A stretch of DNA of 64,000 bases from a virus. Location: IMG/VR virus record IMGVR_UViG_3300042292_000345, positions 13,326 to 77,325 of that record; one strand, given 5' to 3'. The position numbers and the translations under genes were made by a program. Shown in pieces: positions 1 to 64,000 of the stretch. Position 1 is the first letter of the stretch, and the number at the start of each line of letters is the position of its first letter. The notes beneath the pieces were generated by a model. That model had not been told where the DNA came from, did no database searches, and worked only from the letters and a program-made list of their open reading frames with translations.

Positions 1-1
1 A

Positions 2-271
2 GAGCCAAAAGGTTACAATGCAAGTTTAAGAGCTACTTCAACTTCAGTATCTAATGTTAATGATGAAGATTCTATTGGTGAAGCAGTAACCAATCTTAAA
101 GCTGGCAATGCAGAAGTTCAAAACTCAAGCTTTTACTTCTTGGGTAAAATTGAAACTATTGAAGTAACACCATCTCTAAGTGATGCAACTACTGCTAAAA
201 TTACGATTGCTATGCAATCAGATTTAGTAGGTGCATATACTATTAACTACGGAACGGATCTTCAAGCTTAA
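2..271 (+). CDS. Major tail (tube) protein, C-terminal fragment (5'-truncated by window)
   Basis: Open frame from 2 to TAA 269-271 (..SSFYFLGKIETIEVTPSLSDATTAKITIAMQSDLVGAYTI..); followed by a hairpin, chaperone genes and the tape measure gene, the usual siphovirus order. Confidence 0.65.
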   Translation, partial: EPKGYNASLRATSTSVSNVNDEDSIGEAVTNLKAGNAEVQNSSFYFLGKIETIEVTPSLSDATTAKITIAMQSDLVGAYTINYGTDLQA

Positions 272-278
272 GTATCCA

Positions 279-304
279 AAGGGAGAGGTTTAGACCTCTC
301 CCTT
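279..304 (+). terminator. Hairpin after tail tube gene
   Basis: AAGGGAGAGGT-TTAG-ACCTCTCCCTT, perfect 11-bp stem; weak U tail. Confidence 0.6.
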
Positions 305-319
305 CCTTATAGGACTATC

Positions 320-568
320 ATGGAAAATGAGAATAGACCTTTTGACTTCGATTATGTGATTTGTGTTACTAAACATGAAATACTAAAATGTATTGATCGA
401 AGCATTAATAAAACATTTGAGAGAACGAAAGAATTCCAAAAGGATTCTGTCAAAACGACTGAAGCGTTCTCTACATTATCATATCTTCATCAACTGCGAG
501 TGCAAATAGATGAATCAATTAAATATAAACCCAAAGGTGGCAAAAATGTCAGAAGTAAAAGGAATTAA
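320..568 (+). CDS. Hypothetical protein in tail module
   Basis: 82-aa ORF with AGGA RBS. Confidence 0.7.
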   Translation: MENENRPFDFDYVICVTKHEILKCIDRSINKTFERTKEFQKDSVKTTEAFSTLSYLHQLRVQIDESIKYKPKGGKNVRSKRN

Positions 569-872
569 AAGCTTAGTTGGTCGTAAAATGACTAAAAGTG
601 TTAAATTTTTAGATGATTCAGTAATCATCAGTAAATTATCAGTAGATGATGTTATGGAAGTCCAAGCATTAGCTAAGGAAGTTGAAGAAGCTAAAAATGA
701 AAACGCAGGAATTGATATTCTTAAATTGGTAATTAGCAAAGCTGTTGAAGGTGGTGGTGAGCTTACCGAAGAAGATTTTAATTCCTTTCCGATGGATGAA
801 CTTTCAAAATTAGCAAATGATATTATGAAGTTCTCTGGCATGACCACTGAAAGTGCGGGAAAGTCGAACTAA
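546..872 (+). CDS. Tail assembly chaperone (lambda gpG-like)
   Basis: Acidic ~108-aa ORF upstream of the tape measure gene; ends in G GGA AAG slippery site; ATG 546 preferred to 510. Confidence 0.75.
   Translation: MSEVKGIKSLVGRKMTKSVKFLDDSVIISKLSVDDVMEVQALAKEVEEAKNENAGIDILKLVISKAVEGGGELTEEDFNSFPMDELSKLANDIMKFSGMTTESAGKSN
857..863 (+). other. Programmed -1 ribosomal frameshift site GGGAAAG
   Basis: G GGA AAG in X XXY YYZ register; the -1 frame is open and continuous with ORF 917-1246. Confidence 0.85.
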
Positions 873-1246
873 GTAATGATGACTTAGCTGTATTTGAAAT
901 AGCATATCAGCTACGTATGCCTATATATCAAATGACAAGAGAAATGCCATATGATGAATTTTTAGGTTGGTTATCTTACTTTGATGCTCGTCCTATTGAA
1001 TGGAGGGCAGATGATAGAGCAGCTAAAATGATTCAATCGCAAGGTGTAAAAGCCAAGCCTCATGAATTGTTCCATTCTCTCGATGCAATATATAACAGAA
1101 GACCTGGTGGTCCTCTAAAAGAAGGGCAAGTAGACACTAATAACCTAAAAGGTTCTGCACTATTTAATAAACTATTTAGTGCTCAAGGTGGCGAACAATT
1201 GGAGTTCTTACATGGTAGCAATCAATCCGTTCAAGAAAGCATTTGA
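857..1246 (+). CDS. Tail assembly chaperone, frameshifted part (gpT-like; gpGT fusion)
   Basis: -1 frame reads GKVELSNDDLAVFEIAYQLRMPIYQMTREMPYDEFLGWLSYF..., a gpT-like EF.GW..YF signature. Confidence 0.75.
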   Translation, partial: GKVELSNDDLAVFEIAYQLRMPIYQMTREMPYDEFLGWLSYFDARPIEWRADDRAAKMIQSQGVKAKPHELFHSLDAIYNRRPGGPLKEGQVDTNNLKGSALFNKLFSAQGGEQLEFLHGSNQSVQESI

Positions 1247-1493
1247 TGCAGAAGTCAAGAAACAAGTAGATTTAAAAGCTAGAGATCTCACAGAGAAACT
1301 TAGAGAGTCTACCCTCACCCCTGATGCTTCTGCTCGATGGAATTATGAAAATGGGAAAATTGTGAATGATGCAAAATATATTGTTGATTTAAATAATGGC
1401 AATAGCGCTACTCATCCCTCTCATTTTATAGAAAGGACTTTACTATCAGACGAAGATGTAAAGCCTAATGGAGCTATTATAGCTCTAAACTAA
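1212..1493 (+). CDS. HK97 gp10-like neck/tail component
   Basis: IVNDAKYIVDLNNGNS..HPSHFIE resembles the N..Y...LN.G.S..AP..F motif; GGAG RBS before ATG 1212. Confidence 0.5.
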   Translation: MVAINPFKKAFDAEVKKQVDLKARDLTEKLRESTLTPDASARWNYENGKIVNDAKYIVDLNNGNSATHPSHFIERTLLSDEDVKPNGAIIALN

Positions 1494-1498
1494 AACTT

Positions 1499-1527
1499 AC
1501 CCCTTCATGAATTTGAAGGGGTTTTTT
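1499..1527 (+). terminator. Intrinsic terminator
   Basis: ACCCCTTCA-TGAATT-TGAAGGGGT followed by T run. Confidence 0.65.
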
Positions 1528-1540
1528 ATTGGAGACAAAT

Positions 1541-4500
1541 ATGTCAGGAATAGCTATAGCAGTAGAAGCTAAGGTAGACAAAGCGCAAAGAGACCTTCAA
1601 CTATTAAATCATACAGTTTCAAATATATCTACTGAAGTTAAAAAGGCTACCTCTAGTTTCTCTTTGATGTCTAAGTCTATTGTAGGTTTAGGTGGTATTG
1701 CTTTAATTTTACCCACGATCAAAAGCATTGATGCTACTTTTACAAATATTGAAAACAAAATAAAAACCATAACAGGTGCAACTGAAAGATTTAATACCGC
1801 ATTTTCTGGGGTTTCATCAATCGCAAGAGACACTCGTTCTACACTAGCAGATACTACTGATTCTTTCTTTAGGATCTCATCAGCTATTTCAGAAACTAGT
1901 CTAGATATGGATAAGGTTCTGGTAGCGACAAGAGCAATACAATCAGGTGCTATTCTTGCTGGCGGTAATCTTGATGGATATCGTGCAGCCGTTATGCAAC
2001 TAGGGCAAGGACTAGGTAGTGGTGCTTTAAGAGGTGAGGAGTTCAACTCTGTTATCGAGCAAGCTTTACCTATTGCAAAAGCTATTGGAGATTCTTTAGG
2101 GGTGTCTGTAGGAACTTTAAGAAGAATGGCAAATGCAGGCAAGCTTACATCAGATCTTGTATTTAACGCACTAATAATGCAAGCCGGTGCTTTACAAAAG
2201 AAAGTAAGCTCTATGGATATTACTATAGAGCAGAGTATGCAAAGTTTAAAAGAGACATTAAAATATGTATTTAACTCTTTTGATAAAGCAGTAAATATGT
2301 CTGGCTTTCTTAGTAGAGGGATAGTAGCACTTTCAGGTAAGCTAAGTTTACTAGCAGATTCTGCATTTAATATGGGGACTGATATAAGCTCCGTATTAAA
2401 TAGTTTATTTGCTTCAAAAGATCTTAAAAGAATTGCAGATATAGCAACAACTATGCTATACCCTTTCTATTTTGCTGCTAAGCAATTTGGAAAACAATTT
2501 ATGTTATTTTTGAATGCTAGAGGTATAATCTCATTCATGAATAAAATATTTGTTGAGACTACATCAGCAGCAATGATGAGTATAACAAAACTTGGAACAA
2601 AGCTATATACTCTTGGTGTTATTTTACGTGCAATAGACCAGCAAGGCTTTCTACAAGGGAAATTAGCCGTATTTGATGCATTTGGATACGCTGTAAAATC
2701 TTTCTTTGTAATGTTTCATTTTTATGTACAACGTGTAGTAAATCCTATTAATCAAGATATTTATGCAATAGGCAATTCTATAGATCAAACATTTAATGTT
2801 ATACCTGGTAAGGTAATTAAATTATTTGCAAATTTCACAGCACATATTTCTCATTTTATACAAGGTTTTATCGGATTATATGATACTTCTATAGGTCGTC
2901 TTTTTAAAAATCTAGCAGAAGCTTATGAGGATTTTGTAGCCGACTTTAATAATAGTGTATTTGGTTTTAGTCCCTTAAGTAAGAAACTTGAAAAATATAA
3001 AGAAATATTAGCAAGAGTTGTTCTTAAAAGTATCCCAGAAGTATTGATAAGAGCTGCAGGAGCTATCAAAGCTGCCCTTATAGGTTTTATTAAGCCTTTT
3101 AAATCTGTTGAAGAAAGAATTTCAGCAAGCAGTAGAGTACTTCCTAAAGTATCTTTAAGCTTTGAAGAAATGGCAACAGGAGTTAATAAGGCTGGCAAAA
3201 TATTAGTAACTGGTGCAGAGAATGTAAAAGACTTTTTTATGATGCTAGTATCAACTGATTTTAGCAAACTAAGTAGTTCTTTTAGCTTTGATGGATTAAA
3301 GAAAAATATTTCTAATTTTGTAAAGTATATTTCTAACACTAGCCTACTATCATCAGTTAAGTCTTTTGTAAAAGATCTATTACCATCTGATATACTATCT
3401 AAAAGTGCTAGTGTATTCTCAAATACACTTCAAAAAATTATTGTAAAAATCAGAGACGTTCTTGGTTCTTTATTTTCTATGGATAAGATTAAAGGGCAAT
3501 TGACAACATTTTTGCCAGTAATACAGAGCGGTCTGTCTTCTCTTTTATCTACTCTTACAGATGCTGCAAGTATTGTTTATAGTAAAGTCAGTAGCTTTAT
3601 TGACTCGTTTAAACAGTTAGAAATGGTATCTGCAGTAACTGATAAAGTTGAAAAAGTATTTAATTTTATTAAAAAGAAACTAGAAGGCACATCTCTGGAT
3701 GTTGATTTCAGTGCTATAAAAGATAAAGTAAAATCTTTATTTAAAGATAGCATTAGTAGTGATATTACATCATCTATGGCATCATCATCTTTTAAATTTT
3801 CAGATTTTAAACATATTGCTGTAAAAGCACTAGATAGCATCGTAGACGGCTTCCATAATATTGTGGCTGTAAGTAAGAAACTTTTATTTACAAAACCAAA
3901 AGAAGCACTCGATTATATATTAGAAAAACTATCTATTGTAAAACAGAAAATAGGCGAATTTGCTACTAGTATAGGTATCCCTAGTATCGATCTTAGTGTA
4001 AATTTAGAACCTATTAAAAAAGCTATAGGCGTTGCTAAAGAATTTATTGGTAGTATGGTTGCCGATCTTAGTGATGTTTTTGGCACTAATTTTACAAATC
4101 TTAATCTTGATACATCTAGTTTTTCTAGTTTTAAAGCAAGTATTCTAAAAGCCTTTGATGAAGTCTCATCAATATTTAATAAAAATCTTGCAGTGCTATT
4201 TGCAAAACCAATGACATTCCATGTGTCTGCAATAGCACTTGGGGAGATGTTCCCTGAAAATAAAGTGACTGAATTTTTATCTAAACAGTTACGTGCAGTA
4301 GCGGTAAGAGGCTGGAAAGACTTTATTATTGCTTGGTCAAATACTGCAAATGCTGGAGACTTATCTGAAAGAGTTGGTGAATTTGCTAGTACAACGATTG
4401 TCAATGCAATAAAGAATTATACATACGCCCTACCACAATTGGCAGGCGCATTAATGAGCATTGGTTCGAGTATATTTAGAGGCTTTGTGGAAGGTCTTCC

Positions 4501-7500
4501 AATTGTTGGAAAAGTTTCTGAAGTTGTATTTAATTTAGCTGAAATGCTTGGTGTAGCAGGTCCATTAGGAGTGATAGGTGCCTTTTTATTTGGCAGTAGC
4601 ATTCTTACTACTCTGGCTGAAATAGGTCTATTACCAGCAACCTTAACAAAAGTAGCAGGCGCAATGCATACTGTTAAGTCATTCTTTATGGGAAGCTATG
4701 GCACAAGAACAGCTACTGGTGCTTTTACTAGTGTTCTTGGCACTATGTCGCATGAGATGTTTAACTCTGCTAGAAGATCTTTCAGTATTGGAGCAGCGCT
4801 CTTAGGGGCAGATATGCTGGGAACCTTTGATACAATGTTTAAGGACTCTCCAATTGCCCATAGCGTAGCTAGGGGTCTTGCTGTAGGCTTTATGTTGTTT
4901 GGTCATGATGTACCTAAATTAATTGCTGAACATGTACTAAAGCCAATAGCAACAGGCCTTTTAATGGGCGGACCGGCGCCTTTTAGTAATTTTCTTGTTA
5001 ACTATCTAAGAGGTGGAGACCAAGGCCCATTATCTGCAAGAGTTGCAAAAACAATATTTGAAAAAGTAGATCAAATAAGAGATATGTTTGTAAGTCGGAT
5101 GGAGGGTATTGTAACTGGTAAAGGAATATTTGAATCTCTAATCTATGGTAGAACAGGTGCTATTACTCAGCCACAACAATCTTCTCGTATTTTTGTAAAA
5201 TATGAAGCAATGATGCGAAGCCTACAAGGACATGCTGGCTCTTTTGCTGCTACTATAAGGGCACAAGTACCTGTGCTTGCTACACTGATGTCAAAATGGA
5301 CAGCTTTCGATACTGCATTAGCAGCGTCTGGAGGATCTGGTGGTAGGCTCTTATATGCATTGTTTGGAAAAGGCGGATTGATTTTAAGAATTGCACCTAC
5401 TATTCTATTAATCACAGGTTTACTAGCAGCATTCTCTACATTTGCAAGTGAAGCTGAACAAATCCCTGACTATATAAAAGGAAAAGAAGGCTTTGCAGCT
5501 GTACCTAGAATGGAAGTTCCACAACCTGAAATAGTAGTAAATAAACCTACTATTGCTAGTCAAGTAAAAGAGTGGATGTCAGCTGCAGGAGATGAATTCA
5601 AAGCGACTTTTCCAGCTTTTGCAAAAATAATGAAAGATCTTTCATTATTGCCTTATAAGATTTTTAATTTTACAAGTCTAAGATCTTTATTTGCAGAAAT
5701 AGGTAACTTATTTACAGATATATATGATGCTTCTATACCTTATATAGTTGCTCTTGGATCTATTGTAGGTAAGGTATTATTAGATCAGTTCAGTATGATT
5801 ATGAAGCTGGTTCAAAGTTTTGGCTCACTTATAAATGCTTATTTTACAGGAATAGTAAATCTAGGACAACTTGTAGGCGATACTCTTGCAACGTATACCG
5901 ATGTACTTGTTGCAGTAATAGGTGTAGGTCTGGTAGTCTTTGATTATTTTATACAGCGTTCTAAAAATGCAACACTAGCATTATCGCAGTTTCTTAAAGT
6001 ATTTGCTAAATCTAGATTTCTACCAATAGCGCTTGCTATTGGTGGTGTTGGTGTAGTATTTGAAAAATATTTTATAGAAGGAGTAGATGTCGCAATTGAT
6101 AGAACTACGGTTTTTGGACAGGTTCTTTCAGCCCTCTTAACTGTAGCTACACTTGTCTTTAAGGTATTTAAAATATTAAAACCTATTCTTCTTGCCTTAC
6201 CTTTTATTGAGCCTTTGCTTGCTAAATTAGGACCTCTAAGAGAGGGGTTTAGAAAATTAGGAGAGACTTTTAAAACGAGTTTTACTGGTTTTAGATGGAC
6301 AGATATTTTTACATCACCATTAGAGACAATTAAAAAGCTAGGTTCAACAGCTGTAGAAGGTCTTAAAGGCTTATATACAACTATTACAACAGCTACAGTA
6401 AGTGCAGCAAGCAGTGCAGGCGCAAGAGCTGGAGGTGCGTTTAGCAGAGCAATAGCAGCTGCATTATCAACTAATGGTTTCTTAATAGTAGCAGCGCTTA
6501 CAGGGGTGCTTGTAGCTGCTGCCAAAGATATTGATGGTAGAAAATTCTCTGATATTTCTGGTATTTCTAGTTTTATTAACTTCTTTTTCGATCTTGCTGC
6601 TGGTGCTGCCGTAATTGCAATAGGCTCTTTCTTATTGCTAGGTAAGTCTACTTGGGATTTTAGAAATAAGGTATTAGCTGCTACAGCTGCTCTAAGAGCA
6701 CAGCAAGGTGCTATGTTTGTAAATGAAGCAACACTAGCTGCCCATGCTGCAATGATGTGGAAAACTTATGAGGCACCACTACTGGCAATGCCTGCTATGA
6801 TTGCATCCAGAATGACAAGTTTGTTTGTATTTGCCGGTTCAATAGCTGCAGGTGCTTTTGCAGGTGCTTTTGTTACTAATGCATTAATGCACCAGTCCGA
6901 GTATACTGAAATTGGCATAATGATAGGCACTTATCTTGGTTTTATGATAGGCAGATCGCTTATAAAGTATCTCGGTACTATAATGGTAGAAGCTTTTACT
7001 GCAGCAATGATAGGAAGTATAGCAGCTTTAGCAACTGCTGTGGGCTATGTAGGAATGGGATTAGCAGGTTGGTTTAACTGGTCGGATGACTTCTTAACTC
7101 AACTATCTTCAATCTATGATAAGCTAAAAGATATTGCAGGAATTGTATCAGAAAAACCTGATACAAAAACAGGCCTTTCAAAAAGAGCTTTAGATTTCGC
7201 TAAATATAAAGGTATTGAGATAGCTTATAATATTGGAAATATTAAGGAATCTATATTATCTGAAAATACTAAGAAATCTTATAAAGAAAGTATTTCAAAG
7301 TTAAATGAAAGTCTATTGAAAGGGAGTGAAAATGAGCTGACAGGTGTTGAAGTAGATCTTCACGAAATTCAAAATAATGTAAAAGCTTCTTCTAGACAGG
7401 TTTCAAGAGCTACTAACGAAAGTATGATTAGTATTTCAAAAGACTATGATAAGTTTGCTACACTATTAACTAGAATAGGCAAAATAAACCCTGCAGATGA

Positions 7501-10500
7501 GCTTTTTAAACTTAGTAAACCAGAAAAAGTAAACTATGATGATTATTTGAATGGAATATTAATGGGTTCTGAAAATAATAATGTGCTCAAAGATGGGGGC
7601 ATTAAAGGTCGGATCCAAAAAGCAATGGAAACTTCAATAGAAAAAATGTCGACTGGTGGGGATTTTAGCCCACAATTGACAGCTAAGATAAATCAACTAT
7701 ATTCTTCTCTATTTGATACGCTTAATACATACTATGGTGCCATATATGAGAACAATAGTGATAAGTCCAAGACCACAGCCTCAGCGGCTGAGGGCTATAT
7801 TGTTAATATTCTTTCAGATATTGAAAGATTAAATGTATGGAAAGGTGCAGTAGACGAAGCAGCTTCTGCAGCTAATAAATATACAACTAGTATAGCCAAT
7901 ATTTCAACAAATTTAAGTAAGTATAAGATAGACTTTAAGACTGAAGATTTAAATGTTGATACAAGTCTTACTGATTACTTAGATAATACTTATAATTATC
8001 TACTAGAGATTGATAATCAATTAAGTAAAGCCTATGATAAGAATAATAGAATACGTCTAACTCAGATAAAAGACTCTGCTATTGAAGAAGCTAAAGCACG
8101 TGTAGACGCAGCTAAGAAAGTTCAAAAAGATTATCAATATCAATTATCTACATTCACAGATGTAGGTATTGAAATCCCTGATGTTGCTAAATTTATGAGT
8201 CCTGAAAAAGCTCAAGGTATTGTAGAAAACTTTAAACAATTAAAGCAGTTACAGGAAGATATCCAAAAACCTGCTGTAGAACCTGTAATGCCTGAGATTA
8301 ATCAACTCTGGTCTATGCGTAGTAAAGAAGAAACTGCAAGAGCATTTGAGGCATATGTTAGCCAATTACAAGACTATAATAGAATTGTATCAGCTAAAAT
8401 AATGGGTGAAGCTGGTTTAGATAACTTCCGTAATGCAATATCTAGACAAATATTTGAAGGTATTAAGGGCGATAAAGCAGGTTATGCTAAGTATATCTAT
8501 GGTATTGTAGAATCTATTGGCTCTCCTGTAATTGATATGGTAGATCAATTTGGTTTAGACACCATTGATGGTATAGCTAATCAAATAGCAGAGCTATCAA
8601 TAAAAGCAGAGATGTTTAAAAGATCTGGCGACTACTCAAAAGAAGCACCTTTGAGACAGCAGATAGAAGATTTAAAGATGTCTATAAAGACACTTGATAT
8701 TCAACCTTTACAATCTGTTATTGATTTGTTAGATCAAGGTATTACAGGTAGAGATCTTCTTTCAATTTCTGATAATGATCTTGCTAAGCTTGCAGCACTT
8801 GGAAAAGCTATTGCAAAATATAATAAAGATCTTTCAGAAGCTAGACGTACTAATTCACCTGTAGATACTAAGAGAATTCAAGGTCAGATTCAAGATACTA
8901 AGAAACAAGCTAAACAAATAGCTGATGTTTATCGCAGCGCTTTGCCTAGTTCATTCTCAAATATTTATGGTAGAATGGGACTAGAAGGAAAAGCAAGCAG
9001 TGTCACAGCTGGTCTATTCATGAAACTTGCTAATGCTTCTAAGAATATTGAAAATTTAGAATTAGATAGAGCCCTTAAAAGTGATACTTTATCTGATTGG
9101 AAAGATTTTACTGATCAAATTGAAAAAGCTAATATTGAACTTGAACGTACTAAGCTACTTGGTCCTTTTGTAGGAGAAGCCTTAACTTCTGCATTTAGTG
9201 ATGTCGGAGTTAGTGACTTTAATGAGATGGTGGCTTATGGCGCTGGGCAGCTTACTGAATTACTTGGTCTTGCTAGAAAGAAACAAAGTATTAATTTAGA
9301 TATTAAAGCAGGGGCTAGTGAAAGTGAAATTCAGAACTATATCAATAGTGTTAGACAACTTGCAGAAATTGCAGATGAAGTTGCTAAGAAACGTATTAAC
9401 ACTATTACAACTGGTACTGATATTACTCAAGCATTTTCAGATGCAGGTGCAAGTACTAATAAAGCTGCTTTAGCAAACTATCAGTATGGTGCTTCTCTAT
9501 TAGCACTTAGCAAAAAGTCTGCATTACTGAAATTAGATCAAGCTAAACCATTAACACTTCAAGCAGCTAAAGAAAATCTTAAAGCACTAGCAGATATTGA
9601 CAGACAGTTAGCAATTTATAAGAAAATTGTCATGAACACAAAAGAGAACTTTGATAGCTTTAAATCTATCTTTGATTTCTCTGTTGATGATACTTTATAT
9701 GCTAGACTATCTAATGGTATTCTTGGATTGATGGGTAATGTAGCTGCTAGAATTGATTTATTGATGAAGAATGCATCTGATAAAGATGGTCTTTCAGCAT
9801 CTACTAGGTCTCTATATGAAGCTCTTGCATTAGTTAAGAGAGATGCTAAAACATACTCTTCTTTACTAACTAGTGTGTACGAAGCTCAGCAATCTAGGTT
9901 TGATAGTAATAAGACTAAGTATGATAAGATTTCTACTGCATTTCCTAATTTAGGAATGGATAAGAATCTTTATGGTACTTTAGATAGAGCTGTCAGATCT
10001 GGATTTGAGAAAAGTGCTAACTTTAGTGATTTGTTTAGTAAGATATCAGATCTAGGCGCATTGCCAGTCAAACTAGCAGATGAGCTAGATAGATTAGGTA
10101 ATCTGTATGCTAGTGGTAAAAATGTAGACATCGATATGATTGCTGCTGCCGTAACTCAATATGGTGAAGGAAATCTAAAAGCAAGACTTGAAGCTATCAT
10201 GTCAAGTACTAAAGATCCTTTTACTAACTTGAAGACATCTACAGATGATCTAAAAGGTGCTATTGAATTACTTAGTGAAAATGTTGCTGCAAATACAGCT
10301 ACACTTAGAGGTGAAGCACCTAAAGCAAAAACTAGCATGAATATGTCTAGTAATGTAGAGAGTCTGTTAGCTGCTTCTACTGCCAAGTATGGTGTCCCAT
10401 TAGATCTTGCTAGAATTGTTACTCATATCGAATCAAGAGGTAAGAATAATCTTACTTCTGAAACGGGTAATAAAGGCTTAATGCAGATTAGTAATGACTT

Positions 10501-13411
10501 AGTTAAAAAGTATAATGTATCTAATGTATGGGATCCTGCTCAAAATATAGATGCAGGTGTCCAATACCTTAAAGAGTTACTTGGGAAGTTTGGTGGTGAT
10601 TCTAGAAAAGCTGCTTTAGGTTATTTTGAAGGAGAAGGAGGCGCTAGAAAAGCCTTAGCAAATCCTGCAGGTTATACTAAAGGTATGGATTACTTAAACA
10701 AGTATGATGCTAGATTATCTGGCAAGACTCCTATGAAGTTTCCTGATGCAACTATTACTATACCAACAGGTGCTATAATAGATGTTAGTGGTACCAGTAA
10801 TGTAACTGCCAATGGAGAGTCTGTAAATGCAGGCAGTGCTGCTACTAGAAATGTAAGTGCATTTGTAGAATCTAGAATAGCAACTGCAAATGCAAATAAG
10901 ATTGTTGTCAATAGTTGGAGACAAGCAATAGAAGGTATTAAAGGCACTAATCTAGGTATGTCATTGTCTAGCGCAATTCGTAAAGGTCTTTCTACTGTTG
11001 GTCAAGATACTATGAATGCATCTGTAGCTAACACTATATCTCCAAAAGATGTTCTTGTAGCTGATGAGTATAAGCAAACTATGACTGCTTTAAATGATCA
11101 GTTGAATACCGCTACTGATGAGATCACTAAAGCTAACCTGCAAGGTACTCTAAACAAAGTTAGTGCTGAGTTTGCATTGTTTAAAACAAGATTAGAAGAT
11201 CTTGCAACTGCTGCTATTAAAGCTGGTCAGGATTTTAGTAGTGCTGTTAAATCTACTCTAGGTGATGCTATCAAAGGATTGATGAAGGGAGAAACTTCAG
11301 ATGTGTCTACTCTTTTTAGTACTGCTCTTAAGAAACTAAGAGATGGGGTTATAGATGCTACTATTGATTCAATGACTAAAGGGATAATGAATAAATTACC
11401 ATTTAGTTTTGATAAGATTATGGCAAATGCTGGTGAAGCTATCTATAAAGTTCCAGGTGCTATTTGGGATTCTATGAGTGGTAAAGGCTTTGGAGGATTC
11501 ACAGATATCTGGGGAACTCTAACAGGTGGTAGTGCTACTGGTGGTACTCCTGAACAAGTGCAACTTCAAGCTGCTAAGATTCAACTTCAAGCTGCTCAAA
11601 TGCAACTTGCAGGTGGTGGGGGTGGAAGTGGTGCAGCAGCTAGTGCTGGTATTGGTAGTTGGCTTGCAAGTAATGCTGGCTGGCTAGCAGGTGGAGCAGG
11701 TGCCATAGGTCTTGGCTCATTGCTATACGGAGGTAAAGATACTAAAGGCTCATGGTCTGAAGGTATATCATCTCTTGGTAAATCATTCATGTCACCATTT
11801 GGTGGAGATACAACTAGTAGTGGAAATCCATTAAGTAGTATTAATCCTGTATCTGGAAAATCTGATTCTTGGAGTAGCGACTTCTTAGGTATTGGTAGTT
11901 TATTTGCTAAACAATCAGGTACTACAGATGCTGTAAAAGGAATCAAAGATAGCTTAATGCCTTCAGGAAAAGGATGGTGGGACAGCACTCCAGCAGTTGG
12001 TGAAATCTCTAAATCAGCTAATACATCTTGGCTTGATGATATATTTACTAAAATGAAGACAGGTCTATCAGATACTTTAGGCACTGATGGCTTCTTTGGC
12101 TCAATACTGAAAGGTATTGTAGCTGCTTGGGATTGGTTTACTGGTCTGTTTGGTAGTAATGAACCAACTAAAGCTGCCACTGGAGGTCGTATCAGTGGCC
12201 CAGGTACTGGTATATCTGATAGTATCCCTGCTATGTTATCTAATGGCGAATTTGTAGTCAATGCTAAAGCTGCTGGCAAGCATGGTAGACTATTAGAGTC
12301 TATCAACTCAGGCAATGTCTCTAAATTTGCTGAAGGCGGTTTTGTAGGTGGTAAAGGATTACCATTAGTTGGTGCTTTGATGGGCGTAGCAGGTCTATTC
12401 TTTGGTGGAAATAAAAGTACTCCTAAAGACCAAAGTCCTGAACAAGCATTACTTGCAGCTTCTGAAAATCTAAATTCTGCTGCTGATAAGCTATCTCGTG
12501 GTGGATTTGGCGGAGGTAATAATAGTATCTTTGCAACTGGTAATGGTCTTGGAAAAGGTATTGGCGGCTTTGCAGATTCTATGCTAGGTCTTGGCGGCTA
12601 TGGTAGTGCTGCTGGGGGAGTTCTTGATGCACTATTCGGTGTTAAAAAGAAAGAGAATGATATTTGTTCTTGCTTTACTGGCAAAGGTAGTCCAGCTACA
12701 AGCTTATTCCAAGATATATTTGGTTTAGGTGGTGATAAGAAGCCTTTAAGTGGTCTTACAGATAGCTTTGGTGTACTTCAAAGTGATGCTAATAATGGCT
12801 CATTTGGGGTAATGCAAAGTGATAAGAATGGCTTGATGGATAGTTTTACTGGTATGTTTAAAGACATGGATTTCGGAGGCATGTTTGATGTACTGAAAGA
12901 AGGCTTCATGGGTATATTTGGAGACTTAGGTACTTCAATTACAAGCTTACTAGGCGGAGGTGCTTCAGGCGGTGCTGGCGGAATTTTAGAAAGTCTTATG
13001 AGTTTCGGCAGTATGTTTGCATTTGCCAGTGGTGGTCATGTAAATGGACCAGGTACTAGTACTTCTGACAGTATTCCAGCAATGCTATCTAATGGTGAAT
13101 TTATCATTAATGCAAAAGCTACAGCAGCTACCAGACCACTACTAGAAGCTATTAACTCAGGTAAGACTCCTAAGTTTGCATTAGGTGGTAGTGTCGGAGA
13201 TGCATCAGGTAATCTAATGACACTTCCAAGTGCGAGATCAGGTGAGGTAATAAATACTTCACGAGTAAATAATAATAGTAATCAGAGTGTAATCAATATG
13301 AATATTACAGGTGATATTTCACGTCAGACACGTTCTGAAGTATTCAAAATGATTCCTACAATTGCTAATGGTGTTAACGTTCATAATAAAGAACAAAACT
13401 ATAGAGGTTAA
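1541..13411 (+). CDS. Tail tape measure protein with lytic transglycosylase (SLT) domain
   Basis: N-terminal TMP motif QLGQGLGSGALRGEEFNSVIEQ..LRRMANAGKLTS; SLT motifs IES / GLMQI / NIDAGVQYL near 10355-10720; C-terminal GPGT..SDSIPAMLSNGEF motif twice; GGAG RBS before ATG 1541. Confidence 0.92.
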   Translation: MSGIAIAVEAKVDKAQRDLQLLNHTVSNISTEVKKATSSFSLMSKSIVGLGGIALILPTIKSIDATFTNIENKIKTITGATERFNTAFSGVSSIARDTRSTLADTTDSFFRISSAISETSLDMDKVLVATRAIQSGAILAGGNLDGYRAAVMQLGQGLGSGALRGEEFNSVIEQALPIAKAIGDSLGVSVGTLRRMANAGKLTSDLVFNALIMQAGALQKKVSSMDITIEQSMQSLKETLKYVFNSFDKAVNMSGFLSRGIVALSGKLSLLADSAFNMGTDISSVLNSLFASKDLKRIADIATTMLYPFYFAAKQFGKQFMLFLNARGIISFMNKIFVETTSAAMMSITKLGTKLYTLGVILRAIDQQGFLQGKLAVFDAFGYAVKSFFVMFHFYVQRVVNPINQDIYAIGNSIDQTFNVIPGKVIKLFANFTAHISHFIQGFIGLYDTSIGRLFKNLAEAYEDFVADFNNSVFGFSPLSKKLEKYKEILARVVLKSIPEVLIRAAGAIKAALIGFIKPFKSVEERISASSRVLPKVSLSFEEMATGVNKAGKILVTGAENVKDFFMMLVSTDFSKLSSSFSFDGLKKNISNFVKYISNTSLLSSVKSFVKDLLPSDILSKSASVFSNTLQKIIVKIRDVLGSLFSMDKIKGQLTTFLPVIQSGLSSLLSTLTDAASIVYSKVSSFIDSFKQLEMVSAVTDKVEKVFNFIKKKLEGTSLDVDFSAIKDKVKSLFKDSISSDITSSMASSSFKFSDFKHIAVKALDSIVDGFHNIVAVSKKLLFTKPKEALDYILEKLSIVKQKIGEFATSIGIPSIDLSVNLEPIKKAIGVAKEFIGSMVADLSDVFGTNFTNLNLDTSSFSSFKASILKAFDEVSSIFNKNLAVLFAKPMTFHVSAIALGEMFPENKVTEFLSKQLRAVAVRGWKDFIIAWSNTANAGDLSERVGEFASTTIVNAIKNYTYALPQLAGALMSIGSSIFRGFVEGLPIVGKVSEVVFNLAEMLGVAGPLGVIGAFLFGSSILTTLAEIGLLPATLTKVAGAMHTVKSFFMGSYGTRTATGAFTSVLGTMSHEMFNSARRSFSIGAALLGADMLGTFDTMFKDSPIAHSVARGLAVGFMLFGHDVPKLIAEHVLKPIATGLLMGGPAPFSNFLVNYLRGGDQGPLSARVAKTIFEKVDQIRDMFVSRMEGIVTGKGIFESLIYGRTGAITQPQQSSRIFVKYEAMMRSLQGHAGSFAATIRAQVPVLATLMSKWTAFDTALAASGGSGGRLLYALFGKGGLILRIAPTILLITGLLAAFSTFASEAEQIPDYIKGKEGFAAVPRMEVPQPEIVVNKPTIASQVKEWMSAAGDEFKATFPAFAKIMKDLSLLPYKIFNFTSLRSLFAEIGNLFTDIYDASIPYIVALGSIVGKVLLDQFSMIMKLVQSFGSLINAYFTGIVNLGQLVGDTLATYTDVLVAVIGVGLVVFDYFIQRSKNATLALSQFLKVFAKSRFLPIALAIGGVGVVFEKYFIEGVDVAIDRTTVFGQVLSALLTVATLVFKVFKILKPILLALPFIEPLLAKLGPLREGFRKLGETFKTSFTGFRWTDIFTSPLETIKKLGSTAVEGLKGLYTTITTATVSAASSAGARAGGAFSRAIAAALSTNGFLIVAALTGVLVAAAKDIDGRKFSDISGISSFINFFFDLAAGAAVIAIGSFLLLGKSTWDFRNKVLAATAALRAQQGAMFVNEATLAAHAAMMWKTYEAPLLAMPAMIASRMTSLFVFAGSIAAGAFAGAFVTNALMHQSEYTEIGIMIGTYLGFMIGRSLIKYLGTIMVEAFTAAMIGSIAALATAVGYVGMGLAGWFNWSDDFLTQLSSIYDKLKDIAGIVSEKPDTKTGLSKRALDFAKYKGIEIAYNIGNIKESILSENTKKSYKESISKLNESLLKGSENELTGVEVDLHEIQNNVKASSRQVSRATNESMISISKDYDKFATLLTRIGKINPADELFKLSKPEKVNYDDYLNGILMGSENNNVLKDGGIKGRIQKAMETSIEKMSTGGDFSPQLTAKINQLYSSLFDTLNTYYGAIYENNSDKSKTTASAAEGYIVNILSDIERLNVWKGAVDEAASAANKYTTSIANISTNLSKYKIDFKTEDLNVDTSLTDYLDNTYNYLLEIDNQLSKAYDKNNRIRLTQIKDSAIEEAKARVDAAKKVQKDYQYQLSTFTDVGIEIPDVAKFMSPEKAQGIVENFKQLKQLQEDIQKPAVEPVMPEINQLWSMRSKEETARAFEAYVSQLQDYNRIVSAKIMGEAGLDNFRNAISRQIFEGIKGDKAGYAKYIYGIVESIGSPVIDMVDQFGLDTIDGIANQIAELSIKAEMFKRSGDYSKEAPLRQQIEDLKMSIKTLDIQPLQSVIDLLDQGITGRDLLSISDNDLAKLAALGKAIAKYNKDLSEARRTNSPVDTKRIQGQIQDTKKQAKQIADVYRSALPSSFSNIYGRMGLEGKASSVTAGLFMKLANASKNIENLELDRALKSDTLSDWKDFTDQIEKANIELERTKLLGPFVGEALTSAFSDVGVSDFNEMVAYGAGQLTELLGLARKKQSINLDIKAGASESEIQNYINSVRQLAEIADEVAKKRINTITTGTDITQAFSDAGASTNKAALANYQYGASLLALSKKSALLKLDQAKPLTLQAAKENLKALADIDRQLAIYKKIVMNTKENFDSFKSIFDFSVDDTLYARLSNGILGLMGNVAARIDLLMKNASDKDGLSASTRSLYEALALVKRDAKTYSSLLTSVYEAQQSRFDSNKTKYDKISTAFPNLGMDKNLYGTLDRAVRSGFEKSANFSDLFSKISDLGALPVKLADELDRLGNLYASGKNVDIDMIAAAVTQYGEGNLKARLEAIMSSTKDPFTNLKTSTDDLKGAIELLSENVAANTATLRGEAPKAKTSMNMSSNVESLLAASTAKYGVPLDLARIVTHIESRGKNNLTSETGNKGLMQISNDLVKKYNVSNVWDPAQNIDAGVQYLKELLGKFGGDSRKAALGYFEGEGGARKALANPAGYTKGMDYLNKYDARLSGKTPMKFPDATITIPTGAIIDVSGTSNVTANGESVNAGSAATRNVSAFVESRIATANANKIVVNSWRQAIEGIKGTNLGMSLSSAIRKGLSTVGQDTMNASVANTISPKDVLVADEYKQTMTALNDQLNTATDEITKANLQGTLNKVSAEFALFKTRLEDLATAAIKAGQDFSSAVKSTLGDAIKGLMKGETSDVSTLFSTALKKLRDGVIDATIDSMTKGIMNKLPFSFDKIMANAGEAIYKVPGAIWDSMSGKGFGGFTDIWGTLTGGSATGGTPEQVQLQAAKIQLQAAQMQLAGGGGGSGAAASAGIGSWLASNAGWLAGGAGAIGLGSLLYGGKDTKGSWSEGISSLGKSFMSPFGGDTTSSGNPLSSINPVSGKSDSWSSDFLGIGSLFAKQSGTTDAVKGIKDSLMPSGKGWWDSTPAVGEISKSANTSWLDDIFTKMKTGLSDTLGTDGFFGSILKGIVAAWDWFTGLFGSNEPTKAATGGRISGPGTGISDSIPAMLSNGEFVVNAKAAGKHGRLLESINSGNVSKFAEGGFVGGKGLPLVGALMGVAGLFFGGNKSTPKDQSPEQALLAASENLNSAADKLSRGGFGGGNNSIFATGNGLGKGIGGFADSMLGLGGYGSAAGGVLDALFGVKKKENDICSCFTGKGSPATSLFQDIFGLGGDKKPLSGLTDSFGVLQSDANNGSFGVMQSDKNGLMDSFTGMFKDMDFGGMFDVLKEGFMGIFGDLGTSITSLLGGGASGGAGGILESLMSFGSMFAFASGGHVNGPGTSTSDSIPAMLSNGEFIINAKATAATRPLLEAINSGKTPKFALGGSVGDASGNLMTLPSARSGEVINTSRVNNNSNQSVINMNITGDISRQTRSEVFKMIPTIANGVNVHNKEQNYRG

Positions 13412-13414
13412 TCT

Positions 13415-14086
13415 ATGAAATTCGGTATCTGTGATGACAATTGGAATGTACTTGCTAGATTTGCTGTGCCTATGACAGTGAATAGCAACCAACCAGTATT
13501 CTCTACAGATACCCTTTCACTACATAGAAGAACTACAGTAAGAGGTGCTCAACGTTGGGAGATCAGTTCCAACGTTGAAATCTTAAGAGAAACTGCTGCA
13601 GGACTCTTCGCTCATTTAGTAGAGAAAGGGCATCATACACCTATAAATGTATTAATACCACAAAATATAGGTGTTATAGAGAATATGAGAGAAGCCTATG
13701 AGGATCCAATTCCAAGATATATTGGTATCTCTCAAAGACAAAATTCAGCTGATGGCAAAGCTACTATATCTTTACAGAACCATACTGTAGCATTACTTGC
13801 AGGTACTTTTGTACAATTCATAACTTACAACGCAAACGGTGTAATAGATCCTGTACAAGATACTAAAGTATATATGCTAACCAGACCAGTAACAGCAAAT
13901 AATAATATTGCATATGTATATCCTCAGCTTAGAAAAACAGGCACGGTTGGTAGCCAGTCTAAGATGTATTATACAGGCGTTAAAATGCCTTGCTATTATG
14001 ATATGGACACTATTCAGGGAATGGTATATCAAGATGGTCTATTAATGGATATGGGGACTGTGAAACTAGTAGAGGCTTTAGCATGA
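13415..14086 (+). CDS. Distal/minor tail protein
   Basis: Immediately after TMP; GAQRWEI motif and YPQLR near the C-terminus as in sipho minor tail proteins. Confidence 0.6.
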   Translation: MKFGICDDNWNVLARFAVPMTVNSNQPVFSTDTLSLHRRTTVRGAQRWEISSNVEILRETAAGLFAHLVEKGHHTPINVLIPQNIGVIENMREAYEDPIPRYIGISQRQNSADGKATISLQNHTVALLAGTFVQFITYNANGVIDPVQDTKVYMLTRPVTANNNIAYVYPQLRKTGTVGSQSKMYYTGVKMPCYYDMDTIQGMVYQDGLLMDMGTVKLVEALA

Positions 14087-14718
14087 TAGTTCTATCAGAG
14101 CATAATAGAAATATATTAGCTGGTTCAAATGCGTTCTCCATATTGATGGTTTGTATTTTAAAAAATGATGATTCATTATTATATGCATCAACTACACACT
14201 ATCAGGATCTTTTAACAGTACCTGCAAACGTAGTATTTCCAGGGGTTAATGTTAAAAATGAATTTGGAGAAACCCTAACATTTATACCATATCTTGCAGA
14301 TGGTACTTTAGTTAGTTTAGCGCCACCTACATTATCTACATCAGTAGATAGAGAGCAATACTCTATGATGATGACGGATCAAGCATTACTGTCATTTGCA
14401 GCAAATACTTGGGGTATGATTGGGTTAAGATTTAGAGTAACCGCAGTATTTTCTGATGGCACTACTCCTAGCTTTACTAAAGAAAATATGCTTACAGTAT
14501 ATGCAGGTCGTATCAGTGGTGTTACTCATAATCAATCAATGGGAACGGCAGGTGAATCACTAGTAAAGATAACTGCAGGATCTCCTATGTACGGTCTAGA
14601 TCAAAAGAATGGTATATTCTTTTCAGACCCTAAAATAAAAGAAAGAAATAAAACAGATACGTGTGCTGAACATGTATACGTCACTTCACGCAATTATGCA
14701 CTTCATTGGGGAAAATAA
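14083..14718 (+). CDS. Tail tip/hub protein (gpL/DUF2163-like)
   Basis: Position; VYAGRI motif and C-terminal D.C.....L.WGK. Confidence 0.55.
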   Translation: MIVLSEHNRNILAGSNAFSILMVCILKNDDSLLYASTTHYQDLLTVPANVVFPGVNVKNEFGETLTFIPYLADGTLVSLAPPTLSTSVDREQYSMMMTDQALLSFAANTWGMIGLRFRVTAVFSDGTTPSFTKENMLTVYAGRISGVTHNQSMGTAGESLVKITAGSPMYGLDQKNGIFFSDPKIKERNKTDTCAEHVYVTSRNYALHWGK

Positions 14719-17700
14719 TGACAGATCCCTTTTCAATTATTATGTTTGTTGTGGCTATTGGTTTAACAGTTTATCGTATGGTATCTGCACCTAAGCCTAA
14801 AGCCCCTCAAGGACCAGGTAGAACACAAGTCTCAGGTGTAGATGTTATAGCTGATGGTCAACCAGAGTATCTACCTGTGGTGTACGGTAGATCACGGGTA
14901 GCAGGGGTCAGAGCTTATACCACTATCTCACCATCATTTGTGTATATAGACATACCTGATAATTTTCAAAGATTTAATCCAACGGCTAACCCTTCACTTA
15001 CAGCTATTCTTGATAAGAGTGGTGCAGCAACTAAAAATTCTGTATTAACAACACAGATTGCAATTGCCCATGGACCTATTAATAGAGTAGTAGAAGTATT
15101 AATAGAGGATACTACTTCCGATAATCCTAGTTTTGCTTATAGAAGCAATAATACAACTCACAAAGATGCTGAAGTTGCTAATAGACTTCCTGAAGCATCT
15201 TGGCAGATTGATATATGCACTAATGGTGTAGCGCCTAATACTGCAACAAATGTCAAAGGGTTTACACATCCAAGAGGTTCTTCTACAGCATACTTTGCAG
15301 ACATTGCCTATGCTACTTGTACTTTTAAAATTGATGAATTTGAATTACAATGGAACGGCATCCCTGATACAGCATTTCTAGTAGAGGGAATGAAAGTTCA
15401 GAAATGGATGCTATCAGGTACTACGCCAGTAGTTGATGGACCAAAAGTATATTCTGCTAATCCTTCTTGGTGCCTCCTAGATTATCTAACTAATACTATC
15501 TATGGTAAAGGTATAGATGTTGGAACTGAAGTAAATATTGAAAGTTTTATAAAAGCAGCAATAGTATGTGATCAGAGATTTAAAGAGTCTAACGCAGCAA
15601 ATGCTTTAGATAAAGGCTATAAGATTGGCGGTGCTATTAACAAAGCCATTCCTACAGAGCAGTATAGAGCTATTTTTGAATGTAATATTACATTAGATAC
15701 TGGTAAGCCAATGCGAGATAATATCGAAACATTACTTACTACAATGAATGGCGCAGTACTTACATGGTCTAACGGGAGATATAACTTACTAGTAATTCAC
15801 CCTACTAGTATGACTGCATTAAATGCTTTAAGATACCTAGATGGTGTAGCACCACTGGCAGGTCAAGAAGATATAACATTACTGACAGATAATGACCTAG
15901 TACTAGACCAACAGATTGACGTAGCTTGGCCAGATGCTTCTACTAAACTAAACCAAGTTACTATACACTTTAAGAACGAAGCTAGAAACTTTAAAGATGA
16001 TGCTATTACTTGGCCAGTACTCTATCAAGACGCTGAAATACCTGTAGCAGCTACTTCAGAGGTAATCACAGATCCTGTAGGTCGTTTTGTATGGACTGCT
16101 AATGCTAATGGCCATGACTACAGTAAATATGCTTTTGTAGGGATGTTTGCTAAATTTGGCGTTGCTAATAAAGGCGATAATGCAGGTGCTACAGATACTT
16201 TTAGAATTCACTGTGTAGGTGTTATAGGGAGCTATTCTATTGAAGCCGTCTGTACTGCTAGAATATCTTCTGTAAGAATTATTAGAGAGTATCCAACTTC
16301 GGGCTTGATTGAACAAGAGTTATTAAATTTAAGTACATGCGCTACACCTAGGTTTTATAATGATGAGACCAAAGTAGATGATCCATTAGGTGACAAATTT
16401 TATTATAATACTCTCTTAGGATCTACAACAAGACCTATTGGTTATAATGATACAATTATAGGTTCTGGTCCTACACGCCTTACATCAGGGGGACAAGAAG
16501 CTAAATTAAATATTTTAACTAATGAGGACATGTATTTAAGAATTGAAGTCACTTATTCTAGAACTGTTGGTATGTATTTTAATCAAAAAGATAGTACTGA
16601 TAAGAAAAAGAAAAGACAATTCGAAGATTACAGCCCTAACGCTGGGGTTTCTTATGGCCTTTGTTTTATTGATTATTCAGCAGGGCACAATATTCTCTGG
16701 CAGACAGGTCAGCAATACTACACTGAATTTAAGATAGCTTCACCAAATGAAAAAGCTACTCTAGATGCTGCTAAGGCATTACATGATTCTTTAAAAGCTG
16801 AAGATGGAAATGTTATATTAGAGCGAGACTATACTATTCCAGGTATTAGCACTATCTATCACGCGTGGTTTAGAGCTGAAGAGTTAGTAAGAGCTAGTAG
16901 ATTTAGCTTTAAGGTAACATTTAAGTATCTAGTAAAGAATCTCTATTTAGAACCAGGAGATGTATTTGCCATTCAATCAGTGGCAATGGGATGGGATACT
17001 CCTATAACTTTACGAGTCACTTCTAGTAGTCTTAATGAAGAGAACGTATGTTCAGTACAGGCAGATTATATCAGTACTGACTTGTATATTAAAGGAGTCA
17101 ACTTACCTAATTTTTCATCTGATATAATACCACCCATTTATATTGGTACTTCTTATGACATGAGATCATTTGAATTTATCTCGGAGGCAAATGAGACTGT
17201 TGGTAGTCCAGGCACTTTAATATATGCGGCCCAGTTTCCTAATCTAGTAAAAGGCTTTGAAATCTCTGCTTGTTATAATTCAACTAAAGCAAGTAATGGT
17301 GCTTTAAGCTTTTCAGTAATTGTCCCTGAGACGTATGCCAGAGAGGTTGAATTACCAGCTACAACTGCCACTACTGCGATATATAGCATTAGAGCAATCT
17401 CGTATAATGACATCAAGGGTACTCCAGCGTATAGTATACTTACAGGTGCTCATACACTTTCTAGATTTGGTAATATGCTTATTTTAAGCTGTGATCAAGA
17501 CGCACTTATCTACTCTAATGATAAACCAGTAGTTTCAACAATAACTCTTAAAGCAATTCTAGATGTTGTAGATTTACATGGAAAGGTATATACTTGGAAA
17601 GTAGGTGGAGTAGTTATACCTACACTAGTTGGCAATGAAGTTACCTATACACTACCTACAACCAAGCCTTTAAAAGCTTTAGAAATCTCTGTATCAGTAA

Positions 17701-20700
17701 CAGATACAGATATCCCAGACTTGGCATTTTCTTTTACAGATACTATCAAACTTCCAATTCTAACAGGTGCAGATTCACCGCCTTTATTAGAATTTGCAGA
17801 TAGCCTTCTAGTACTTGAAAGAGACAATATGCAATTGCCTAAAACAGTTGCATTGAACTATTACCTAAAAGGAGTGATAGCTCCACTGCCTGAATATACG
17901 ATTGCAGCAGTAGGCTGTACTGCTGAGATAGTGGCGACTGGAATTAAAATTACTGAAGTAACTTCAGGCGCGGCTAGTACATATGTGATTGCAACAGCGG
18001 GAAGCCTTTCTACAACTGTTAAAGTTGTTTCGGTAACTAACACTACTTTTAATATTTCAGTAAACTTAATTAGTGAAGATAAATTAGTAGCTAAGTATAA
18101 ATCTGACAATACATTAGACCCTCCTTCGTACACTATTGCATTTACTGCACAACTTAATGTACAAGATATTTCAGCGTATACTTTTGAATTCTATGTAAAT
18201 GACACATTGAACCCTAACTCAGTTGACAATACTTTCATCTACTACCCTACTGAGCAATATGCAAATATGCCTGAGACTATTAAGGTATTAGTAAAAAGAG
18301 TAGTAGGTACTACTGAAACTCTGGTAGCAGCTGATTATGTAACTATCTTAGGGCTGCTAGACACTAGTGGAGCTGAGCCTAAAATGCAGTTAGCAAACGC
18401 ATTTAAAGTACTGTCAGTAAACTTAGATAGCACTACTAGTATGGCGGATTCTGGTACTTATGGTGATGTGTATATTGGCACTACAGCGTTAACCTACTCA
18501 ACAACAGATGTCAACGCAGTAAACGCACCGTTGGGTATTTATAATGTAACTGCTACACAGGTAGGTCTTTCAGGTGAACCTGAAATAGCTGTATCTATGA
18601 ATAGTACAAGTGATGTTGGCTTTCATACAAATGACTACGCTGAAATGCTACCTACAACAAACCAAGCCACTATTACTTTTAATGCTAAAGTCAAAGATTT
18701 GAAAGGAGCAATTTTAGAACTATTACCTTTAGAGCAGAAATTAATTAGACAGACTTCTTTTGCTGTAACTAAACAGGTACTAGATGCTGCTTCATTGCAT
18801 GTGTTAAGTACGAGTGCGGATATTTCGGTTATTCCAGTACCTACTGATATTGCTATTACTTATGTAGCAGACGCAGATGATGATGGGACTACTTCAGGCA
18901 CTATATCATGGACTTACCCAACAGCCTATACGAGTATAGACGGCTTTGTTGTGTGTTATACAAGTACTAAATTAAATGCTCAACTTGATTTGAATCATCT
19001 AGATGTTGCGTCTTCAGCGGTATCTGTCAAAGTTAGTAAAGATATTAGAAGTTGTCAAATAAATGGGCTAGGTACTACTAAGTATATTTGTGCATTTATT
19101 TTTGCTTATCGAAAAGCAGACATAGCATCTTACAATACATTTGATGATGATACCTCGCATCGATATAAGACTTCTGACAATGATTTATGGATAGTCTCTC
19201 TTGTAGCTAGAAGTCATCTAACTGACGCTCTAAGCAGGTATACTAGTCGTCTAGTAGTTAATACCGATATCAAAGATGAAAATGGTAATACATTAAGTGT
19301 AGCAGAGGTATATGCTAATCTTGAAGATTTCAATTCAAAAAATAATACATCTACTGCGCCACTCCCTGCTGTTACATTCAGAACTCCTGGTATTGTTTAC
19401 GACAATTCTAAAGTAAACTCAGGTAATATTGACTTTGCAGTGCTATGCAAGATGCCTAAAACATCTGATCTTGTTATGATAGACGGCATTGCAGTATTGT
19501 GCGAAGAGTACTTGACATCTAACTCGATTAACTTGTCTGGCGTAATACCAACTGAACAAGTTATTGCAACAAACTTAAGTACTGTATTTGTTCCAATAAG
19601 TTCCCCAAAGGTAGACTCAAATCCTCTCAACCCCACTCTAGGTGATTGGTGGTTTAATATACCATTTGATGAAATGAAAGTAAATGTATTTAGAAATGTG
19701 TTTATATTTACTTACAGAGAAGTTGATATTACCACTTATAATTCTACAGCTTATACTAAGAGAAAATTTCAGAAAGGAAATAGAAATTTCTTTTGTTCTG
19801 ATGCTTATCAATTAGTTCCTAAAGACGGTGACTATTCCATCTACAATGGCACATTAGCGACATCAGCTGAACTTAAACTGCCAGACGGTACAATAATCAA
19901 GACAGCAGACTTATATGCTAATTTGGTAAATACGTCACCTTTGAATGACGCATCTGTTGCTGCTATTTCAACTCCGATTATCAGTACTAGCAATGGCATA
20001 GTCTACTCTAACACATATACTAATTCAGGTAATATTGATTATATATTTAATTTTGGTACATTAAATATAATACCTAATGGTACTCCTGGGAACGATAAAG
20101 ACTCTATAGATGGTTTTGCAATTTTAGAAGTCATAACAGCTGATAAAACAGATTTGATTATTGATATAACTCCTGAAAAAATAATGACAAATCCTAGTAA
20201 TTTTGTAGTGTCAGCAAGTGTTGGGCAAGCTGCTACCGCTCAAAATCAAATGGGTCAAACAGTCTACGCTGCAGAAGTAAAAGAAGCCAAAGCTAAAGCT
20301 GCGAGAAGCTTATTTATAGTGGCTTATAGAGAGGTTAGTACTGCAACATTTGCAAAAGCAACTACTAACATTAAAGTAAGAGTAGGAAAGAGAATGTTTT
20401 TCTGTTCTGAAGTGGCTAGAAGCCATGCAAATGGTGAGTTAAGCTTATGTACCCTTCCATTGACAACAACAGCAGAGTTACAGACTATTGATGGTGTTGT
20501 ATTGCAGACTACTAAGTTGTATGAAAATTATCTTGATTTTAATAGTGGAAATAATAATTCTTTTGCCACAATAGATAATAACATAACTAATATACAGCTA
20601 AGCTATCTTAAAGACACTGATCCAACTACTGCATTAGTTACTAGTGTACATCCTTCAGGTAATGTAGATATCACTCTACAGTTTGAATTTGGAGGAAATG

Positions 20701-22220
20701 TCACAGGCGTCGATTCTATTGATGGCTTTTGTGTACTATTAGAGGGCATGAAAACAAATGGAACTATTCCAACTCCTACATTTGACAAGATGTTTAAGAA
20801 TGCTAATAGTAAATTTATAGATGTTTCAGACCCTGTTTTAGCTGGAAAGTATGCAGTAATCTTTGAAGATGTATCTCCTGTGTTATTTAGAACTGCTTTT
20901 GTGTTTCCTTTCAGAAGAGTATCTAAACCTGCTTATGATAAATATGATACTCCATTAGTACGAGTGCTACCAGATACTGTAGCAAACAAACCACAGTATA
21001 AGAAGTTTGTAATAAAAGGCAAAGAGTATATTTGTGTCCCTAATATAGCGCCTGCAAGAAGTCATGCAAATACTGTATTATATCAAGCAATGACTGAACA
21101 GATTATGCAAGCTTTTGTTGCTACTGAATATGGTAACCTATCAATAGCTAATGGTATTGGTGATTTTAATCTATCATCTGCTGACGGCTTAATGGGGAGT
21201 GTTAGTGTCTTGCCTGCAGTCGATACTACTAAAGTAACAGTAGTAATGGCAGGTAATAAAAGTGGCACAATTGATATTACAATTAATTGGGAATACCCTG
21301 CCGAGGATAGAGCAGGGCTAGATGGTTTCATTATTGATATTATCACCAATGATAAGAGCAGTACAATGACTAAAGCGACTATAACAAAGCTGAAAGGTTA
21401 TGTCACTGTTGATGAGGCAGGTACAGACTCTGCAAACCCCGATAAGTCTTCTTATACATTTCTAAATCAGCCTATTAAATCTTTTTATAATTTTACAATT
21501 ATTCCTTACCATGTAATTTCAGAAGTTACTTTTAAGAAAGCTAAAAATGTTATCTTAGGCAAAGGAAGAGTTGCAAGAGTAGGTAAGGTACCTATATTAT
21601 ATGAAGCTACTTATGGCTTGGTATTGGCCGCAGGTATGAAATACAGTAAAAGGGATACACAAGGTGGTACCCAGCCTGTATTAGCCACCGCTGGTGATTA
21701 CTGGTTAAATACATTTGCAGGTTTTACCGCAGGTATTCCTACATTACAAACTGCTAGATTTGATGGAACTTCTTGGGAGGCTTTAACTACTGCTGAGTAT
21801 GCTGAAAAAGCCATAACGCAGACTGTTGAGTTAGCACAAGAACCTACTTGGCATACTGGTTTTTATTTTAAAAATATTAGTAGTAATACAATAGCGGGGA
21901 TTGTGACTCAAGATACAGCTAAATGGGATGACAAATTAGATAAATGGATTAGTTTACAGACCAAACCGATGCTCTTTAATTACCCTATAGCTGATTTAAA
22001 TTCGTATCCACCTAATACTAATTCTTACTTTTTAGCAAGTGTTGCTCCTTTTGTGCTATATAAAGGATTTAATGGAAAGTGGAATCTAATTAATACACTA
22101 GTAGCAGCTCAGATAGGTACTGCAAAACCTGCTAAAAACTCAACTCAACTTGCTTTCTTTGATAAGAAAGCTATCATATACTATTATAGACCTAGCACGT
22201 CTAAGATATGGATTAACTAA
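14718..22220 (+). CDS. Central tail fibre / tip attachment protein (gpJ-like), ~2500 aa
   Basis: LPVVYGRSRVAG, YSANPSWCLLDYLTNTIYGKG, FECNITLD, LEPGDV motifs; long repeat-containing C-terminal extension. Confidence 0.85.
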   Translation: MTDPFSIIMFVVAIGLTVYRMVSAPKPKAPQGPGRTQVSGVDVIADGQPEYLPVVYGRSRVAGVRAYTTISPSFVYIDIPDNFQRFNPTANPSLTAILDKSGAATKNSVLTTQIAIAHGPINRVVEVLIEDTTSDNPSFAYRSNNTTHKDAEVANRLPEASWQIDICTNGVAPNTATNVKGFTHPRGSSTAYFADIAYATCTFKIDEFELQWNGIPDTAFLVEGMKVQKWMLSGTTPVVDGPKVYSANPSWCLLDYLTNTIYGKGIDVGTEVNIESFIKAAIVCDQRFKESNAANALDKGYKIGGAINKAIPTEQYRAIFECNITLDTGKPMRDNIETLLTTMNGAVLTWSNGRYNLLVIHPTSMTALNALRYLDGVAPLAGQEDITLLTDNDLVLDQQIDVAWPDASTKLNQVTIHFKNEARNFKDDAITWPVLYQDAEIPVAATSEVITDPVGRFVWTANANGHDYSKYAFVGMFAKFGVANKGDNAGATDTFRIHCVGVIGSYSIEAVCTARISSVRIIREYPTSGLIEQELLNLSTCATPRFYNDETKVDDPLGDKFYYNTLLGSTTRPIGYNDTIIGSGPTRLTSGGQEAKLNILTNEDMYLRIEVTYSRTVGMYFNQKDSTDKKKKRQFEDYSPNAGVSYGLCFIDYSAGHNILWQTGQQYYTEFKIASPNEKATLDAAKALHDSLKAEDGNVILERDYTIPGISTIYHAWFRAEELVRASRFSFKVTFKYLVKNLYLEPGDVFAIQSVAMGWDTPITLRVTSSSLNEENVCSVQADYISTDLYIKGVNLPNFSSDIIPPIYIGTSYDMRSFEFISEANETVGSPGTLIYAAQFPNLVKGFEISACYNSTKASNGALSFSVIVPETYAREVELPATTATTAIYSIRAISYNDIKGTPAYSILTGAHTLSRFGNMLILSCDQDALIYSNDKPVVSTITLKAILDVVDLHGKVYTWKVGGVVIPTLVGNEVTYTLPTTKPLKALEISVSVTDTDIPDLAFSFTDTIKLPILTGADSPPLLEFADSLLVLERDNMQLPKTVALNYYLKGVIAPLPEYTIAAVGCTAEIVATGIKITEVTSGAASTYVIATAGSLSTTVKVVSVTNTTFNISVNLISEDKLVAKYKSDNTLDPPSYTIAFTAQLNVQDISAYTFEFYVNDTLNPNSVDNTFIYYPTEQYANMPETIKVLVKRVVGTTETLVAADYVTILGLLDTSGAEPKMQLANAFKVLSVNLDSTTSMADSGTYGDVYIGTTALTYSTTDVNAVNAPLGIYNVTATQVGLSGEPEIAVSMNSTSDVGFHTNDYAEMLPTTNQATITFNAKVKDLKGAILELLPLEQKLIRQTSFAVTKQVLDAASLHVLSTSADISVIPVPTDIAITYVADADDDGTTSGTISWTYPTAYTSIDGFVVCYTSTKLNAQLDLNHLDVASSAVSVKVSKDIRSCQINGLGTTKYICAFIFAYRKADIASYNTFDDDTSHRYKTSDNDLWIVSLVARSHLTDALSRYTSRLVVNTDIKDENGNTLSVAEVYANLEDFNSKNNTSTAPLPAVTFRTPGIVYDNSKVNSGNIDFAVLCKMPKTSDLVMIDGIAVLCEEYLTSNSINLSGVIPTEQVIATNLSTVFVPISSPKVDSNPLNPTLGDWWFNIPFDEMKVNVFRNVFIFTYREVDITTYNSTAYTKRKFQKGNRNFFCSDAYQLVPKDGDYSIYNGTLATSAELKLPDGTIIKTADLYANLVNTSPLNDASVAAISTPIISTSNGIVYSNTYTNSGNIDYIFNFGTLNIIPNGTPGNDKDSIDGFAILEVITADKTDLIIDITPEKIMTNPSNFVVSASVGQAATAQNQMGQTVYAAEVKEAKAKAARSLFIVAYREVSTATFAKATTNIKVRVGKRMFFCSEVARSHANGELSLCTLPLTTTAELQTIDGVVLQTTKLYENYLDFNSGNNNSFATIDNNITNIQLSYLKDTDPTTALVTSVHPSGNVDITLQFEFGGNVTGVDSIDGFCVLLEGMKTNGTIPTPTFDKMFKNANSKFIDVSDPVLAGKYAVIFEDVSPVLFRTAFVFPFRRVSKPAYDKYDTPLVRVLPDTVANKPQYKKFVIKGKEYICVPNIAPARSHANTVLYQAMTEQIMQAFVATEYGNLSIANGIGDFNLSSADGLMGSVSVLPAVDTTKVTVVMAGNKSGTIDITINWEYPAEDRAGLDGFIIDIITNDKSSTMTKATITKLKGYVTVDEAGTDSANPDKSSYTFLNQPIKSFYNFTIIPYHVISEVTFKKAKNVILGKGRVARVGKVPILYEATYGLVLAAGMKYSKRDTQGGTQPVLATAGDYWLNTFAGFTAGIPTLQTARFDGTSWEALTTAEYAEKAITQTVELAQEPTWHTGFYFKNISSNTIAGIVTQDTAKWDDKLDKWISLQTKPMLFNYPIADLNSYPPNTNSYFLASVAPFVLYKGFNGKWNLINTLVAAQIGTAKPAKNSTQLAFFDKKAIIYYYRPSTSKIWIN

Positions 22221-22231
22221 TAGGAGGAATA

Positions 22232-25200
22232 ATGTCATTTGGCGATTATAAAAATCCTGGCGTAACTGCCGTAAACACAGATGACACCCCTTTTACAGAC
22301 TCTTCTACAAGCGAGGTAGTACCAGCAGGTGCTACCGCCGTTTGGGATGGGGATAATTGGGATGTTATTATTTCACCCGCTATAGAAAGTAATGTCGCGC
22401 CTGCTAATCCAATTGATAATCAAATATGGGTAGACTCTTCATTATCTCCAAAGCAAACAAAGATATGGCGAGACCATATAGAAAATGGTACTTGGCTCGT
22501 TATTGGCATTCCAGAAGCTTCAAGGATAGCACCAAAAGGTTTATTCAACCTCGGTGATCCTTACATTGTAGGTGATGTTGTAACTTTTAATGATGTTACA
22601 TACTATTGCACAGCAAACACTAGTGTCGAGCCCGCTGCTTTATCAGCAGCATGGTCAGTATTAGTGCCTGCCAGTGATAGTTCACCAGATATTCAAGTAA
22701 ATTTCACTAATGATAATTTTGTAATTTCAGCTAACTACGCAGCAGGGTACACTGCAAGTGATAGCTATGATACCACTATTACAGTAACTAGAAATGGTGT
22801 GCAAGTATTACCTAGTGCTACAGCTGTAGCTAGTACTTTTGTTTGCACTATTGAAACTTCAGATCAGAATGAAATAACCCCTGGAACTTTAACAAAGGGC
22901 GAAACCTCTTATACTCTGTCAGCGCCTACTGCTATATCTTTAACTGAGACATCTTACCTAGTGGTCAAGACAGTAGTAAGAGATAAGACAGGTACTGGAG
23001 TTGCTAAAACTGTGTATACCAGAGTTAACTATACTCTAGTAAGAACTGTAGAGGTCTCTGCCGCTGGAGGGACCCCTACTTTTTCAATAGGGACTGTTGA
23101 AGCTGCTACAACCGTACCAGAAGTTACTATGTCAGGTACTGCATTAAATCCTGTATTAAACTTCAAATTAATTAAAGGTGAGGCTAGCACTGTACCAGGA
23201 CCTCCACCTTTAGTAACCGTAGGAACTGTTACAAGTGGATTAACTCCTAATGTTGTTGCGTCAGAAACAGAACCAGGTAAGGTAAAATTTGATTTTATAC
23301 TTGCTAAAGGTGCTGATAGTACTGTACCAGGGCCTGCTTACCCTATTCATGTTATTGTTGCAGACTCACCTACCGTTAGAGGAAACTCCAAAGGTATCCT
23401 TAATGTTAGCTCTGTTGTATTTGATTTAACAGAATTGACTGGTTACTATGCTGGCGCAGAAAAAGGAACTGCTGACGTAACTTGGACAATTTCTTTACAA
23501 ACAGCTACTGAGCTTATTCTTGTTGACACTACAGCTAATAAAACATGGAAAGCCAGTGTAGCTATAAGTAACATTGTAAAAAGTATTATAGTAAAAGCAG
23601 CATTCAAAGTAGGGACTAAAGACACAGTATGTAATTATGTAGTGCCAGTTATAATGGATGGTAGAGACGGTAATGACGGCATCCCTGTGACTTATGATAT
23701 AATCGGAGGACCGGCTAGTCTTGAGTTTGATGATGTTACTAATAAAAATATACTGAAAAAGCTGATATTAGATGTTACTAAGACATATAATGGCATAACC
23801 ACTTCGACAGGTCTGACTGGCTACTTTACAGCTTTTGCATTATCTTCAAGTGGTGCATATGATGCTACAGTAGCTGGTAGCCCTTTTACAGGTACGACAG
23901 CTACTATTGATGTCAGTGAAATTTACAATAGCATATTAGTTTCTTATTGGCTGACAACATCAGGTGAGAGTGTCAAAGTTGCATCTCGTACTTTTGCAAG
24001 AGTGCCTACAGGTCGTAAAGGCGATAAAGGCGAAAAAGGAGATAATGCTACATTTGAAGTAGACTCAACAATAACACTTGCAGCAGGCTCAATAGCAACG
24101 GTAGAGAATACAGGAACTTCGGCAGTAGCTAAACTCAAATTCAGCATTCCAAAAGGTGATAAGGGAATGCAAGGCGACGCGGCTACCGTAACTGTAAATA
24201 GTGTAACCGATGGTGATATTGCAGCAGTTACAAACTCTGGTACAGCTTATGCTGCTGAGTTAGATTTTGTATTACCAAGAGGAGAAAATGGCACTAGAAC
24301 AGGTGTAATGACGTTATTTAAATGGTCATTAGATAAACCTAGTAGCAAACCCTCAGGTAGCTCTACATATACATGGGCAGATGGGACATTCAGCGCTCCT
24401 GCCACTTTAAATAATTGGTCAGAAACGATTGGGCCTTCAGCTGGTGGGTTTACATTGTGGGCCTGCAGGCTTCAAGTTATTAATAAGACTGACAGTGCTA
24501 CTACCGGGGTTGATTGGGGAAATAGTACAATACTTGCAGCTGGTTCATCGGGCCCTAATTCTTATGTTTGGGTAAGATACGCAGATGATGCTAGTGGTCT
24601 TAATATGACTGCTACACCTGGCAATAAGATGTTTATTGGGTTGGCTTTTAATAAGACAACAGCAACTTCAACTAATGCTGTTGCAGACTATAGCTGGACA
24701 CAGATAAGAGGTATAGATGGTATTTCTACTACGCTATACACTATTATCCCAGTTGAGGGCGCAATAACAATAACTGCAGCAGGTGTTATTACTCCAAATG
24801 TTATAACTTTCAATGCGTACAAGAGAATGGGTAATGGCGCATTAGTACCTGAAGACGATTATAGTAATTGGACGCTCTCTATAGATGCTGGCGGAGAGAC
24901 AGATAATAATCTTACAGTAACTACTAGCGGTGGTGTCGGGGCAGTAGCAGGCGCTGTATGTAAAGCAAACCTGGTAGGTGCAACTATAACTTCAAGAGTT
25001 AAAGCTAGGATTTATAAAGAGCCTGCAAAGACCACACTGTTAGCTGAGTATACTATGCCTGTTGTATTTCAGGGTCCGAAAGGTGATACAGGCTCCTCAG
25101 CAGCAATTGAGTCTATAACAGCCGTAACAGGAGATCCTGGAAGTGCTGCAAGTGTTTCTTATGGAGGCACAGCAACTGCTAGAACCATAACATTGACTGT

Positions 25201-26647
25201 TCCGCGTGGTAATGTCGGAGCTACCCCAAATATTACAATAGGTTCTGTAACTGCTAGTGCTTCTGGTGGGTCTCCTAGTGTTGCTTTAGCAGCTACTAGT
25301 ACTAATACAGCTCCTAAATTTGATTTTGTATTACCGAGAGGTGATAAGGGTGACGCTGGTACTATTGATAGTGTTACAATCAAGACTGGTCTTCCAAATA
25401 CTTTAGCAGGGCTAGTACTAGGAGGGACAGCGTCTGCTAGAACTATGGAATTTACTATTCCTGAAGGAAAGATAGGTAAGACTCCTGTAATTAGTGTAGG
25501 TACTACTATCTCTGCTGCTGAAGCTAAAGTAATTAAATCAGCTGATAGCACAGATGCAAATGTTATATTTAATTTTGAATTACCCAAAGGTGATAAGGGT
25601 GATACAGGCACTATTACAGTCAGAAATGTAACAACAGGTGCAGCAGGCTCTTCTGTTACTATAGCGAATGCAGGTACAGCATCTAGCGCATTGTTAGATA
25701 TCTCAATACCTAAAGGTGATATTGGTATTACTCCTCAAATTGGTATAGGCACAGTTAGTGCCAGTGCTTCTGGTGGCACTCCTAAGGTTGAAATGGCAGC
25801 CAGCAGTACACTTACAAATCCTAAATTTGATTTTATATTACCTAAAGGTGATAAGGGTGATATTGGTCCTTCGTTATATATTATTGCTGATAGACAATTA
25901 GTATTCTATTCTATGGATGGTCTTACTGAAAATCTTGCAGGTGGCCCAATAACACTTACAGCTATTTCATCAGGTCTGACAGGTGATATTTCATGGTCTT
26001 ATACAGGTCTGGTCAGCTCGCCTACAGCTAGTACTAGCGCAACCTATACTATTACTCAAGCAAATTTTGGCAGTTCTTCTTGCGCTCAAATAACATGTAC
26101 TATTGGTTCTTATAAGGCTAGTGTAACTATTTATAGATACGAAGCTAGTAGTGCAGCTCCACATGCTACAGTAGGTGCTAATTGGCTTACTAATGTAACA
26201 AATAAGCCTACTAAACTTGGAGATATAAATAGCACTGAAGGTACCTTGCTGAATTTATTTAGTTACAGTAATGGTTTAGTTAGTTTAAATGCTAACTTTA
26301 GTTCTAATGCAAATATTACAGCTTATGATACATCTGATAGAACTCTAAAAGAAGAAATTAAATGGCTAAAAGATCCACTAGAAAGATTAATGGAAATACC
26401 AGCAGTTAGCTTCAAATGGAATGAAGAGTACTATGACAGATACTTATCAAGAACTCACCCTTTGAGTGATATTGGTGTAATAGCTCAAGATGTTCAAAGA
26501 GTTCTACCAGAAGCTGTAAAGATAAGAGAAGACGGTATATTGGCTGTTAACTACATGAAGTTAATACCTCTCTTAATAGGCGCAATAGCTGAGCAGCAAA
26601 AACAAATAGAGGAATTAAAAGATGCCATACTCTCTACTGGACGTTAA
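22232..26647 (+). CDS. Long tail fibre with collagen-like repeats and C-terminal peptidase S74 intramolecular chaperone
   Basis: Repeated KGDKGD triplets between ~35-40-aa units; SDRTLKEEI..GVIAQDVQRVLPEAV..VNYMKLIPLLIGAI at 26333-26640. Confidence 0.88.
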   Translation: MSFGDYKNPGVTAVNTDDTPFTDSSTSEVVPAGATAVWDGDNWDVIISPAIESNVAPANPIDNQIWVDSSLSPKQTKIWRDHIENGTWLVIGIPEASRIAPKGLFNLGDPYIVGDVVTFNDVTYYCTANTSVEPAALSAAWSVLVPASDSSPDIQVNFTNDNFVISANYAAGYTASDSYDTTITVTRNGVQVLPSATAVASTFVCTIETSDQNEITPGTLTKGETSYTLSAPTAISLTETSYLVVKTVVRDKTGTGVAKTVYTRVNYTLVRTVEVSAAGGTPTFSIGTVEAATTVPEVTMSGTALNPVLNFKLIKGEASTVPGPPPLVTVGTVTSGLTPNVVASETEPGKVKFDFILAKGADSTVPGPAYPIHVIVADSPTVRGNSKGILNVSSVVFDLTELTGYYAGAEKGTADVTWTISLQTATELILVDTTANKTWKASVAISNIVKSIIVKAAFKVGTKDTVCNYVVPVIMDGRDGNDGIPVTYDIIGGPASLEFDDVTNKNILKKLILDVTKTYNGITTSTGLTGYFTAFALSSSGAYDATVAGSPFTGTTATIDVSEIYNSILVSYWLTTSGESVKVASRTFARVPTGRKGDKGEKGDNATFEVDSTITLAAGSIATVENTGTSAVAKLKFSIPKGDKGMQGDAATVTVNSVTDGDIAAVTNSGTAYAAELDFVLPRGENGTRTGVMTLFKWSLDKPSSKPSGSSTYTWADGTFSAPATLNNWSETIGPSAGGFTLWACRLQVINKTDSATTGVDWGNSTILAAGSSGPNSYVWVRYADDASGLNMTATPGNKMFIGLAFNKTTATSTNAVADYSWTQIRGIDGISTTLYTIIPVEGAITITAAGVITPNVITFNAYKRMGNGALVPEDDYSNWTLSIDAGGETDNNLTVTTSGGVGAVAGAVCKANLVGATITSRVKARIYKEPAKTTLLAEYTMPVVFQGPKGDTGSSAAIESITAVTGDPGSAASVSYGGTATARTITLTVPRGNVGATPNITIGSVTASASGGSPSVALAATSTNTAPKFDFVLPRGDKGDAGTIDSVTIKTGLPNTLAGLVLGGTASARTMEFTIPEGKIGKTPVISVGTTISAAEAKVIKSADSTDANVIFNFELPKGDKGDTGTITVRNVTTGAAGSSVTIANAGTASSALLDISIPKGDIGITPQIGIGTVSASASGGTPKVEMAASSTLTNPKFDFILPKGDKGDIGPSLYIIADRQLVFYSMDGLTENLAGGPITLTAISSGLTGDISWSYTGLVSSPTASTSATYTITQANFGSSSCAQITCTIGSYKASVTIYRYEASSAAPHATVGANWLTNVTNKPTKLGDINSTEGTLLNLFSYSNGLVSLNANFSSNANITAYDTSDRTLKEEIKWLKDPLERLMEIPAVSFKWNEEYYDRYLSRTHPLSDIGVIAQDVQRVLPEAVKIREDGILAVNYMKLIPLLIGAIAEQQKQIEELKDAILSTGR

Positions 26648-29600
26648 TGCAGAAATGGGAGGTAGTGGAAATGAGAAAATGTCAATGGATGCTGAGAATG
26701 TTAGACAGCATCTTTTGGCAGAACCTCATCCTGCACCTGTAAGATTATATCCAAATTTATCTCCTGGAGGCATGAATGCAGTTGTACTTACTGTAACAGT
26801 TCTTTCAGATTCTCAAGTTAGATTTAACTGGACTGGAGGTCATAAATATGGCACATACCAGATAAGGGGCAGATTTAAAAATGTCGATGATACGTGGACA
26901 AATATTACAACATCTGAAAATATTCTTAATGGTAGTGTCTATACATTCAATCATGCTGCACATATCGGGAATACAATGTATGGCATATTTGAATTGTTTA
27001 TTGTACTCAGGTTTGCTACTCTAACAGGCGGTATGGCAGACTTTTTACCTTCTAACATTGTTACTGTTCAATTAAGTGATTGGGAATTTCCCGATACTTT
27101 TAGAGATCCCATCTTATATGGCATTGACAATGTACATGACTCTGATTATCCTAACTGGAAGAGTCCTGGATTTCGATACGATATGCAGTGGCTTGTACTG
27201 GCGCTATGGGATAAGGGCGTTAAGACTTCTGAAATTGAAGGTTCTATTTTTAGGACAGACTGGGCATTCTGCAATATATACGTCAAAAGAAACATAACTA
27301 TATATTGTAGTAAAACAATAGGTGCATCATCTTACCTTACTCAAACTACTGCTGTTACAGGAGATTACTACCCTCCTTCTCCAGGTCTAACAATTGGTCT
27401 TAAAATTCCTGATGTAGACTTTACTTTTATATTTAGTGGCTCAATAATAGCAAGTGAAACTGTTGCAGTAAAAGGACAATTTAAGCAGAATACAAACTAT
27501 GTGACAAACAATACTGTTGATGTCGATGGTACTTTATATACTTGTATTAAAGATTGTGTAAATATACTTCCAGGAAATCATGCTTCATGGGGCAAGTACT
27601 GGATGTATACTGAAAGAAATCCTGCAATCCCTTTATTAATACATGGCATACATAATGCTAGTAGTACTACTATTATAAATAATGGTACTATTAGAGGTGG
27701 AGGAGGTGGCGGCGGGTGTGGCGGTAATACAGTAGTATGGGATACTTATTACTATCCTAGCTGGATCAATAAACCCTATCTAATAGGCGATTTTGTAAAA
27801 CATCAAGGTATGCTGTATTGTTGTATAAATCCCCCGATTGCTGCTTACTTCAATGCCAGCTTTTCATATTCAGTTCCTGCAGCAAATGCAAGTACTATCT
27901 ATTGGAAACTATATTCCCAAAATTTATATCCATTTAATAGAGGCTCAGATGGTATGCAAGGTGGTATTGCAATCAAAAATGATACTCTTAGTTATGTAAT
28001 TCTTGAAAACAATGGAATAATACATGGTGGCGGTAATGGTGGCGCAGGTGGAAGACCAAATACTATATCACAACTGCTACCTAGAGATTTTGCTGTTGGT
28101 GTTGTAGGTACTAATGGAAGAGATTCAGCAGGCGGTGATGGGGGCAACGGTGCAGGATATTCTCTTACTGAAGTAGATCCTATTAATGACTTTAAGTATA
28201 AAGGTGATATTGGAGGACTTGGTTCTGATAATAGCCTGATAGCTGGAGGAGATGCTGCTGGTCCTGATAATGATTATGCATTTGGGGGTAAAGGAGGTTT
28301 AGCATTTACTGGGCAACCTGCATGGGGTGTTGGTAGGTTTAGCATAGTAGGTAATCGTAAGCCATATCCACCTATCCTAATATTAGAAGCTTATCCAAAG
28401 CAAGTTTATATTGATATAGTTCCACTAGATCCACTAGGCGGAAATACAGCGCTGGGTTATGACATATATAATTCAAATATATTAGTAGGCTCTGCTACTA
28501 GCGCACTTAGGGTCACAGGTCTTCTTCCAGACACTGTCTATTATTTTTCTGCAATAGCATATAATGGTGCACTAAGGTCTGCAGAGACTCAAAAATATTC
28601 TATAAGAACTAAATTAAATGAGCCTATCGTTAGTATTATAGATGATGGATTTACTTATAACTCATTTGCTGTAAAAATAACTGTAGAAGCCCCAGCAGAT
28701 AGGTATGAGATCTATATAAATGAAGTATTGACTACTACTTTAATATATAATGGTGCTGATACTCTGATATATAAGACAGGGCCAGTAATGGAGATGTCAA
28801 CAACTTATTATGTTAGGGCAAAAGCTCTCTATTCTTCTGTAAATGAATCTTTCTTAAGTGGTAACTATGCAGTGACAACTACGTATGCGGCAGTTCCACA
28901 AAAACCTTATGATCTAGTAGTTACTCAGACAGATAGGTCTAGTGCTGTATTAGAATGGAGTAGTTATGCTACTAGTTACGAAATAACCATTAGTGGAAGA
29001 GCAATAATTACTACTACTGTAACTAATCTTCCTCTTCGTGATTTGGTCTTTAATGCAAAGTATGATATAACTATTGTTGCAATTAATTCTGAAGGGCGAT
29101 CTCCTATATTCTCAGCTAACCAAATAGTTCTAATTGATGTATATCTTCCAGAACTTTCAGTAACTTCAATAACATCTACTACTTGTGTAATTAATGGAAA
29201 TTTACCAGCAGAACGTGATCTAAAATGCTATCTAGCCTGGTATGATGCAGATGATTATCTCACAGAAGAAATACGAGTATACTACACGCCTGGAAGTGTC
29301 TATAATATACCAAAGACATCTCAAGGTCGCTACGAACTAAGGGTAAGAGGTTATAATCCTGTTACAGATCATGAGGTATGGACTGGTATCCTCTCTATAA
29401 AATTATTACCTTGGATAATAACGTCGTCAACATCAGCGCCTAGAAGTTTATCTGATGGTTACTATTTTGATGATCAATGGGCACGTATAGCTACTAATAA
29501 TCTACTTGCAAGTAACTTAGAATCTAGATTAGGTAGGGATATACAATATACTACATCTTCTAATAACTATGGTACTAGTTCTTTACCTAAGCCATATAAG

Positions 29601-30266
29601 GTAACAATTACTGGAAATACACTCCCTGTAAAATTTACTCTAATTACTAATGGTGTAATTAAGGGAACTACTGTATCTGTTTGGTCATCTGTAGCGGATG
29701 TTGCAATGTATATTGAAAGCACTTGTACTGTTGTTGTCTACAACTATGGAACTATTTGCGGTAGAGGAGGTACTGGAGGACTAGGTGGTTCTTCTCTTCA
29801 AATAGGTGACTATAATGGAGAAGATGGTATAGCTGGTGGTGACGCTATAACAAATTTTAACGGTGATCCTACAAGTGATAACCCCTTAATAATCTATAAT
29901 TATGGCATCCTAGCTTGCGGAGGAGGCGGGGGCGGAGGAGGTGGTGGAGGTGGGTCTGATTACTACGATAAGACTAAGAAAGTATATACTTACGCTGATG
30001 CTATCTATAAAAGAGCTACCTTCCATACGATTCCTAGTTCTTATATTGGCGGTTCTGGAACAGCTGGTAAAGCACGTTCAGGTTCTGGCGGTCTTGGGGG
30101 CACAGGCACTGATGGTAAACCTGGTAGTGGTGGTTATGGTACTCTTGGATTTGCAGAGTCTGGAGACAATGCTACAGAATCCACAGGCGGTGCAGAAGGA
30201 GTAAAAGGTGTTGCAATAGCTGGAAATGAAGCTATAATTTATAATTTTAATACTTATTATCCATAG
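26622..30266 (+). CDS. Receptor-binding adhesin with glycine-rich (gp38-like) modules and FN3-like domains
   Basis: INNGTIRGGGGGGG, ENNGIIHGGGNGG, YNYGTICGRGG, YNYGILACGGGGGG motifs; FN3 signatures GLLPDTVYYFSAIAYN and DLVFNAKYDITIVAINSEGRS. Confidence 0.7.
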   Translation: MPYSLLDVNAEMGGSGNEKMSMDAENVRQHLLAEPHPAPVRLYPNLSPGGMNAVVLTVTVLSDSQVRFNWTGGHKYGTYQIRGRFKNVDDTWTNITTSENILNGSVYTFNHAAHIGNTMYGIFELFIVLRFATLTGGMADFLPSNIVTVQLSDWEFPDTFRDPILYGIDNVHDSDYPNWKSPGFRYDMQWLVLALWDKGVKTSEIEGSIFRTDWAFCNIYVKRNITIYCSKTIGASSYLTQTTAVTGDYYPPSPGLTIGLKIPDVDFTFIFSGSIIASETVAVKGQFKQNTNYVTNNTVDVDGTLYTCIKDCVNILPGNHASWGKYWMYTERNPAIPLLIHGIHNASSTTIINNGTIRGGGGGGGCGGNTVVWDTYYYPSWINKPYLIGDFVKHQGMLYCCINPPIAAYFNASFSYSVPAANASTIYWKLYSQNLYPFNRGSDGMQGGIAIKNDTLSYVILENNGIIHGGGNGGAGGRPNTISQLLPRDFAVGVVGTNGRDSAGGDGGNGAGYSLTEVDPINDFKYKGDIGGLGSDNSLIAGGDAAGPDNDYAFGGKGGLAFTGQPAWGVGRFSIVGNRKPYPPILILEAYPKQVYIDIVPLDPLGGNTALGYDIYNSNILVGSATSALRVTGLLPDTVYYFSAIAYNGALRSAETQKYSIRTKLNEPIVSIIDDGFTYNSFAVKITVEAPADRYEIYINEVLTTTLIYNGADTLIYKTGPVMEMSTTYYVRAKALYSSVNESFLSGNYAVTTTYAAVPQKPYDLVVTQTDRSSAVLEWSSYATSYEITISGRAIITTTVTNLPLRDLVFNAKYDITIVAINSEGRSPIFSANQIVLIDVYLPELSVTSITSTTCVINGNLPAERDLKCYLAWYDADDYLTEEIRVYYTPGSVYNIPKTSQGRYELRVRGYNPVTDHEVWTGILSIKLLPWIITSSTSAPRSLSDGYYFDDQWARIATNNLLASNLESRLGRDIQYTTSSNNYGTSSLPKPYKVTITGNTLPVKFTLITNGVIKGTTVSVWSSVADVAMYIESTCTVVVYNYGTICGRGGTGGLGGSSLQIGDYNGEDGIAGGDAITNFNGDPTSDNPLIIYNYGILACGGGGGGGGGGGGSDYYDKTKKVYTYADAIYKRATFHTIPSSYIGGSGTAGKARSGSGGLGGTGTDGKPGSGGYGTLGFAESGDNATESTGGAEGVKGVAIAGNEAIIYNFNTYYP

Positions 30267-30274
30267 GAGATAGT

Positions 30275-30445
30275 ATGCTACAGAGATTCAAAGAACCTTC
30301 AACATGGTTAGGGATTATAACAGGAACAATTGCAGTACTCTTGCAATTTCACCTTATAGAACTTACACCAGAACAAAGAGATGCCATTCAAGAACTTTTA
30401 ATTATAGTTCTAGGTAATGGATTAGTGATGACTAAAGACAGTTAA
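30275..30445 (+). CDS. Putative holin (56 aa, not in ORF track)
   Basis: MLQRFKEPSTWLGIITGTIAVLLQF..ELLIIVLGNGLV: R.KEPSTW.G motif of small two-TM holin-like proteins; GGAG RBS. Confidence 0.6.
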   Translation: MLQRFKEPSTWLGIITGTIAVLLQFHLIELTPEQRDAIQELLIIVLGNGLVMTKDS

Positions 30446-30450
30446 AGGAA

Positions 30451-30480
30451 GCCCTGATAGAAAATATCAGGGCATTTTTT
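30451..30480 (+). terminator. Intrinsic terminator
   Basis: GCCCTGATA-GAAAA-TATCAGGGC-ATTTTTT. Confidence 0.75.
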
Positions 30481-30482
30481 CG

Positions 30483-30983
30483 ATGATTATAAGAAAGCCT
30501 AAAGTAAATGAAATTCATATGTATTATGAAATAGCCTTGCAGTGTTCATTAGAGAGCCGTATAAAAGAATTTGATATTAATAAGGACTACGTAATGAATA
30601 ATATTAATGCAATGATGAGAGGAGAATATTTTTATGTAGTAGAAAATGAAGGAGTACCAGTAGGGTGGATGGCAGCATCTAAAAGAAGTGCTTCACTTTA
30701 TTGTGATAGATTAGTACTAGCAGTAGATAGTTATCAATGTAATTTAAAAGGTAGAAAAGCTGTTACAGCTATGCTAGATATTCATGAGCACTTATATGAT
30801 TATGCAAATACTATCAATGTAGAAATGGTTCTGACAGGTTCTGTTCTGAATTCAAAAAAGACTTATAATAAAATATTAAAGCACGAGGGCTGGGCTGATT
30901 ATGAATTTATGTTATTGAAAATGACAGATAAATATCAAAATAATAAAATACGTAGAAGGGTTCTGACTATAGCCGAAAAATAA
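30483..30983 (+). CDS. GNAT-fold (acetyltransferase-like) protein
   Basis: MIIRK start, YFYVVENEGVPVGWMAA beta strands, C-terminal YNKILKHEGW. Confidence 0.5.
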   Translation: MIIRKPKVNEIHMYYEIALQCSLESRIKEFDINKDYVMNNINAMMRGEYFYVVENEGVPVGWMAASKRSASLYCDRLVLAVDSYQCNLKGRKAVTAMLDIHEHLYDYANTINVEMVLTGSVLNSKKTYNKILKHEGWADYEFMLLKMTDKYQNNKIRRRVLTIAEK

Positions 30984-30990
30984 AGAAAGC

Positions 30991-31152
30991 GAGGTCAATG
31001 CAAAAACGTCGCCTGTGGCACGCGAGTTCGGGGCATGGCAACCGTATCGCCCGCGAAAATTCGGGGAGCGTACCCCCGCTAGCCGTCGCAGAAACGGGTG
31101 GCGTGTGGCAACTACTGCAAAACCGCAGGAAGGTTAACCCGTCAGGTCTCCC
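30991..31152 (+). repeat. GC-rich element A (1 of 3 related copies)
   Basis: Starts GAGGTCAATGCAAAAACGTCGCCTGTGGCACG, matching 49809 and 54840. Confidence 0.65.
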
Positions 31153-31167
31153 AGTATAAGGAAAATT

Positions 31168-31425
31168 ATGTTAATCAATGAATTAAAACTAGCTAATAAA
31201 TCTGAAAGATGTTCTTTAGTAATATCTTTATTAGATAAGAACAATACCCCTTGGAGATCCTCTAACAGAGGAATCCATATCACAGTAGAACGTGAACATT
31301 ATAAATTAGATATATGGCCTACTACTCTCAAATTTAGGATAACAGAATATCCGTTAGGTGAAGGAAATACTTTCAGTGGTGCTGAAGAATTCTTAGAAAA
31401 TCTGGAAAAGTATTTGCGCAAATAA
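31168..31425 (+). CDS. Hypothetical protein
   Basis: 85-aa ORF, AAGGA RBS, DIWPTT.KF motif. Confidence 0.65.
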   Translation: MLINELKLANKSERCSLVISLLDKNNTPWRSSNRGIHITVEREHYKLDIWPTTLKFRITEYPLGEGNTFSGAEEFLENLEKYLRK

Positions 31426-31454
31426 TGGTATCTTATATGAATACCATAAGGTAT
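31416..31454 (+). promoter_or_regulatory. Candidate phage RNAP promoter, copy 1
   Basis: GCGCAAATAATGGTATCTTATATGAA-TACCATAAGGTAT; conserved at 32552 and 46386; each copy lies just upstream of an RBS. Confidence 0.65.
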
Positions 31455-31479
31455 ATCATAACCCATTAGGAGTAGTATC

Positions 31480-31920
31480 ATGTTAGTAGAATTAAATAAT
31501 GCAGCAGGCAATTGTGCAACTTTAGCATTTGGATTAAATGTAGCACTAGAAACAAGATTGTATAAAAGCGGATGGAGACAATTCTCGTCTGATATAGACT
31601 TTAAGACGAAAGGAGAAGCATTGTATAACGCCCTTTTAAGTCCAAGAATTTATCTTGATTTAGAAGATGGCGAAAGTTGGGATAAATGCAGCTTATCTAT
31701 TTCAAAATTAAAAATAAAGAGGGGAAGTTCAGATGTTAGAGCTGAAATTGTTGAGCTTAAGGATGGATCTTTTGATATAGTAATTGTGTATTCAGTTTTT
31801 GATGATGATCTTGGTGATTATAACCTTGATCTTGAAATGAGAGGTGTACACTCTAATCATGAGGATTTATCAGCAGTTATTAATTGGGCGGCAAGCCTTG
31901 GCATTAAATTTGTAAAGTAG
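31480..31920 (+). CDS. Hypothetical protein
   Basis: 146-aa ORF with AGGAG RBS directly after promoter motif. Confidence 0.75.
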   Translation: MLVELNNAAGNCATLAFGLNVALETRLYKSGWRQFSSDIDFKTKGEALYNALLSPRIYLDLEDGESWDKCSLSISKLKIKRGSSDVRAEIVELKDGSFDIVIVYSVFDDDLGDYNLDLEMRGVHSNHEDLSAVINWAASLGIKFVK

Positions 31921-31929
31921 GAGAATAGT

Positions 31930-32043
31930 ATGTTAGATTTAATAATAATCAGCGCAGGTTTTGCGGTATGTGTAATATGGTTAAGATGTTTTAAAGAACC
32001 TACATATGTATTAGGTAAGAACCACATCAGTTTTAAAAAATAA
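31930..32043 (+). CDS. Small membrane peptide (37 aa)
   Basis: AGGAG RBS; MLDLIIISAGFAVCVIWLRCFK hydrophobic stretch. Confidence 0.5.
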   Translation: MLDLIIISAGFAVCVIWLRCFKEPTYVLGKNHISFKK

Positions 32044-32059
32044 TTTATTGGAGTAAGTT

Positions 32060-32548
32060 ATGAGAGTTATTAAGACACATTTTAAAGATATCATTTTCAA
32101 TAGTAAAGACAAAGTAGTAGCCGTAAAGAAGTATGCCACACATGCCACTAAGTCCCATAAAAGTATAAAATTAGAACCCCCCTATATTTATATGGTTGGA
32201 GATAACTATATTGGATATCATAAACTTAGTAATAGGTATGAGGTTGTGACTATTAGAAGAAACAAAGGAGCTGGTAAATGCCATTTAGCAAACTTTGCTA
32301 GTAGGAGTGGTGCTGAAGGTTTTTTAAAGTATCTTTTATTTTCACACTACACTTATAGCGAGTTATTAGAAATGGCAGGTCTTCCACAAGATCCACGTTA
32401 TACAGATCGGCCATCCTTCTTTCAATTTGAAAATTCTAATTTTGAATATCCATATAATGATATGTATGCGATTTTAGATTCAGACATACCTTTGAAACAG
32501 CTAAAAATGTTGCAAAAGAGAATTTCAGACTTTTTAAGTGAAAAATAA
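32060..32548 (+). CDS. Protein with AP2-like DNA-binding domain
   Basis: YIGYHKLSNRYEVVTIRRNKGAGKCHLANFASRSGAE resembles AP2 (RY...I....K..HLG.F.....A). Confidence 0.4.
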   Translation: MRVIKTHFKDIIFNSKDKVVAVKKYATHATKSHKSIKLEPPYIYMVGDNYIGYHKLSNRYEVVTIRRNKGAGKCHLANFASRSGAEGFLKYLLFSHYTYSELLEMAGLPQDPRYTDRPSFFQFENSNFEYPYNDMYAILDSDIPLKQLKMLQKRISDFLSEK

Positions 32549-32551
32549 AAC

Positions 32552-32590
32552 ACGCAAAAACAAGTATCTTATATGAATACCATAAGGTAT
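32552..32590 (+). promoter_or_regulatory. Candidate phage RNAP promoter, copy 2
   Basis: ACGCAAAAACAAGTATCTTATATGAA-TACCATAAGGTAT; 27 bp identical to copy 1. Confidence 0.65.
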
Positions 32591-32625
32591 CTCAATAACT
32601 ATAATTAACTTTTTGGAGTATTATC

Positions 32626-32796
32626 ATGTTTACAGTTGAAATCAACAGAAAAGCACTTGAATCACAATTAGAGCTAGCGCAAGCAGCTCTAGATGGCTTA
32701 AGAGCAGATGACGTCTTTAAAATGCTGCCAGGTTATTCAGTAATGGTAGCACGTAAAGAACGTGAAATTGAAGAATTAAAAATTCGTTTAGCTTAA
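32626..32796 (+). CDS. Small coiled-coil protein (56 aa, not in ORF track)
   Basis: GGAG RBS; MFTVEINRKALESQLELAQAALDGL..KEREIEELKIRLA. Confidence 0.65.
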   Translation: MFTVEINRKALESQLELAQAALDGLRADDVFKMLPGYSVMVARKEREIEELKIRLA

Positions 32797-32813
32797 TTAT
32801 TTGGAGAGCAGTC

Positions 32814-33101
32814 ATGAGAAGAATCGACCACGCACAAAGAAACATTGCAAGATTATTTAAAACAAGAACAGCAGTAAATGCTAAATCAGTTAAGAAAGAG
32901 TTAGTAAATCCTCTAGTAGCAGGGACTACTGGTGCAGTAGTAGGCGCAACAAGCTTTGCTAGAAATACTAGCTTAGCACTATCAGTTACCTCTGAGGTAG
33001 TTGGTGGTACGGCTGTTGGTATTCTATCAGTAGGTACGTTAGCAACAGCAGGAATCTTAGGGTATGTAGCTTATAAAGCTGCAAGAAAAATCCTAAGATA
33101 A
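32814..33101 (+). CDS. Gly/Ala-rich putative membrane protein
   Basis: GxxxG-rich hydrophobic C-terminal half with basic ends. Confidence 0.6.
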   Translation: MRRIDHAQRNIARLFKTRTAVNAKSVKKELVNPLVAGTTGAVVGATSFARNTSLALSVTSEVVGGTAVGILSVGTLATAGILGYVAYKAARKILR

Positions 33102-33108
33102 ACACAAC

Positions 33109-33164
33109 CCAACCTATTAGAGGCCCTTAGGCTCCTAATAGGTTGGTATTTAATTTTTTTTTTT
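33109..33164 (+). terminator. Long hairpin plus T11 tract
   Basis: CCAACCTATTAG...CTAATAGGTTGG, then T11 at 33154-33164. Confidence 0.7.
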
Positions 33165-33186
33165 CTCCACAACTAAAGGAGGTAAC

Positions 33187-33555
33187 ATGTTAGCATTAGG
33201 TTTAAAATGTATGACATTAGCCTTGTATCTCGAAGGCCGAAATCAATCTGAAATGGTTCAGACAAAGCTGGCTGAAGTAGTAATGGAGAGAGCTGATTGG
33301 CAACCTGCTCTCGTTTGTAAAGTATTGAAAGAACCAGCGCAATTCACTGGTTATCCACACAGGGTAAAGCTTCCAATACCTAAAAATAAACCCGACAGGG
33401 TTGCACTAGTGACTGTAAATAAAGTCGCAAGGAAGGTGATGTTTGGCAGCAGTCGCCCTAAGCATCGTTGTAAGTTCTTTAATCATAAAAGATTAGGAAA
33501 GCGTTTTAATACTAGCAATAATGCAGTCATTGCTGGTGATTTTATATTTTATTAG
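33187..33555 (+). CDS. SleB/CwlJ-like cell wall hydrolase (Hydrolase_2)
   Basis: CMTLALYLEGRNQS..AEVVMER..VCKVLKEPAQFT..GDFIFY. Confidence 0.8.
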   Translation: MLALGLKCMTLALYLEGRNQSEMVQTKLAEVVMERADWQPALVCKVLKEPAQFTGYPHRVKLPIPKNKPDRVALVTVNKVARKVMFGSSRPKHRCKFFNHKRLGKRFNTSNNAVIAGDFIFY

Positions 33556-33563
33556 GAGGATAT

Positions 33564-33698
33564 ATGGAGTACGCAGTATTAGGTCTATTAGTAGTAAATA
33601 CGCTGTTACTATTAGCAGTATTTGGGGGAATCAGAATGGTAATAAGTTTACAAGACTCTATAAGCCAAGTTCTTATCAAAGGCAATAGTATTCATTAA
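33564..33698 (+). CDS. Small single-TM protein (44 aa)
   Basis: AGGAGG RBS; MEYAVLGLLVVNTLLLLAVFGGIRMV. Confidence 0.6.
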   Translation: MEYAVLGLLVVNTLLLLAVFGGIRMVISLQDSISQVLIKGNSIH

Positions 33699-33738
33699 CA
33701 CTAACAAAGACAGAGGACTGTCTATTTTGGAGGCATTT

Positions 33739-34074
33739 ATGCTACCGTTTATATTGGGAGTTGTAATTGGCGCAGCCTTTACTAGCTCTAAGCGATACGA
33801 TCGAGAGATCAATAAAATATTAAAAACACGAAAAACAAGGCTACAAAATCTTAGACAACAACCACAAATAACGCTTGAGGGTATGGAATACGATTCAAAA
33901 GCAAAAGAGTACTTTGTGTCTATGATAACTGTTGATAGAAATACTTTTACACTTAGTACAATTCCTATTATGCTGAATGAGGTAAAATACTATTCAGTAA
34001 TAATAAAGAATCAAGTAAGACCATTTTTAATTGACAAACTTGAACGCCTAAAGTTGCAAGACTTTATGGGCTAG
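33739..34074 (+). CDS. Hypothetical protein with N-terminal membrane anchor
   Basis: GGAGG RBS before ATG 33739; MLPFILGVVIGAAF. Confidence 0.65.
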   Translation: MLPFILGVVIGAAFTSSKRYDREINKILKTRKTRLQNLRQQPQITLEGMEYDSKAKEYFVSMITVDRNTFTLSTIPIMLNEVKYYSVIIKNQVRPFLIDKLERLKLQDFMG

Positions 34075-34124
34075 ACTAACTCTATGAGGCGGTGCAGCTC
34101 ATAGGGTCTTGCAGTATTTTTCAT

Positions 34125-34161
34125 GACCTCCCTTCGGGGAGGTCTCCTTATTTTTTTTTTT
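34125..34161 (+). terminator. cUUCGg hairpin plus T11 tract
   Basis: GACCTCCC-TTCG-GGGAGGTC, T11 at 34151-34161. Confidence 0.75.
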
Positions 34162-34322
34162 AGGAATTATATGAAATACTGTATGACACTAACTGCATCA
34201 CTCATGATACTAGGGCCAACACACCAAGCGTTATTTATGGGTACTTTAATTTATCTTTATTGCGTAGGTAAGAAATATGTTGGTTAGATTAATATTATTA
34301 CTATTGATATCGGAGGCAATTA

Positions 34323-36389
34323 ATGGAAGTAGCAACGATAGAAACGCTGTATCTGTATACAAGACCAAAAAGAAGCGGTGATCCAATTCTATTTGCAGAG
34401 CTTATTACAGCTATGGGTAGGGCACTTTCAGATTCTAGATGTTCGACTGAAAGAGCCAGAATTGGTGCTAACTTTATTTACAATCTAGAAGAGCAGTGTA
34501 TTCTAGAACTTCAACTGAATCAAGATAATCAATATATAATTAAGATTATCAATGATGCATGGATCTTAGATATAATGAGGAAGTGTGTAAAGATCCATCA
34601 CAGTACTTTTCCTTCTCTACTACCATATGATGACTGGGATAAATTTTATCATAGTACAGGTGCTAAACTAATAAAAAGTAAAGCACCAGAATTGAAAAAG
34701 ATAAGCCCTAATACTCATCCTATTGTATTTGATAGTATTAACAGGTCTCAAAGTGTTGGTTGGAATATCAATAAAAGAATTCTACCAATAGCTGAGTGGT
34801 GTCTGAAAAGACAAGAAGCGGCTTTTAGTGATATCTGGAATCAAGTAAAGAAAGAAGCTAAAGCAACAAAGTCTAGAGAGTCTAAGACAATCATTCAGAT
34901 TGCTAAAGAGTTTATTAATTCAACTTTTTATCATCTGTATTATCTTGACTTCCGTGGCAGGTGTTATCCAACTACTGCATACCTTCACGAGCAAGGTTCA
35001 GATCTAGCAAAGGGTTTATTACTCAGAGCTGATAAGAAAAGAATCGGTGAAGGTGGTTATAGATGGTTATGTATCAGTATAGCATCTAACTGGGCAGGTG
35101 CAAGTGGTCGTCCAGATGGTGCAAAGACTGATAAGATTCCTATGTTAGAAAGGTATCAATGGACTCAAGCAAATCTAGATGTGTTGCTTAGCTATGCCAG
35201 AGATCCTCAGAAGAACAAAGGATGGATGGATGCTGATAAGTGTTGGCAGTTTCTAGCAGCTTGTATAGAGCTAAAGAAAATACATGATACTGTATTATAT
35301 CATGGAGCAAATATTTATGATTATGAAAGTCATCTAGAATGTTTTATAGATGGCTCAACTAATGGCTCACAGCATCTGGCAGCACTTACTAGAGATGAAG
35401 TAACAGCACCATATGTTAACTTAGTACCTAGTAGACTGCCTGGTGATTTATATACGTATGTTGCAAACTCTATATGGAAATTTGTCAGTGTTACGTTAGC
35501 TGATCTAGATCCCAATCTAGTAGCTGCAGCAGAAGTATTTGTAGATACTATAATTGAAATGAAAGCACAAGTTAGAAACACTGAACCTAGAAGTGAACTA
35601 AGAAAAGCGCATTCAGAGAAATTACAGTATTATAGGAATCAATATCACTATCTAGAAGAGACAGCAGCTTTTGTCTTCTGGAATAGAGTTAAAGATTTAA
35701 AAGAACGAAGAAAGATCGTTAAACGTGGTGTAATGACTTTACCATATGGCGGGACTTCTTACGGTCTTGGAGAGCAGGTTCTAGAAGACTCTAAAAAGCA
35801 TGGAATAGATCTCTTAAAAGATCTTGATATGAAATGGGGCACTTTCATGGGTAGACTTATCTTTATGAACTGTAAAGATTCATTAAAGAATCCTATGAAA
35901 CTTCTAGATATATTTAGTAAAGCAGGAGTGAAGGCTGAAAAAAGAGATGAGTATCTTTCTTGGACAGTACCTGTAACTAAGTTTCCTGTAATCCAGCATT
36001 ACGATGAAGGTACAATAAAGAAAGTGTTAATTATGTATGGGGGTAGAGAATTAAAGATATCTATCTATCACTCTGAGTTTCCTACTAAAGCTAAAAGGAA
36101 GCAAGGGCAAGGAGCAGCACCTAATATTGTTCATTCACTTGATGCAGCACATCTAATGCTTACTAAAGTAACTTGTCCATTTACAGTAACAACTATTCAC
36201 GATTCTTATGGATGTTTGTTAGCTGATATGGATGATTTATTTAGAATAGTTAGAGAGACATTTGTAGATCTTTATAGAGTAAATCCATTAGATTATTTGA
36301 TGGAAGAAATTCAAGGAGATATGAGTGGTTTAGAAATCGGTGCGCTAGATATCAATAGTGTACTAAAATCAGAATATTGCTTTAGTTAA
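34323..36389 (+). CDS. Single-subunit (T7-family) DNA-directed RNA polymerase, 688 aa
   Basis: DFRGRCYP, motif A DGSTNGSQH, motif B RKIVKRGVMTLPYG, PNIVHSLDAAH, motif C IHDSY, C-terminal SEYCFS. Confidence 0.96.
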   Translation: MEVATIETLYLYTRPKRSGDPILFAELITAMGRALSDSRCSTERARIGANFIYNLEEQCILELQLNQDNQYIIKIINDAWILDIMRKCVKIHHSTFPSLLPYDDWDKFYHSTGAKLIKSKAPELKKISPNTHPIVFDSINRSQSVGWNINKRILPIAEWCLKRQEAAFSDIWNQVKKEAKATKSRESKTIIQIAKEFINSTFYHLYYLDFRGRCYPTTAYLHEQGSDLAKGLLLRADKKRIGEGGYRWLCISIASNWAGASGRPDGAKTDKIPMLERYQWTQANLDVLLSYARDPQKNKGWMDADKCWQFLAACIELKKIHDTVLYHGANIYDYESHLECFIDGSTNGSQHLAALTRDEVTAPYVNLVPSRLPGDLYTYVANSIWKFVSVTLADLDPNLVAAAEVFVDTIIEMKAQVRNTEPRSELRKAHSEKLQYYRNQYHYLEETAAFVFWNRVKDLKERRKIVKRGVMTLPYGGTSYGLGEQVLEDSKKHGIDLLKDLDMKWGTFMGRLIFMNCKDSLKNPMKLLDIFSKAGVKAEKRDEYLSWTVPVTKFPVIQHYDEGTIKKVLIMYGGRELKISIYHSEFPTKAKRKQGQGAAPNIVHSLDAAHLMLTKVTCPFTVTTIHDSYGCLLADMDDLFRIVRETFVDLYRVNPLDYLMEEIQGDMSGLEIGALDINSVLKSEYCFS

Positions 36390-36398
36390 GGAGAGCAA

Positions 36399-36788
36399 AT
36401 GAAAGAATTTAAAGATATTAAAGATTTAGAAAATTTACCACACGTAGACAATCTTATTGACGTTATTACAGATAGTCTTGATATTGATACAGCTTTAGAT
36501 TTTATTGCTGGATTTTCTTTCATGTCTATTTTTGGGGGTAATCTATTCCTGATTGAGACTAAAGAGGACTTGAAAAGTGTCTGTCCTGATTTAGAATCAG
36601 ATGAAGGTTATATAACGCCTTTTGATACATACGACTATGTTACTGACCTACCTACTAGTGATAAAAAGCTGTACCATTTGCTCACTATTATTAATAACAA
36701 CTCTGGTGGACCGACTTACATTGTCCCTTCAGAGCTTGTAGACCAAGATGTAGAATTTCTTATTGCAGCAGTATTAGCGCAAAATTGA
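36399..36788 (+). CDS. Hypothetical acidic protein
   Basis: 129-aa ORF, AAGGAG RBS, NNSGGPTYIVP motif. Confidence 0.7.
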   Translation: MKEFKDIKDLENLPHVDNLIDVITDSLDIDTALDFIAGFSFMSIFGGNLFLIETKEDLKSVCPDLESDEGYITPFDTYDYVTDLPTSDKKLYHLLTIINNNSGGPTYIVPSELVDQDVEFLIAAVLAQN

Positions 36789-36797
36789 GAGGATATT

Positions 36798-37073
36798 ATG
36801 AAAGTATTAAAACAAGTTGAAGCATTTAACACTACAGCTGAAGATATAGAAGAGCTATTTCGCATTATGTATCATTGTGAAAAATTCACCTTCAATGGGC
36901 ATCAGATAGTAGGTTTGACATTTGATCAAAACGGTCTTAAAATTACTGTATTAATTAACGCTGTTAAATTTACTGTTAATCTTAATCCAGAAACAATATT
37001 AGTACTTGACGGACATAGATTATCTATGGTTACTAGAAAGGTTTTCAATAAGGAGTACATTAAATGGGCATGA
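36798..37073 (+). CDS. Hypothetical protein
   Basis: 91-aa ORF with GAGG RBS. Confidence 0.65.
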   Translation: MKVLKQVEAFNTTAEDIEELFRIMYHCEKFTFNGHQIVGLTFDQNGLKITVLINAVKFTVNLNPETILVLDGHRLSMVTRKVFNKEYIKWA

Positions 37074-37255
37074 TGACAGCTAATATAGTGTCACACAGTA
37101 TTACAAATGATTCTGATGAGTTGCTGATAGAGTTGTTTGTAGAAGAGAAAGATGTGTTTAACATCTATATTGCTAAAGATGATATGTCTATTGAAGACAT
37201 TAAATGTATTTTTGGCGCACTTAACTCTGTTTACAATAAGTTAAACGGAAAATAA
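37064..37255 (+). CDS. Hypothetical protein
   Basis: 63-aa ORF with AAGGAG RBS. Confidence 0.6.
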   Translation: MGMMTANIVSHSITNDSDELLIELFVEEKDVFNIYIAKDDMSIEDIKCIFGALNSVYNKLNGK

Positions 37256-37278
37256 TCTAATCTCTAAGGAGAACTAAA

Positions 37279-37827
37279 ATGGCATTACCAGTACCTGAAT
37301 TGAAAACAAAAGTTGTAATCCGTGACGTAGTATTGAAATACGCCCATCTAGGTCGTCCAAGCGGAAAGTTCACTCCTGAGAATCCTACATACGAGGTTAA
37401 TATTACTACGTATGATATGGATGTAAAGAAATTGCTACAAGCAATGGGTGCAAAAGTAGAGACCGATGTTGAAGAAGAAAGCGGAAAAGCCTGCCATTCT
37501 ACTACACTTCGGAGTAAATCTTTGAATGTAAAAACAGGTGAGAAGATGATACCACCAACAGTAGTAGGTATGAATAAGCTTCCAATAGATCCTAATATTA
37601 TTGGTAATGGTTCTATTGGTGATGTTGTTATTTCTTCTTACGCATACACTTTCAAAGAAAAGAAAGGTACTGCAGTAAATCTACATGCAGTTAGAGTTAA
37701 AGTTCTTCACAAGTATGAAAGAGCAGAGTCTAATAGCCTTGACTTATTTGAAGATGATGATTCAGAAACTGTAGTAATTGAATCTGAAGAAGCATCTGCA
37801 GATGATTTTGATGATATGCCTTACTAG
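37279..37827 (+). CDS. Single-stranded DNA-binding protein (T7 gp2.5-like)
   Basis: YAHL..P, IGNGS.GDV, L.AV.V motifs; acidic tail ending in an aromatic residue (DDFDDMPY). Confidence 0.85.
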   Translation: MALPVPELKTKVVIRDVVLKYAHLGRPSGKFTPENPTYEVNITTYDMDVKKLLQAMGAKVETDVEEESGKACHSTTLRSKSLNVKTGEKMIPPTVVGMNKLPIDPNIIGNGSIGDVVISSYAYTFKEKKGTAVNLHAVRVKVLHKYERAESNSLDLFEDDDSETVVIESEEASADDFDDMPY

Positions 37828-37835
37828 GAGCTGAT

Positions 37836-38135
37836 ATGGTTAATGAAGAGATCAAGAAAGAAGGTAGTCCATATAAGGGCAGTGAAGCATATCACTACCA
37901 GAGTTATATAGACGACTACCAGTGGATTGAAGCCATTGGAAGAATGCCTAATTTTAGAGAACTATCTAATGGTAAATTCTTTGGAGTAGTCGAAGTATTG
38001 GCTAGAAAATATCTAGATAGATTAGGTAAGAAAGACGACCCTGTTCAGGAATTAGATAAAGCTATTTGGTATTTAAGATATCTTAGAGCTTGTATTAAAA
38101 CTAACAGTGTTGCAGATCCTAAAAATATGGAGTAA
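37836..38135 (+). CDS. DUF3310 / T7 gp1.7-like putative nucleotide kinase
   Basis: HYQ....QWIEAI..KYLDRLGKKDDPVQELDKAIWYL. Confidence 0.75.
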   Translation: MVNEEIKKEGSPYKGSEAYHYQSYIDDYQWIEAIGRMPNFRELSNGKFFGVVEVLARKYLDRLGKKDDPVQELDKAIWYLRYLRACIKTNSVADPKNME

Positions 38136-38137
38136 GT

Positions 38138-38302
38138 ATGTTTTATAATAGAGACATCGACGTAGATAGAGAGAACTGTGATTATCCTGAAAGTACTGAT
38201 AATTGGGATGAAGATGATGGTGTTATTGTAGGTGCACATTCTTACAATAAAAACTGCTCTTGCTATCTATGTGATCCACCAGGATTTATGCCAGGTGATT
38301 AA
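38138..38302 (+). CDS. Small acidic Cys-containing protein (54 aa, not in ORF track)
   Basis: GGAG RBS; ..HSYNKNCSCYLCDPPG. Confidence 0.5.
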   Translation: MFYNRDIDVDRENCDYPESTDNWDEDDGVIVGAHSYNKNCSCYLCDPPGFMPGD

Positions 38303-38311
38303 GTAATTAGA

Positions 38312-38338
38312 GCGCCCTAGTGACAGTAGGGCGTTTTT
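38312..38338 (+). terminator. Intrinsic terminator
   Basis: GCGCCCTA-GTGACAG-TAGGGCGT-TTTT. Confidence 0.65.
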
Positions 38339-38352
38339 ATTTGGAGATATTT

Positions 38353-40236
38353 ATGAAGTTGGTATACGACATAGAGACTGATGGTCTACTGCATGATTGT
38401 ACTAGAATGTGGATTCTACGTGCAGAAGATGTAACAACAAAAGAGAAGTATAGGTTCCTTGAAGGTGACTTTGGCTGGAAAGAGCTATTCAATAACGCTG
38501 AAATGCTAATAGGTCATAATATAATTTCCTATGATAACATGGTATTAAAGAAATTATTTAATTATGATATTTCACCTGATGTAAAAGTAGTAGATACTTT
38601 ATTACTATCTATGATATTAGACTATATGAGATTTAAAGGTCTAGGTCATAGTTTAGAAAGATGGGGCGAAGCACTAGGCTACCCTAAGATAGACTACCAT
38701 GATTGGTCGCAGTATTCTGAAGAGATGGATATCTATTGTGAACGAGACGTTTCATTAAATGTCAGAGTTCTAGCAAATCTTAACAGAGAATTTCAGCTAG
38801 CTCCTAACAGAGAGTTGCTTTCAAAATATATAAGATGCGAACATATTGCTGCTACTTTTGTAGCTAAAGCAAATCTGAAAGGTTGGCGTATTAATATGGA
38901 GAAGGCTATCACTCTGAGAGATAAGCTAGAAGCTGAAAAAGCAGCTATTGTAGAAGCTCTAGAAGCTGATCTAGGTATCCGCGCAGTTGCTACTGATCTT
39001 AAACTAGGAGATGTAAAAGTACATGAACCTAAATTTACTAAGTATGGTACATATGTAAAATATCAGGCTGATTGGTTTGGTATTCAACCTGAAGATGCTT
39101 ATCAAGAAGATGAAAGTAAAGATATTCTTGGAGGCGCTTATTGTAGAGTAGAGTTCAGACCTCTAAAGCTGAATAGTGTAGCTGATGTAAAAGTTTATTT
39201 GTTCAGACTAGGTTGGGTACCTACTCAATTTAATGTGAAAATACTTGAAGATAATAGTAGAGTAAATACTACTCCTAAAATAACTGAGGATTCAATAGAG
39301 TTCTTAGGAGAAAAAGGAAGAATGTATCTAGATTATTTAACTATTAGTTCAAGACTGTCGATTGTAAAAACTTGGGTAGAGGAGGAGAAAAATGGAAGAG
39401 TGCATGGAGATTGTTTCACTATTGGTACTCCTAGCATGCGGGCTAGGCACAGTATCATTGTCAATGTTCCCGCTGTCAAGTCTAAGTATGGTGGTGAGAT
39501 GCGCGATCTTTTCATTGCTGATGAAGGAAAGAAAATCATTGGAGCTGACTCTGCTGGTAATCAGGCTAGGGGTTTAGCGCACTTTATTAATGATGAAAGC
39601 TTTACTAAGCTTTTATTAGAAGAAGATATTCATCAATTCAATGCTAATGCACTTACAGAAGTGCTTAGAGATTCCCTTCAAATGGATCACGAGGTATCGA
39701 GAGATCGTGCTAAAAGAATTTTATATGCTTTTCTCTTTGGTGCTTCAGGTGCTAAACTCTGGAGTTATGTATTTGATTATTTTGATCCTGATAAGGGAAA
39801 TATTCTAAAAGATGGCTTTACAGCTAAAGTACCAGGATTTAAAGCACTTGTTGATAGTCTTAACAAAGAGTTTAAGAACAGTAAGGTAATCAAAGATGGC
39901 AAGCGTGATAAAAACGGCTATATACGTAGCCTTGCTGGTAATAAGTTATGGATTGGCGGTAGGCATAAGTTGCTTGTATATCTGCTACAGTCAGCTGAAA
40001 AAATCACTTGTTGCTCGGCTATAAAGTGGTTCAGTGAAAAGATGGAAGAAGAAGGAATTCCTTATGAACCTTTGATATTCTATCATGATGAAATACAATT
40101 TCAAGTAGATGAAATATATGCTAAAAGATCTGCTGAAATTGCTGCAATGGCCTTTAAAGAAGGTCCAAAAGAGTTTGGAGTCACTATCATGGATGGTGAA
40201 GCCAAGATTGGTAATAGTTGGTATGAAACACATTAA
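38353..40236 (+). CDS. Family A DNA polymerase with 3'-5' exonuclease (T7 gp5-like)
   Basis: YDIETDG, GHNIISYD, YCERDV; motif A DSAGNQAR, motif B RDRAKRILYAFLFG, motif C HDE; ATG 38353 follows GGAG. Confidence 0.95.
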   Translation: MKLVYDIETDGLLHDCTRMWILRAEDVTTKEKYRFLEGDFGWKELFNNAEMLIGHNIISYDNMVLKKLFNYDISPDVKVVDTLLLSMILDYMRFKGLGHSLERWGEALGYPKIDYHDWSQYSEEMDIYCERDVSLNVRVLANLNREFQLAPNRELLSKYIRCEHIAATFVAKANLKGWRINMEKAITLRDKLEAEKAAIVEALEADLGIRAVATDLKLGDVKVHEPKFTKYGTYVKYQADWFGIQPEDAYQEDESKDILGGAYCRVEFRPLKLNSVADVKVYLFRLGWVPTQFNVKILEDNSRVNTTPKITEDSIEFLGEKGRMYLDYLTISSRLSIVKTWVEEEKNGRVHGDCFTIGTPSMRARHSIIVNVPAVKSKYGGEMRDLFIADEGKKIIGADSAGNQARGLAHFINDESFTKLLLEEDIHQFNANALTEVLRDSLQMDHEVSRDRAKRILYAFLFGASGAKLWSYVFDYFDPDKGNILKDGFTAKVPGFKALVDSLNKEFKNSKVIKDGKRDKNGYIRSLAGNKLWIGGRHKLLVYLLQSAEKITCCSAIKWFSEKMEEEGIPYEPLIFYHDEIQFQVDEIYAKRSAEIAAMAFKEGPKEFGVTIMDGEAKIGNSWYETH

Positions 40237-40244
40237 GGGGATTT

Positions 40245-40541
40245 ATGAACACACAAGAAGCATTACTAGTAATGGTTGCTGAGGAAGCAGCTGAAGTTGC
40301 ACAAGCAGCATGTAAGTGCCTAAGATTTACTCCAAATCACGTTTATAGTGAGTATAAGAAAAGTAATATGGATAGGCTTTTAGAAGAACTAACAGATCTG
40401 ACAGCAACTGTTGGATTACTTATGTCTAATATTAACAAAGAGGATATAGATATGGAGTTGATAAGTGAAAGTACTAGAATAGCAATGCAACGTAAAATTA
40501 AAAGCCTACAAGTATCTAAAATTGTAGGAGCAGTAAAATGA
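40245..40541 (+). CDS. MazG-like nucleotide pyrophosphohydrolase
   Basis: EEAAEVAQAACK..RF...LLEELTDL. Confidence 0.7.
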   Translation: MNTQEALLVMVAEEAAEVAQAACKCLRFTPNHVYSEYKKSNMDRLLEELTDLTATVGLLMSNINKEDIDMELISESTRIAMQRKIKSLQVSKIVGAVK

Positions 40542-41329
40542 GTCTATATGCACTAGTAGATGGTGATGTAATTGTTCATTTAAGCTGTCCTAGTAGAAGA
40601 GCTTTCCATGATATTGATCCAGATCTTCCAGATGATGAAGTTGAGTACTCTTTGGAAGATGATGAAAAGTATTTATCTGCTATCTTCTCAATCTACAAGA
40701 ATAAGATAAATAATATTGTTCAGACTCTTTTTGTAGATAAAGTTCTAGTAGCTGTAAAATCTGAAAGTAATTTTAGATATAATGTCTCATCAGCCTATAA
40801 GAGCCACCGTATTAATAAACCAGGTGGTGAAATGGTTGCTGCATTACGTAGACGAGTACTGGAAGAAAATCTAGCAGTATGCCTTCCAGACTACGAGGCA
40901 GACGATCAACTTAGAATCTGGGCTGAAACACTTAGGGAAATGGGAGACGATTTCATAGTTGTAACTATTGATAAAGATCTCAAAATGATTGGAGGAAACT
41001 TCTATAATCCTAAGAGTTGTATCTCATTTGAAGTCCTACCTAGAGAAGCAGCTTTTAACTATTATCAGCAAATTCTAATGGGTGATGCTGTTGATAACAT
41101 TAAGGGTATTCCTAAAATCGGTCCTAAAAAGTCTGAGAAAATACTAGATCATTGTAGAACTCATAAAGACTTTAAAGAGGCAGTAGACACTCAGTACATT
41201 ATGGCATTTGGAGATAATTGGATGCAAGAACTAGAAGTAACAGGTAAGCTTATTCATTTAAGTAGATTTATTGGAGACCAATTCAACCTAGAGGAGTGGT
41301 TTGATGACCGTTCAACAGCCGTTATTTAA
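40538..41329 (+). CDS. 5'-3' exonuclease / RNase H (T7 gp6-like)
   Basis: LVDGD, NFR....YK..R, EADD, DKDL, GDAVDNIKGIPKIGPKK. Confidence 0.9.
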   Translation: MSLYALVDGDVIVHLSCPSRRAFHDIDPDLPDDEVEYSLEDDEKYLSAIFSIYKNKINNIVQTLFVDKVLVAVKSESNFRYNVSSAYKSHRINKPGGEMVAALRRRVLEENLAVCLPDYEADDQLRIWAETLREMGDDFIVVTIDKDLKMIGGNFYNPKSCISFEVLPREAAFNYYQQILMGDAVDNIKGIPKIGPKKSEKILDHCRTHKDFKEAVDTQYIMAFGDNWMQELEVTGKLIHLSRFIGDQFNLEEWFDDRSTAVI

Positions 41330-41756
41330 TGGTCACTGGAGTTTTGAAGAACCTATGGGCGGTGCTGGCTATGTTGGTTTTATTTATATTATCAAGATAT
41401 GGCCAGAAGGTAAGTTATATCTAGGTAAGAAACATTACCAAGTATCTAGAGGTAAATCGAAAGGGGATGAATCTAATTGGAGATTCTATTGTTCTAGTAG
41501 TGATGCTATGAAGAAAATCGTATCTATCTACGGAATGCAGGATTTAGAATTCATTTGCCTTGAGCAATACAAGACTAAGTCAGGCCTAAGCTATGCTGAA
41601 ACTAAGTCTTTAGTATTAGTAGACGCGCCTTTAACTGATATGTGGCTTAATAAGAGAATTGAAGAAGTCGCATGGAATGTAAAAGAGCCAATGTCTGATC
41701 GACACTACAACAAACTGATGGAGATGAATTTGTGGCGACAAAAGGCACATTCGTAA
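41301..41756 (+). CDS. GIY-YIG family endonuclease (T4 endonuclease II-like)
   Basis: GFIYII....LYLGKK..ESNWRFYCSSS..YAE. Confidence 0.75.
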   Translation: MMTVQQPLFNGHWSFEEPMGGAGYVGFIYIIKIWPEGKLYLGKKHYQVSRGKSKGDESNWRFYCSSSDAMKKIVSIYGMQDLEFICLEQYKTKSGLSYAETKSLVLVDAPLTDMWLNKRIEEVAWNVKEPMSDRHYNKLMEMNLWRQKAHS

Positions 41757-43384
41757 GACACACACACTGTGACAAATGCGGTAGTAGTGATGCCAAAGCT
41801 TTATATAGTAATGGTAGCGCTTTCTGCTTTAAATGTGGTAAGTACTTTAAATCCGAGGAAGAAGAAGTGCAAGCAACTAAGATAGTGGTAAATAAGAAAG
41901 ATGATAGCGCAAGAATTGACGATATCCTGAAATTACCTTTTAAAGGGATGGCATCCAGAAAAATAACCAAGGAGATATTTGAGTTCTTTGAAGTCAGGAG
42001 TGAAGTAAATGAAGACGGTAGTATTAAGAAGCATTTTTATCCTTACGGGGATGATGCCTTTAAAGTTAGAACGATTGAAGATAAAAGATTTCAATGGATC
42101 AACAACTCTACCACCTTATTTGGAATGGATAAATTTCAGCAAGGTGGTAGAAGACTTATTATAACTGAAGGTGAGCTAGATGCTATGAGTGTAGCGCAAG
42201 CATGTTTACTTAAGTATGATAAGATCTTTCCTGTTATCTCTTTACAGAGTGCTACAGGTAAGAAGTCATTTGCTGCAAATCGTGATTGGATCATGAGCTT
42301 TGGAGAGATTATTCTTTTCTTTGATCAAGATGAAGCAGGTAAAGAAGCACTAGAATATGCAATTAAGGCTTTAGATATTAGTAAGTTAAAGATTGTAGAA
42401 AGTCCTGAAAAGGATGCTAGTGATATGCTAGTCAAACATGGTGTTGAACCTTTATATAAATGTATCTGGGAGGCTCATAAATATGTGCCAGCTGGATTTA
42501 TTAGTAAAGATGAGATCTGGAAAAGACTAGTAGAGTATAACGAAAAGCCGTCTATCAAGTATCCTCCATGTCTTGAAGGTATTAATACTAAGACTAAAGG
42601 CTATCGTGATGGTGAGATTGATTTGTTTATATCAGGTACTGGCAGTGGTAAGAGTACCTTAATTAGAGAAATCATTTTATCAGCACTTGAGAATACAGAT
42701 CGTATGGTAGGTGTCATGGCACTGGAAGAATCACCAGAAGAAACTGTTAGAAAACTAGTAGCCATGAAGCTATGTACTAATCCTGTGTATCAACCATTAA
42801 CACCTGATGAAATGCATGCACCATATCAGGAGCTGATGAAAGATGACAGATTGATGTTACTTGATCATCAAGGTGCTATTTCAGATATTGGTAGTATTGC
42901 TAGTAAATTAGAGTATATGGCTTTGATGGGTTGTAAAAGTATCTTTATTGACCATATAACTATGCTAGTGAGTGAAGGTACTGAAGAACTAACAGGTAAT
43001 GAAGCTACTGATAAGATTATGAATATGCTGCTTAGGTTTAGTAAAAAGCATAATGTTCATGTTGGTGTTGTTTCACATTTAAGAAAAGCACCAAATGGTT
43101 CTAAATCATTTGAAGAGGGTAAGATACCTTCTGTAGATGATATCAGAGGTTCTGGTAGTATTAAACAAGTTTCTCATACAATTATTGCATTTGCTAGAAA
43201 CCTAGTAGCAGATACAGCAGAGGAACAAAATGTAATTAAGATAAGTATACTTAAGTGCAGATTTACGGGTCTTACAGGTGCTGTTAGAGGTTCTAGATAT
43301 ATACCAGATACTGGTAGGCTAGAAATGAATGACGAGTCATTGAATGAAATTAGTTCACTATTTGATTATAAGGAAGAAGGATGA
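41732..43384 (+). CDS. Primase-helicase (T7 gp4-like)
   Basis: Zn finger CDKCGSSDA..CFKC, TOPRIM ITEGELDA and FDQDEAG, Walker A SGTGSGKS, IDHI, DIRGSGSIKQ. Confidence 0.95.
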   Translation: MATKGTFVRHTHCDKCGSSDAKALYSNGSAFCFKCGKYFKSEEEEVQATKIVVNKKDDSARIDDILKLPFKGMASRKITKEIFEFFEVRSEVNEDGSIKKHFYPYGDDAFKVRTIEDKRFQWINNSTTLFGMDKFQQGGRRLIITEGELDAMSVAQACLLKYDKIFPVISLQSATGKKSFAANRDWIMSFGEIILFFDQDEAGKEALEYAIKALDISKLKIVESPEKDASDMLVKHGVEPLYKCIWEAHKYVPAGFISKDEIWKRLVEYNEKPSIKYPPCLEGINTKTKGYRDGEIDLFISGTGSGKSTLIREIILSALENTDRMVGVMALEESPEETVRKLVAMKLCTNPVYQPLTPDEMHAPYQELMKDDRLMLLDHQGAISDIGSIASKLEYMALMGCKSIFIDHITMLVSEGTEELTGNEATDKIMNMLLRFSKKHNVHVGVVSHLRKAPNGSKSFEEGKIPSVDDIRGSGSIKQVSHTIIAFARNLVADTAEEQNVIKISILKCRFTGLTGAVRGSRYIPDTGRLEMNDESLNEISSLFDYKEEG

Positions 43385-44412
43385 GTGTAAGTATATTATC
43401 ACCTAATTATGTAGGTGCAAAACCAACAATGTTGATCCCTAAAGAAACGTACACGTACGATTATCCTCGGGCAATTGAGTTTGCTAAAGAACAAGTTAAG
43501 ATTCTTTGGCCACCTGATGAGATTGATGTAACAAAAGATATTCACGATATTAAGACAAGGCTTACAGAGGCTGAATATCACGGAATGGTTACTGTGTTAA
43601 AGTTATTTACACTGTATGAACAAAAAGTCGGACAAGACTACTGGGCAGGTTATTTCTGTAAAGTATTCAAGAGACCTGATTTAAGACGTATGGCTAATTG
43701 TTTTAGTTTCTTTGAAGATAATATTCATGCAGTATTCTACAATCGCATTAATGAACTACTAGGTCTTAATACAGATGAATTTTATTCGTCTTATAAAGAT
43801 ATTGAAGTTCTTGCAGGGCGTATGAAGTTTATTGAGGAGCTTGTTGGAAAGAAACATGATATCAACGATATTTTAGTATCAGTTGGTACTATGAGTATGA
43901 TTGAAGGTGCTATCTTGTTTGAGGGCTTCTCTTACATTAAACATTTCAATAGTACTGGTAAGAGTAAATTACTTACATTAAACAGTGGTATTGACTTTTC
44001 TATTGATGATGAGAGTATTCATGCACTAGCAGGTGCTTGGTCTTTCAATCAGCTACTTCATGAAGCAGTAACAGTTGAGGTAGCAGAGTTAGATCTTGAT
44101 TATGTACATGATACCTTAATTAAGAATGCTGAATGGCTATACGAGCATGAGTGTCTTATTAATGATAAGATTTATGAGAAAGGGGAGCCTGATAATATCA
44201 GTAAAAAGGCTTCTAATATCTTCATTGGTCACAGATTGAACAGATGCTTAGAGAACATGAATCTTCCTACTATCTTTAGTGAAGAAGGTAATAGTATTGC
44301 TAAATGGTTCTATAGGGATCTTAAATCTAGTGTCCTACATGACACATTCATTACACAGGGCTCTGATTATTCAAGAGCATGGAACAGAGATAAATTTGGA
44401 TGGAAAAAATAA
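43381..44412 (+). CDS. nrdB: Class I ribonucleotide reductase beta subunit
   Basis: W.P.EI, FEDNIHAVFY with radical Tyr, IEGAILF, DESIH. Confidence 0.9.
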   Translation: MSVSILSPNYVGAKPTMLIPKETYTYDYPRAIEFAKEQVKILWPPDEIDVTKDIHDIKTRLTEAEYHGMVTVLKLFTLYEQKVGQDYWAGYFCKVFKRPDLRRMANCFSFFEDNIHAVFYNRINELLGLNTDEFYSSYKDIEVLAGRMKFIEELVGKKHDINDILVSVGTMSMIEGAILFEGFSYIKHFNSTGKSKLLTLNSGIDFSIDDESIHALAGAWSFNQLLHEAVTVEVAELDLDYVHDTLIKNAEWLYEHECLINDKIYEKGEPDNISKKASNIFIGHRLNRCLENMNLPTIFSEEGNSIAKWFYRDLKSSVLHDTFITQGSDYSRAWNRDKFGWKK

Positions 44413-44413
44413 T

Positions 44414-46132
44414 ATGAGTACGATTTATGATAAATTAGATCTTGAAAGACATGCCCTTCAAAAAGAAGGTAAGTTACCTTTATGGTTCAAAACAGCAGGC
44501 TGGCAGTTATTTAAAGAGAAAGTAGCAACAGAAGAGTACCCTGATTTTCTATCAGTAACTAAAAGAGTAGCAGATGCTGCTGCTAAATTTACTGATGAAC
44601 CTTCATTCTATAGTGAAAAGTTCTTTGAGATTATCTGGAATGGTTGGTTAGGTATGTCAACACCTGTAATGTGTAATATGGGTGTTCCTAGTGGTAAGGC
44701 ACAAGCAGTATCTTGCAGTGGTGGTACAGTTAAAGATTCAGTAGCAGCATTCTATGATTCATTGAAAGAGTGTGCTTTGCTATCTCAGCAAGCTTATGGT
44801 ACTAGCTACTATTTAGGTGAGATTAGACCTAGAGGAGCAGCTATTAGTGGCGTAAAGGGCACGGCAAGTGGCCCATTGAATGTATTTGAGGATATTATTA
44901 AAGTAGCTCAACATATTACGCAAGGGTATCAAAGACGTGGTGCAGTAGCCTCTTATATCGAGATAGATCATCCTGATGCAAGAGAGATATTAACTTTCTG
45001 CAAGAACAACCCAGAGGATGCTAATTTGGGTTGGTGCATTAGTGATGCTTTTATTGATAAACTCAAAGCTGGTGACAAAGAAGCAAATGAGATGTTAAAA
45101 GATGTTATTATGCTACGTATGTTTCCTGGTATCGGATATATGATGTTCCCTGATAAGATCAATCGTAAACCAGTAGCAGCTTATGAAAGAAGAGGAATTA
45201 AAGTAAGAGCATCTAATCTATGCACTGAAATTGCTCTTTTCTCTGGAACAGATCATACAACTGGAAAAGAGTATACTTTTAGCTGTGTATTATCTTCTAT
45301 GAATGCAGCAACCTTTGATGAATGGAAAGATACTAATGCAGTATTCTTTGCAACAGTATTCTTAGATTGTATCAATCAAAGTCAAATTGAAGGTCTGAAA
45401 GGTAAGCCTACATTTGAAAAGATTGTAAACTTTGCTGAAGATACTAGAGCACTTGGCTTGGGTCTGATGGGTTTCCATACTTATCTTCAAGCTAATAACA
45501 TGGAGTATGCTGAGCTACAGTCACAATTCAAACTAAGAGAAATTTTAGGTCATATGAATTCTGAAAGCTTAAGAGCATCTCAATGGATGGCTAAGAACTG
45601 GGGTGAGCCTGAATGGTGTAAAGGACTAGGTCTTAGAAATACGCATAGAATGTGTATTGCGCCTAACTTATCTTCTTCACTAATTCTTGGTGGTGTCTCT
45701 CAGGGTATTGGTCCGATCTATAAGAATGCTTACGTTCAGCTAACACCTGTAGGTAAAGTTGAGAGAGCTTCACCAGCGTTAATGAAGATCATGAAAGAAC
45801 GTGGAATTGACTTCGAAAAGGCTTCTGAAAGAATTGTTAATAATGGAGGGTCAGTTCAATATGAGGACTATTTAACTGATAAAGAAAAGCAAGTATTTCT
45901 AACAGCCTTTGAGATCAATCAATTTGATATTCTTAGAATGGCAAGTATTGCTCAAAGAGACTTAGATCAGATGCAAAGCATTAATCTATATTTTGCGGCT
46001 GAAGAAGATGAGGAATATATACGTGATGTTCATCAAGCTGCAATAGAAGATGAGTATATACATTCATTGTATTATGTAAGAGGTACCAAAGGCGTTAGTA
46101 CACATAAAGAATGTACTAGTTGTCACGGGTAG
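44414..46132 (+). CDS. nrdA: Class I ribonucleotide reductase alpha subunit (short, no ATP cone)
   Basis: STPV..N.G, VSC, RRGA, SNLCTEI, CVLSS, RALGLG, IAPN.SSS, SLYY, C-terminal CTSC. Confidence 0.93.
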   Translation: MSTIYDKLDLERHALQKEGKLPLWFKTAGWQLFKEKVATEEYPDFLSVTKRVADAAAKFTDEPSFYSEKFFEIIWNGWLGMSTPVMCNMGVPSGKAQAVSCSGGTVKDSVAAFYDSLKECALLSQQAYGTSYYLGEIRPRGAAISGVKGTASGPLNVFEDIIKVAQHITQGYQRRGAVASYIEIDHPDAREILTFCKNNPEDANLGWCISDAFIDKLKAGDKEANEMLKDVIMLRMFPGIGYMMFPDKINRKPVAAYERRGIKVRASNLCTEIALFSGTDHTTGKEYTFSCVLSSMNAATFDEWKDTNAVFFATVFLDCINQSQIEGLKGKPTFEKIVNFAEDTRALGLGLMGFHTYLQANNMEYAELQSQFKLREILGHMNSESLRASQWMAKNWGEPEWCKGLGLRNTHRMCIAPNLSSSLILGGVSQGIGPIYKNAYVQLTPVGKVERASPALMKIMKERGIDFEKASERIVNNGGSVQYEDYLTDKEKQVFLTAFEINQFDILRMASIAQRDLDQMQSINLYFAAEEDEEYIRDVHQAAIEDEYIHSLYYVRGTKGVSTHKECTSCHG

Positions 46133-46140
46133 TAAACATT

Positions 46141-46165
46141 GGGGGTGCTTTCGAGCGCCCCTTTT
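46141..46165 (+). terminator. Intrinsic terminator
   Basis: GGGGTGCT-TTCG-AGCGCCCC-TTTT. Confidence 0.75.
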
Positions 46166-46178
46166 ATTCGGAGATTCT

Positions 46179-46382
46179 ATGAAACTTAAAAACAATCACA
46201 CATATGTTACACGTAATGGCAAGATGAGAATTCAAGTAAAGAAAACTCATGACTTATTTGAAGAGTATTTTAAGGCTGATATGGAGGGTCTGCCAGGTCT
46301 TATATGGAGTGTTGAAGGTAAGTTTCTTAGTCCTTTTAGTGGCTATGAACATTTAGATTTAATCCAAGAATCAAGAAAATAA
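46179..46382 (+). CDS. Small paralog-family protein (Y.TRNG...W...G...DL.E)
   Basis: YVTRNG..WSVEGK..LDLIQE, shared with 49131, 49538 and 51301. Confidence 0.7.
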   Translation: MKLKNNHTYVTRNGKMRIQVKKTHDLFEEYFKADMEGLPGLIWSVEGKFLSPFSGYEHLDLIQESRK

Positions 46383-46385
46383 AAC

Positions 46386-46411
46386 GCGCAAAAGGGGGTA
46401 TCTTATATGAA
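46386..46411 (+). promoter_or_regulatory. Candidate phage RNAP promoter, copy 3
   Basis: GCGCAAAAGGGGGTATCTTATATGAA, same spacing as copies 1 and 2. Confidence 0.65.
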
Positions 46412-46449
46412 ACAATAAAAGATATCCCTTTTTAATTTGGAGTATAACA

Positions 46450-46622
46450 TGAATACATTTGATATATTGGCTTTAAGACAGTCTGAAATAATCTACGTGA
46501 AAAATCGTGGACCACAGTTACATTTCTCAAAGATTATAAATCTATTGGGAATGCAACGAGCAGCTAAAGGCACTGTCCGTAAGTATTACCATAACGGTAA
46601 CACAATTACAATTTATAACTAG
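46450..46622 (+). CDS. Hypothetical protein
   Basis: ORF after promoter copy 3 with GGAG RBS; start approximate. Confidence 0.55.
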
Positions 46623-46631
46623 GAGAATAAC

Positions 46632-46862
46632 ATGAGAACAATTTATAGTTTTAACCTTTATCCATTAACAATCGCTCAGTTACATTCTTTGACTATCCAA
46701 GTGCATAGACTAAGAAATATTGGAGATTATAGAATTAATTTCGTAATGGATGAAGATGACAAGATCTACGCTGAAGTAGGGCTAGATAACGAAAAAGGTA
46801 GTACTATAGAAATATGGCTATTTTCGATAGACGAAATCGTAGCTACACTTAAATTGAAATAG
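46632..46862 (+). CDS. Hypothetical protein
   Basis: 76 aa; flanked by identical TAGGAGAATAACATGAGAA junctions. Confidence 0.7.
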   Translation: MRTIYSFNLYPLTIAQLHSLTIQVHRLRNIGDYRINFVMDEDDKIYAEVGLDNEKGSTIEIWLFSIDEIVATLKLK

Positions 46863-46871
46863 GAGAATAAC

Positions 46872-47072
46872 ATGAGAAGCAATAAATTCCTTGTCGGCAC
46901 AACTTGGGAAGATGGTTATAAAAGTAAACTAACAGTAAAGTTTAACGACCATGATGTACTAGTAGTAAAGGTAGAAATGTTAAATGGTACTGTTCGTGAT
47001 CGTATTCTAAACAAGGACGGGACAACAGATAAAGATACACGTCAATCAATTAAACAAGGCTGGAGAGGATAA
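46872..47072 (+). CDS. Hypothetical protein
   Basis: 66 aa, AGGAG RBS. Confidence 0.7.
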   Translation: MRSNKFLVGTTWEDGYKSKLTVKFNDHDVLVVKVEMLNGTVRDRILNKDGTTDKDTRQSIKQGWRG

Positions 47073-47073
47073 C

Positions 47074-47283
47074 ATGAAAGAACAAGTACAAGTAATTTTA
47101 GGTAGATTCAGTTATGGATCATTCTTAATAGGTATGATTGTATCAGCAGCGATAGCAGCAGTAGTTATGAAAGACTATCAGCTAGTACATAGTACTAAAA
47201 TCGGAGGAGTAGTAATCGAAGGAGATAGGATCTTTGAACTGGTAGAACTAAGCGACCCTTCACAGGGCGTGGTAAGAAAATAA
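47074..47283 (+). CDS. Small membrane protein
   Basis: FLIGMIVSAAIAAVVM hydrophobic segment. Confidence 0.65.
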   Translation: MKEQVQVILGRFSYGSFLIGMIVSAAIAAVVMKDYQLVHSTKIGGVVIEGDRIFELVELSDPSQGVVRK

Positions 47284-47307
47284 TATAATTATAATTTGGA
47301 GAACATC

Positions 47308-47466
47308 ATGAACGAAACAATGGTACAACAAGCGCAAGAAAAAATAGAAGTTAAACTCGAACAAATGAGACTAGAGCACGAACAAAGAATTCTTGAAATG
47401 CATCAAGAAGTAAATATTGAAGCTAGAATGTCAGATCTTTTAGCGCAGTATGGATTGAACGTTTAA
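47308..47466 (+). CDS. Small coiled-coil protein (52 aa, not in ORF track)
   Basis: GGAG RBS; MNETMVQQAQEKIEVKLEQMRLEHEQRILEM. Confidence 0.6.
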   Translation: MNETMVQQAQEKIEVKLEQMRLEHEQRILEMHQEVNIEARMSDLLAQYGLNV

Positions 47467-47498
47467 CAATTTTACATGAGGCTCCTACCTCCCCACTC

Positions 47499-47558
47499 GA
47501 CTTTGATAGATTCCCTTAACGGGGAGTCTATCAAAGTCACTTTTTATTTTTTTTTTTT
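47499..47558 (+). terminator. Long hairpin plus T12 tract
   Basis: GACTTTGATAGATTCCC...GGGAGTCTATCAAAGTC, T12 at 47547-47558. Confidence 0.75.
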
Positions 47559-47569
47559 CAGGTCATACA

Positions 47570-48910
47570 ATGGATATTTACAGTTTACTACACGCACTTT
47601 CAATTACATCTTCTATGAACTCTAAGGTAGAAATATTAGAAGAACACAAAGACCTTAAAGAAGTAAGACAAGTTCTAAAATGGGCTTATAACAACCATAC
47701 ATTTGGTTTAAGTATTGCAGGATTCCATGCTAGTAACTTAGCTTACCAATCACAAGACTTTGAGTTCTTTCCAGCTCTCTATCAGATTCTAAGTCGACTT
47801 GCAACACGTGATTTAACTGGCAATGCAGCTAAGAGAGTCTTGCAAGACTTTTTAAATTGCTCGGCTAACAAGCAAGGTGAATTAACGCTAGGTATTGTTA
47901 ACAGAGATTTAAATATTGGAATGAATGCTAAGAGTATTAATAAAGCTATTCCAGGGCTTATCTTTGTTCCTCAGTATATGAGAATGTCTTTACCAACTGA
48001 AGCATTTCCAGAAAAGTGGAATTACAGTCCAGGCATATACGTTCAAACTAAAATGGATGGTTGCTTTGCCAGTGTTGTTATTGATTACCATTCTAATCAA
48101 ATTAATATTTTCACAAGAGAGGGCAGACCTATTCCTCTATGTAGATTGAATCCTACATTTGTAAGAGAGCTTAAAGATCTTCCTTATGGTATCTATCATG
48201 GTGAATTATTACTTATAGCAATAGCTACAGGTGATATATTAAAACGAAAAGAGTCAAACGGTATCTTTAATAAGATTGCTAAATCAGATGTAGATCTACC
48301 TAAAGAGTATACAGTACTTTATGTAGCATGGGATATGTTATGTAATGAAGAAGATAGATCGCCATATAGATCTAGATTTAATTTACTCAAAGTTAACTTA
48401 CAGCGTAGTGATGCGAAATCTATTAGACTTTGTGATACTACTGTAGTAGCCTCATATGAAGAAGTTATTGCTATATTTGATCAAAAGACGGCTGAAGGAG
48501 AAGAAGGGATCATCTTGAAGAAACCTGACAATATCTGGCAGCATGGTACTAGCAGATCTTGTGTAAAGCTTAAACAACAGTATCACTGCGAACTTAGAAT
48601 CATGGGCTACAATATGGGTAAGATTGGTAGTAAATTTGAATACACGCTAGGTAGTCTAGTATTGGCTACTGATGAAGGTGATTTGACAGTATCTGCTAGT
48701 GGCTTTACAGATTCTGAAAGAAGTAGTTTATATCGTAAGATAGATGAGATAATGTATACTATTGCTATGATTAAATTTGAAGGAGTTATTAAAGACAAGA
48801 AAGGTGGTCATAGTCTTATCTCTCCTGTTTTTGAAGAACTCAGATCTGATAAATCTGAGCCAGACACACTAGATAAAATTCTAGATATTGCAGGTGGGCA
48901 TATTAGATGA
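47570..48910 (+). CDS. ATP-dependent DNA ligase
   Basis: KMDG adenylation motif, FTREG, HGEL, WDM, EGIILK, VKLK, SGFTD, PVFEELRSDK. Confidence 0.93.
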   Translation: MDIYSLLHALSITSSMNSKVEILEEHKDLKEVRQVLKWAYNNHTFGLSIAGFHASNLAYQSQDFEFFPALYQILSRLATRDLTGNAAKRVLQDFLNCSANKQGELTLGIVNRDLNIGMNAKSINKAIPGLIFVPQYMRMSLPTEAFPEKWNYSPGIYVQTKMDGCFASVVIDYHSNQINIFTREGRPIPLCRLNPTFVRELKDLPYGIYHGELLLIAIATGDILKRKESNGIFNKIAKSDVDLPKEYTVLYVAWDMLCNEEDRSPYRSRFNLLKVNLQRSDAKSIRLCDTTVVASYEEVIAIFDQKTAEGEEGIILKKPDNIWQHGTSRSCVKLKQQYHCELRIMGYNMGKIGSKFEYTLGSLVLATDEGDLTVSASGFTDSERSSLYRKIDEIMYTIAMIKFEGVIKDKKGGHSLISPVFEELRSDKSEPDTLDKILDIAGGHIR

Positions 48911-49134
48911 AAGTAATATTAGCAGTAGCAGGTTGGATGTTACTTCAACCACATCCAAAATTGCCTGACAGGGCTATTAAATGCGATAATAAACTAATCG
49001 CAATAACAAATACCGTTAAGGTATCAAAGAAGAGGTTCTTTTGGGCACCCTATGAATTCTATGTAAGAGTAGACCGTAAGGTATCTAAGAAAACTTTTAA
49101 TAAACTAGTGCAAAATAAGGAGTGCATTAAATGA
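48907..49134 (+). CDS. Hypothetical basic protein with signal-like N-terminus
   Basis: 75 aa, ATGA overlap with ligase. Confidence 0.55.
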   Translation: MKVILAVAGWMLLQPHPKLPDRAIKCDNKLIAITNTVKVSKKRFFWAPYEFYVRVDRKVSKKTFNKLVQNKECIK

Positions 49135-49541
49135 AAATAGAATCAGGCAAAAGCTACCGCACACGTAATGGTAGCATGAACGTTGAAGTAACAGAGAATA
49201 GCAAAGAATCGTATTTCAGGTTTTCTGTAGCTAATGTACGTTCAGCAAATCATGTTAATCTTTATTGGGAAGAAAATGGTAGAATAAGTTCTAGTGCAGA
49301 ATCTGATCTTGATTTAGTAGAAGAAGTTGAACCACTCAGAAAGCTTCAGGTTGGTAGTAGCTACTTCACTAGAGAAAGAATTATTGTAACAATTATGGAA
49401 GTTAACCTTCTTAATACTAGATATAAAGGTAGGTATTTCTGTCCTCTGTATAAACAATTCTTTGAGGCTTGGTGGTATGCTAACGGCATGATAGAAACTA
49501 GAGTAACTGATGATTTTGATCTAATAGAGGAAATTCAATGA
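49131..49541 (+). CDS. Paralog-family protein, two tandem domains
   Basis: GKSYRTRNG..WEENG..DLDLVEEV followed by GSSYFTRE..WYANG..DFDLIEEI. Confidence 0.75.
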   Translation: MKIESGKSYRTRNGSMNVEVTENSKESYFRFSVANVRSANHVNLYWEENGRISSSAESDLDLVEEVEPLRKLQVGSSYFTRERIIVTIMEVNLLNTRYKGRYFCPLYKQFFEAWWYANGMIETRVTDDFDLIEEIQ

Positions 49542-49846
49542 GACTAGAAAATGGAAAATATTATATCACGCGAGATAAATCTACAATCTTTCAAGTCACA
49601 GCTATTAGCTCTGATTCGTATGACTTTGCCAGTACTATAGGGTATGATGGAGTTCCTTTGCTGCTATTTAGATCAACTGGCAGGATCTCTCAGTGGGAGG
49701 AAGATGCACTGGACTTAGTAGCTGAAGTAAGCTTTGTTGAACTGCCAGATACACCAACACCTTTGTTTAATATTGATAGCGAACAGTTTGATCTTTTTAC
49801 TTACGATTGGGATCAATACAAAAACGCGCCCTCTGCAACGCAATAA
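49538..49846 (+). CDS. Paralog-family protein
   Basis: LENGKYYITRD..LDLVAEV; 3' end runs into element B. Confidence 0.7.
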   Translation: MRLENGKYYITRDKSTIFQVTAISSDSYDFASTIGYDGVPLLLFRSTGRISQWEEDALDLVAEVSFVELPDTPTPLFNIDSEQFDLFTYDWDQYKNAPSATQ

Positions 49847-49945
49847 TTTCGGGCAGATTTCGGAGGGCAGGCACACGGACGTGCCACAGCGCGTGAATGC
49901 GTCTAAAAATTCTGCAGGGCAATTGCATGTCGCATGTCACCCCAA
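49809..49945 (+). repeat. GC-rich element B
   Basis: Starts GGGATCAATACAAAAACGCGCCCTCTGCAACGC; also carries CGTGCCACAG, the reverse complement of CTGTGGCACG in element A. Confidence 0.55.
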
Positions 49946-50004
49946 GTTTGTAAAAGAACATCTTACTTATTATTTACTTTTATTTATTTTATTGGAGAAT
50001 TACA

Positions 50005-50604
50005 ATGACTACATCTACAGAAACTTTAGTATTAGCTTTAACAATCAATGGCGCATCTGCTGGTACTTACACTTCTTATGCTGATTTGAAAAATGCTTTA
50101 AGTTCATTAGAAACAAGCCACACATATATGCCTAAAGTTCTTGAAATCGTTGGGGACAACAATGAGGAGCTAGCAACTTGGATCTGTGCACATCGCACAG
50201 AAATTGCAGGTATTCGTAAAACTGACAAAGCTGCTATTCAGAAACAAGCTATTGAATTATTGAAAGCAGCTGGTATTGATGCTAAGAACGTTCAGTTACC
50301 TGAACCAACAGCGGCTCAGATTGATGCGCAAGTTGTTGAAAGATTACAAGCATTATCTGTTGGCAACCCTGACTTGTATAATGTTCTTACATCAAATTTA
50401 GATGCTTTGATTAATATCTTTAAACGTCAAATCAGTGATGCGGCATTAGCAGGTATGGCTAAATTCAAAGCTGATGTTGAAGAAGCTAGTAAAATCAGTG
50501 AAGCACACGGTAAAGTTTGCCGTAAAATGTACAAAGATTATGTTAGCATCCGCGACAATAGTGATGATGCGGCATTATCTGCATTCGTAGAACGTAACAT
50601 TTAG
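50005..50604 (+). CDS. Hypothetical alpha-helical protein, probably highly expressed
   Basis: 199 aa, GGAG RBS, own terminator, frequent CGT/AAC/ATC codons. Confidence 0.8.
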   Translation: MTTSTETLVLALTINGASAGTYTSYADLKNALSSLETSHTYMPKVLEIVGDNNEELATWICAHRTEIAGIRKTDKAAIQKQAIELLKAAGIDAKNVQLPEPTAAQIDAQVVERLQALSVGNPDLYNVLTSNLDALINIFKRQISDAALAGMAKFKADVEEASKISEAHGKVCRKMYKDYVSIRDNSDDAALSAFVERNI

Positions 50605-50611
50605 TAATCTT

Positions 50612-50643
50612 AAACCCCTACTAGAATCTAGTAGGGGTTTTTT
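50612..50643 (+). terminator. Intrinsic terminator
   Basis: AAACCCCTACTAG-AAT-CTAGTAGGGGTTT-TTT. Confidence 0.8.
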
Positions 50644-50657
50644 AGTTGAGGAAAGTT

Positions 50658-50828
50658 ATGGAAGTATCATTAAGCGGTAATTCTCATCAGAGAAGAATCC
50701 AGTTAAGAAAGCTTAAAAGAGAGTATCGGATAGTTCAAAGAACATATGATGATATCTCTGACTCATTTTGTACGTACACTTTAAATGGCTATAAAGGCCC
50801 CTTTAAATATAAACCAGTAAGGATCTAG
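50658..50828 (+). CDS. Hypothetical basic protein
   Basis: GAGG RBS before ATG 50658. Confidence 0.55.
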   Translation: MEVSLSGNSHQRRIQLRKLKREYRIVQRTYDDISDSFCTYTLNGYKGPFKYKPVRI

Positions 50829-50829
50829 A

Positions 50830-51030
50830 ATGAAAAAGTTAGAATTTAATATTATCCAGTCAGAAGAGCATAAAACTGTTAAAGCTGTTATTATTGCTGA
50901 CAATATCCGTTTAGTAATGCCACATGTAGATGAAGATGGCGAAGAAGATGGGTATACCCTAGTCTATTTCGGTCCAGGTGATGCTATTGTTGTAGCTCAT
51001 ACTTTCGAAGAAGTAGTATCAAAAATCTAG
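50830..51030 (+). CDS. Hypothetical protein
   Basis: 66 aa ending V.HTFEEVVSKI. Confidence 0.65.
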   Translation: MKKLEFNIIQSEEHKTVKAVIIADNIRLVMPHVDEDGEEDGYTLVYFGPGDAIVVAHTFEEVVSKI

Positions 51031-51038
51031 TAGTACCC

Positions 51039-51079
51039 GCCCAGTTTCCCTAAAAGGATTCTGGGCATTTTTTTTTTTT
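51039..51079 (+). terminator. Hairpin plus T12 tract
   Basis: GCCCAG...CTGGGC then T12 at 51068-51079. Confidence 0.65.
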
Positions 51080-51091
51080 ATCGGAGATGAT

Positions 51092-51301
51092 ATGGACAGC
51101 TTAAAAATAAATGAAGTCTATCAGAATATTCATAATGAACATGTATTTATTCTTTATGAAAAAGATGAAGAGTTTGCAGGTGTTAACTTAGCAAATGATG
51201 ATCTCAAATGGTACAGCACAGATGGGCAATGTTTTAAAGGACCAGCATTAAAGTTTAAGGTCGATTCAGCAGTTGAAATAATGAAACGGAGATATGGGTA
51301 A
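51092..51301 (+). CDS. Hypothetical protein, possible distant member of the paralog family
   Basis: LKINEVYQN..WYSTDG. Confidence 0.6.
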   Translation: MDSLKINEVYQNIHNEHVFILYEKDEEFAGVNLANDDLKWYSTDGQCFKGPALKFKVDSAVEIMKRRYG

Positions 51302-51504
51302 TGAAAGTAGAAGAGAAAGGTCTGTATAAAGCAAGAAATGGAGAAATCTTTTATATTAACTCTAGTTTTTCTGATTATGATGAAGGTCCAACACAATGGA
51401 CACTGTCAGCTGATATAGAAATGAGTCCGCTGACATGGTTTGAAAATGGTCAGGTATATCTTGATCAAGAACATGAACTCGATCTAGTAGAACGTATAAT
51501 TTAA
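51301..51504 (+). CDS. Paralog-family protein
   Basis: GLYKARNG..TWFENG..ELDLVERI. Confidence 0.7.
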   Translation: MKVEEKGLYKARNGEIFYINSSFSDYDEGPTQWTLSADIEMSPLTWFENGQVYLDQEHELDLVERII

Positions 51505-51515
51505 GGAGTCTCAAA

Positions 51516-51716
51516 ATGACAACTAAAGTATTACATGTAGGTAGAGATAATACATGGCAAGTTAATTCAGAACTTGAAAATGGCTGGGTGATTATCGATA
51601 TGGCAGCTACAAATGATTTTGTAGCTTATGTGCTAAAGAAGGTAGATGTTAAAGCACCTGCGCATATTGATGTAATGTCTGCAATGACTGAAAGAAGAAT
51701 TAGAGGTACAGACTGA
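51516..51716 (+). CDS. Hypothetical protein
   Basis: VNSELENGWVII...YVL motif. Confidence 0.65.
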   Translation: MTTKVLHVGRDNTWQVNSELENGWVIIDMAATNDFVAYVLKKVDVKAPAHIDVMSAMTERRIRGTD

Positions 51717-52255
51717 TGACTAGACACATACACGCAGATTTAATGGCAGAATATGCCAAAGATGCCCAGATCTCAAACACTCCTTGGGAATATTGGGAAA
51801 ATATGAGATCAATTGATAAGGATTGGGTTAGTCTGGCAGATCATCCTTATTGGGATGAGGCGACTAAATACAGAAAAAAGCCAGTACAATGGAGCCCTCC
51901 AGAGGGTTCATTTTATATCAGAACTGATTATAATGGTATATTTTCTGAGAATACTAAAAAGACTCGTCGTAATTTCGGATTGGAACGAAATGACAGAACT
52001 ACAGCACTTAAAGCACTTGCAGAAATTAGAACATTCTGTAGACTGCTAGCGCTAAGAGATGAGTTATGCCCTAACTTTACACCTAGATGGGGTGATGATG
52101 AAAGTAATAATTATGTAATATACTATGATACGCAGCTGACTGAATTTACATATGTCTGTTATACTGTCTATAAAGGCTATTCACCTTACTTTGATGAAGA
52201 AGGTGCTATAAAAGCCTGTGAGTTATTAAATTCAATGCAAGTAGTTTTATATTAA
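51716..52255 (+). CDS. Two-domain hypothetical protein, paralog 1 of triplet
   Basis: HIHADLMAEYAKDAQ..PWEYWE..YRKKP plus RLLALRDELCP..PYF..ACELLNS. Confidence 0.8.
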   Translation: MTRHIHADLMAEYAKDAQISNTPWEYWENMRSIDKDWVSLADHPYWDEATKYRKKPVQWSPPEGSFYIRTDYNGIFSENTKKTRRNFGLERNDRTTALKALAEIRTFCRLLALRDELCPNFTPRWGDDESNNYVIYYDTQLTEFTYVCYTVYKGYSPYFDEEGAIKACELLNSMQVVLY

Positions 52256-52277
52256 TTTTTTTTTTTGGAGATTTAAA

Positions 52278-52763
52278 ATGGCAGCACACATACATGCAGA
52301 ATTAATGCTACAATATGCAAAAGATGCTCAGCTCACAAATGAACCTTGGACTCTCTGGGAGTATAGATTAGCTAAACATGATTTTACTGATGCAATAACC
52401 AGTGAGTGGATGAGCTTGCAAGACAGCCCTACTTGGCGAATTGAAATGGAATACCGCCATAAGCCTAAATGGGAACCGAAAGAAGGTAATTGGAGGAATT
52501 TCTTTAATATTTCTAGAGATAGCGAAGAAGAGGTTAAGATCGCTATAAGAGAAATAAATCGTTTCACTCGTCTTCTAGCACTGGCGCATGAGCTAAATAA
52601 TGATAATAATTGTCCTAATTATTTCTTACATTATGACTGCTATGATGATAAATGGGAGCCACATATGATTGTAAATAAACAGTATATTGTAACTCCTTTA
52701 TTTACTAGAGATGCTGCTTTTACAGCATGTAAGATGTTAAATTCTAATGAGGCAAAACTATGA
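52278..52763 (+). CDS. Two-domain hypothetical protein, paralog 2
   Basis: HIHAELMLQYAKDAQ..YRHKP plus RFTRLLALAHEL..ACKMLNS. Confidence 0.8.
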   Translation: MAAHIHAELMLQYAKDAQLTNEPWTLWEYRLAKHDFTDAITSEWMSLQDSPTWRIEMEYRHKPKWEPKEGNWRNFFNISRDSEEEVKIAIREINRFTRLLALAHELNNDNNCPNYFLHYDCYDDKWEPHMIVNKQYIVTPLFTRDAAFTACKMLNSNEAKL

Positions 52764-53011
52764 ACGACTCACAAAAAGAAATGCGCAGATTTACTAGATT
52801 ACTTGCCTTAAGGGATGAATTGTGTCCTGACTTTGTAGTTGATTGGTCTTTGGAGAATAAGGGTAATTTTGTATTGCGCTTTAGTTTTCTTCAAAATGTA
52901 TGGCAGCCTGATCCTTACGGAACTTATGATGGAAAAATTGGACCTTACTTTAGCAAAGAAGCGGCTGAAATAGCTTGTAAGATGTTAAACTCAGGTGAGG
53001 TAGAACTATGA
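52760..53011 (+). CDS. Paralog 3 (C-terminal domain only)
   Basis: RFTRLLALRDELCP..PYF..ACKMLNSGEVEL. Confidence 0.8.
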   Translation: MNDSQKEMRRFTRLLALRDELCPDFVVDWSLENKGNFVLRFSFLQNVWQPDPYGTYDGKIGPYFSKEAAEIACKMLNSGEVEL

Positions 53012-53376
53012 ACTGTAAATTTACTATGTTTAAACCTAAAGGCGCATTCGAGAAAGAAGCACTTTATCCACGTATTGCTGCAGGGTATAGAGGTGCATTA
53101 CAGCGTGAAAGAAAACTCTCTAGCACTTTGCAAGTAATTGTCTTTGATCCAATAACAGGCAAACAACGCCATATTGGGGATTTACCCGCGACTTATGGAA
53201 ATGTCTTCCCTTATGAATACACGGTAGCTACATTCGAAATTATAAAGCGTAGTGGTAATAATATAACATTAGTAGTCACCAGTGTTGTAGCAAATCCCTA
53301 TTTAGCAGTCGGTGAAATTGAGAGACTCGTTGATAGTATACCGCATGTTTTCGAGAATGGGAGATTATATACATAA
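53008..53376 (+). CDS. Hypothetical protein
   Basis: 122 aa, ATGA coupling to previous gene. Confidence 0.65.
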   Translation: MNCKFTMFKPKGAFEKEALYPRIAAGYRGALQRERKLSSTLQVIVFDPITGKQRHIGDLPATYGNVFPYEYTVATFEIIKRSGNNITLVVTSVVANPYLAVGEIERLVDSIPHVFENGRLYT

Positions 53377-53530
53377 GTGATAAGGAGGTTATATACCCTG
53401 TAGTTGCAATGTATACGCACGACTATGGCGCTATAGAGCCTAAAACGCATATGTTAAATGGTAAATTCGTTTGTGAAGATCATGAGCTTGACTATGATTA
53501 TTCTGAATATGATCTGATTGAGGAAGTAGT

Positions 53531-53710
53531 ATGAAACTTGAAGTAGGTCAGAAAATACGTGACAGTCTAGGTGTAGAGTATGAGATTGTAAGTATCGCTC
53601 CTCCTAATTGTGACTGTATTTATCCAATACTAGCTATTCGTAATCGTAATACATGTGCAGCATGTATAAAACCTTTCAGTAAAGAAGAGGTAATGCTAAT
53701 AACAATCTAA
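53531..53710 (+). CDS. Small protein MKLEVGQKIRD.. (59 aa, not in ORF track)
   Basis: GAGG RBS; N-terminus resembles the paralog family; YPILA motif. Confidence 0.6.
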   Translation: MKLEVGQKIRDSLGVEYEIVSIAPPNCDCIYPILAIRNRNTCAACIKPFSKEEVMLITI

Positions 53711-53718
53711 GCTGTAAG

Positions 53719-53759
53719 TCCCCTACCTATTCTGGTAGGGGATTCTATTTTTTTTTTTT
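53719..53759 (+). terminator. Hairpin plus T12 tract
   Basis: TCCCCTACC-TATTCT-GGTAGGGGA, T12 at 53748-53759. Confidence 0.75.
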
Positions 53760-53768
53760 GGAGAAGAT

Positions 53769-54662
53769 ATGTATTTCTTAAATATACCTGATAAAGGCAT
53801 CATAGATGCTAGATTTACTAACAAGACAGAAGTAATTAACATTGCAAGATCACTGAAAGGTACTGTAACAAATGCTAAAGGAGAGATAGTATATCCTTTC
53901 AGTATACCTGAATGTAAAACTCCTAGATGGGTAATCAATCCTAGAATTAAGAGAGAACCTACAACAATCATATCTACTATAAGAGGTATGAATGAACCTG
54001 CCAATTATAAACAATCTCCTAGAGCACAGGTAATCTATGAAGATGGTACTAAACAAGATCTTGCATCACAGATATGGAATATGGAAGTAGGCAATATCCC
54101 ATTGTCCTATTATGTAAGACACAAGAACTATGATGTTAATGATAATAGACTTAGTAATCTAGAATTAGCAATGGTAGGTTGTGTGTATCCAATAGAGACT
54201 ATCAATGAGTTTAGACCTATGAGGCTTATGAGACTCAAGAAGTTTAATGAAGTATGTGTATATCATCATTCAGGTATTGTACACGTTATTAAAGGTAATA
54301 TAGATCTTAGAGGCTCTAATGATCCTTTCTATCCTAGACCAGTAATTAAAGAACGTGAGAAGTTAAACGTGTTCTATGATCTAGCCTCTATGTGTTGGAT
54401 GCAAGCATTTGAGAGAGATGTACCTTCCTTCTTCTTTATAGGATTCAGGGATCTTAATCCAAATAATCTTTCATTAGATAACTTGGAGTTAACTCCCAGA
54501 CCTTATTCAGAAGAGCAGTTTAGAGAAGAATACACTATCCATGAAGGTCATGTAGTATTTAAGAAATGGATGAATAAAGTAACATTCCCATTAAAGCTAC
54601 CATCATGTATTTCACTTAATAAAACAAAAGCTATCAGTATCTTGGAGAATAGTAATGACTAG
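53769..54662 (+). CDS. HNH endonuclease-like protein with two HNH-type repeats
   Basis: VRHKNYDVNDNRLSNLEL and IGFRDLNPNNLSLDNLEL. Confidence 0.6.
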   Translation: MYFLNIPDKGIIDARFTNKTEVINIARSLKGTVTNAKGEIVYPFSIPECKTPRWVINPRIKREPTTIISTIRGMNEPANYKQSPRAQVIYEDGTKQDLASQIWNMEVGNIPLSYYVRHKNYDVNDNRLSNLELAMVGCVYPIETINEFRPMRLMRLKKFNEVCVYHHSGIVHVIKGNIDLRGSNDPFYPRPVIKEREKLNVFYDLASMCWMQAFERDVPSFFFIGFRDLNPNNLSLDNLELTPRPYSEEQFREEYTIHEGHVVFKKWMNKVTFPLKLPSCISLNKTKAISILENSND

Positions 54663-54924
54663 AGAAACATTTGTATTTAATGCCTTACAAGCCTTCCTTA
54701 TTAGTCATGAAGATGACAAAGAACTTAGTGAAGAGCTAACAAACATCTTAGAGAATATAGACATTGCTATAACAGTATCTGAAGAGCAGTGTTTAATAAG
54801 TGCTGTAAGCTACGGTCCTTTATTCGATAGAAAGAGCTTGAGGTCAATCCAAATTCGTCGCCTGCGACACGACTCCCCAAAACCCTCACTGGAGGCTCCC
54901 CTCCCCCGCGAACGCCCGCTGTAG
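54655..54924 (+). CDS. Hypothetical protein (C-terminus encoded by element C)
   Basis: GGAG RBS; last ~27 codons lie in the GC-rich element. Confidence 0.5.
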   Translation: MTRETFVFNALQAFLISHEDDKELSEELTNILENIDIAITVSEEQCLISAVSYGPLFDRKSLRSIQIRRLRHDSPKPSLEAPLPRERPL

Positions 54925-54985
54925 CCCTGCTAGCGTCTTCAGAACTGGCACACTCGCAGTCACTTTCCGCTAACTGCAAGTACGT
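54840..54985 (+). repeat. GC-rich element C
   Basis: Starts GAGGTCAATCCAAATTCGTCGCCTGCGACACG, 27/32 identical to element A. Confidence 0.65.
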
Positions 54986-55129
54986 TAAGGATTTGAATGC
55001 GATACGATGAAAGTTGTATTTGCTTTTTGTCATATATCCTCAAAATATTGCCCTTTAGTTATGCTGAAGGGTGATCTTTTCCTTAGTGACGATTAAGGAA
55101 AATGGGATTTTATGATCTGAGGACGCTTC

Positions 55130-55510
55130 GCAAATCTCTCTTAAAGTTTTCTTATAGAATTCTATTAATATCTTTTAGGTTATTATAGGTTCTTTAAGAT
55201 TTCTTTAAGGTCTATTAGATCTTTTAGATATAAATTATTTAAATTCTTAATATTAACTTATTAATTATTTATTTAATTTATATCTAAAAGGTCTAATATT
55301 TTTTATTTTTTTTTTTCTTAATTATTAAATAATATTACTTATTGTATTAATTTAGTACTATAAGTACTATTATTTTGCGTGTGTGTGGATAATGGTGTGT
55401 CGATAAATTTTTTCATATCTTCTCCTTAAAGATTTAAAATAACTTACTCCAAAAAGTTGTTTATGCCTTAAAGATCTCTTTTTAGACTTCTTTAAGGCCT
55501 TTTTTCGTAA
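55130..55510. other. AT-rich non-coding region with 25-bp inverted repeat and CTTAAAG heptamers (candidate origin or genome-end/packaging region)
   Basis: Arms 55213-55237 and 55274-55298 (24/25); six CTTAAAG/CTTTAAG copies; lies upstream of terminase. Confidence 0.5.
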
Positions 55511-55529
55511 CTAAAATAAAGGATTTAAA

Positions 55530-55715
55530 ATGAGTATTTTTGATGATATTGGTCATGCAATAAAACATACTACTGATAGTATTGTTGATACCGCTGAAGG
55601 TGTTGTATCAGGTGATACTGATGCAATTAAAGATGTAGCCCATATTGTAGTACCTGAAATTCCAGCTGTTATTACTGATGGTGTTATAGATGCTATCGCA
55701 GATGCTGTCAAGTGA
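55530..55715 (+). CDS. Small acidic amphipathic protein (61 aa)
   Basis: AAGGA RBS; MSIFDDIGHAIKH.. Confidence 0.65.
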   Translation: MSIFDDIGHAIKHTTDSIVDTAEGVVSGDTDAIKDVAHIVVPEIPAVITDGVIDAIADAVK

Positions 55716-55852
55716 TTCTGTAATAATTATTGTAGGTATTCTTAACACAATAATCTTTGGTTTGTTGTTTATTGAGTTGTATCGGTTCTTTAAAAATAAT
55801 TAAAATCTACTATGTTAGTAGTACTAGGTAATGTTTACCTGCGAGGTGTATT

Positions 55853-56272
55853 ATGAATGATGAATTCAGTCATTCAAAATCCTTACAGCCTAAAGTCAAG
55901 TCCCTGCCAGACCAAATAAATGATATAAGAAATTATCGGGCAGGGAATGATAACAGTGTTGTTAGGTTAAGAAACATTGGATTCGATCCAATAGGTGAAC
56001 TAGTAATTAACTATAAGAGACTAGAAGCCGAAATAGAAAGACAAGAAAAGTGGAGAGATGGTATTATAGGCTATGTGCCTAAAAATGCTAACGGAACTCC
56101 CAAAGCATATAGACCAGAAGTCCATCATGCTTTATATGTACAATTAGGTAAGATATCTGAGTCTTTATTACGATATGGTTATGGAAGAGTTTCTGAAATA
56201 ACTGAAGAATCTAAAAATACTCAAGCAATGCCTGTAATTATTAATTTACATTCAGGCAATAAAGATGGCTGA
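55853..56272 (+). CDS. Putative terminase small subunit
   Basis: Overlaps the start of terL; FDPIGELV and LLRYGYG motifs; C-terminal PVIINL strand. Confidence 0.6.
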   Translation: MNDEFSHSKSLQPKVKSLPDQINDIRNYRAGNDNSVVRLRNIGFDPIGELVINYKRLEAEIERQEKWRDGIIGYVPKNANGTPKAYRPEVHHALYVQLGKISESLLRYGYGRVSEITEESKNTQAMPVIINLHSGNKDG

Positions 56273-57620
56273 AATAGACCTACATGAAACACAATCAATT
56301 GTTTTCAAAGATCTCATGGTTGACAATGTTTGTCAGTACAGTGCTGTGTGCTGTTCGAGAGGTTGGGGAAAATCCTATTTAGGTGCTTCTGCAGGTGTAT
56401 CAGCTGTTAGTGAGTTACTAACATTACCTAAATCTATACCAAATAAATTTGTGTATATTGTAGCTCCTACATTTGACCAAGTAATGGATATTTATCATCC
56501 TATACTTGCTTATGACTTTGACTTAGAGTCACACTGCAAGATTAATAAAGGATTAGGAAGATTTACTTTCCCTAATGCTTCTGAAATTCGTTTATTATCT
56601 TATGAAGCAGTACAAAGAATGAGAGGAAAAGGTTCTTACTTTACTGTATGGGACGAAGTATCCTCTTGTGAATCTGGTACATCACCTAAAGAAGCTTGGG
56701 AGTCTGTCATCCTCCCTAGCATGAATACTAGATGGTCTACTAAAAGAGTTAAAGAATTAAATGAAAAGTATGGTGATCTTTTACATAAACCTCTATCACC
56801 TGCTAGACTGTTAGGTATTAGTACTCCTAAAGGGTATAATTTCTTTCATCACTTATTCAGTCTATCAGAGTTAAATGAAAATTATAAATCATATCACTAT
56901 GATTACTTACAGTCTCCTTATCTAGATCCTGAAGATATTGAGAAGGCAAGAAATGATATGGATCCTATTACATTTGCTACAGAATATTTAGCTTTATTTA
57001 AAGAATCTGGATATGCAGTCTTCTACATGTTTGACCGTAAGTCACATGTAATGCATAGTTTAGAAGATTTTAGTGAAGAGGAAGATGTTCATGTAGCTAT
57101 TGACTTTAACGTAGCAGTACAGGCAAGTGCTGTATTTGCTGTTAGAGCTGGACAGATCCATATATTAGAGCAACTTAAAGGACATGCAGATACTGAAACA
57201 CTTGCTAAAGCTCTTAAAGAGAAATATGGCAAGCATCGTATATTTGCTTATCCAGATCCTTCAGGACGTGCAAGAAAGACATCAGCGCCAGTTGGCAGAA
57301 CAGACTTTAGCATCTTAGAATCATACGGAATCCGGTGTTTAGCTAGAACTGCTGCGCCACCTATAGTTGATTCAGTTCAAGCAGTCAATAGGATGTTAAA
57401 GTCTGCTAATGATCAGATAAGACTTTATGTACACCCCAGATGTGCCGATGTTATAACATCTCTCGAACGGACTAAATGGGCTGATAAGAATAAAGACAGT
57501 GCTACTATAGATAAATCTGAAGGTGTAGAACATTTTTCAGATGGTATTAGATACGCTGTAGAATATATCTTTCCAGTTGTTGCAGGTACTAAAAGGACTG
57601 CACGAGGATTTAAATTTTAG
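56265..57620 (+). CDS. terL: Terminase large subunit
   Basis: Walker A SRGWGKS, VAPT..Q, Walker B FTVWDE, STPKG, nuclease IDFN, DPSG, HFSDGIRY. Confidence 0.93.
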   Translation: MAEIDLHETQSIVFKDLMVDNVCQYSAVCCSRGWGKSYLGASAGVSAVSELLTLPKSIPNKFVYIVAPTFDQVMDIYHPILAYDFDLESHCKINKGLGRFTFPNASEIRLLSYEAVQRMRGKGSYFTVWDEVSSCESGTSPKEAWESVILPSMNTRWSTKRVKELNEKYGDLLHKPLSPARLLGISTPKGYNFFHHLFSLSELNENYKSYHYDYLQSPYLDPEDIEKARNDMDPITFATEYLALFKESGYAVFYMFDRKSHVMHSLEDFSEEEDVHVAIDFNVAVQASAVFAVRAGQIHILEQLKGHADTETLAKALKEKYGKHRIFAYPDPSGRARKTSAPVGRTDFSILESYGIRCLARTAAPPIVDSVQAVNRMLKSANDQIRLYVHPRCADVITSLERTKWADKNKDSATIDKSEGVEHFSDGIRYAVEYIFPVVAGTKRTARGFKF

Positions 57621-57633
57621 TAAAGGGACTAAC

Positions 57634-57918
57634 ATGACACTTAACGATTATGTCACAATAGGGTTAAATATTGCAGCATTTCTAATTACTTCTGGATTTG
57701 CTTTTTTAGGTAATAAATTTAATACATTACAGAAAGAAAGTGATTCTAGTAAGGCTGAGTTAGCTAGCTTAAGGTTAGAAATGGCCAATAATTTTGTGAG
57801 ACGTAATGATATGAAAGCGGATTTAGATAAATTAGAAAGCAGAATTGATCGGCTGGAAGATGATCTAGGTTCAAAGTTAGATACTATAATTGACCATCTA
57901 TTAAAATCTCAAAGGTAG
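57634..57918 (+). CDS. Single-TM plus coiled-coil protein (holin/antiholin-like)
   Basis: TIGLNIAAFLITSGFAFLG then FVRRND..LDKLESRIDRLED..KLD. Confidence 0.55.
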   Translation: MTLNDYVTIGLNIAAFLITSGFAFLGNKFNTLQKESDSSKAELASLRLEMANNFVRRNDMKADLDKLESRIDRLEDDLGSKLDTIIDHLLKSQR

Positions 57919-57925
57919 GCATACT

Positions 57926-58540
57926 ATGGCAAGGGCTATAACCACGAGTACCGTTACTACCACTACTGTTCAAGATGTCGGTTCTGTTTTATGGTCATTC
58001 ACACAAGGTGAGCAGTTAGAGTTTAATGTTACTATCAGCTTTATTTCTAATCTAACAGATTATGTATTTGAAGCAGTAGTTATAGAAGCTGATAATACCT
58101 CATCTTATAAGATAAGACCCACGCAAGTACAACCATTAGGTAAAAAGCTCAGATTAGCTACTAGACTCCATGATGAATGGGATCCTCTTGTATTATATAT
58201 CACAGGACAGCTAGTCAGATTAGGTGCTGAAATTTATGAAAGACTTACTGTAGGTACTTCTGATACATACCCTAACGAAGATACAGTTAACTGGAAGCTA
58301 AGAGCTGATAGAAGTGCTTCAGAGCTATTTATTAGATTCCCAGAATCTCTTTCAGCAAATTGGACAGTACAACCAACAGTAAATAAGAAAGTCTATGGCT
58401 TTTTTGAATTAAGAGTCACAGAGCCTGTATTAGTATTTCCAAGAACATGGAAGCCTATTAGAGGAATGGTAGAAATCGCATTTAGCCCAACTGTATTAGT
58501 CAACGACAATACTGCTGAGGGCGCTTATGATAATACTTGA
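57926..58540 (+). CDS. Virion structural protein with CBM5/12-like insert
   Basis: QGEQLEF..YGFFELRVTE..RGMVEIAFSPT; WDPLVLYITGQLV..NW insert. Confidence 0.5.
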   Translation: MARAITTSTVTTTTVQDVGSVLWSFTQGEQLEFNVTISFISNLTDYVFEAVVIEADNTSSYKIRPTQVQPLGKKLRLATRLHDEWDPLVLYITGQLVRLGAEIYERLTVGTSDTYPNEDTVNWKLRADRSASELFIRFPESLSANWTVQPTVNKKVYGFFELRVTEPVLVFPRTWKPIRGMVEIAFSPTVLVNDNTAEGAYDNT

Positions 58541-59855
58541 AGATCCACTACTAGTAGCTATTGAAGATACAAATAAAACAGCTGACATAGCTGAGATAAG
58601 TTCTTTAATAGCTACTGCTACTGATAATACTATATTAGCTACCTACCAGTATGCTGACCTAGTTGCTTATGCAGCTGATTCAACTACTAAACTAGCTATC
58701 AGTGCTGCTAAATCCTTAAATGCTGTATTTGAAATTACAGAAATAAAGACTTATGTAGACCTGGCAAGTCCATCAGTATATTTAAGAAAAATTAGAGGTA
58801 CTCATACAGAGACATGGGCTTTAAGCTCAATAGATACCTTCAGATTTGATATCGTAAAAGATGTTATAGAACCTCTTAATATGATAGAACGAGCCAATTA
58901 TCGTGTTGGTACTTCACTAACAGATGTAGCTGATTTGATGACTGATGAAGTATTGCAGACTATTAGACCTACACAATATGAGGATATGTCTATATTAGAG
59001 TCTGTTACATTCTATCATAATAAGAATATGTTTGATGTAGCAAATATGATAGATATACTAGAGAGTGTACTTGGTACAGCTACTAGTGATACTTATATAT
59101 TTGAAATGTCTGATAGTATTAATAATGTCACTGTTAAGCCTCATATAACTAATTATCTATTTATTGAAGAGTATATAAGATTACACCTAAATAAAGTAAA
59201 TACAGAAATTGCAGATTATATTGATATTCTTGAAAGTACTTTAAGTACTGCTACAAGTGATACTTATATATTTGAAATGTCTGATAATATTGCTAATATT
59301 GTTCTCAATCCTAATACAATAGAGCAACTAGTTATTGATGAGTCTTTTAGATTTGATATTAAAAGAACTTCATTTGAGACTATGAGCCTACAAGCTATTC
59401 TAAGACCAAGAATAGAGTTAACTAAATATCTCTATCTTATTTTAGAAGAGAGTATATCTACAAAGCTTAAGTCAGTATTTACAAATTATGTATTTTATTT
59501 AGAAGACTTGCGTACAAGGCTAACAGTTACTTTATCAGATTCTTATACATTTGATGAATCTATTCCTACATATGTACAAAGATTTTATGAGGATCTTCCA
59601 GCATTTGATAGTTTAGAAAATATTGTGCTAGATATGCCACAGGCTAATACACTAGGAATGTTATCTCAATTATATTCTTATTTTGCTACAACTGTAAAAG
59701 ATTTAATTACTTATGGCTTTAATGACACAATTTCTCTTAGATTAAAAAGAACACAAACAGACCCAATAAATTACCAAGATACGATATCAGGATATATAGA
59801 TGATTATTTCTTACCTGATTACTGTGATCTCGGATACGCAGGAATCCCAATATGA
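58527..59855 (+). CDS. Repeat-rich putative virion protein
   Basis: ~19-aa periodicity; 31-bp exact repeat at 59085 and 59256; C-terminal DYFLPDY. Confidence 0.55.
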   Translation: MIILEDPLLVAIEDTNKTADIAEISSLIATATDNTILATYQYADLVAYAADSTTKLAISAAKSLNAVFEITEIKTYVDLASPSVYLRKIRGTHTETWALSSIDTFRFDIVKDVIEPLNMIERANYRVGTSLTDVADLMTDEVLQTIRPTQYEDMSILESVTFYHNKNMFDVANMIDILESVLGTATSDTYIFEMSDSINNVTVKPHITNYLFIEEYIRLHLNKVNTEIADYIDILESTLSTATSDTYIFEMSDNIANIVLNPNTIEQLVIDESFRFDIKRTSFETMSLQAILRPRIELTKYLYLILEESISTKLKSVFTNYVFYLEDLRTRLTVTLSDSYTFDESIPTYVQRFYEDLPAFDSLENIVLDMPQANTLGMLSQLYSYFATTVKDLITYGFNDTISLRLKRTQTDPINYQDTISGYIDDYFLPDYCDLGYAGIPI

Positions 59856-60280
59856 TTGATGAACTTACTTTAAAAGGTACAGTCAGTGGTAGAGTCATTA
59901 GAGCAAATGGTGAGGAATTGCCTTTTACTATTAATAATATGATTGTTACTACTGGCAAACAATTTGCAGTTGCTAGACTATATTCTGCTAGTGTGACTCC
60001 TATTTCTCACATGGGAATTGGCAACAGTTCAAGTGCGCCTAACTTAGGCCAAGCTGAACTAATAGGAGAATTTGGAACTAGATCTGCAGTTACAGCTTCT
60101 ATTACCCAGAACAATATTAAATTTTCTTCTGATTTTACTAACATTAATGCAACAGTATCTGAAATTGGTCTATTTAATGCTAATGCAGGTGGTCTTATGT
60201 TTGCAAGAGCTTTAATTGGTCCATTTCCATTAACACCAACAGATACATTAGCGCTTGATTGGAATGTAAACGTTCCTTAA
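59852..60280 (+). CDS. Tail/collar fibre-type structural protein
   Basis: NMIVTTGK..ISHMGIG..L.GE..R..SEIGLFNA..GG.MFAR..D.L...W. Confidence 0.65.
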   Translation: MIDELTLKGTVSGRVIRANGEELPFTINNMIVTTGKQFAVARLYSASVTPISHMGIGNSSSAPNLGQAELIGEFGTRSAVTASITQNNIKFSSDFTNINATVSEIGLFNANAGGLMFARALIGPFPLTPTDTLALDWNVNVP

Positions 60281-60289
60281 GGACTCTTT

Positions 60290-61054
60290 ATGGTTGATCT
60301 AACTCTCAGAGAGACTAAGGGAAGTGTCTTAACTCATGCTGAGATGGATACTAACCTAGTTAATCTTAAAAATGCTGTTAATAGATCTGTAAATATTAAT
60401 AAAGGTCTACCATGGTCTGCTGGTACTTATACATATGGCGCATTAATACGTCATCAAGATATGGCGTATGTTTGTATAGCTGATAGTACTACTGCAGTAC
60501 CAACAGATCCACTGGCATGGTCACCTATAGGCAAAGGGAGCTATCTATTAGATGAAATAGCAGATGTTGACATAGTTGCTCCAAATCATAATGATTTTTT
60601 ATTGTATGATGAGATTAGTGATACTTGGCAGAATCAAGCTGTCAGTTATACAGTATCTTCGCTATCTGACATTAGTTTAACAGGAGCCCAGACTGGCGAT
60701 GTAATGACTTATAATGGTCTGACAGATCGATGGGAAAATAAAAAAATACCTGGAAATTTTAGAATGAATTTCTTAGGACCATTAGAACCAGTAACGAGTA
60801 CTGTTAGATATTATCCCATACGTAGTATAACTGTTAAAAGTTATTTTATAACTGCTGGTGGTGCGCCTAATGCTGCTGGGAATTTAGTTATTAAGAAAAA
60901 CAATGTTACTGTCACAACTGTCTCAGTACCTTCTGGAACTGTTAAAACAGATACAACTCCTTTATCTATAGTACTATCTACTACTGACTATCTTACAGTA
61001 GATAGTACATTGTCTAGTGGTAAAGATCTTTCAATAATATTTATATACGAATAG
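60290..61054 (+). CDS. Fibre-like virion protein
   Basis: LTLRETKGSVLTHAEMDTNL start; L..I.DV......DFLLYD....W.N repeats; CBM-like segment. Confidence 0.65.
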   Translation: MVDLTLRETKGSVLTHAEMDTNLVNLKNAVNRSVNINKGLPWSAGTYTYGALIRHQDMAYVCIADSTTAVPTDPLAWSPIGKGSYLLDEIADVDIVAPNHNDFLLYDEISDTWQNQAVSYTVSSLSDISLTGAQTGDVMTYNGLTDRWENKKIPGNFRMNFLGPLEPVTSTVRYYPIRSITVKSYFITAGGAPNAAGNLVIKKNNVTVTTVSVPSGTVKTDTTPLSIVLSTTDYLTVDSTLSSGKDLSIIFIYE

Positions 61055-61058
61055 AAAA

Positions 61059-63440
61059 ATGTCAATTACAGCTACTTATATAGGACAGAGTACTGTCCAA
61101 GTTACAACGGCTTATACGCCTGTAGAGGGTGCAGCAACGCTGACATCTTTTTCAACTATTGCAGATACTATTGCAGACGCTATTGTAGGTATTCAGCCTA
61201 CTAACTCAGGTACTACTAATGCAGGTGCATTTACTGCCTATAATACTAATATACAACCTTCAGTAGGTGTTACATTTGCTCAAGCATCTGGCATTACTGC
61301 GCAGGCAAGTTCTGGATGGTCTCTTTATGATGCTTTCTGGGGCGGTGATATATCTTATGCAGTAGTGGCTAATACTCCTGACCCACGTTCTATTTTATTT
61401 ACACAAGTTTTTAGATCTTTAAATAAAGATGGTAGCACCTATAAGTACTTTATTATTAGATATAATAAACAAACAATGGTCTTAAATACATCTTCATGTG
61501 AAAGTTGGAATATAACTACACATCAGCCTGTTAATGAAGTCTGGACACACTTTGATTGCTCGCCTATTGGATTTAACAATGTCTGTGCTGATATTATAGT
61601 GATGGTAAATCCTCGCTGGCTATGTCTTACTTCATTTATTGACGGCGATCCTGGGCCATGGTCTGGCGTATTTGAACTAGAGCGTGAAGACGCCTATGAT
61701 ACTGCTGCTGCTAATTTCCCATGCTATGTTTGGTTATGTCAGTATTCTATGATGGCAGGGGTTAGGGGAACTGCTGAAGCAACACCTGCGGGTGGTTCAG
61801 CTACAACACCTGGAGGTGGTAACTATCATCAAGTTGGCTCGTTTCCTAGAACCAAAGATGGAAGTACAGGTAAAAACGCATTAAATAAAGTGTGGGGCTT
61901 TGATCTAGGTATCTGTACATATGTATCACCATTTGTTGCTCCTACACCGCCTATTGTGTATGCCCTAGGTCAAGCACAAGCCTATTTTAGATATAATGGA
62001 TGGAATAGTTCAATAGCGCAGACATTGCCATTTAAGCCTATTCTAAATGCGCAAAGTAACCCACCTATTAATTACGGTGCGGCATATGGTCTAAAAATGC
62101 TGTATCCAATAGGCTATCAGATGAATAAGATTACTGTAGCTACTGATAGTGATGGTAATGCTTCTAAAACAGGAACTAATAGGTCTCATTGGTTGCTTAA
62201 TAATCTCTGGATAGCTAATAATAATTTACCAGGTATGATACAGAATTATCCACTTAGTTATGTAGCTAAGCTAGGTTCTGGCGTAATATCTATTGGTGCT
62301 TCTGCAGTTACTAACTGTGTTGTAATAGGCACCTACGCTTATATCACAGATGACCTGAATGTATTTGCTCGTGTTGATTTAAGGACTTTTGTAACTACTA
62401 AAATTGCAGCTGTTAATGCGAATACCTCACGTATTGCAGATATTAAATACGACGGTGAGCGATATGTGTATATTGCTAGAACTGATAGAATTCAAAGGCT
62501 AGATATTGCAGATGAGACTGTGGCCACTAGTGTAGTATACCCAGGTTCAGCTACTGTTGCTCAAAGTATCTTTTGCATGAATATCAACAATAAAACACTA
62601 ATGGTAGGCACCCAAGTAGGTGGTATCAGTACTATTTGTTATACTTTGCCACTTACAGGTACTTTTACTACCAATACATGGACTACGCTAACAACTACTA
62701 CTATCGGTACGTCTACTACTGGACATCCAGGTTGTATTGAAGTTACACATGAGGGTAATTTTGTTCTCGTACCGATACATAATAGCGGCACTCTTTTCTC
62801 CACTTCTATACCATTATTTAAAGATAACGGTAATTCATGGGGCGTAGTGACAGGCCCTTCATCAAATAATAACCTAGCAAATTCAGGCTTTCCATACGGT
62901 TGGTCACAAATAAATAAAGATTATGCTGTTGCATTTAACTCTTCTAATACTACTACAGCTAGCGGATCTGGCTGGCATGTTGGATGCTCTCCATATCTTT
63001 ATAAAAGTAATAATGGTGCTGCTACTTATATTAATGACGCTGATACAACTCTTGCCTCTGCTTGGGGCCTACCCAATGCATGGAATAGTTATGGAAACCA
63101 AGCTGAACAACCAAGATATAATAGAATTAGCTCCATGAAATTTGGTGGAGGCTTCTTTATGTGGTGTAAAGGTAGTGGCACTAATGTATACTTCTTAACA
63201 GTTAACCTACTTAGTTTCAAATCTAGTACACCTAATTGCGCTATGCTAGGTTCTACAAACTATGGTATAGACTATATTTGGGAAGGTGGAAGTTTTAACG
63301 GTGCTTTTATGGATGGTAGCAGAATTATTTCATGGGCAGGAGATCGTATGAAAGTAATTAGAGGCGTTGGAAATCCTAACAAGCCTGGAGGTCAATATGG
63401 TAGTACTACTTACTTTGCTCAATTTGCTGTACCTGTATGA
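61059..63440 (+). CDS. Large putative virion protein, possible beta-propeller C-terminal half
   Basis: 793 aa, Ser/Thr/Gly/Asn-rich; GTYAYI, DGERYVY blade-like motifs. Confidence 0.55.
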   Translation: MSITATYIGQSTVQVTTAYTPVEGAATLTSFSTIADTIADAIVGIQPTNSGTTNAGAFTAYNTNIQPSVGVTFAQASGITAQASSGWSLYDAFWGGDISYAVVANTPDPRSILFTQVFRSLNKDGSTYKYFIIRYNKQTMVLNTSSCESWNITTHQPVNEVWTHFDCSPIGFNNVCADIIVMVNPRWLCLTSFIDGDPGPWSGVFELEREDAYDTAAANFPCYVWLCQYSMMAGVRGTAEATPAGGSATTPGGGNYHQVGSFPRTKDGSTGKNALNKVWGFDLGICTYVSPFVAPTPPIVYALGQAQAYFRYNGWNSSIAQTLPFKPILNAQSNPPINYGAAYGLKMLYPIGYQMNKITVATDSDGNASKTGTNRSHWLLNNLWIANNNLPGMIQNYPLSYVAKLGSGVISIGASAVTNCVVIGTYAYITDDLNVFARVDLRTFVTTKIAAVNANTSRIADIKYDGERYVYIARTDRIQRLDIADETVATSVVYPGSATVAQSIFCMNINNKTLMVGTQVGGISTICYTLPLTGTFTTNTWTTLTTTTIGTSTTGHPGCIEVTHEGNFVLVPIHNSGTLFSTSIPLFKDNGNSWGVVTGPSSNNNLANSGFPYGWSQINKDYAVAFNSSNTTTASGSGWHVGCSPYLYKSNNGAATYINDADTTLASAWGLPNAWNSYGNQAEQPRYNRISSMKFGGGFFMWCKGSGTNVYFLTVNLLSFKSSTPNCAMLGSTNYGIDYIWEGGSFNGAFMDGSRIISWAGDRMKVIRGVGNPNKPGGQYGSTTYFAQFAVPV

Positions 63441-64000
63441 CAGTCGCATCAGATTATACTAGTGTAACTATTGGAACTTATACAGGGCTGACTAGCATTT
63501 CACAAATTGGTCAAGCAACTTCAATAGATGTCCCTATTATTGCTATCCCTGCAAGTATACCTAGCCTATCTATTAGTAGACCTGCATATACTGATATTGC
63601 AACTACTTATGTAGGTATAAATAAAGTCAATACTTATATGGGTACTTTCAGCACAGTGGATAGCCCAGTTGTAAGTATTCCTGCTAGTATCCCTAGCCTA
63701 TCTATTAGTAGACCTATTTATACTAATATAACAGATACTTATGTAGGTATAAATAGAATTAATACTTATGCAGGTACTTTCGGCACAGTGGATAGTCCAG
63801 CTATAAGTATCCCTGCAAGTATACCTAGTCTATCTATTAGTAGACCTATTTATACTACTATAACAGATACTTATGTAGGTATAAATAGAATTAATACTTA
63901 TGCAGGTACTTTCGGCACAGTGGATAGTCCAGCTATAAGTATCCCTGCAAGTATACCTAGTCTATCTATTAGTAGACCTATTTATACTACTATAACAGAT
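63437..64000 (+). CDS. Putative virion protein with 44-aa tandem repeats (3'-truncated, not in ORF track)
   Basis: ATG overlaps previous stop; frame open to window end. Confidence 0.75.
   Translation, partial: MTVASDYTSVTIGTYTGLTSISQIGQATSIDVPIIAIPASIPSLSISRPAYTDIATTYVGINKVNTYMGTFSTVDSPVVSIPASIPSLSISRPIYTNITDTYVGINRINTYAGTFGTVDSPAISIPASIPSLSISRPIYTTITDTYVGINRINTYAGTFGTVDSPAISIPASIPSLSISRPIYTTITD
63545..64000 (+). repeat. 132-bp in-frame tandem repeat, at least 3.4 copies
   Basis: Units start at 63545, 63677, 63809, 63941; unit IPASIPSLSISRPIYTxITDTYVGINRINTYAGTFGTVDSPAIS. Confidence 0.92.

Follow-up and report, generated by a model that had tools for sequence, protein, structure and literature searches.

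Why should an AT-rich phage genome carry, at a few places outside its long genes, short stretches of markedly GC-rich DNA, and what might such stretches do? The question is raised by a phage from lake water (G000), represented by an IMG/VR record of 77,325 bp. Bases 13326–77325 of this record form the window (the whole stretch of DNA that was analysed, 64,000 nucleotides), which has a GC content of 35.9%. A preliminary description had singled out three GC-rich elements, here called A, B and C, and had proposed that they form a system of cis-acting DNA elements, with strong DNA-gyrase sites as the best guess and structured RNAs or replication and packaging signals as alternatives.

Three GC-rich elements and their genomic setting

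All ORFs of more than 200 aa in the window lie on the + strand without exception. The elements and the gene modules around them are listed here in window coordinates.

1529–30266: giant virion proteins and tail fibre
30483–30983, + strand: last late gene, acetyltransferase-like (phrog_1249), which ends 8 nt before element A
30991–31152, + strand: element A, a GC-rich module (61% GC) at the late/early gene junction
30991–31022, + strand: 5′ box of A, GAGGTCAATGCAAAAACG + GTCGCCTGTGGCACG, identical to C at 27 of 32 positions
31013–31109, + strand: STGTGGC pair inside A (31013–31019 and 31103–31109), 90 bp apart
31125–31152, + strand: 3′ box of A, GGTTAACCC-GTCAGGTCTCCC, by alignment a decayed homologue of the promoter motif described below, with a C-rich follower
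31168–31425, + strand: first gene after A, upstream of early promoter P1
Between A and the RNA polymerase gene: small early genes
34323–36389, + strand: free T7-type RNA polymerase (phrog_414)
Up to 48910: DNA polymerase, primase-helicase, ribonucleotide reductase and ligase
49809–49954, + strand: element B, after the replication module (5′ box 49809–49840, 3′ box 49942–49954)
Downstream of B and before the HNH endonuclease: small genes without assigned function
53769–54662: HNH endonuclease gene, upstream of C
54840–54988, + strand: element C, between the HNH gene and an AT-rich region (5′ box 54840–54871, 3′ box 54976–54988)
55000–55530: AT-rich non-coding region adjoining C, ~500 bp
From 56265: large terminase subunit, beyond the AT-rich region that follows C

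The early promoter of G000 is present in three copies, at ~31417, 32555 and 46385. Since the gene at 31168–31425 lies upstream of the first of these (P1, ~31417–31445), it depends either on a start signal within A or on read-through. The replication genes form a T7-like module, with a Pol I-type DNA polymerase and a primase-helicase. Reading frames run into two of the elements: the final 12 codons and the stop of the ORF at 49538–49846 overlap B, and the ORF at 54655–54924 extends 85 nt into C. The AT-rich region next to C contains a palindrome with 40-nt arms (55213–55252 and 55259–55298), followed by a T run, as well as approximately seven CTTTAAG/CTTAAAG repeats. The succession of HNH gene, AT-rich region, small ORF and large terminase resembles the HNH-cos-terminase layout of HK97-like phages, which makes the region 55000–55530 a candidate packaging site or origin. 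Between B and the HNH gene, the ORFs at 51716–52255 and 52278–52763 share an N-terminal domain (phrog_18768) and are suspected to be a tandem pair of paralogues. Both ends of the record (window positions 63544–64000 and record bases 1–260) fall in a tandem repeat of 132 bp that belongs to an ORF. Among the records, 'direct terminal repeats' measure 127 bp in two genomes (G000 and G002) and 58 bp in one, and those of 127 bp look like assembler overlap.

The three copies lie where the preliminary description had placed them, all on the + strand. The start that they were said to share is real, as the degenerate 18-mer GRGRTCAATNCAAAWWCG, which was derived from A, B and C themselves, occurs exactly three times in the 77,325-bp record and always on the + strand. 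The count of identical positions between A and C over their first 32 nt was reproduced, and so was the word CCC.GCTAGC, which both elements carry ~83–85 bp further on and which is followed by CAGAA. Across A, B and C, 24 of the ~36 positions of the 5′ box are invariant. A second shared box, SCARGNNNGTWAA, is found 133–136 bp downstream of the 5′ box in every element and occurs on the + strand of the genome only three times, at A, B and C. The whole elements are 146–162 bp long, with a core of ~135–160 bp. They represent the sole GC peaks of at least 0.52 outside long ORFs, reaching 0.68 (A), 0.66 (C) and 0.56 (B) per 100 bp against a genome value of 0.359, in agreement with their portrayal as GC-rich elements in an AT-rich genome. 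The remaining peaks of at least 0.52 per 100 bp fall within long ORFs, for example those of a 3960-aa protein and of the tail fibre.

That the three copies form one family could be upheld, although not by BLAST alone, which found a weak similarity between A and C (E 0.17, within the G000 genome) and detected none between A and B. As a consequence, the case for one family rests on the SCARGNNNGTWAA box, on the homology of A to sequences in related phages and on the synteny of all three copies. The pattern of the 5′ box has no match in IMG/VR and a single chance match, in an unrelated coding region, in JGI metagenome contigs. A looser 17-mer produced 99 chance matches in IMG/VR, in unrelated and mostly GC-rich phages, none of which has an element. 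The islands had no blastn match in 50,697 records of cultured phages, the whole 3-kb region has no near match among cultured phages, and no description of such modules was found in the papers searched. Contigs from four lake metagenomes span B and C and include strain variants; no form without B or C was seen among them. A search of sequencing runs listed no RNA run that contains the phage. In lake-metagenome contigs of other strains, unrelated DNA replaces the sequence upstream of 49975, 50023 and 49712, and these loose ends point to mosaic breakpoints at the downstream edge of B.

Homologous islands and a conserved promoter-like motif in related phages

We gathered 80 related IMG/VR loci (L004–L083) with a polymerase profile, each ~50% identical to the RNA polymerase of G000. 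Many of them have a GC island ~3.5 kb upstream of the polymerase gene, which is the position of A. The alignment of element A with the syntenic islands of L004–L013 covers the entire element and the distal ~190 bp of the islands, and the homology of A to the syntenic island of relatives has a BLAST E value of 6e-5. The stretch of its 5′ box from TGCAAA to GTGGCACGCG is common to L004 and L007. The complete relatives G001–G003 contain a second, paralogous island ~21–22 kb downstream, after the replication genes, at the position of B. Paralogy links these A-like and B-like islands with one another and with A and B, and the two-island layout is also present in three further clades (G007, G008 and G010). 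B is syntenic with and homologous to the B-like island of G001–G003, G007, G008 and G010, which ends in a copy of the promoter motif described below. C is syntenic with the fourth promoter copy of G001 (40461), which has no island. Absence from relatives would have spoken against the original proposal; islands are present there at two fixed positions, and these are module boundaries, as had been noted for A and C.

The motif in question contains the 13-mer GTTAAATTAACCC within ~21 conserved nucleotides, with the extended form rACCCCGTTAAATTAACCCt. It occurs seven times per genome in three of the four complete relatives and three times in the other one; every copy is on the gene strand (+), and all 13 core positions are kept in seven copies. 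The copies of G001 are located at 14046, 21734, 35186, 40461, 40616, 61837 and 61951 (reverse-complemented record). Some copies are followed by ..CCGTCCCCCCT and then by an ATATTAT-like box. Of the 80 loci, 45 contain the 13-mer, among them phages of 62–65% GC. It behaves like a promoter of one of the phage polymerases, and is predicted to be one. In G001–G003, a GC island stands directly in front of two of the seven copies, and each island ends exactly in GTTAAATTAACCC. The modules are homologous between these phages, keep their positions and are linked to the promoter motif.

In distant clades, 50–100 bp of AT-rich DNA lie between island and promoter, and L033, L069 and L077 have an intrinsic terminator at the island end. 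This gap, together with the possible terminator, suggests that the island may belong to the end of the upstream unit and not to the promoter. The junction is without an island in L035 and L076, so that the module is dispensable. The proximal halves of the islands are mosaic and their sequence turns over rapidly. The islands of L004 and L007 are highly identical, but within a mosaic block that extends beyond them; this identity is, thus, no proof of selection on the island alone. In these two loci, the acetyltransferase-like last late gene runs ~130 nt into the GC island (L004 5880–6398, L007 5868–6386); the composition of the island is thereby imposed on coding sequence, and the DNA for the C-terminal tail has copies of the GGGGCA motif discussed below. 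A T7-promoter-like word, TACCTCACTATCA, directly follows the last late gene in L033 (~6310), L035 (~1080) and L076 (~5945), and in L033 it lies in the loop of a long hairpin. Among cultured phages, DSS3_VP1 is the closest by RNA polymerase (35%) and has the same gene order as G000; no comparable island was seen in its 514-bp gap, and its paper is silent on such an element.

No intact copy of GTTAAATTAACCC was found in G000. Each of the three elements has a 3′ box that can be aligned with the motif but is decayed, and these boxes share ~8 fixed positions. The 3′ box of A aligns with CGTTAAATTAACCC-TTCAGACGTCCCCCC of relatives and keeps GGTTAACCC and the C-rich follower. Judged by this alignment, the 3′ boxes are decayed remains of the family promoter motif. 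A, B and C occupy sites where relatives have a promoter of the phage polymerase, a context that was missing from the preliminary description. The free RNA polymerase of G000 has a 13-residue deletion, in which YGPP.G.R..TGYY.NTLQL is reduced to YG-GRELKI (alignment columns 600–700), and its N-terminus is ~35 residues shorter than in 16 of 16 aligned relatives (columns 0–110); the enzyme has 688 aa, against 745 aa in a relative. We take the deleted region to correspond to the specificity loop of T7 RNA polymerase. As GTTAAATTAACCC is absent from the phage with this deletion, loss of the promoter and a change in the part of the polymerase that reads it seem to go together, and the deletion is the probable reason for the missing canonical promoter. 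The GAGGTCAAT part of the 5′ box was not found in relatives; the segment of L004 that is homologous to the 5′ box lacks it. If the three early promoters are set aside, no promoter-like motif was found in several copies in G000 other than the boxes of A, B and C, and a 16-mer scan of the intergenic DNA with the islands masked revealed none further.

The reading that we prefer, tentatively and with somewhat less than even confidence, is that the three elements represent, in G000, a GC-rich boundary module which is conserved in the family, linked to promoters and bent or wrapped by a bound protein. The module would be a non-coding, DNA-level element at the 3′ end of one transcription unit, directly upstream of the phage-polymerase promoter that starts the next. 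We infer that a sequence-specific protein, of phage or host, would bind the boxes at both ends and bend or wrap the phased GC-rich DNA between them. The resulting protein-DNA complex might insulate neighbouring temporal transcription classes, might define the topology around the adjacent promoter and its strength, or might do both. In G000, a part of the specificity loop would be missing from the polymerase and the 3′ boxes would be what remains of the canonical promoter, leaving three modules with a new shared 5′ box as the only conserved signals at the junctions. The occurrence of modules at the same two positions in strongly diverged clades suggests that they are probably central to the insulation or timing of the transcription programme in this family of uncultured lake and marine phages, where they mark the junctions between temporal gene classes.

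Helical periodicity, short motifs and the gyrase reading

The alternation of strong and weak base pairs (S/W) was scanned with normalisation for composition at periods of 10.25–11.25 bp in 130-bp windows, with p values taken against random segments of equal length. The alternation of GC blocks with A/T runs reported for the elements is real, and A has a best S/W period of 10.75 bp. A periodicity of ~10.5 bp, which the preliminary description had put forward as a check, is present in A (p 0.017), whereas C is a marginal case (p 0.057) and B shows none (p 0.49); the periodicity of islands tends to ~10.75–11 bp. The best 130-bp window of A is among the top 0.28% of genome windows, and the A-like island of G002 ranks first of 15,622 windows. 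Islands of relatives gave p values of 0.002, 0.013, 0.035, 0.064 and 0.072, and one was negative (0.23); these values are not independent, since the copies are related to one another. The periodicity is weak outside the clade of G000 and L004–L014. Its phase relative to the promoter clusters only among homologous copies and is, therefore, uninformative. No mirror or dyad symmetry of the S/W pattern was detected beyond that given by chance over 76–279 centres (best r = 0.28–0.41).

The islands also contain repeated short motifs. The A-like island of G002 has an STGTGGC pair 91 bp apart, as A has one 90 bp apart, against a chance expectation of 0.02–0.04 pairs per genome's islands. Each STGTGGC site in A lies beside a copy of TGCAAAAMCG. 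GGGGCA is 46-fold enriched in A-like islands, and six of the 11 genomic copies in G002 fall within its two islands; the elements of G000 are poor in this hexamer, with a single copy, in A, among the three. Distant clades carry the motif in inverted form (TGCCCC), which fits a protein site and not a strand-specific RNA or R-loop signal. The conserved boxes and the repeated short motifs argue for a sequence-specific binder rather than for indirect read-out.

The main rival, possible but in our view unlikely, is the original guess that the phased GC/AT stretch of ~130–160 bp is a strong site that would wrap host gyrase, by analogy with the strong gyrase site (SGS) of phage Mu and the Topo-seq motif. 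Such sites could relieve the positive supercoiling that fast T7-type polymerases build up where their units end, could supply negative supercoiling for hairpin-type early promoters, or could do both. The hairpin-type early promoters of N4 need negative supercoiling. In the E. coli Topo-seq study (PMC6379681), the motif is 130 bp long with a 69% GC consensus and arms with a 10.75-bp GC periodicity, exactly the best period of A. The same study reports gyrase enrichment downstream of transcription units, as well as a mean gyrase PWM score of intergenic DNA in E. coli below the genome mean (PMC6379681). All islands are located at a unit's 3′ end, and most of them have a high rank for periodicity of the 10.75-bp type. 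The 133–136-bp spacing of the boxes is compatible with ~130 bp, but is not specific. The absence of a topoisomerase gene, previously noted for the window, extends to the whole G000 genome, where no gene of the GyrA/ParC or GyrB families was found; a phage without its own type II topoisomerase gene, and with an AT-rich genome that would otherwise be a poor gyrase substrate, would suit a dependence on such sites. The local layout at the Mu SGS (gene end, SGS, terminator and late promoter) is also alike.

However, the S/W pattern lacks significant dyad symmetry, B is not periodic, and the conserved boxes, STGTGGC pairs and GGGGCA clusters would be unexpected from indirect read-out. When the Mu SGS was scored as a control by the same measure, it ranked only 429 of 7318, within the top 6% of Mu windows, so that the periodicity signal is not specific for gyrase. 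The authentic SGS is also AT-rich (44% GC in a genome of 52% GC). If the modules were nevertheless gyrase-loading or architectural sites, they would be a rare phage example of topology control built into promoters.

Remaining readings and known systems

A less probable reading is that the elements are promoters with a GC-rich leader, in which the G000 polymerase would read GRGRTCAATNCAAAWWCG in the 5′ box and transcribe a leader of ~135 nt. It would account for the 5′ box being the best conserved part of the elements, for the lack of other multi-copy promoter-like motifs besides the early promoters, and for the start signal needed by the gene between A and P1. The 5′ box and GTTAAATTAACCC share a GTNAANNNAA frame, and the deletion in the polymerase predicts a changed promoter. 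On the other hand, the promoter of relatives is at the 3′ end of the island and not at the 5′ end, the homologous segment of L004 is without the GAGGTCAAT part, and the A–C similarity is weak by BLAST. A shift of the promoter in three copies would also require the spread of a cassette or gene conversion. T7-type promoters are ~17–23 bp long and near-identical between copies, and they precede genes on the coding strand, a description that applies to the motif of relatives; in G000, by comparison, the 3′ boxes have ~8 fixed positions and the 5′ boxes agree between A and C to the extent given above, in three copies.

More doubtful again is the possibility that the GC-rich modules recruit the polymerase of G000, either with the help of a bound factor or by the DNA shape or supercoiling at the GC/AT junction, in place of a classical 23-bp promoter; the modules might then double as gyrase-loading sites. 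If so, G000 would represent a natural switch of a single-subunit RNA polymerase from sequence read-out to architecture-dependent initiation. Should the modules substitute for lost promoter specificity, they would bear on the dependence of single-subunit polymerases, the mitochondrial ones included, on accessory factors. The GTTAAATTAACCC promoter and its polymerase may serve as an orthogonal expression pair.

We consider it improbable that the elements are transcription-primed or R-loop replication origins, in which a promoter and a G-rich stretch would hold a primer transcript, by analogy with the T7 origin, T4 oriF, ColE1 and the mitochondrial CSBs. The T7-like replication module and the proximity of the islands to phage promoters are consistent with this idea, as are the G runs and positive + strand G skew (+0.18 to +0.31) of the A-like islands of relatives, and C is followed by the AT-rich region with its large palindrome. 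But the island of relatives is upstream of the promoter and not downstream of it, the strand bias is not kept in the elements of G000 (A +0.03, B −0.01, C −0.28), GGGGCA is inverted in other clades, and no iterons of the usual 17–22 bp are present in the elements. An iteron-type origin was rejected separately, as the elements contain only 10–13-nt two-copy repeats and hexamer clusters, and an AT-rich region adjoins C only.

Slightly less credible still is the proposal that the modules are selfish or neutral GC clusters that would spread or persist beside promoters without benefit, as the GC clusters of yeast mitochondria do. Their number differs (two in relatives, three in G000), C occupies a site that has no island in G001, some relatives are without islands, and the rapid turnover and mosaic proximal halves would be in keeping with such elements. 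Against this stand the two positions conserved across clades whose polymerases are each ~50% identical to that of G000, the conserved boxes with their fixed spacing, and the lack of presence/absence variants in the four metagenomes. Neither terminal inverted repeats nor target duplications were found at the elements.

A family of small structured RNAs, or a stabilising 3′ UTR of the upstream unit, is very improbable, even though GC-rich islands in AT-rich genomes are often RNA genes, a few islands end in an intrinsic terminator and A has a high absolute folding energy (−61 kcal/mol): fold z-scores against shuffles for A, B, C and the closest relatives are between −0.9 and +1.0 on both strands, the RNAalifold consensus reaches only −6.6 and −13 kcal/mol with no convincing covariation, searches of the whole window with Rfam (at the gathering threshold) and ARAGORN identified no Rfam family, tRNA or tmRNA, and helical periodicity is a property of duplex DNA. 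The structured-RNA alternative of the preliminary description is, thus, not borne out, and the several short hairpins that it saw in A do exist but are no more than chance provides (z −0.8).

Several simpler candidates were also rejected. A 53-aa ORF in A does not qualify as a small protein gene: its ATG start reads ATA in B and ATC in C and is missing at the corresponding site of L004, the gap lengths separating the copies are not multiples of three, and a stop codon in C interrupts the frame that is open in A. REP/BIME-like palindromes do not fit three copies without inverted repeats in A or C and with a weak 11-nt pair in B. No intrinsic terminator site is present on the + strand inside A, B or C, with weak terminator-like shapes on the minus strand at the 5′ boxes, and scans for sigma-70-type promoters and terminators around the elements found nothing beyond chance inside them. 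The broader claim of a cis-acting DNA element system is, by contrast, supported: the elements look like neither protein nor folded RNA and are conserved in relatives at module boundaries.

Among known systems, the Mu SGS and the Topo-seq motif are broadly comparable to the elements in size (~130–160 bp) and, for A, in a GC/AT alternation near 10.75 bp, and the Mu SGS also lies between the end of a unit and the next promoter in a phage without its own type II topoisomerase. However, the Mu SGS is AT-rich and single-copy, and the elements described here differ from both in having conserved boxes and repeated short motifs, in lacking significant dyad symmetry and in the aperiodic B. REPs are imperfect palindromes of 35–40 bp in hundreds of copies. 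The REP/BIME elements of enterobacteria are likewise extragenic, rich in GC and placed where transcription units end (3′), and the Topo-seq study describes BIMEs as binding gyrase and IHF, with gyrase cleavage sites enriched in BIME-1 (PMC6379681). The phage elements, in contrast, are without significant inverted repeats, are present in two or three copies and are tied to a phage promoter.

The ori/rep sequences and GC clusters of yeast mitochondrial DNA are another case of GC blocks in a very AT-rich genome, and they, too, adjoin promoters that a T7-type RNA polymerase uses. In yeast ori/rep, the promoter is upstream of the GC clusters and its transcript primes replication, whereas the promoter is downstream of the island in the phage relatives. 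Compared to the promoters of the T7 group, the island is not itself a promoter, two of seven copies have an island, and G000 is without the canonical motif. The relatives nevertheless resemble this group in their strictly conserved motif of ~21 nt, with seven copies all on the coding strand, and AATTAACCCT, a part of this motif, is probably equal to the upstream half of the T3 promoter. The left end of T7, where phiOL is preceded by short repeats, may offer a further likeness, in that one copy of the motif is located upstream of the early promoters, after a repeat-rich non-coding stretch.

Follow-up and report, generated by a model that had tools for sequence, protein, structure and literature searches.

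A conserved sequence of about 27 bp, which we call motif A, almost certainly serves a large family of long-tailed phages from lakes and the sea as the promoter of their early genes. It came to light in a stretch of 64,000 nt (the window; positions 13,326–77,325) of the 77,325-bp IMG/VR record IMGVR_UViG_3300042292_000345, which represents a 77-kb lake-water siphovirus distantly related to the marine Naomviridae; all sequencing runs that contain the phage sequence are of lake-water DNA. We consider it somewhat better than an even bet, judging from the sequences, that motif A is read by a T7-type RNA polymerase that is fused to a MuF head protein and carried in the capsid, in a relay similar to that of phage N4. 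In this relay, the MuF-polymerase would be packaged in the capsid and delivered into the cell with the phage DNA, where it would recognise an upstream box (−24 to −16) and a core (−12 to +3) of motif A, begin transcription at the G of GAA, and transcribe a set of small early genes together with the gene of a second, free polymerase (the 688-aa product of ORF 34323, designated RNAP#2). In most relatives, RNAP#2 would then use a different sequence, CCCGTTAAATTAA, for the middle and late genes. The result would be an N4-like polymerase relay made of different parts.

The window contains the pattern CGCAAA-N5-GTATCTTATATGAA in three copies, all on the + strand (31417–31441, 32553–32577, and 46387–46411), against 0.01 copies expected from shuffled sequences, none of which reached three, and the full 77,325-bp record holds no further copy. 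The first-pass annotation, which was made from the window, had the three sites and their invariant spacing right, with each start placed one base too low. A logo built from 45 instances shows that the motif is longer than first described: it consists of TGCGCAAA, four to five variable bases, and GGTATCTTATATGAA, with T-G-C-G-C/G-A-A-A upstream, R-G 5' of the core, and A-rich sequence 3' of GAA, and its conservation ends at +3. Each copy in the window starts at a stop codon or just past one. Copy 1 (31415–31441; TGCGCAAA as box and GGTATCTTATATGAA as core, with the variable spacer between them) shares bases with the stop codon of ORF 31168–31425, copy 2 (32551–32577; box ACGCAAA) lies 3 nt past the stop of ORF 32060–32548, and copy 3 (46385–46411) lies 3 nt past the stop of ORF 46179–46382, in the region of replication and nucleotide metabolism; the proposed starts are the G residues at 31439, 32575, and 46409, respectively. 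A GGAG ribosome site follows at 27, 37, and 27 nt, in agreement with the earlier description of copies at gene ends, 25–40 bp before a ribosome site.

All three copies head clusters of small genes on the same strand. The first gene after copy 1 (31480–31920; 146 aa, no family match) has a 41-nt leader and the initiation region GGAGTAGTATCATG. Copy 2 is followed by small early genes of 56, 95, 122, 55, and 115 aa (32626–34074), mostly without family matches, and copy 3 by a cluster of six small genes (46449–47625), after which comes the DNA ligase gene. Copies 1 and 2 stand 2.9 and 1.8 kb upstream of the RNAP#2 gene (34323–36389, + strand), as the first-pass annotation had noticed, and its remark that no copy stands before a structural gene holds for the whole record. 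A hairpin followed by a T11 tract (34125–34161, + strand), 160 nt 5' of the polymerase gene, is likely an attenuator or terminator of early transcription; a T-tract is found at the equivalent map position in many relatives.

The search in related genomes that the first-pass annotation had proposed shows that motif A is a family-wide feature. The exact 20-base pattern is present in 23 other IMG/VR contigs, and motif A is the only sequence of 12 bases or longer common to six related genomes whose proteins are about 50–65% identical. All 24 large relatives examined contain it, in one to five copies per genome, and in all 24 at least one copy lies 0.9–7 kb upstream of the RNAP#2 gene. In nine complete genomes, every copy (28/28) is on the coding strand, and most are no more than 8 kb upstream of RNAP#2; of the others, some stand after RNAP#2 and ahead of the terminase gene, and some, in the 104-kb genome G017, stand 9–16 kb upstream of RNAP#2. 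The interval from terminase to tape measure holds a single copy in these nine genomes, which looks like a chance occurrence. A reversed-pattern control gave no match to the full bipartite motif and scattered matches to the 14-base core at two mismatches. Often a terminator hairpin lies 5' of the copy, and a leader rich in A, a ribosome site, and an ATG come 3' of it. From phages of 33–47% GC to bacterial loci of up to 62% GC, about 21 positions do not vary. Motif A is a near-identical block repeated in one orientation, as are the promoters of single-subunit RNA polymerases, and its strict orientation, its site directly ahead of the leader, ribosome site, and start codon, and the drop in conservation at +3 all fit a transcription start site.

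The same genome encodes two T7-type polymerases that could be its partner. The first, RNAP#2, was recognised from PF00940 (E 2e-72) and from T7 RNA polymerase itself (E 2e-48); its catalytic motifs are intact and its specificity loop has the T7 length, and most of its N-terminal promoter-binding domain is missing. The enzyme is split into two pieces in some relatives, and an IMG/VR search with RNAP#2 as a single protein returned no matches. The second is the MuF-polymerase (1574 aa; PF04233 + PF00940; record positions 4216–8940), in which the MuF part is a portal-associated head protein. Its gene stands between those for the portal and the scaffold, 4.4 kb ahead of the window, and was thus invisible to the first-pass annotation. 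The catalytic motifs A, B, and C of the fusion are intact, and its model aligns over more than 800 columns with full-length polymerases of T7 and of mitochondria; the similarity is seen by profile and fold search, and phmmer found no match in the PDB. From the fusion to MuF and the place of the gene beside the portal gene, we infer that this polymerase travels in the capsid and reaches the cell interior together with the DNA. Motif A, RNAP#2, and the MuF-polymerase are present together in all 24 large genomes, so that presence or absence cannot separate the two enzymes. Our literature search found no paper on a MuF-polymerase or on promoters of the Naomviridae.

The distinction between the two enzymes comes from a second motif, motif B (CCCGTTAAATTAA), which is found in 19 of the 24 genomes with 96 of its 97 copies on the coding strand. 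It is located after the RNAP#2 gene, before the terminase gene, and directly after the stop codon of the MuF-polymerase ahead of the capsid genes, a pattern that makes it a candidate for RNAP#2's own class of middle and late promoters in most relatives. The specificity loop of RNAP#2 varies among the relatives, with many substitutions and, in the present genome and G005, a length difference of 12 residues. Motif A is identical in genomes whose loops differ, and it is motif B instead that alters where the loop alters: CCCG becomes CTG in G019 and G028, and the motif is lost in G000 and G005, a co-variation that amounts to perhaps two or three evolutionary events. These observations speak against the ORF 34323 product as the reader of motif A, and against the positive feedback that the first-pass annotation had built on it, and make the MuF-polymerase the better candidate; what survives of that proposal is a promoter-like signal, not of sigma-70 type, at the head of small early gene clusters and outside the structural module, in a phage with single-subunit polymerases of its own. 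In the present genome, k-mer and repeat searches found no promoter class for RNAP#2; two weak motif-B-like sites, GGTTAATTTAAT at the stop codon of the MuF-polymerase and GGTTAGATTAAT at window position 34282, are too few to count. Two other candidates were rejected: long T-tracts do not replace motif B, because 11 of the 19 genomes with motif B have such tracts too, and GGAGTATTAYCATG, shared by G000 and G005, is a translation start region of early genes.

Promoters of the T7, T3, SP6, and Syn5 polymerases are conserved blocks that end at the start site, with a G near −11, a C at −7, a melting region rich in A and T, and a purine as the first base. The layout of motif A (G−11, C−7, AT-rich from −5 to −1, G start) resembles them, and in both cases the copies in one genome do not differ and all point the same way. 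On the other hand, motif A has two parts, since an extra box (−24 to −16) stands ahead of the core and is separated from it by variable bases (−15 to −13); its copies are few and all early; and its sequence is unrelated, as was pointed out at the outset for T7, T3, and SP6. The closer parallel is with N4. The early promoters P1–P3 of N4 are likewise few and nearly identical; they open the early region and lie upstream of the genes for a small second polymerase of T7 type, and this clustering at the early end is seen for motif A in all 24 genomes. In both relays (virion RNAP gp50, then RNAPII gp15/gp16 in N4), the gene of the first T7-family polymerase lies among those for virion proteins, and RNAP#2 of some relatives is in two pieces, like gp15/gp16. 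The differences are equally clear. The N4 promoters are DNA hairpins with a 5–7-bp stem and a 3-nt loop upstream of the start, whereas motif A has no conserved inverted repeat, and base pairing of its variable spacer with the bases 3' of GAA is no better than in permutations. The carrier here is a 1574-aa MuF fusion rather than the 3500-aa gp50 with its own ejection domains, and RNAP#2, unlike N4 RNAPII, has a strong promoter consensus in most relatives. Moreover, the present phage is a siphovirus whose tape measure is 3960 aa long; this ORF was considered as a counterpart of the N4 virion polymerase and discarded, being a tape measure protein (TMP_3 + SLT). According to a published survey, N4-type virion polymerases are found in N4-like phages only (PMC5512222).

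A rival to a reading by the MuF-polymerase is that the host RNA polymerase, with sigma-70 or another sigma factor, might start at motif A while the MuF-polymerase has another task, which we regard as unlikely. The arrangement recalls promoters A1–A3 of T7, two to three strong promoters at the early end and upstream of the phage polymerase gene, and the variant of motif A in the marine relatives DSS3_VP1 and DSS3_PM1 includes a perfect TATAAT. However, A1–A3 are ordinary, mutually different sigma-70 promoters, whereas motif A is invariant throughout the family and lacks sigma-70 geometry: no −35/−10 pair at 16–18 bp fits the conserved letters, the positions 17 bp 5' of any −10-like hexamer are not conserved, and a sigma-70 scan was blank at motif A on the coding strand, with counts not above shuffles. 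The freshwater motif has a T in place of the essential A−11, or a G at T−7; the letters that it shares with the DSS3 variant (G.ATCT....ATGAA) fall outside the key −10 positions; and some 21 invariant positions go far beyond what a sigma factor requires.

Another argument for the host enzyme comes from bacteria. Exact motif A is present in chromosomal islands of seven bins of Gamma- and Alphaproteobacteria, where copies with a leader and ribosome site stand before small ORFs, one of them directly 3' of a Septu PtuA/PtuB pair. These ORFs show no homology to the phages compared, and the majority match no family. The seven bins, which are incomplete, yielded no T7-type polymerase in a family search that was blank in its controls too; this fits a signal that is read by something the cell itself has. 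Against this, motif A occurs in just seven of 185,579 species genomes, mostly as a single copy, and so is not a general host promoter. It is conceivable, although we think it quite improbable, that motif A is the promoter of the capsid-delivered MuF-polymerase and has been copied by some bacteria, in which case the genes downstream would be silent until a phage of this kind injects that enzyme, and would from then on serve as defence or satellite genes triggered by infection. If so, these bacterial genes would be wired to the invading phage's own enzyme.

Very unlikely, in our estimation, is that motif A is an operator or another protein-binding site, or an element acting at the RNA level, such as the target of a conserved early regulator, a terminator, or a signal for processing. 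This would account for TTGCGCAA, a perfect palindrome in many copies, and for the position of copy 3 within a strong terminator-like hairpin (46390–46433, + strand; −19.6 kcal/mol, z −4.98), whose 5' arm holds the core and which ends in a T-run. In many other copies, however, the palindrome is replaced by ACGCGC, CTGCGC, or a terminator stem, and there is no general hairpin (mean best stem 4.2, against 4.0 ± 0.1 in permutations); nothing comparable is seen at copies 1 and 2 (z −1.4 and −1.5), and the Rfam and tRNA scans, motif A included, gave no matches. The features that fit a start site, i.e. orientation, position, and the conservation drop at +3, also oppose it. The terminator-like hairpin at copy 3 is a local addition and not the general nature of motif A. 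It would block read-through from the RNR genes, and a transcript begun at 46409 would not contain its 5' arm and would escape it.

It is least probable, and hardly to be expected, that motif A is the promoter of RNAP#2, amplifying its own gene and the early genes, since, even though the genome encodes, downstream, a T7-type enzyme that has a specificity loop, and no other promoter for it was found in this genome, motif A stays constant despite the 12-residue indel and the many loop substitutions, motif B of the relatives has the expected middle and late distribution and varies with the loop, the capsid and tail genes are preceded by no copy of motif A, the enzyme lacks most of the N-terminal domain that would reach an upstream box, and a promoter 5' of its own polymerase gene requires another enzyme first.

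If the assignment to the MuF-polymerase holds, this enzyme and motif A would form a compact, sequence-defined pair distinct from those of T7, T3, SP6, Syn5, and N4, and RNAP#2 with CCCGTTAAATTAA would be a second orthogonal pair in the same genome in most relatives; together they would provide a pair of candidate orthogonal expression systems as well as a transcription relay that is self-contained. Long-tailed phages of this type are common in lakes and the sea. For a phage promoter, it is unusual that a 27-bp signal stays nearly invariant among genomes whose proteins are about 50% identical, and the presence of this signal in a few bacterial islands is likewise unusual.

Cultured relatives are available in the roseophages DSS3_VP1 and DSS3_PM1 (Naomviridae, Noahvirus; PMC8323127), which share the gene order and both polymerases (33–35% identity) with the present phage. 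They are marine and have a GC content of 48% and dU-DNA, and their motif sequences differ. The paper on these phages does not discuss polymerases or promoters (PMC8323127), and we found no other that describes them. If the relay operates there too, early transcripts would be expected to start just 3' of GCATCTATAAT and later ones at ATAGGGTGCGTTAAAG. An early motif, GCATCTATAATGA, heads their early region at the equivalent map position and is identical to motif A at 10 of 14 positions, and the many-copy second motif, ATAGGGTGCGTTAAAG, precedes the middle and late genes and shares CGTTAAA.

Motif A, the bipartite signal CGCAAA-N5-GTATCTTATATGAA, has exactly three matches in the window, all on the plus strand (31417, 32553, and 46387), against 0.01 expected by chance from shuffled sequences, and there is no further copy anywhere in the 77,325-bp record, of which the window spans bases 13326–77325. 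Because its 14-base core is not enriched in the window when up to three mismatches are allowed, only these three exact copies stand out. The first-pass annotation had described the motif accurately, as the pattern search confirmed, except that its coordinates were one base too low. In all three cases, a stop codon is located at or just before the start of the motif, and GGAG and an ATG follow 27–37 nt downstream. The translation start region GGAGTATTAYCATG is fixed and is common to the early genes of the studied genome (31466–31482, 32612–32628, and 46436–46451) and to the early region of a relative, G005. Rfam and tRNA scans gave no matches, and a known RNA element was discarded. A promoter hairpin as a general trait was also rejected, because spacer–downstream base pairing does not exceed that in permuted controls, and the copy at 46387 is the only one in the record that lies within a strong hairpin and T-run. 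We interpret this hairpin as one that terminates transcription arriving from upstream and from which a transcript initiated inside it would escape.

All the long ORFs of this genome are on a single strand, and its GC content is 36%. A 3960-aa ORF encodes the tape measure protein and is followed by genes for tail and fibre proteins, so the phage is a siphovirus. ORF 34323–36389 encodes a T7-type RNA polymerase, RNAP#2 (PF00940, E 2e-72), and a T7-like replication set lies downstream (DNA polymerase, exonuclease, primase-helicase, ribonucleotide reductase, and ligase). Among cultured phages, the closest are two roseophages, DSS3_VP1 and DSS3_PM1 (Naomviridae), with 35% polymerase identity; the phage DNA was found in lake-water metagenomes, and none of the runs listed was of RNA. 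Just upstream of the window, between the portal and scaffold genes, a 1574-aa ORF (record 4216–8940) encodes a MuF-polymerase, with a MuF domain at its N-terminus and a PF00940 region at its C-terminus. Both enzymes have intact polymerase catalytic motifs (A, B, and C). A profile of 18 MuF-polymerase homologues matches T7 polymerase weakly, and an AlphaFold model (pLDDT 68) aligns across more than 800 columns with the full-length polymerases of T7 and mitochondria. All eight complete genomes that bear the motif encode the fusion, as do DSS3_VP1, DSS3_PM1, and EBPR siphovirus 1, and it occurs in at least 117 IMG/VR contigs. The alignment of RNAP#2 to T7 polymerase begins at T7 residue 313, so most of the N-terminal promoter-binding domain is missing. 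MuF-polymerase is the more conserved of the two, the sequence sets compared not being from the same genomes. It should be mentioned that the RNAP#2 gene is in two to four pieces, commonly divided near residue 470, in G005, G008, G014, G017, G019, G024, G027, G028, G031, and G034, and that the MuF-polymerase gene is interrupted in some relatives (in EBPR siphovirus 1, by an HNH gene); introns or homing elements probably account for these interruptions.

Exact matches to the 20-base pattern were found in 23 other IMG/VR contigs, and an RNAP#2 homologue (42–55% identity) is encoded by 20 of the 22 searchable ones, including all eight that are complete. The motif A core is the sole 12-mer common to the six complete genomes compared, and both it and the polymerase are present in all of 13 additional large genomes that were recruited through a different gene. 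With mismatches allowed, every genome has 1–5 copies, always on the coding strand, and a reversed control pattern had zero matches in the same genomes. The search of related genomes proposed in the first-pass annotation thus revealed a family-wide recurrence of motif A with a polymerase homologue: in 24 of 24 genomes, the polymerase gene is preceded at a distance of 0.9–7 kb by at least one copy, positioned where the tail/lysis genes meet the small early genes. A few additional copies separate the replication genes from the terminase gene, and the terminase-to-tape-measure interval of nine complete genomes has none, save a single chance-like core that lacks the upstream box. The logo of 45 instances consists of a conserved T-G-C-G-C/G-A-A-A, three variable positions, and R-G-GTATCTTATAT-GAA, after which conservation drops sharply and the sequence becomes A-rich and T-poor; a terminator hairpin precedes many copies. 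Judged from the sequences, this layout is promoter anatomy, and the element is almost certainly a promoter.

The exact motif A is also found, rarely, in seven bacterial genome bins among 185,579 species genomes: a Cellvibrionales bin with four copies (sites including L187:7100 and 19755), an Oceanicoccus bin, three other Gammaproteobacteria bins, a Caenibius bin (L189:10644, midway along a 759-kb contig with an IS21 downstream), and a Brevundimonas bin (L173:1207–3677, with a Septu PtuA/PtuB pair directly upstream). One further match was discarded as phage G007 binned into a genome. The bacterial copies have chromosomal neighbours and are followed, as in the phages, by an A-rich leader and then by a ribosome site and a small ORF; these ORFs are unrelated to the phages compared, and two of them belong to phrog_28971. 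Neither polymerase and no PF00940 match was found in the seven bins, which are incomplete, and the family search was also blank in control genomes. A host-read signal thus gains weight; alternatively, these sites may mark islands exploiting the phage's own polymerase. On the other side, sigma-70-like sites are not enriched, none overlaps motif A on the coding strand, and no hexamer pair with 16–18 bp spacing matches the conserved letters of the logo, so that a host-type promoter does not fit, and reading by the host enzyme is unlikely overall. An operator or some other site, set against the promoter anatomy, is less probable still.

A second motif, CCCGTTAAATTAA (motif B), is common to the non-coding stretch upstream of the terminase genes in relatives. 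It is present in 19 of 24 genomes in 2–8 copies each, 96 of the 97 copies being on the coding strand (for example, L033:16477 and L036:628 among relatives G004–G035), and is absent from the studied genome. Its sites follow the RNAP#2 gene, lie in the replication region and upstream of the terminase gene, and directly follow the MuF-polymerase stop codon, immediately ahead of the scaffold and capsid genes; often, a site precedes a motif A copy by ~75–110 nt. This distribution is that expected for a T7-type middle/late promoter. The Naomviridae likewise have two classes, one in the early region and one with many copies: the early motif, GCATCTATAATGA, is present two or three times where the early region begins and equals motif A at 10 of 14 positions, and the second motif, ATAGGGTGCGTTAAAG, has at least 10 copies in DSS3_PM1, some upstream of the terminase and portal genes. 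We found no published description of a two-polymerase, two-promoter system; the Naomviridae paper (PMC8323127) mentions neither polymerases nor phage promoters, and a survey of packaged effector proteins (PMC5512222) reports N4-type virion polymerases in N4-like phages only.

When the specificity-loop region of RNAP#2 was aligned in 24 genomes, a long loop was common to the 19 genomes with motif B. In G019 and G028, the loop carries substitutions and motif B reads CTGTTAAATTAA; in the studied genome and G005, the loop is 12 residues shorter (T7 length) and motif B is wholly absent. Despite these differences, motif A is unchanged in all 24 genomes. RNAP#2 therefore appears to track motif B, not motif A, although the few independent events make this suggestive rather than proof. 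The first-pass annotation's view of motif A as a phage polymerase promoter thus stands as to its promoter nature, but its choice of RNAP#2 as the reader is very improbable. A promoter for RNAP#2 was sought in the studied genome and not found. Elimination and position make MuF-polymerase the best candidate reader of motif A, and the chance that this presumably capsid-borne enzyme reads it is somewhat better than even.

Several other features accompany these genes. Three GC-rich stretches of ~150 bp interrupt the AT-rich genome (30991–31152, 49809–49960, and 54840–55000), with no Rfam match. Tandem repeats of ~132 bp in a structural gene span both record ends (window 63560–64000 and record 1–260), so the 127-bp "direct terminal repeat" is questionable as the true phage ends and may be a repeat-induced assembly break. 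An ORF-free stretch of 600 bp with 27% GC upstream of the terminase genes (55100–55530) carries repeated CTTTAAGA/TCTTTAAGG-type words, has a counterpart in every relative, and may serve as an origin, for packaging, or as a late-promoter region. Seven A-T11/12 tracts occur on the coding strand only (33154, 34151, 47547, 51068, 52256, 53748, and 55306), five of them with a hairpin before and a ribosome site directly after. Of 24 relatives, 16 have T-runs of 10–30 bases, nearly always on the coding strand and often located 150–700 nt before the RNAP#2 gene; the tracts are likely to be terminators or attenuators for phage polymerases.

Follow-up and report, generated by a model that had tools for sequence, protein, structure and literature searches.

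The free single-subunit RNA polymerase described here is, on balance, probably an active, promoter-specific enzyme that works as the second of two polymerases in a relay used by a large group of long-tailed phages. In the proposed scheme, a polymerase fused to a MuF head protein would travel inside the capsid and leave it together with the DNA, a step assumed from the MuF domain only, and would then transcribe from two or three near-invariant class I promoters, most of which sit a short way 5′ of the early gene block holding the free polymerase gene. The free enzyme would in turn transcribe the middle and late genes from promoters of its own. In this phage it has been trimmed further: the promoter-binding domain has lost its first helix along with the remnant of the AT-rich loop, both hairpins are shorter, and the class II sequence of the relatives has been lost as well. 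Recognition would be left to two elements, the specificity hairpin and the intercalating one, perhaps helped by a partner protein.

Both RNA synthesis and orthogonal gene expression make standard use of T7-type polymerases. A natural polymerase as compact as this one, with a size 22% below that of the T7 enzyme and both hairpins predicted to be kept, would show which parts of the N-terminal domain are dispensable, and a comparison of long-hairpin relatives that have the motif with a short-hairpin phage that lacks it could map the determinants of promoter specificity. To our knowledge, a polymerase relay has so far been characterised only in the short-tailed N4 group, and no paper describing such a relay in long-tailed phages was found; the free polymerase gene would constitute one half of one.

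An intact gene for a shortened T7-family polymerase

Within the window, i.e., the whole stretch of 64,000 nucleotides that was analysed, the free polymerase is encoded by one uninterrupted ORF of 688 aa that begins with ATG and is preceded by GGAGG at 34312–34316, in keeping with the ORF proposed in the initial annotation. The product is a T7-family enzyme with every catalytic motif. It matches Pfam RNA_pol (PF00940; E 2.3e-72, 244.7 bits against a cut-off of 22) and T7 RNAP chains (E 2e-48). Structure prediction, which had been suggested as a check against both T7 RNAP and N4 RNAPII, gave an AF2 model with a pLDDT of 94.4 that aligns with T7 RNAP structures at Z 36–44 over 513–609 residues and with N4 gp16 at Z 20.8, the latter over residues 243–688 of the free polymerase. 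The catalytic aspartates of motifs A and C (D343 and D627; T7 D537 and D812) are invariant in 67 sequences, and the equivalents of motif B R-x3-K-x7-YG (R463/K467/Y475), of DxRGR (D209/R211/R213) and of T7 H784/D787 (H604/D607) are all present. The gene, its motifs and the terminator that precedes it are as follows:

34125–34161, + strand: intrinsic terminator 5′ of the polymerase gene, GACCTCCC-TTCG-GGGAGGTC then T11 (direct sequence reading)
34323–36389, + strand: free single-subunit RNA polymerase P0001, 688 aa (Pfam, T7 RNAP match, AF2 model)
34947–34961, + strand: D209-F-R-G-R213 motif (T7 D421-R425; R211 and R213 columns invariant in 67 sequences)
35349–35351, + strand: motif A catalytic Asp D343 (T7 D537; invariant in alignment A3, T7 alignment)
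35709–35750, + strand: motif B R463, K467 and Y475-G476 (T7 R627, K631 and Y639; invariant in alignment A3, T7 alignment)
36198–36203, + strand: motif C H626-D627 (T7 H811-D812; invariant in alignment A3)

The initial annotation had allowed that a sequencing frameshift might hide a longer N-terminus; this is ruled out. Upstream of the gene lie the intrinsic terminator and a separate 54-aa ORF, and residues 1–38 of the relatives found no match when searched in all frames of the 1.3 kb upstream. Contigs of three other lake samples span the gene start without an indel, the sole indel among them being TTT within the T-run of the terminator, which differs by 3 nt between strains. Within the ORF, 23 of 26 strain substitutions fall at third codon positions.

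Profile-profile alignment (hhalign) places residue 1 of the free polymerase at T7 ~106 and leaves T7 1–105 and ~144–202 without a counterpart, about 180 residues altogether, as expected from the earlier description of a minimal T7-family RNAP lacking some 180 N-terminal residues. The reduced domains are listed below:

34323–34715, + strand: reduced N-terminal domain, aa 1–131 (hhalign; model secondary structure; T7 1cez aligns from residue 114)
34494–34550, + strand: predicted beta-hairpin, aa 58–76, counterpart of the T7 intercalating hairpin (T7 225–245; model strands E61–65 and E71–75, hhalign)
34761–34949, + strand: short thumb, W147 to D209, 62 residues against 93 in T7 (W328-D421; alignments to T7)
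36000–36089, + strand: specificity hairpin, aa 560–589 (T7 739–769; T7 alignment, model, length table)

The N-terminal domain, modelled as three helices, one beta-hairpin, one helix and a linker, corresponds to T7 ~106–143 plus 203–312; subdomain H (~144–202) is missing, as is the AT-rich recognition loop (T7 93–101) found in the full promoter-binding domain. Relatives keep the helix that precedes the T7 ~106 position, with a shortened, non-basic loop, and this helix is not encoded upstream here. Because the upstream AT-rich contact element of T7 is absent, promoter recognition must differ from that of T7, which upholds one half of the earlier suggestion of different recognition or an accessory factor; for the other half, no factor could be tied to transcription. 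The intercalating hairpin (T7 230–245), by prediction, is retained, although it is 4–5 residues shorter than those of T7 and close relatives (20 against 24 residues in the length table).

Further along the chain, the landmarks read from the sequence by the initial annotation held up against T7: the W.IN motif at residue 147 aligns with W328, W to D.RGR spans 62 aa rather than 93, and the longer fingers region before motif B corresponds to an insert (D375-R463) of 88 residues rather than ~58. The specificity loop had been called normal in length, and relative to T7 it is, as Y560-S589 (model strands E561–572 and E575–589) has T7 Y739-I769 as its counterpart in the alignment and falls one residue short of it. 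Across free polymerases, however, this hairpin measures 30 or 42 residues, and 62 of 64 relatives have one that is 12–13 residues longer than the hairpin here.

A short N-terminus characterises the whole clade, whose enzymes typically measure 739–760 aa (732 aa in roseophage DSS3_VP1), with further loss in this phage. Among the 65 enzymes compared, that of this phage, which lacks the first promoter-binding-domain helix, is the most reduced. The label "smallest known" was dropped, as apparently complete metagenomic relatives have 631–690 aa and N4 RNAPII totals 673 aa. Supposedly short polymerases of cultured Autographiviridae were also set aside, the RHph_I38 and Scott enzymes having in fact 826 and 862 aa.

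The MuF-fused polymerase and the class I motif

A second, very divergent polymerase, fused to a MuF head protein, is encoded in the same 77-kb genome at genome positions 4216–8940, outside the window. The pair of fused and free enzymes was missed in the initial annotation, and the presence of the former changes the question of which enzyme reads which promoter. The fused ORF (1574 aa) has Pfam matches to Phage_Mu_F at residues 147–248 and to RNA_pol at 978–1098 (E 1e-9), and it carries the motifs DHRARIY, QDASSSGAQI, R-x3-K-x7-YG, HSND and IHD. Homologues occur in DSS3_VP1 and in all five complete relatives (G001–G005), and the pair of a free short polymerase with a MuF-fused one is present here, in DSS3_VP1 (Naomviridae) and in hundreds of uncultured phages. 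The group is widespread, half or more of the window being contained in no fewer than 558 IMG/VR contigs and in 10 or more lake-water runs; none of the sequencing runs listed was an RNA run carrying this phage. Related loci were gathered with an alignment query, a single-protein query having returned none, and megablast found no close DNA relative among cultured phages. That the phage is long-tailed, as first proposed, is borne out by the tape measure protein, which has 3960 aa and carries TMP_3 and SLT domains; the free polymerase gene sits after the tail and lysis genes.

A PWM scan of the genome for the class I motif returned three sites, with no other site above 12:

31416–31441, + strand: class I promoter-like motif, copy 1, GCGCAAA-N5-GTATCTTATATGAA (PWM score 40.0)
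32552–32577, + strand: class I promoter-like motif, copy 2 (PWM scan)
46386–46411, + strand: class I promoter-like motif, copy 3 (PWM scan)

The motif is conserved in 59–67 of 80 related loci and is nearly invariant. Each complete relative has 2–3 copies, mostly upstream of the free polymerase gene and within about 4 kb of it; the exception, found here and in one of the relatives, is a single copy ~8–10 kb away. DSS3_VP1 has three copies of a clearly related motif. Class I stays constant while the free polymerases are only 35–52% identical. In identity to relatives, the fused polymerase (63–72%) exceeds the free enzyme (~51%), a difference in line with class I having stayed the same and class II having changed. 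Variation at the first two bases of the class I 14-mer (−11/−10; GT, CC and GC variants) showed no pattern against specificity-hairpin residues and neither assigns nor excludes a reader. The three copies have no shared RNA fold; a good fold is seen for copy 3 alone, which overlaps a terminator-like hairpin.

Class I might instead consist of promoters for a host sigma factor, in which case the host polymerase would express the free enzyme, as in T7, and early transcription would not involve the fused polymerase. A −10-like hexamer within the motif (TATAAT in DSS3_VP1, TATATG or TATGAA here) fits this reading, which we nevertheless hold to be very improbable. The two bases that would complete a −35 TTG vary freely (TT, AC, CT, AT), the −10-like hexamer follows them at a spacing of 14–16 nt, and the stretch of at least 13 contiguous invariant bases goes far beyond what sigma-70 requires. 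Moreover, the motif is common to a roseobacter phage and to low-GC lake phages, whose hosts must differ.

Class II, the specificity hairpin and candidate partners

The class II motif (CCCGTTAAATTAACCC) occurs as 5–8 dispersed coding-strand copies in each complete relative, and in DSS3_VP1 a related motif, built on a CGTTAAA core, is dispersed over 13 sites, of which none directly precedes the polymerase gene. In the genome of the present phage, a scan with the class II PWM gave nothing above 6 bits, against a median of 31 for true sites, and a search near gene starts for CGTTAAA, TTAACCC and similar words gave nothing convincing. Class II is present in 57 of the 62 loci with a long specificity hairpin, whereas both short-hairpin loci lack it, a group of two members comprising this phage and L077, a 17-kb fragment in which neither a class II-like nor a GC-element motif was found. 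Given the loss of class II together with the shortened free enzyme, promoter specificity has probably shifted in this phage; we infer that the free enzymes read class II-type promoters, with a changed specificity here.

A weak candidate for the corresponding promoter of this phage is a set of three GC-rich elements, which share a 5′ block GGTCAATNCAAAAACG and a 3′ block containing GTTAA and bear a slight likeness to class II; the other two lie near 49809 and 54840:

30991–31152, + strand: GC-rich element A, one of three (sequence likeness)

Beyond these elements, no convincing dispersed promoter for the free enzyme was found in this genome. Across the whole window, Rfam returned no family at gathering score, the GC-rich elements included.

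The genome has only three strong repeated promoter-like sites, those of class I, and no class II. It could be argued on this basis that the free 688-aa enzyme treats class I as a T7-like promoter, starts at the G of TATATG (+1) and so amplifies its own gene, the fused polymerase reading other sites or serving DNA ejection or priming. The final bases of the motif, TATATGA, recall the TATA/+1G of T7-class promoters, and its terminal CTTATATGAA is like the CTATAGAAG of SP6-type promoters; in addition, two copies lie upstream of the polymerase gene. However, promoters of T7-like phages change along with the specificity loop, whereas class I is unchanged across the divergent free polymerases, whether their hairpins have 30 or 42 residues. 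The second, dispersed motif of the relatives also has the layout expected of a middle/late phage polymerase. We regard this use of class I by the free enzyme as unlikely and prefer the relay, in which class I would belong to the fused enzyme.

Two neighbouring genes deserve attention as possible sources of a partner protein:

36399–36788, + strand: conserved acidic protein, 129 aa, pI 4.05 (synteny; candidate partner)
37279–37827, + strand: gp2.5-like ssDNA-binding protein (phrog_112, E 9.8e-16; Pfam Enc34_ssDNA-bd)

In no fewer than 27 related loci the acidic gene lies directly 3′ of the polymerase gene, and it is therefore a reasonable candidate for a cofactor of the free polymerase. Its product carries the motifs FGGxxxLxExxEDL and NNxGGPxYxIP. 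It belongs to no Pfam or PHROG family, its Atlas features stay below 0.8, and the fold search gave a best PDB Z of 3.7 and no BFVD match at E ≤ 0.001. The gp2.5-like SSB is conserved in 74 loci and in DSS3_VP1. Both had been named as accessory candidates in the initial annotation along with an AP2-like ORF, for which the sole HNH-type candidate is a homing-endonuclease-like gene 17 kb away; the adjacency of the acidic ORF proved to be conserved, but nothing ties any of the three to transcription.

A dependence on partners could go as far as in N4 RNAPII, which has a truncated N-terminal domain and thumb and requires gp1 and gp2 (PMC4496689). The free polymerase shows the same truncations, a virion-type polymerase is encoded in the same genome and the acidic gene is conserved directly downstream, so that the enzyme might be unable to recognise promoters by itself on double-stranded DNA and need recruitment by the acidic protein or the SSB. 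This appears unlikely. The specificity hairpin and, by prediction, the intercalating hairpin are both retained, the sequence is far nearer to T7 RNAP than to N4 gp16, whose likeness is marginal (E 0.44), and the long sequence-specific class II motifs of the relatives suggest direct recognition. No homologue of N4 gp1 or gp2/Drc was detected among the neighbouring ORFs with PHROG and Pfam, an absence of little weight in families so poorly conserved, and the ORF directly after the DSS3_VP1 polymerase gave no significant match to the acidic family profile. A further reading, which we consider quite unlikely, takes the free polymerase as a minimised single-chain enzyme in which the N-terminal part that reads the upstream promoter has been replaced by the small acidic protein as a sigma-like specificity or melting subunit, the changed hairpin denoting a new orthogonal promoter.

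Comparison with known systems

With T7 RNA polymerase (gene 1; PDB 1cez, 1qln, 1msw), the free polymerase shares the fold of the palm, fingers, thumb and part of the N-terminal domain, as well as the catalytic motifs, a specificity hairpin of near-equal length and a predicted counterpart of the intercalating hairpin. It differs in being 195 residues shorter, with a thumb 31 residues shorter and a fingers insert ~30 residues longer, and in belonging to a siphovirus with a second polymerase. Its gene follows the tail and lysis genes, whereas that of T7 lies at the early end of the genome. Xanthomonas phage Xp10 has one phage polymerase and uses the host enzyme for its early genes. Like the present phage, it is a long-tailed phage with a T7-type polymerase (PMC4496689). 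Mitochondrial RNA polymerases (yeast Rpo41 and human POLRMT) match as strongly as T7 (Z 33–40, ~600 residues aligned). They, too, belong to the T7 family, and initiation by them requires separate factors (PMC4496689, Table 1); unlike the free polymerase, they carry large N-terminal extensions, and no relative of Mtf1 or TFB2M was found here.

N4 offers a parallel in that a minimal T7-family enzyme, RNAPII (gp15+gp16; PDB 6dt7), close in size at 673 versus 688 aa, is paired with a virion polymerase (gp50), as the free polymerase is with a presumably virion-borne one. Nevertheless, RNAPII is a gp15/gp16 heterodimer and the free polymerase one polypeptide; gp50 has 3500 aa and its analog here is a 1574-aa MuF fusion; and N4 promoters are short and AT-rich, whereas the relatives of the present phage have long, specific promoter-like motifs.

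The nearest cultured relative is the polymerase of roseophage DSS3_VP1/DSS3_PM1 (Naomviridae; QGH74624.1, 732 aa), with 35% identity over 87% of the query. DSS3_VP1 shares the short N-terminus, the short specificity hairpin, the gene order polymerase-SSB-DUF3310-DNA polymerase and a MuF-fused second polymerase, and it has both motif classes. It retains the first N-terminal helix and has 13 dispersed class II-type sites, whereas the present phage has no such dispersed motif; the host of DSS3_VP1 is a marine roseobacter, while the phage described here comes from lake water.

Identity and N-terminus of the free polymerase

All genes of the 77,325-bp virus record, of which the window spans 13326-77325, lie on a single strand. 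Two features frame the start of the free polymerase gene:

34125-34161: strong terminator, 5' of the free polymerase gene
34323-36389, + strand: free polymerase ORF, 688 aa, with GGAGG 7 bases 5' of the ATG

Judged from its sequence, the ORF product is a T7-family single-subunit RNA polymerase, matching Pfam RNA_pol (E 2.3e-72), PHROG 414 (E 1.9e-118), T7 RNAP chains (E 2e-48) and the yeast and human mitochondrial enzymes (E 1e-40 to 3e-45); N4 RNAPII gp16 was matched at just E 0.44. The catalytic residues are invariant across a 67-sequence alignment, which also served as input for an AlphaFold2 model (mean pLDDT 94.4). This model matched T7 RNAP structures with Z of 36-44, its residues 1-688 aligning to T7 114-883 of promoter complex 1cez. 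Alignment also bore out the details given in the initial annotation: the W.IN tryptophan, W147, corresponds to T7 W328 and lies 62 residues from DxRGR (93 in T7), the fingers insert is longer than in T7, and the specificity hairpin has the normal T7 length.

The short N-terminus is real and not an artefact. A sequencing frameshift hiding a longer N-terminus was ruled out by the upstream sequence, strain contigs and codon-position pattern. Besides the terminator, a separate small ORF lies 5' of the gene, and a search of the upstream region in every frame for the first 38 residues of relatives' polymerases gave zero matches. Three further lake samples yielded contigs that span the gene start without indels; the single indel among them, TTT, falls within the terminator's T-run. 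Within the ORF, 23 of 26 strain substitutions occupy third codon positions, and thus the reading frame is under purifying selection.

In profile-profile alignment with T7-like enzymes, residue 1 corresponds to T7 ~106 and T7 ~144-202 (subdomain H) is deleted; the N-terminal parts kept are three helices, a beta-hairpin (58-76) that aligns with T7's intercalating one, and the thumb linker. Relatives of typical length (739-760 aa) start at T7 ~73 and keep the helix preceding the AT-rich recognition loop, the loop itself being shortened and non-basic. Compared with 64 relatives, this phage's enzyme lacks that helix, and its intercalating and specificity hairpins are shorter by 4 and 12-13 residues, respectively. 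The short specificity hairpin is common only to this phage and locus L077 among those relatives; the cultured roseophage DSS3_VP1 also has it. The enzyme is a further-reduced form of an already known type. Even so, it does not mark the lower size limit of this type: apparently complete metagenomic relatives have 631-690 aa, and N4 RNAPII totals 673 aa (PMC4496689).

Relatives and genomic surroundings

At least 520 proteins match the free polymerase at E <= 0.001, the best 120 of them showing ~50% identity and lengths mostly of 738-785 aa, and IMG/VR has at least 558 contigs that encode relatives. Among cultured phages, the roseophages DSS3_VP1 and DSS3_PM1 (Naomviridae; 35% identity, polymerase of 732 aa) are nearest. 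The stretch occurs in many lake-water metagenome runs, and in ten of these at least half of its sampled words are present.

The initial annotation had inferred from the missing N-terminus either different promoter recognition or an accessory factor, such as the acidic ORF, the SSB or an "AP2-like" ORF; the observation was confirmed, and the interpretation is in part supported. In at least 27 loci, the acidic ORF (129 aa, pI 4.05) comes directly 3' of the polymerase gene; it carries conserved motifs, and a search for a family or fold match returned none. It is followed by a gp2.5-like SSB and a DUF3310 protein, then by a T7-like replication module. Two endonuclease genes are probably homing elements:

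41301-41756: GIY-YIG SegE-like endonuclease, between the exonuclease and primase/helicase genes
53769-54662: HNH_3 endonuclease, the only plausible match for the "AP2-like" gene

Elsewhere in the genome, a 605-bp AT-rich non-coding region (54925-55529) with short repeats TCTTTAAGG and CTTTTAGAT could be an origin or control region. The tape measure protein (1529-13411; 3960 aa, TMP_3 and SLT domains) implies a very long tail. Three adjacent small ORFs (52183-52234, 52694-52765 and 52942-53013) have a conserved C-terminal segment in common and are thus paralogues. A 132-nt tandem repeat (63544-64000 and genome 1-325) lies within an ORF spanning the record's ends; the 127-nt "direct terminal repeat" falls inside this array and could therefore be something other than a genuine terminal repeat.

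A second polymerase fused to a MuF head protein

Genome 4216-8940: MuF-fused polymerase ORF, 1574 aa, outside the window and 4.4 kb before its start

Situated between a portal-like gene and head genes, this ORF contains a Pfam Phage_Mu_F domain at residues 147-248 and, at 978-1098, an above-threshold RNA_pol match (E 1e-9), as well as the motifs DHRARIY, QDASSSGAQI, R-x3-K-x7-YG, HSND and IHD. In its predicted product, a MuF minor-head domain is joined to a T7-family polymerase that is complete and very divergent. Homologues occur in 5/5 complete relatives checked (63-72% identity), and that of DSS3_VP1 is annotated as a minor head protein. With the free enzyme, the phage thus has two T7-family polymerases.

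Some relatives have polymerase genes that contain insertions of ~700-850 nt or give multi-piece matches in one long open frame, which suggests introns or inteins:

Free polymerase gene: L073, L078, L079, L080, L084, L086, L087
Fused polymerase gene: G001, G002

Promoter-like motifs and their proposed readers

Class I sites, this genome: 31416, 32552, 46386
Class I-like sites, DSS3_VP1 (L008/L089): 35809, 36256, 67793
CGTTAAA-core sites, DSS3_VP1 (L008/L089): 13, from 2242 to 59196
GC-rich elements, ~160 nt each: 30991-31152, 49809-49970, 54840-55000

The class I consensus, GCG[G/C]AAA-N4-5-GTATCTTATATGA[A/T], recurs with hardly any change in 59-67 of 80 related loci; beyond the three sites listed, nothing in the whole genome scored above background. 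Each complete relative carries 2-3 copies, most of them no more than ~4 kb 5' of its free polymerase gene, and a clear relative of the motif, GTGAGAAAACTAAGGCATCTATAATGA, occurs three times in DSS3_VP1. Class II (gAnCCCGTTAAATTAACCCt) occurs in 5-8 scattered copies per complete relative, without exception on the coding strand, and the 13 scattered copies of ATAGGGTGCGTTAAAGAGG in DSS3_VP1 have the CGTTAAA core in common with it. A search of this phage's genome found zero class II sites. Its three GC-rich elements, set in an AT-rich genome, have a 5' block, GGTCAATNCAAAAACG, in common, as well as a 3' block with GTTAA in it; none matched Rfam. One of them, directly 5' of the first class I copy, occupies a position at which relatives have a class II site. 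The elements may be promoters or leaders, and are weak candidates for the free enzyme's own promoter.

Class I sites are few and clustered ahead of the early block, and class II sites are many and dispersed, a layout that fits an early enzyme entering by injection and a free enzyme acting afterwards. Class II is present in 57/62 loci with a long specificity hairpin and in 0/2 with a short one. The fused enzyme is much better conserved than the free enzyme (63-72% vs ~51% identity to relatives), paralleling the unchanged class I and the changed class II. Together, layout, joint loss and conservation favour the fused enzyme as the reader of class I and the free enzyme as the reader of class II-type sites. 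The fused polymerase would then be injected and act early from class I sites, and the free polymerase later from class II-type sites; on this assignment, this phage's free enzyme would have acquired a new promoter specificity. DSS3_VP1, cultured and bearing both motif classes, could serve as an experimental model.

No published description of this two-polymerase arrangement was found in the literature searched, within which the relay appears undescribed. The arrangement resembles that of N4, which likewise has two T7-family polymerases (PMC4496689).
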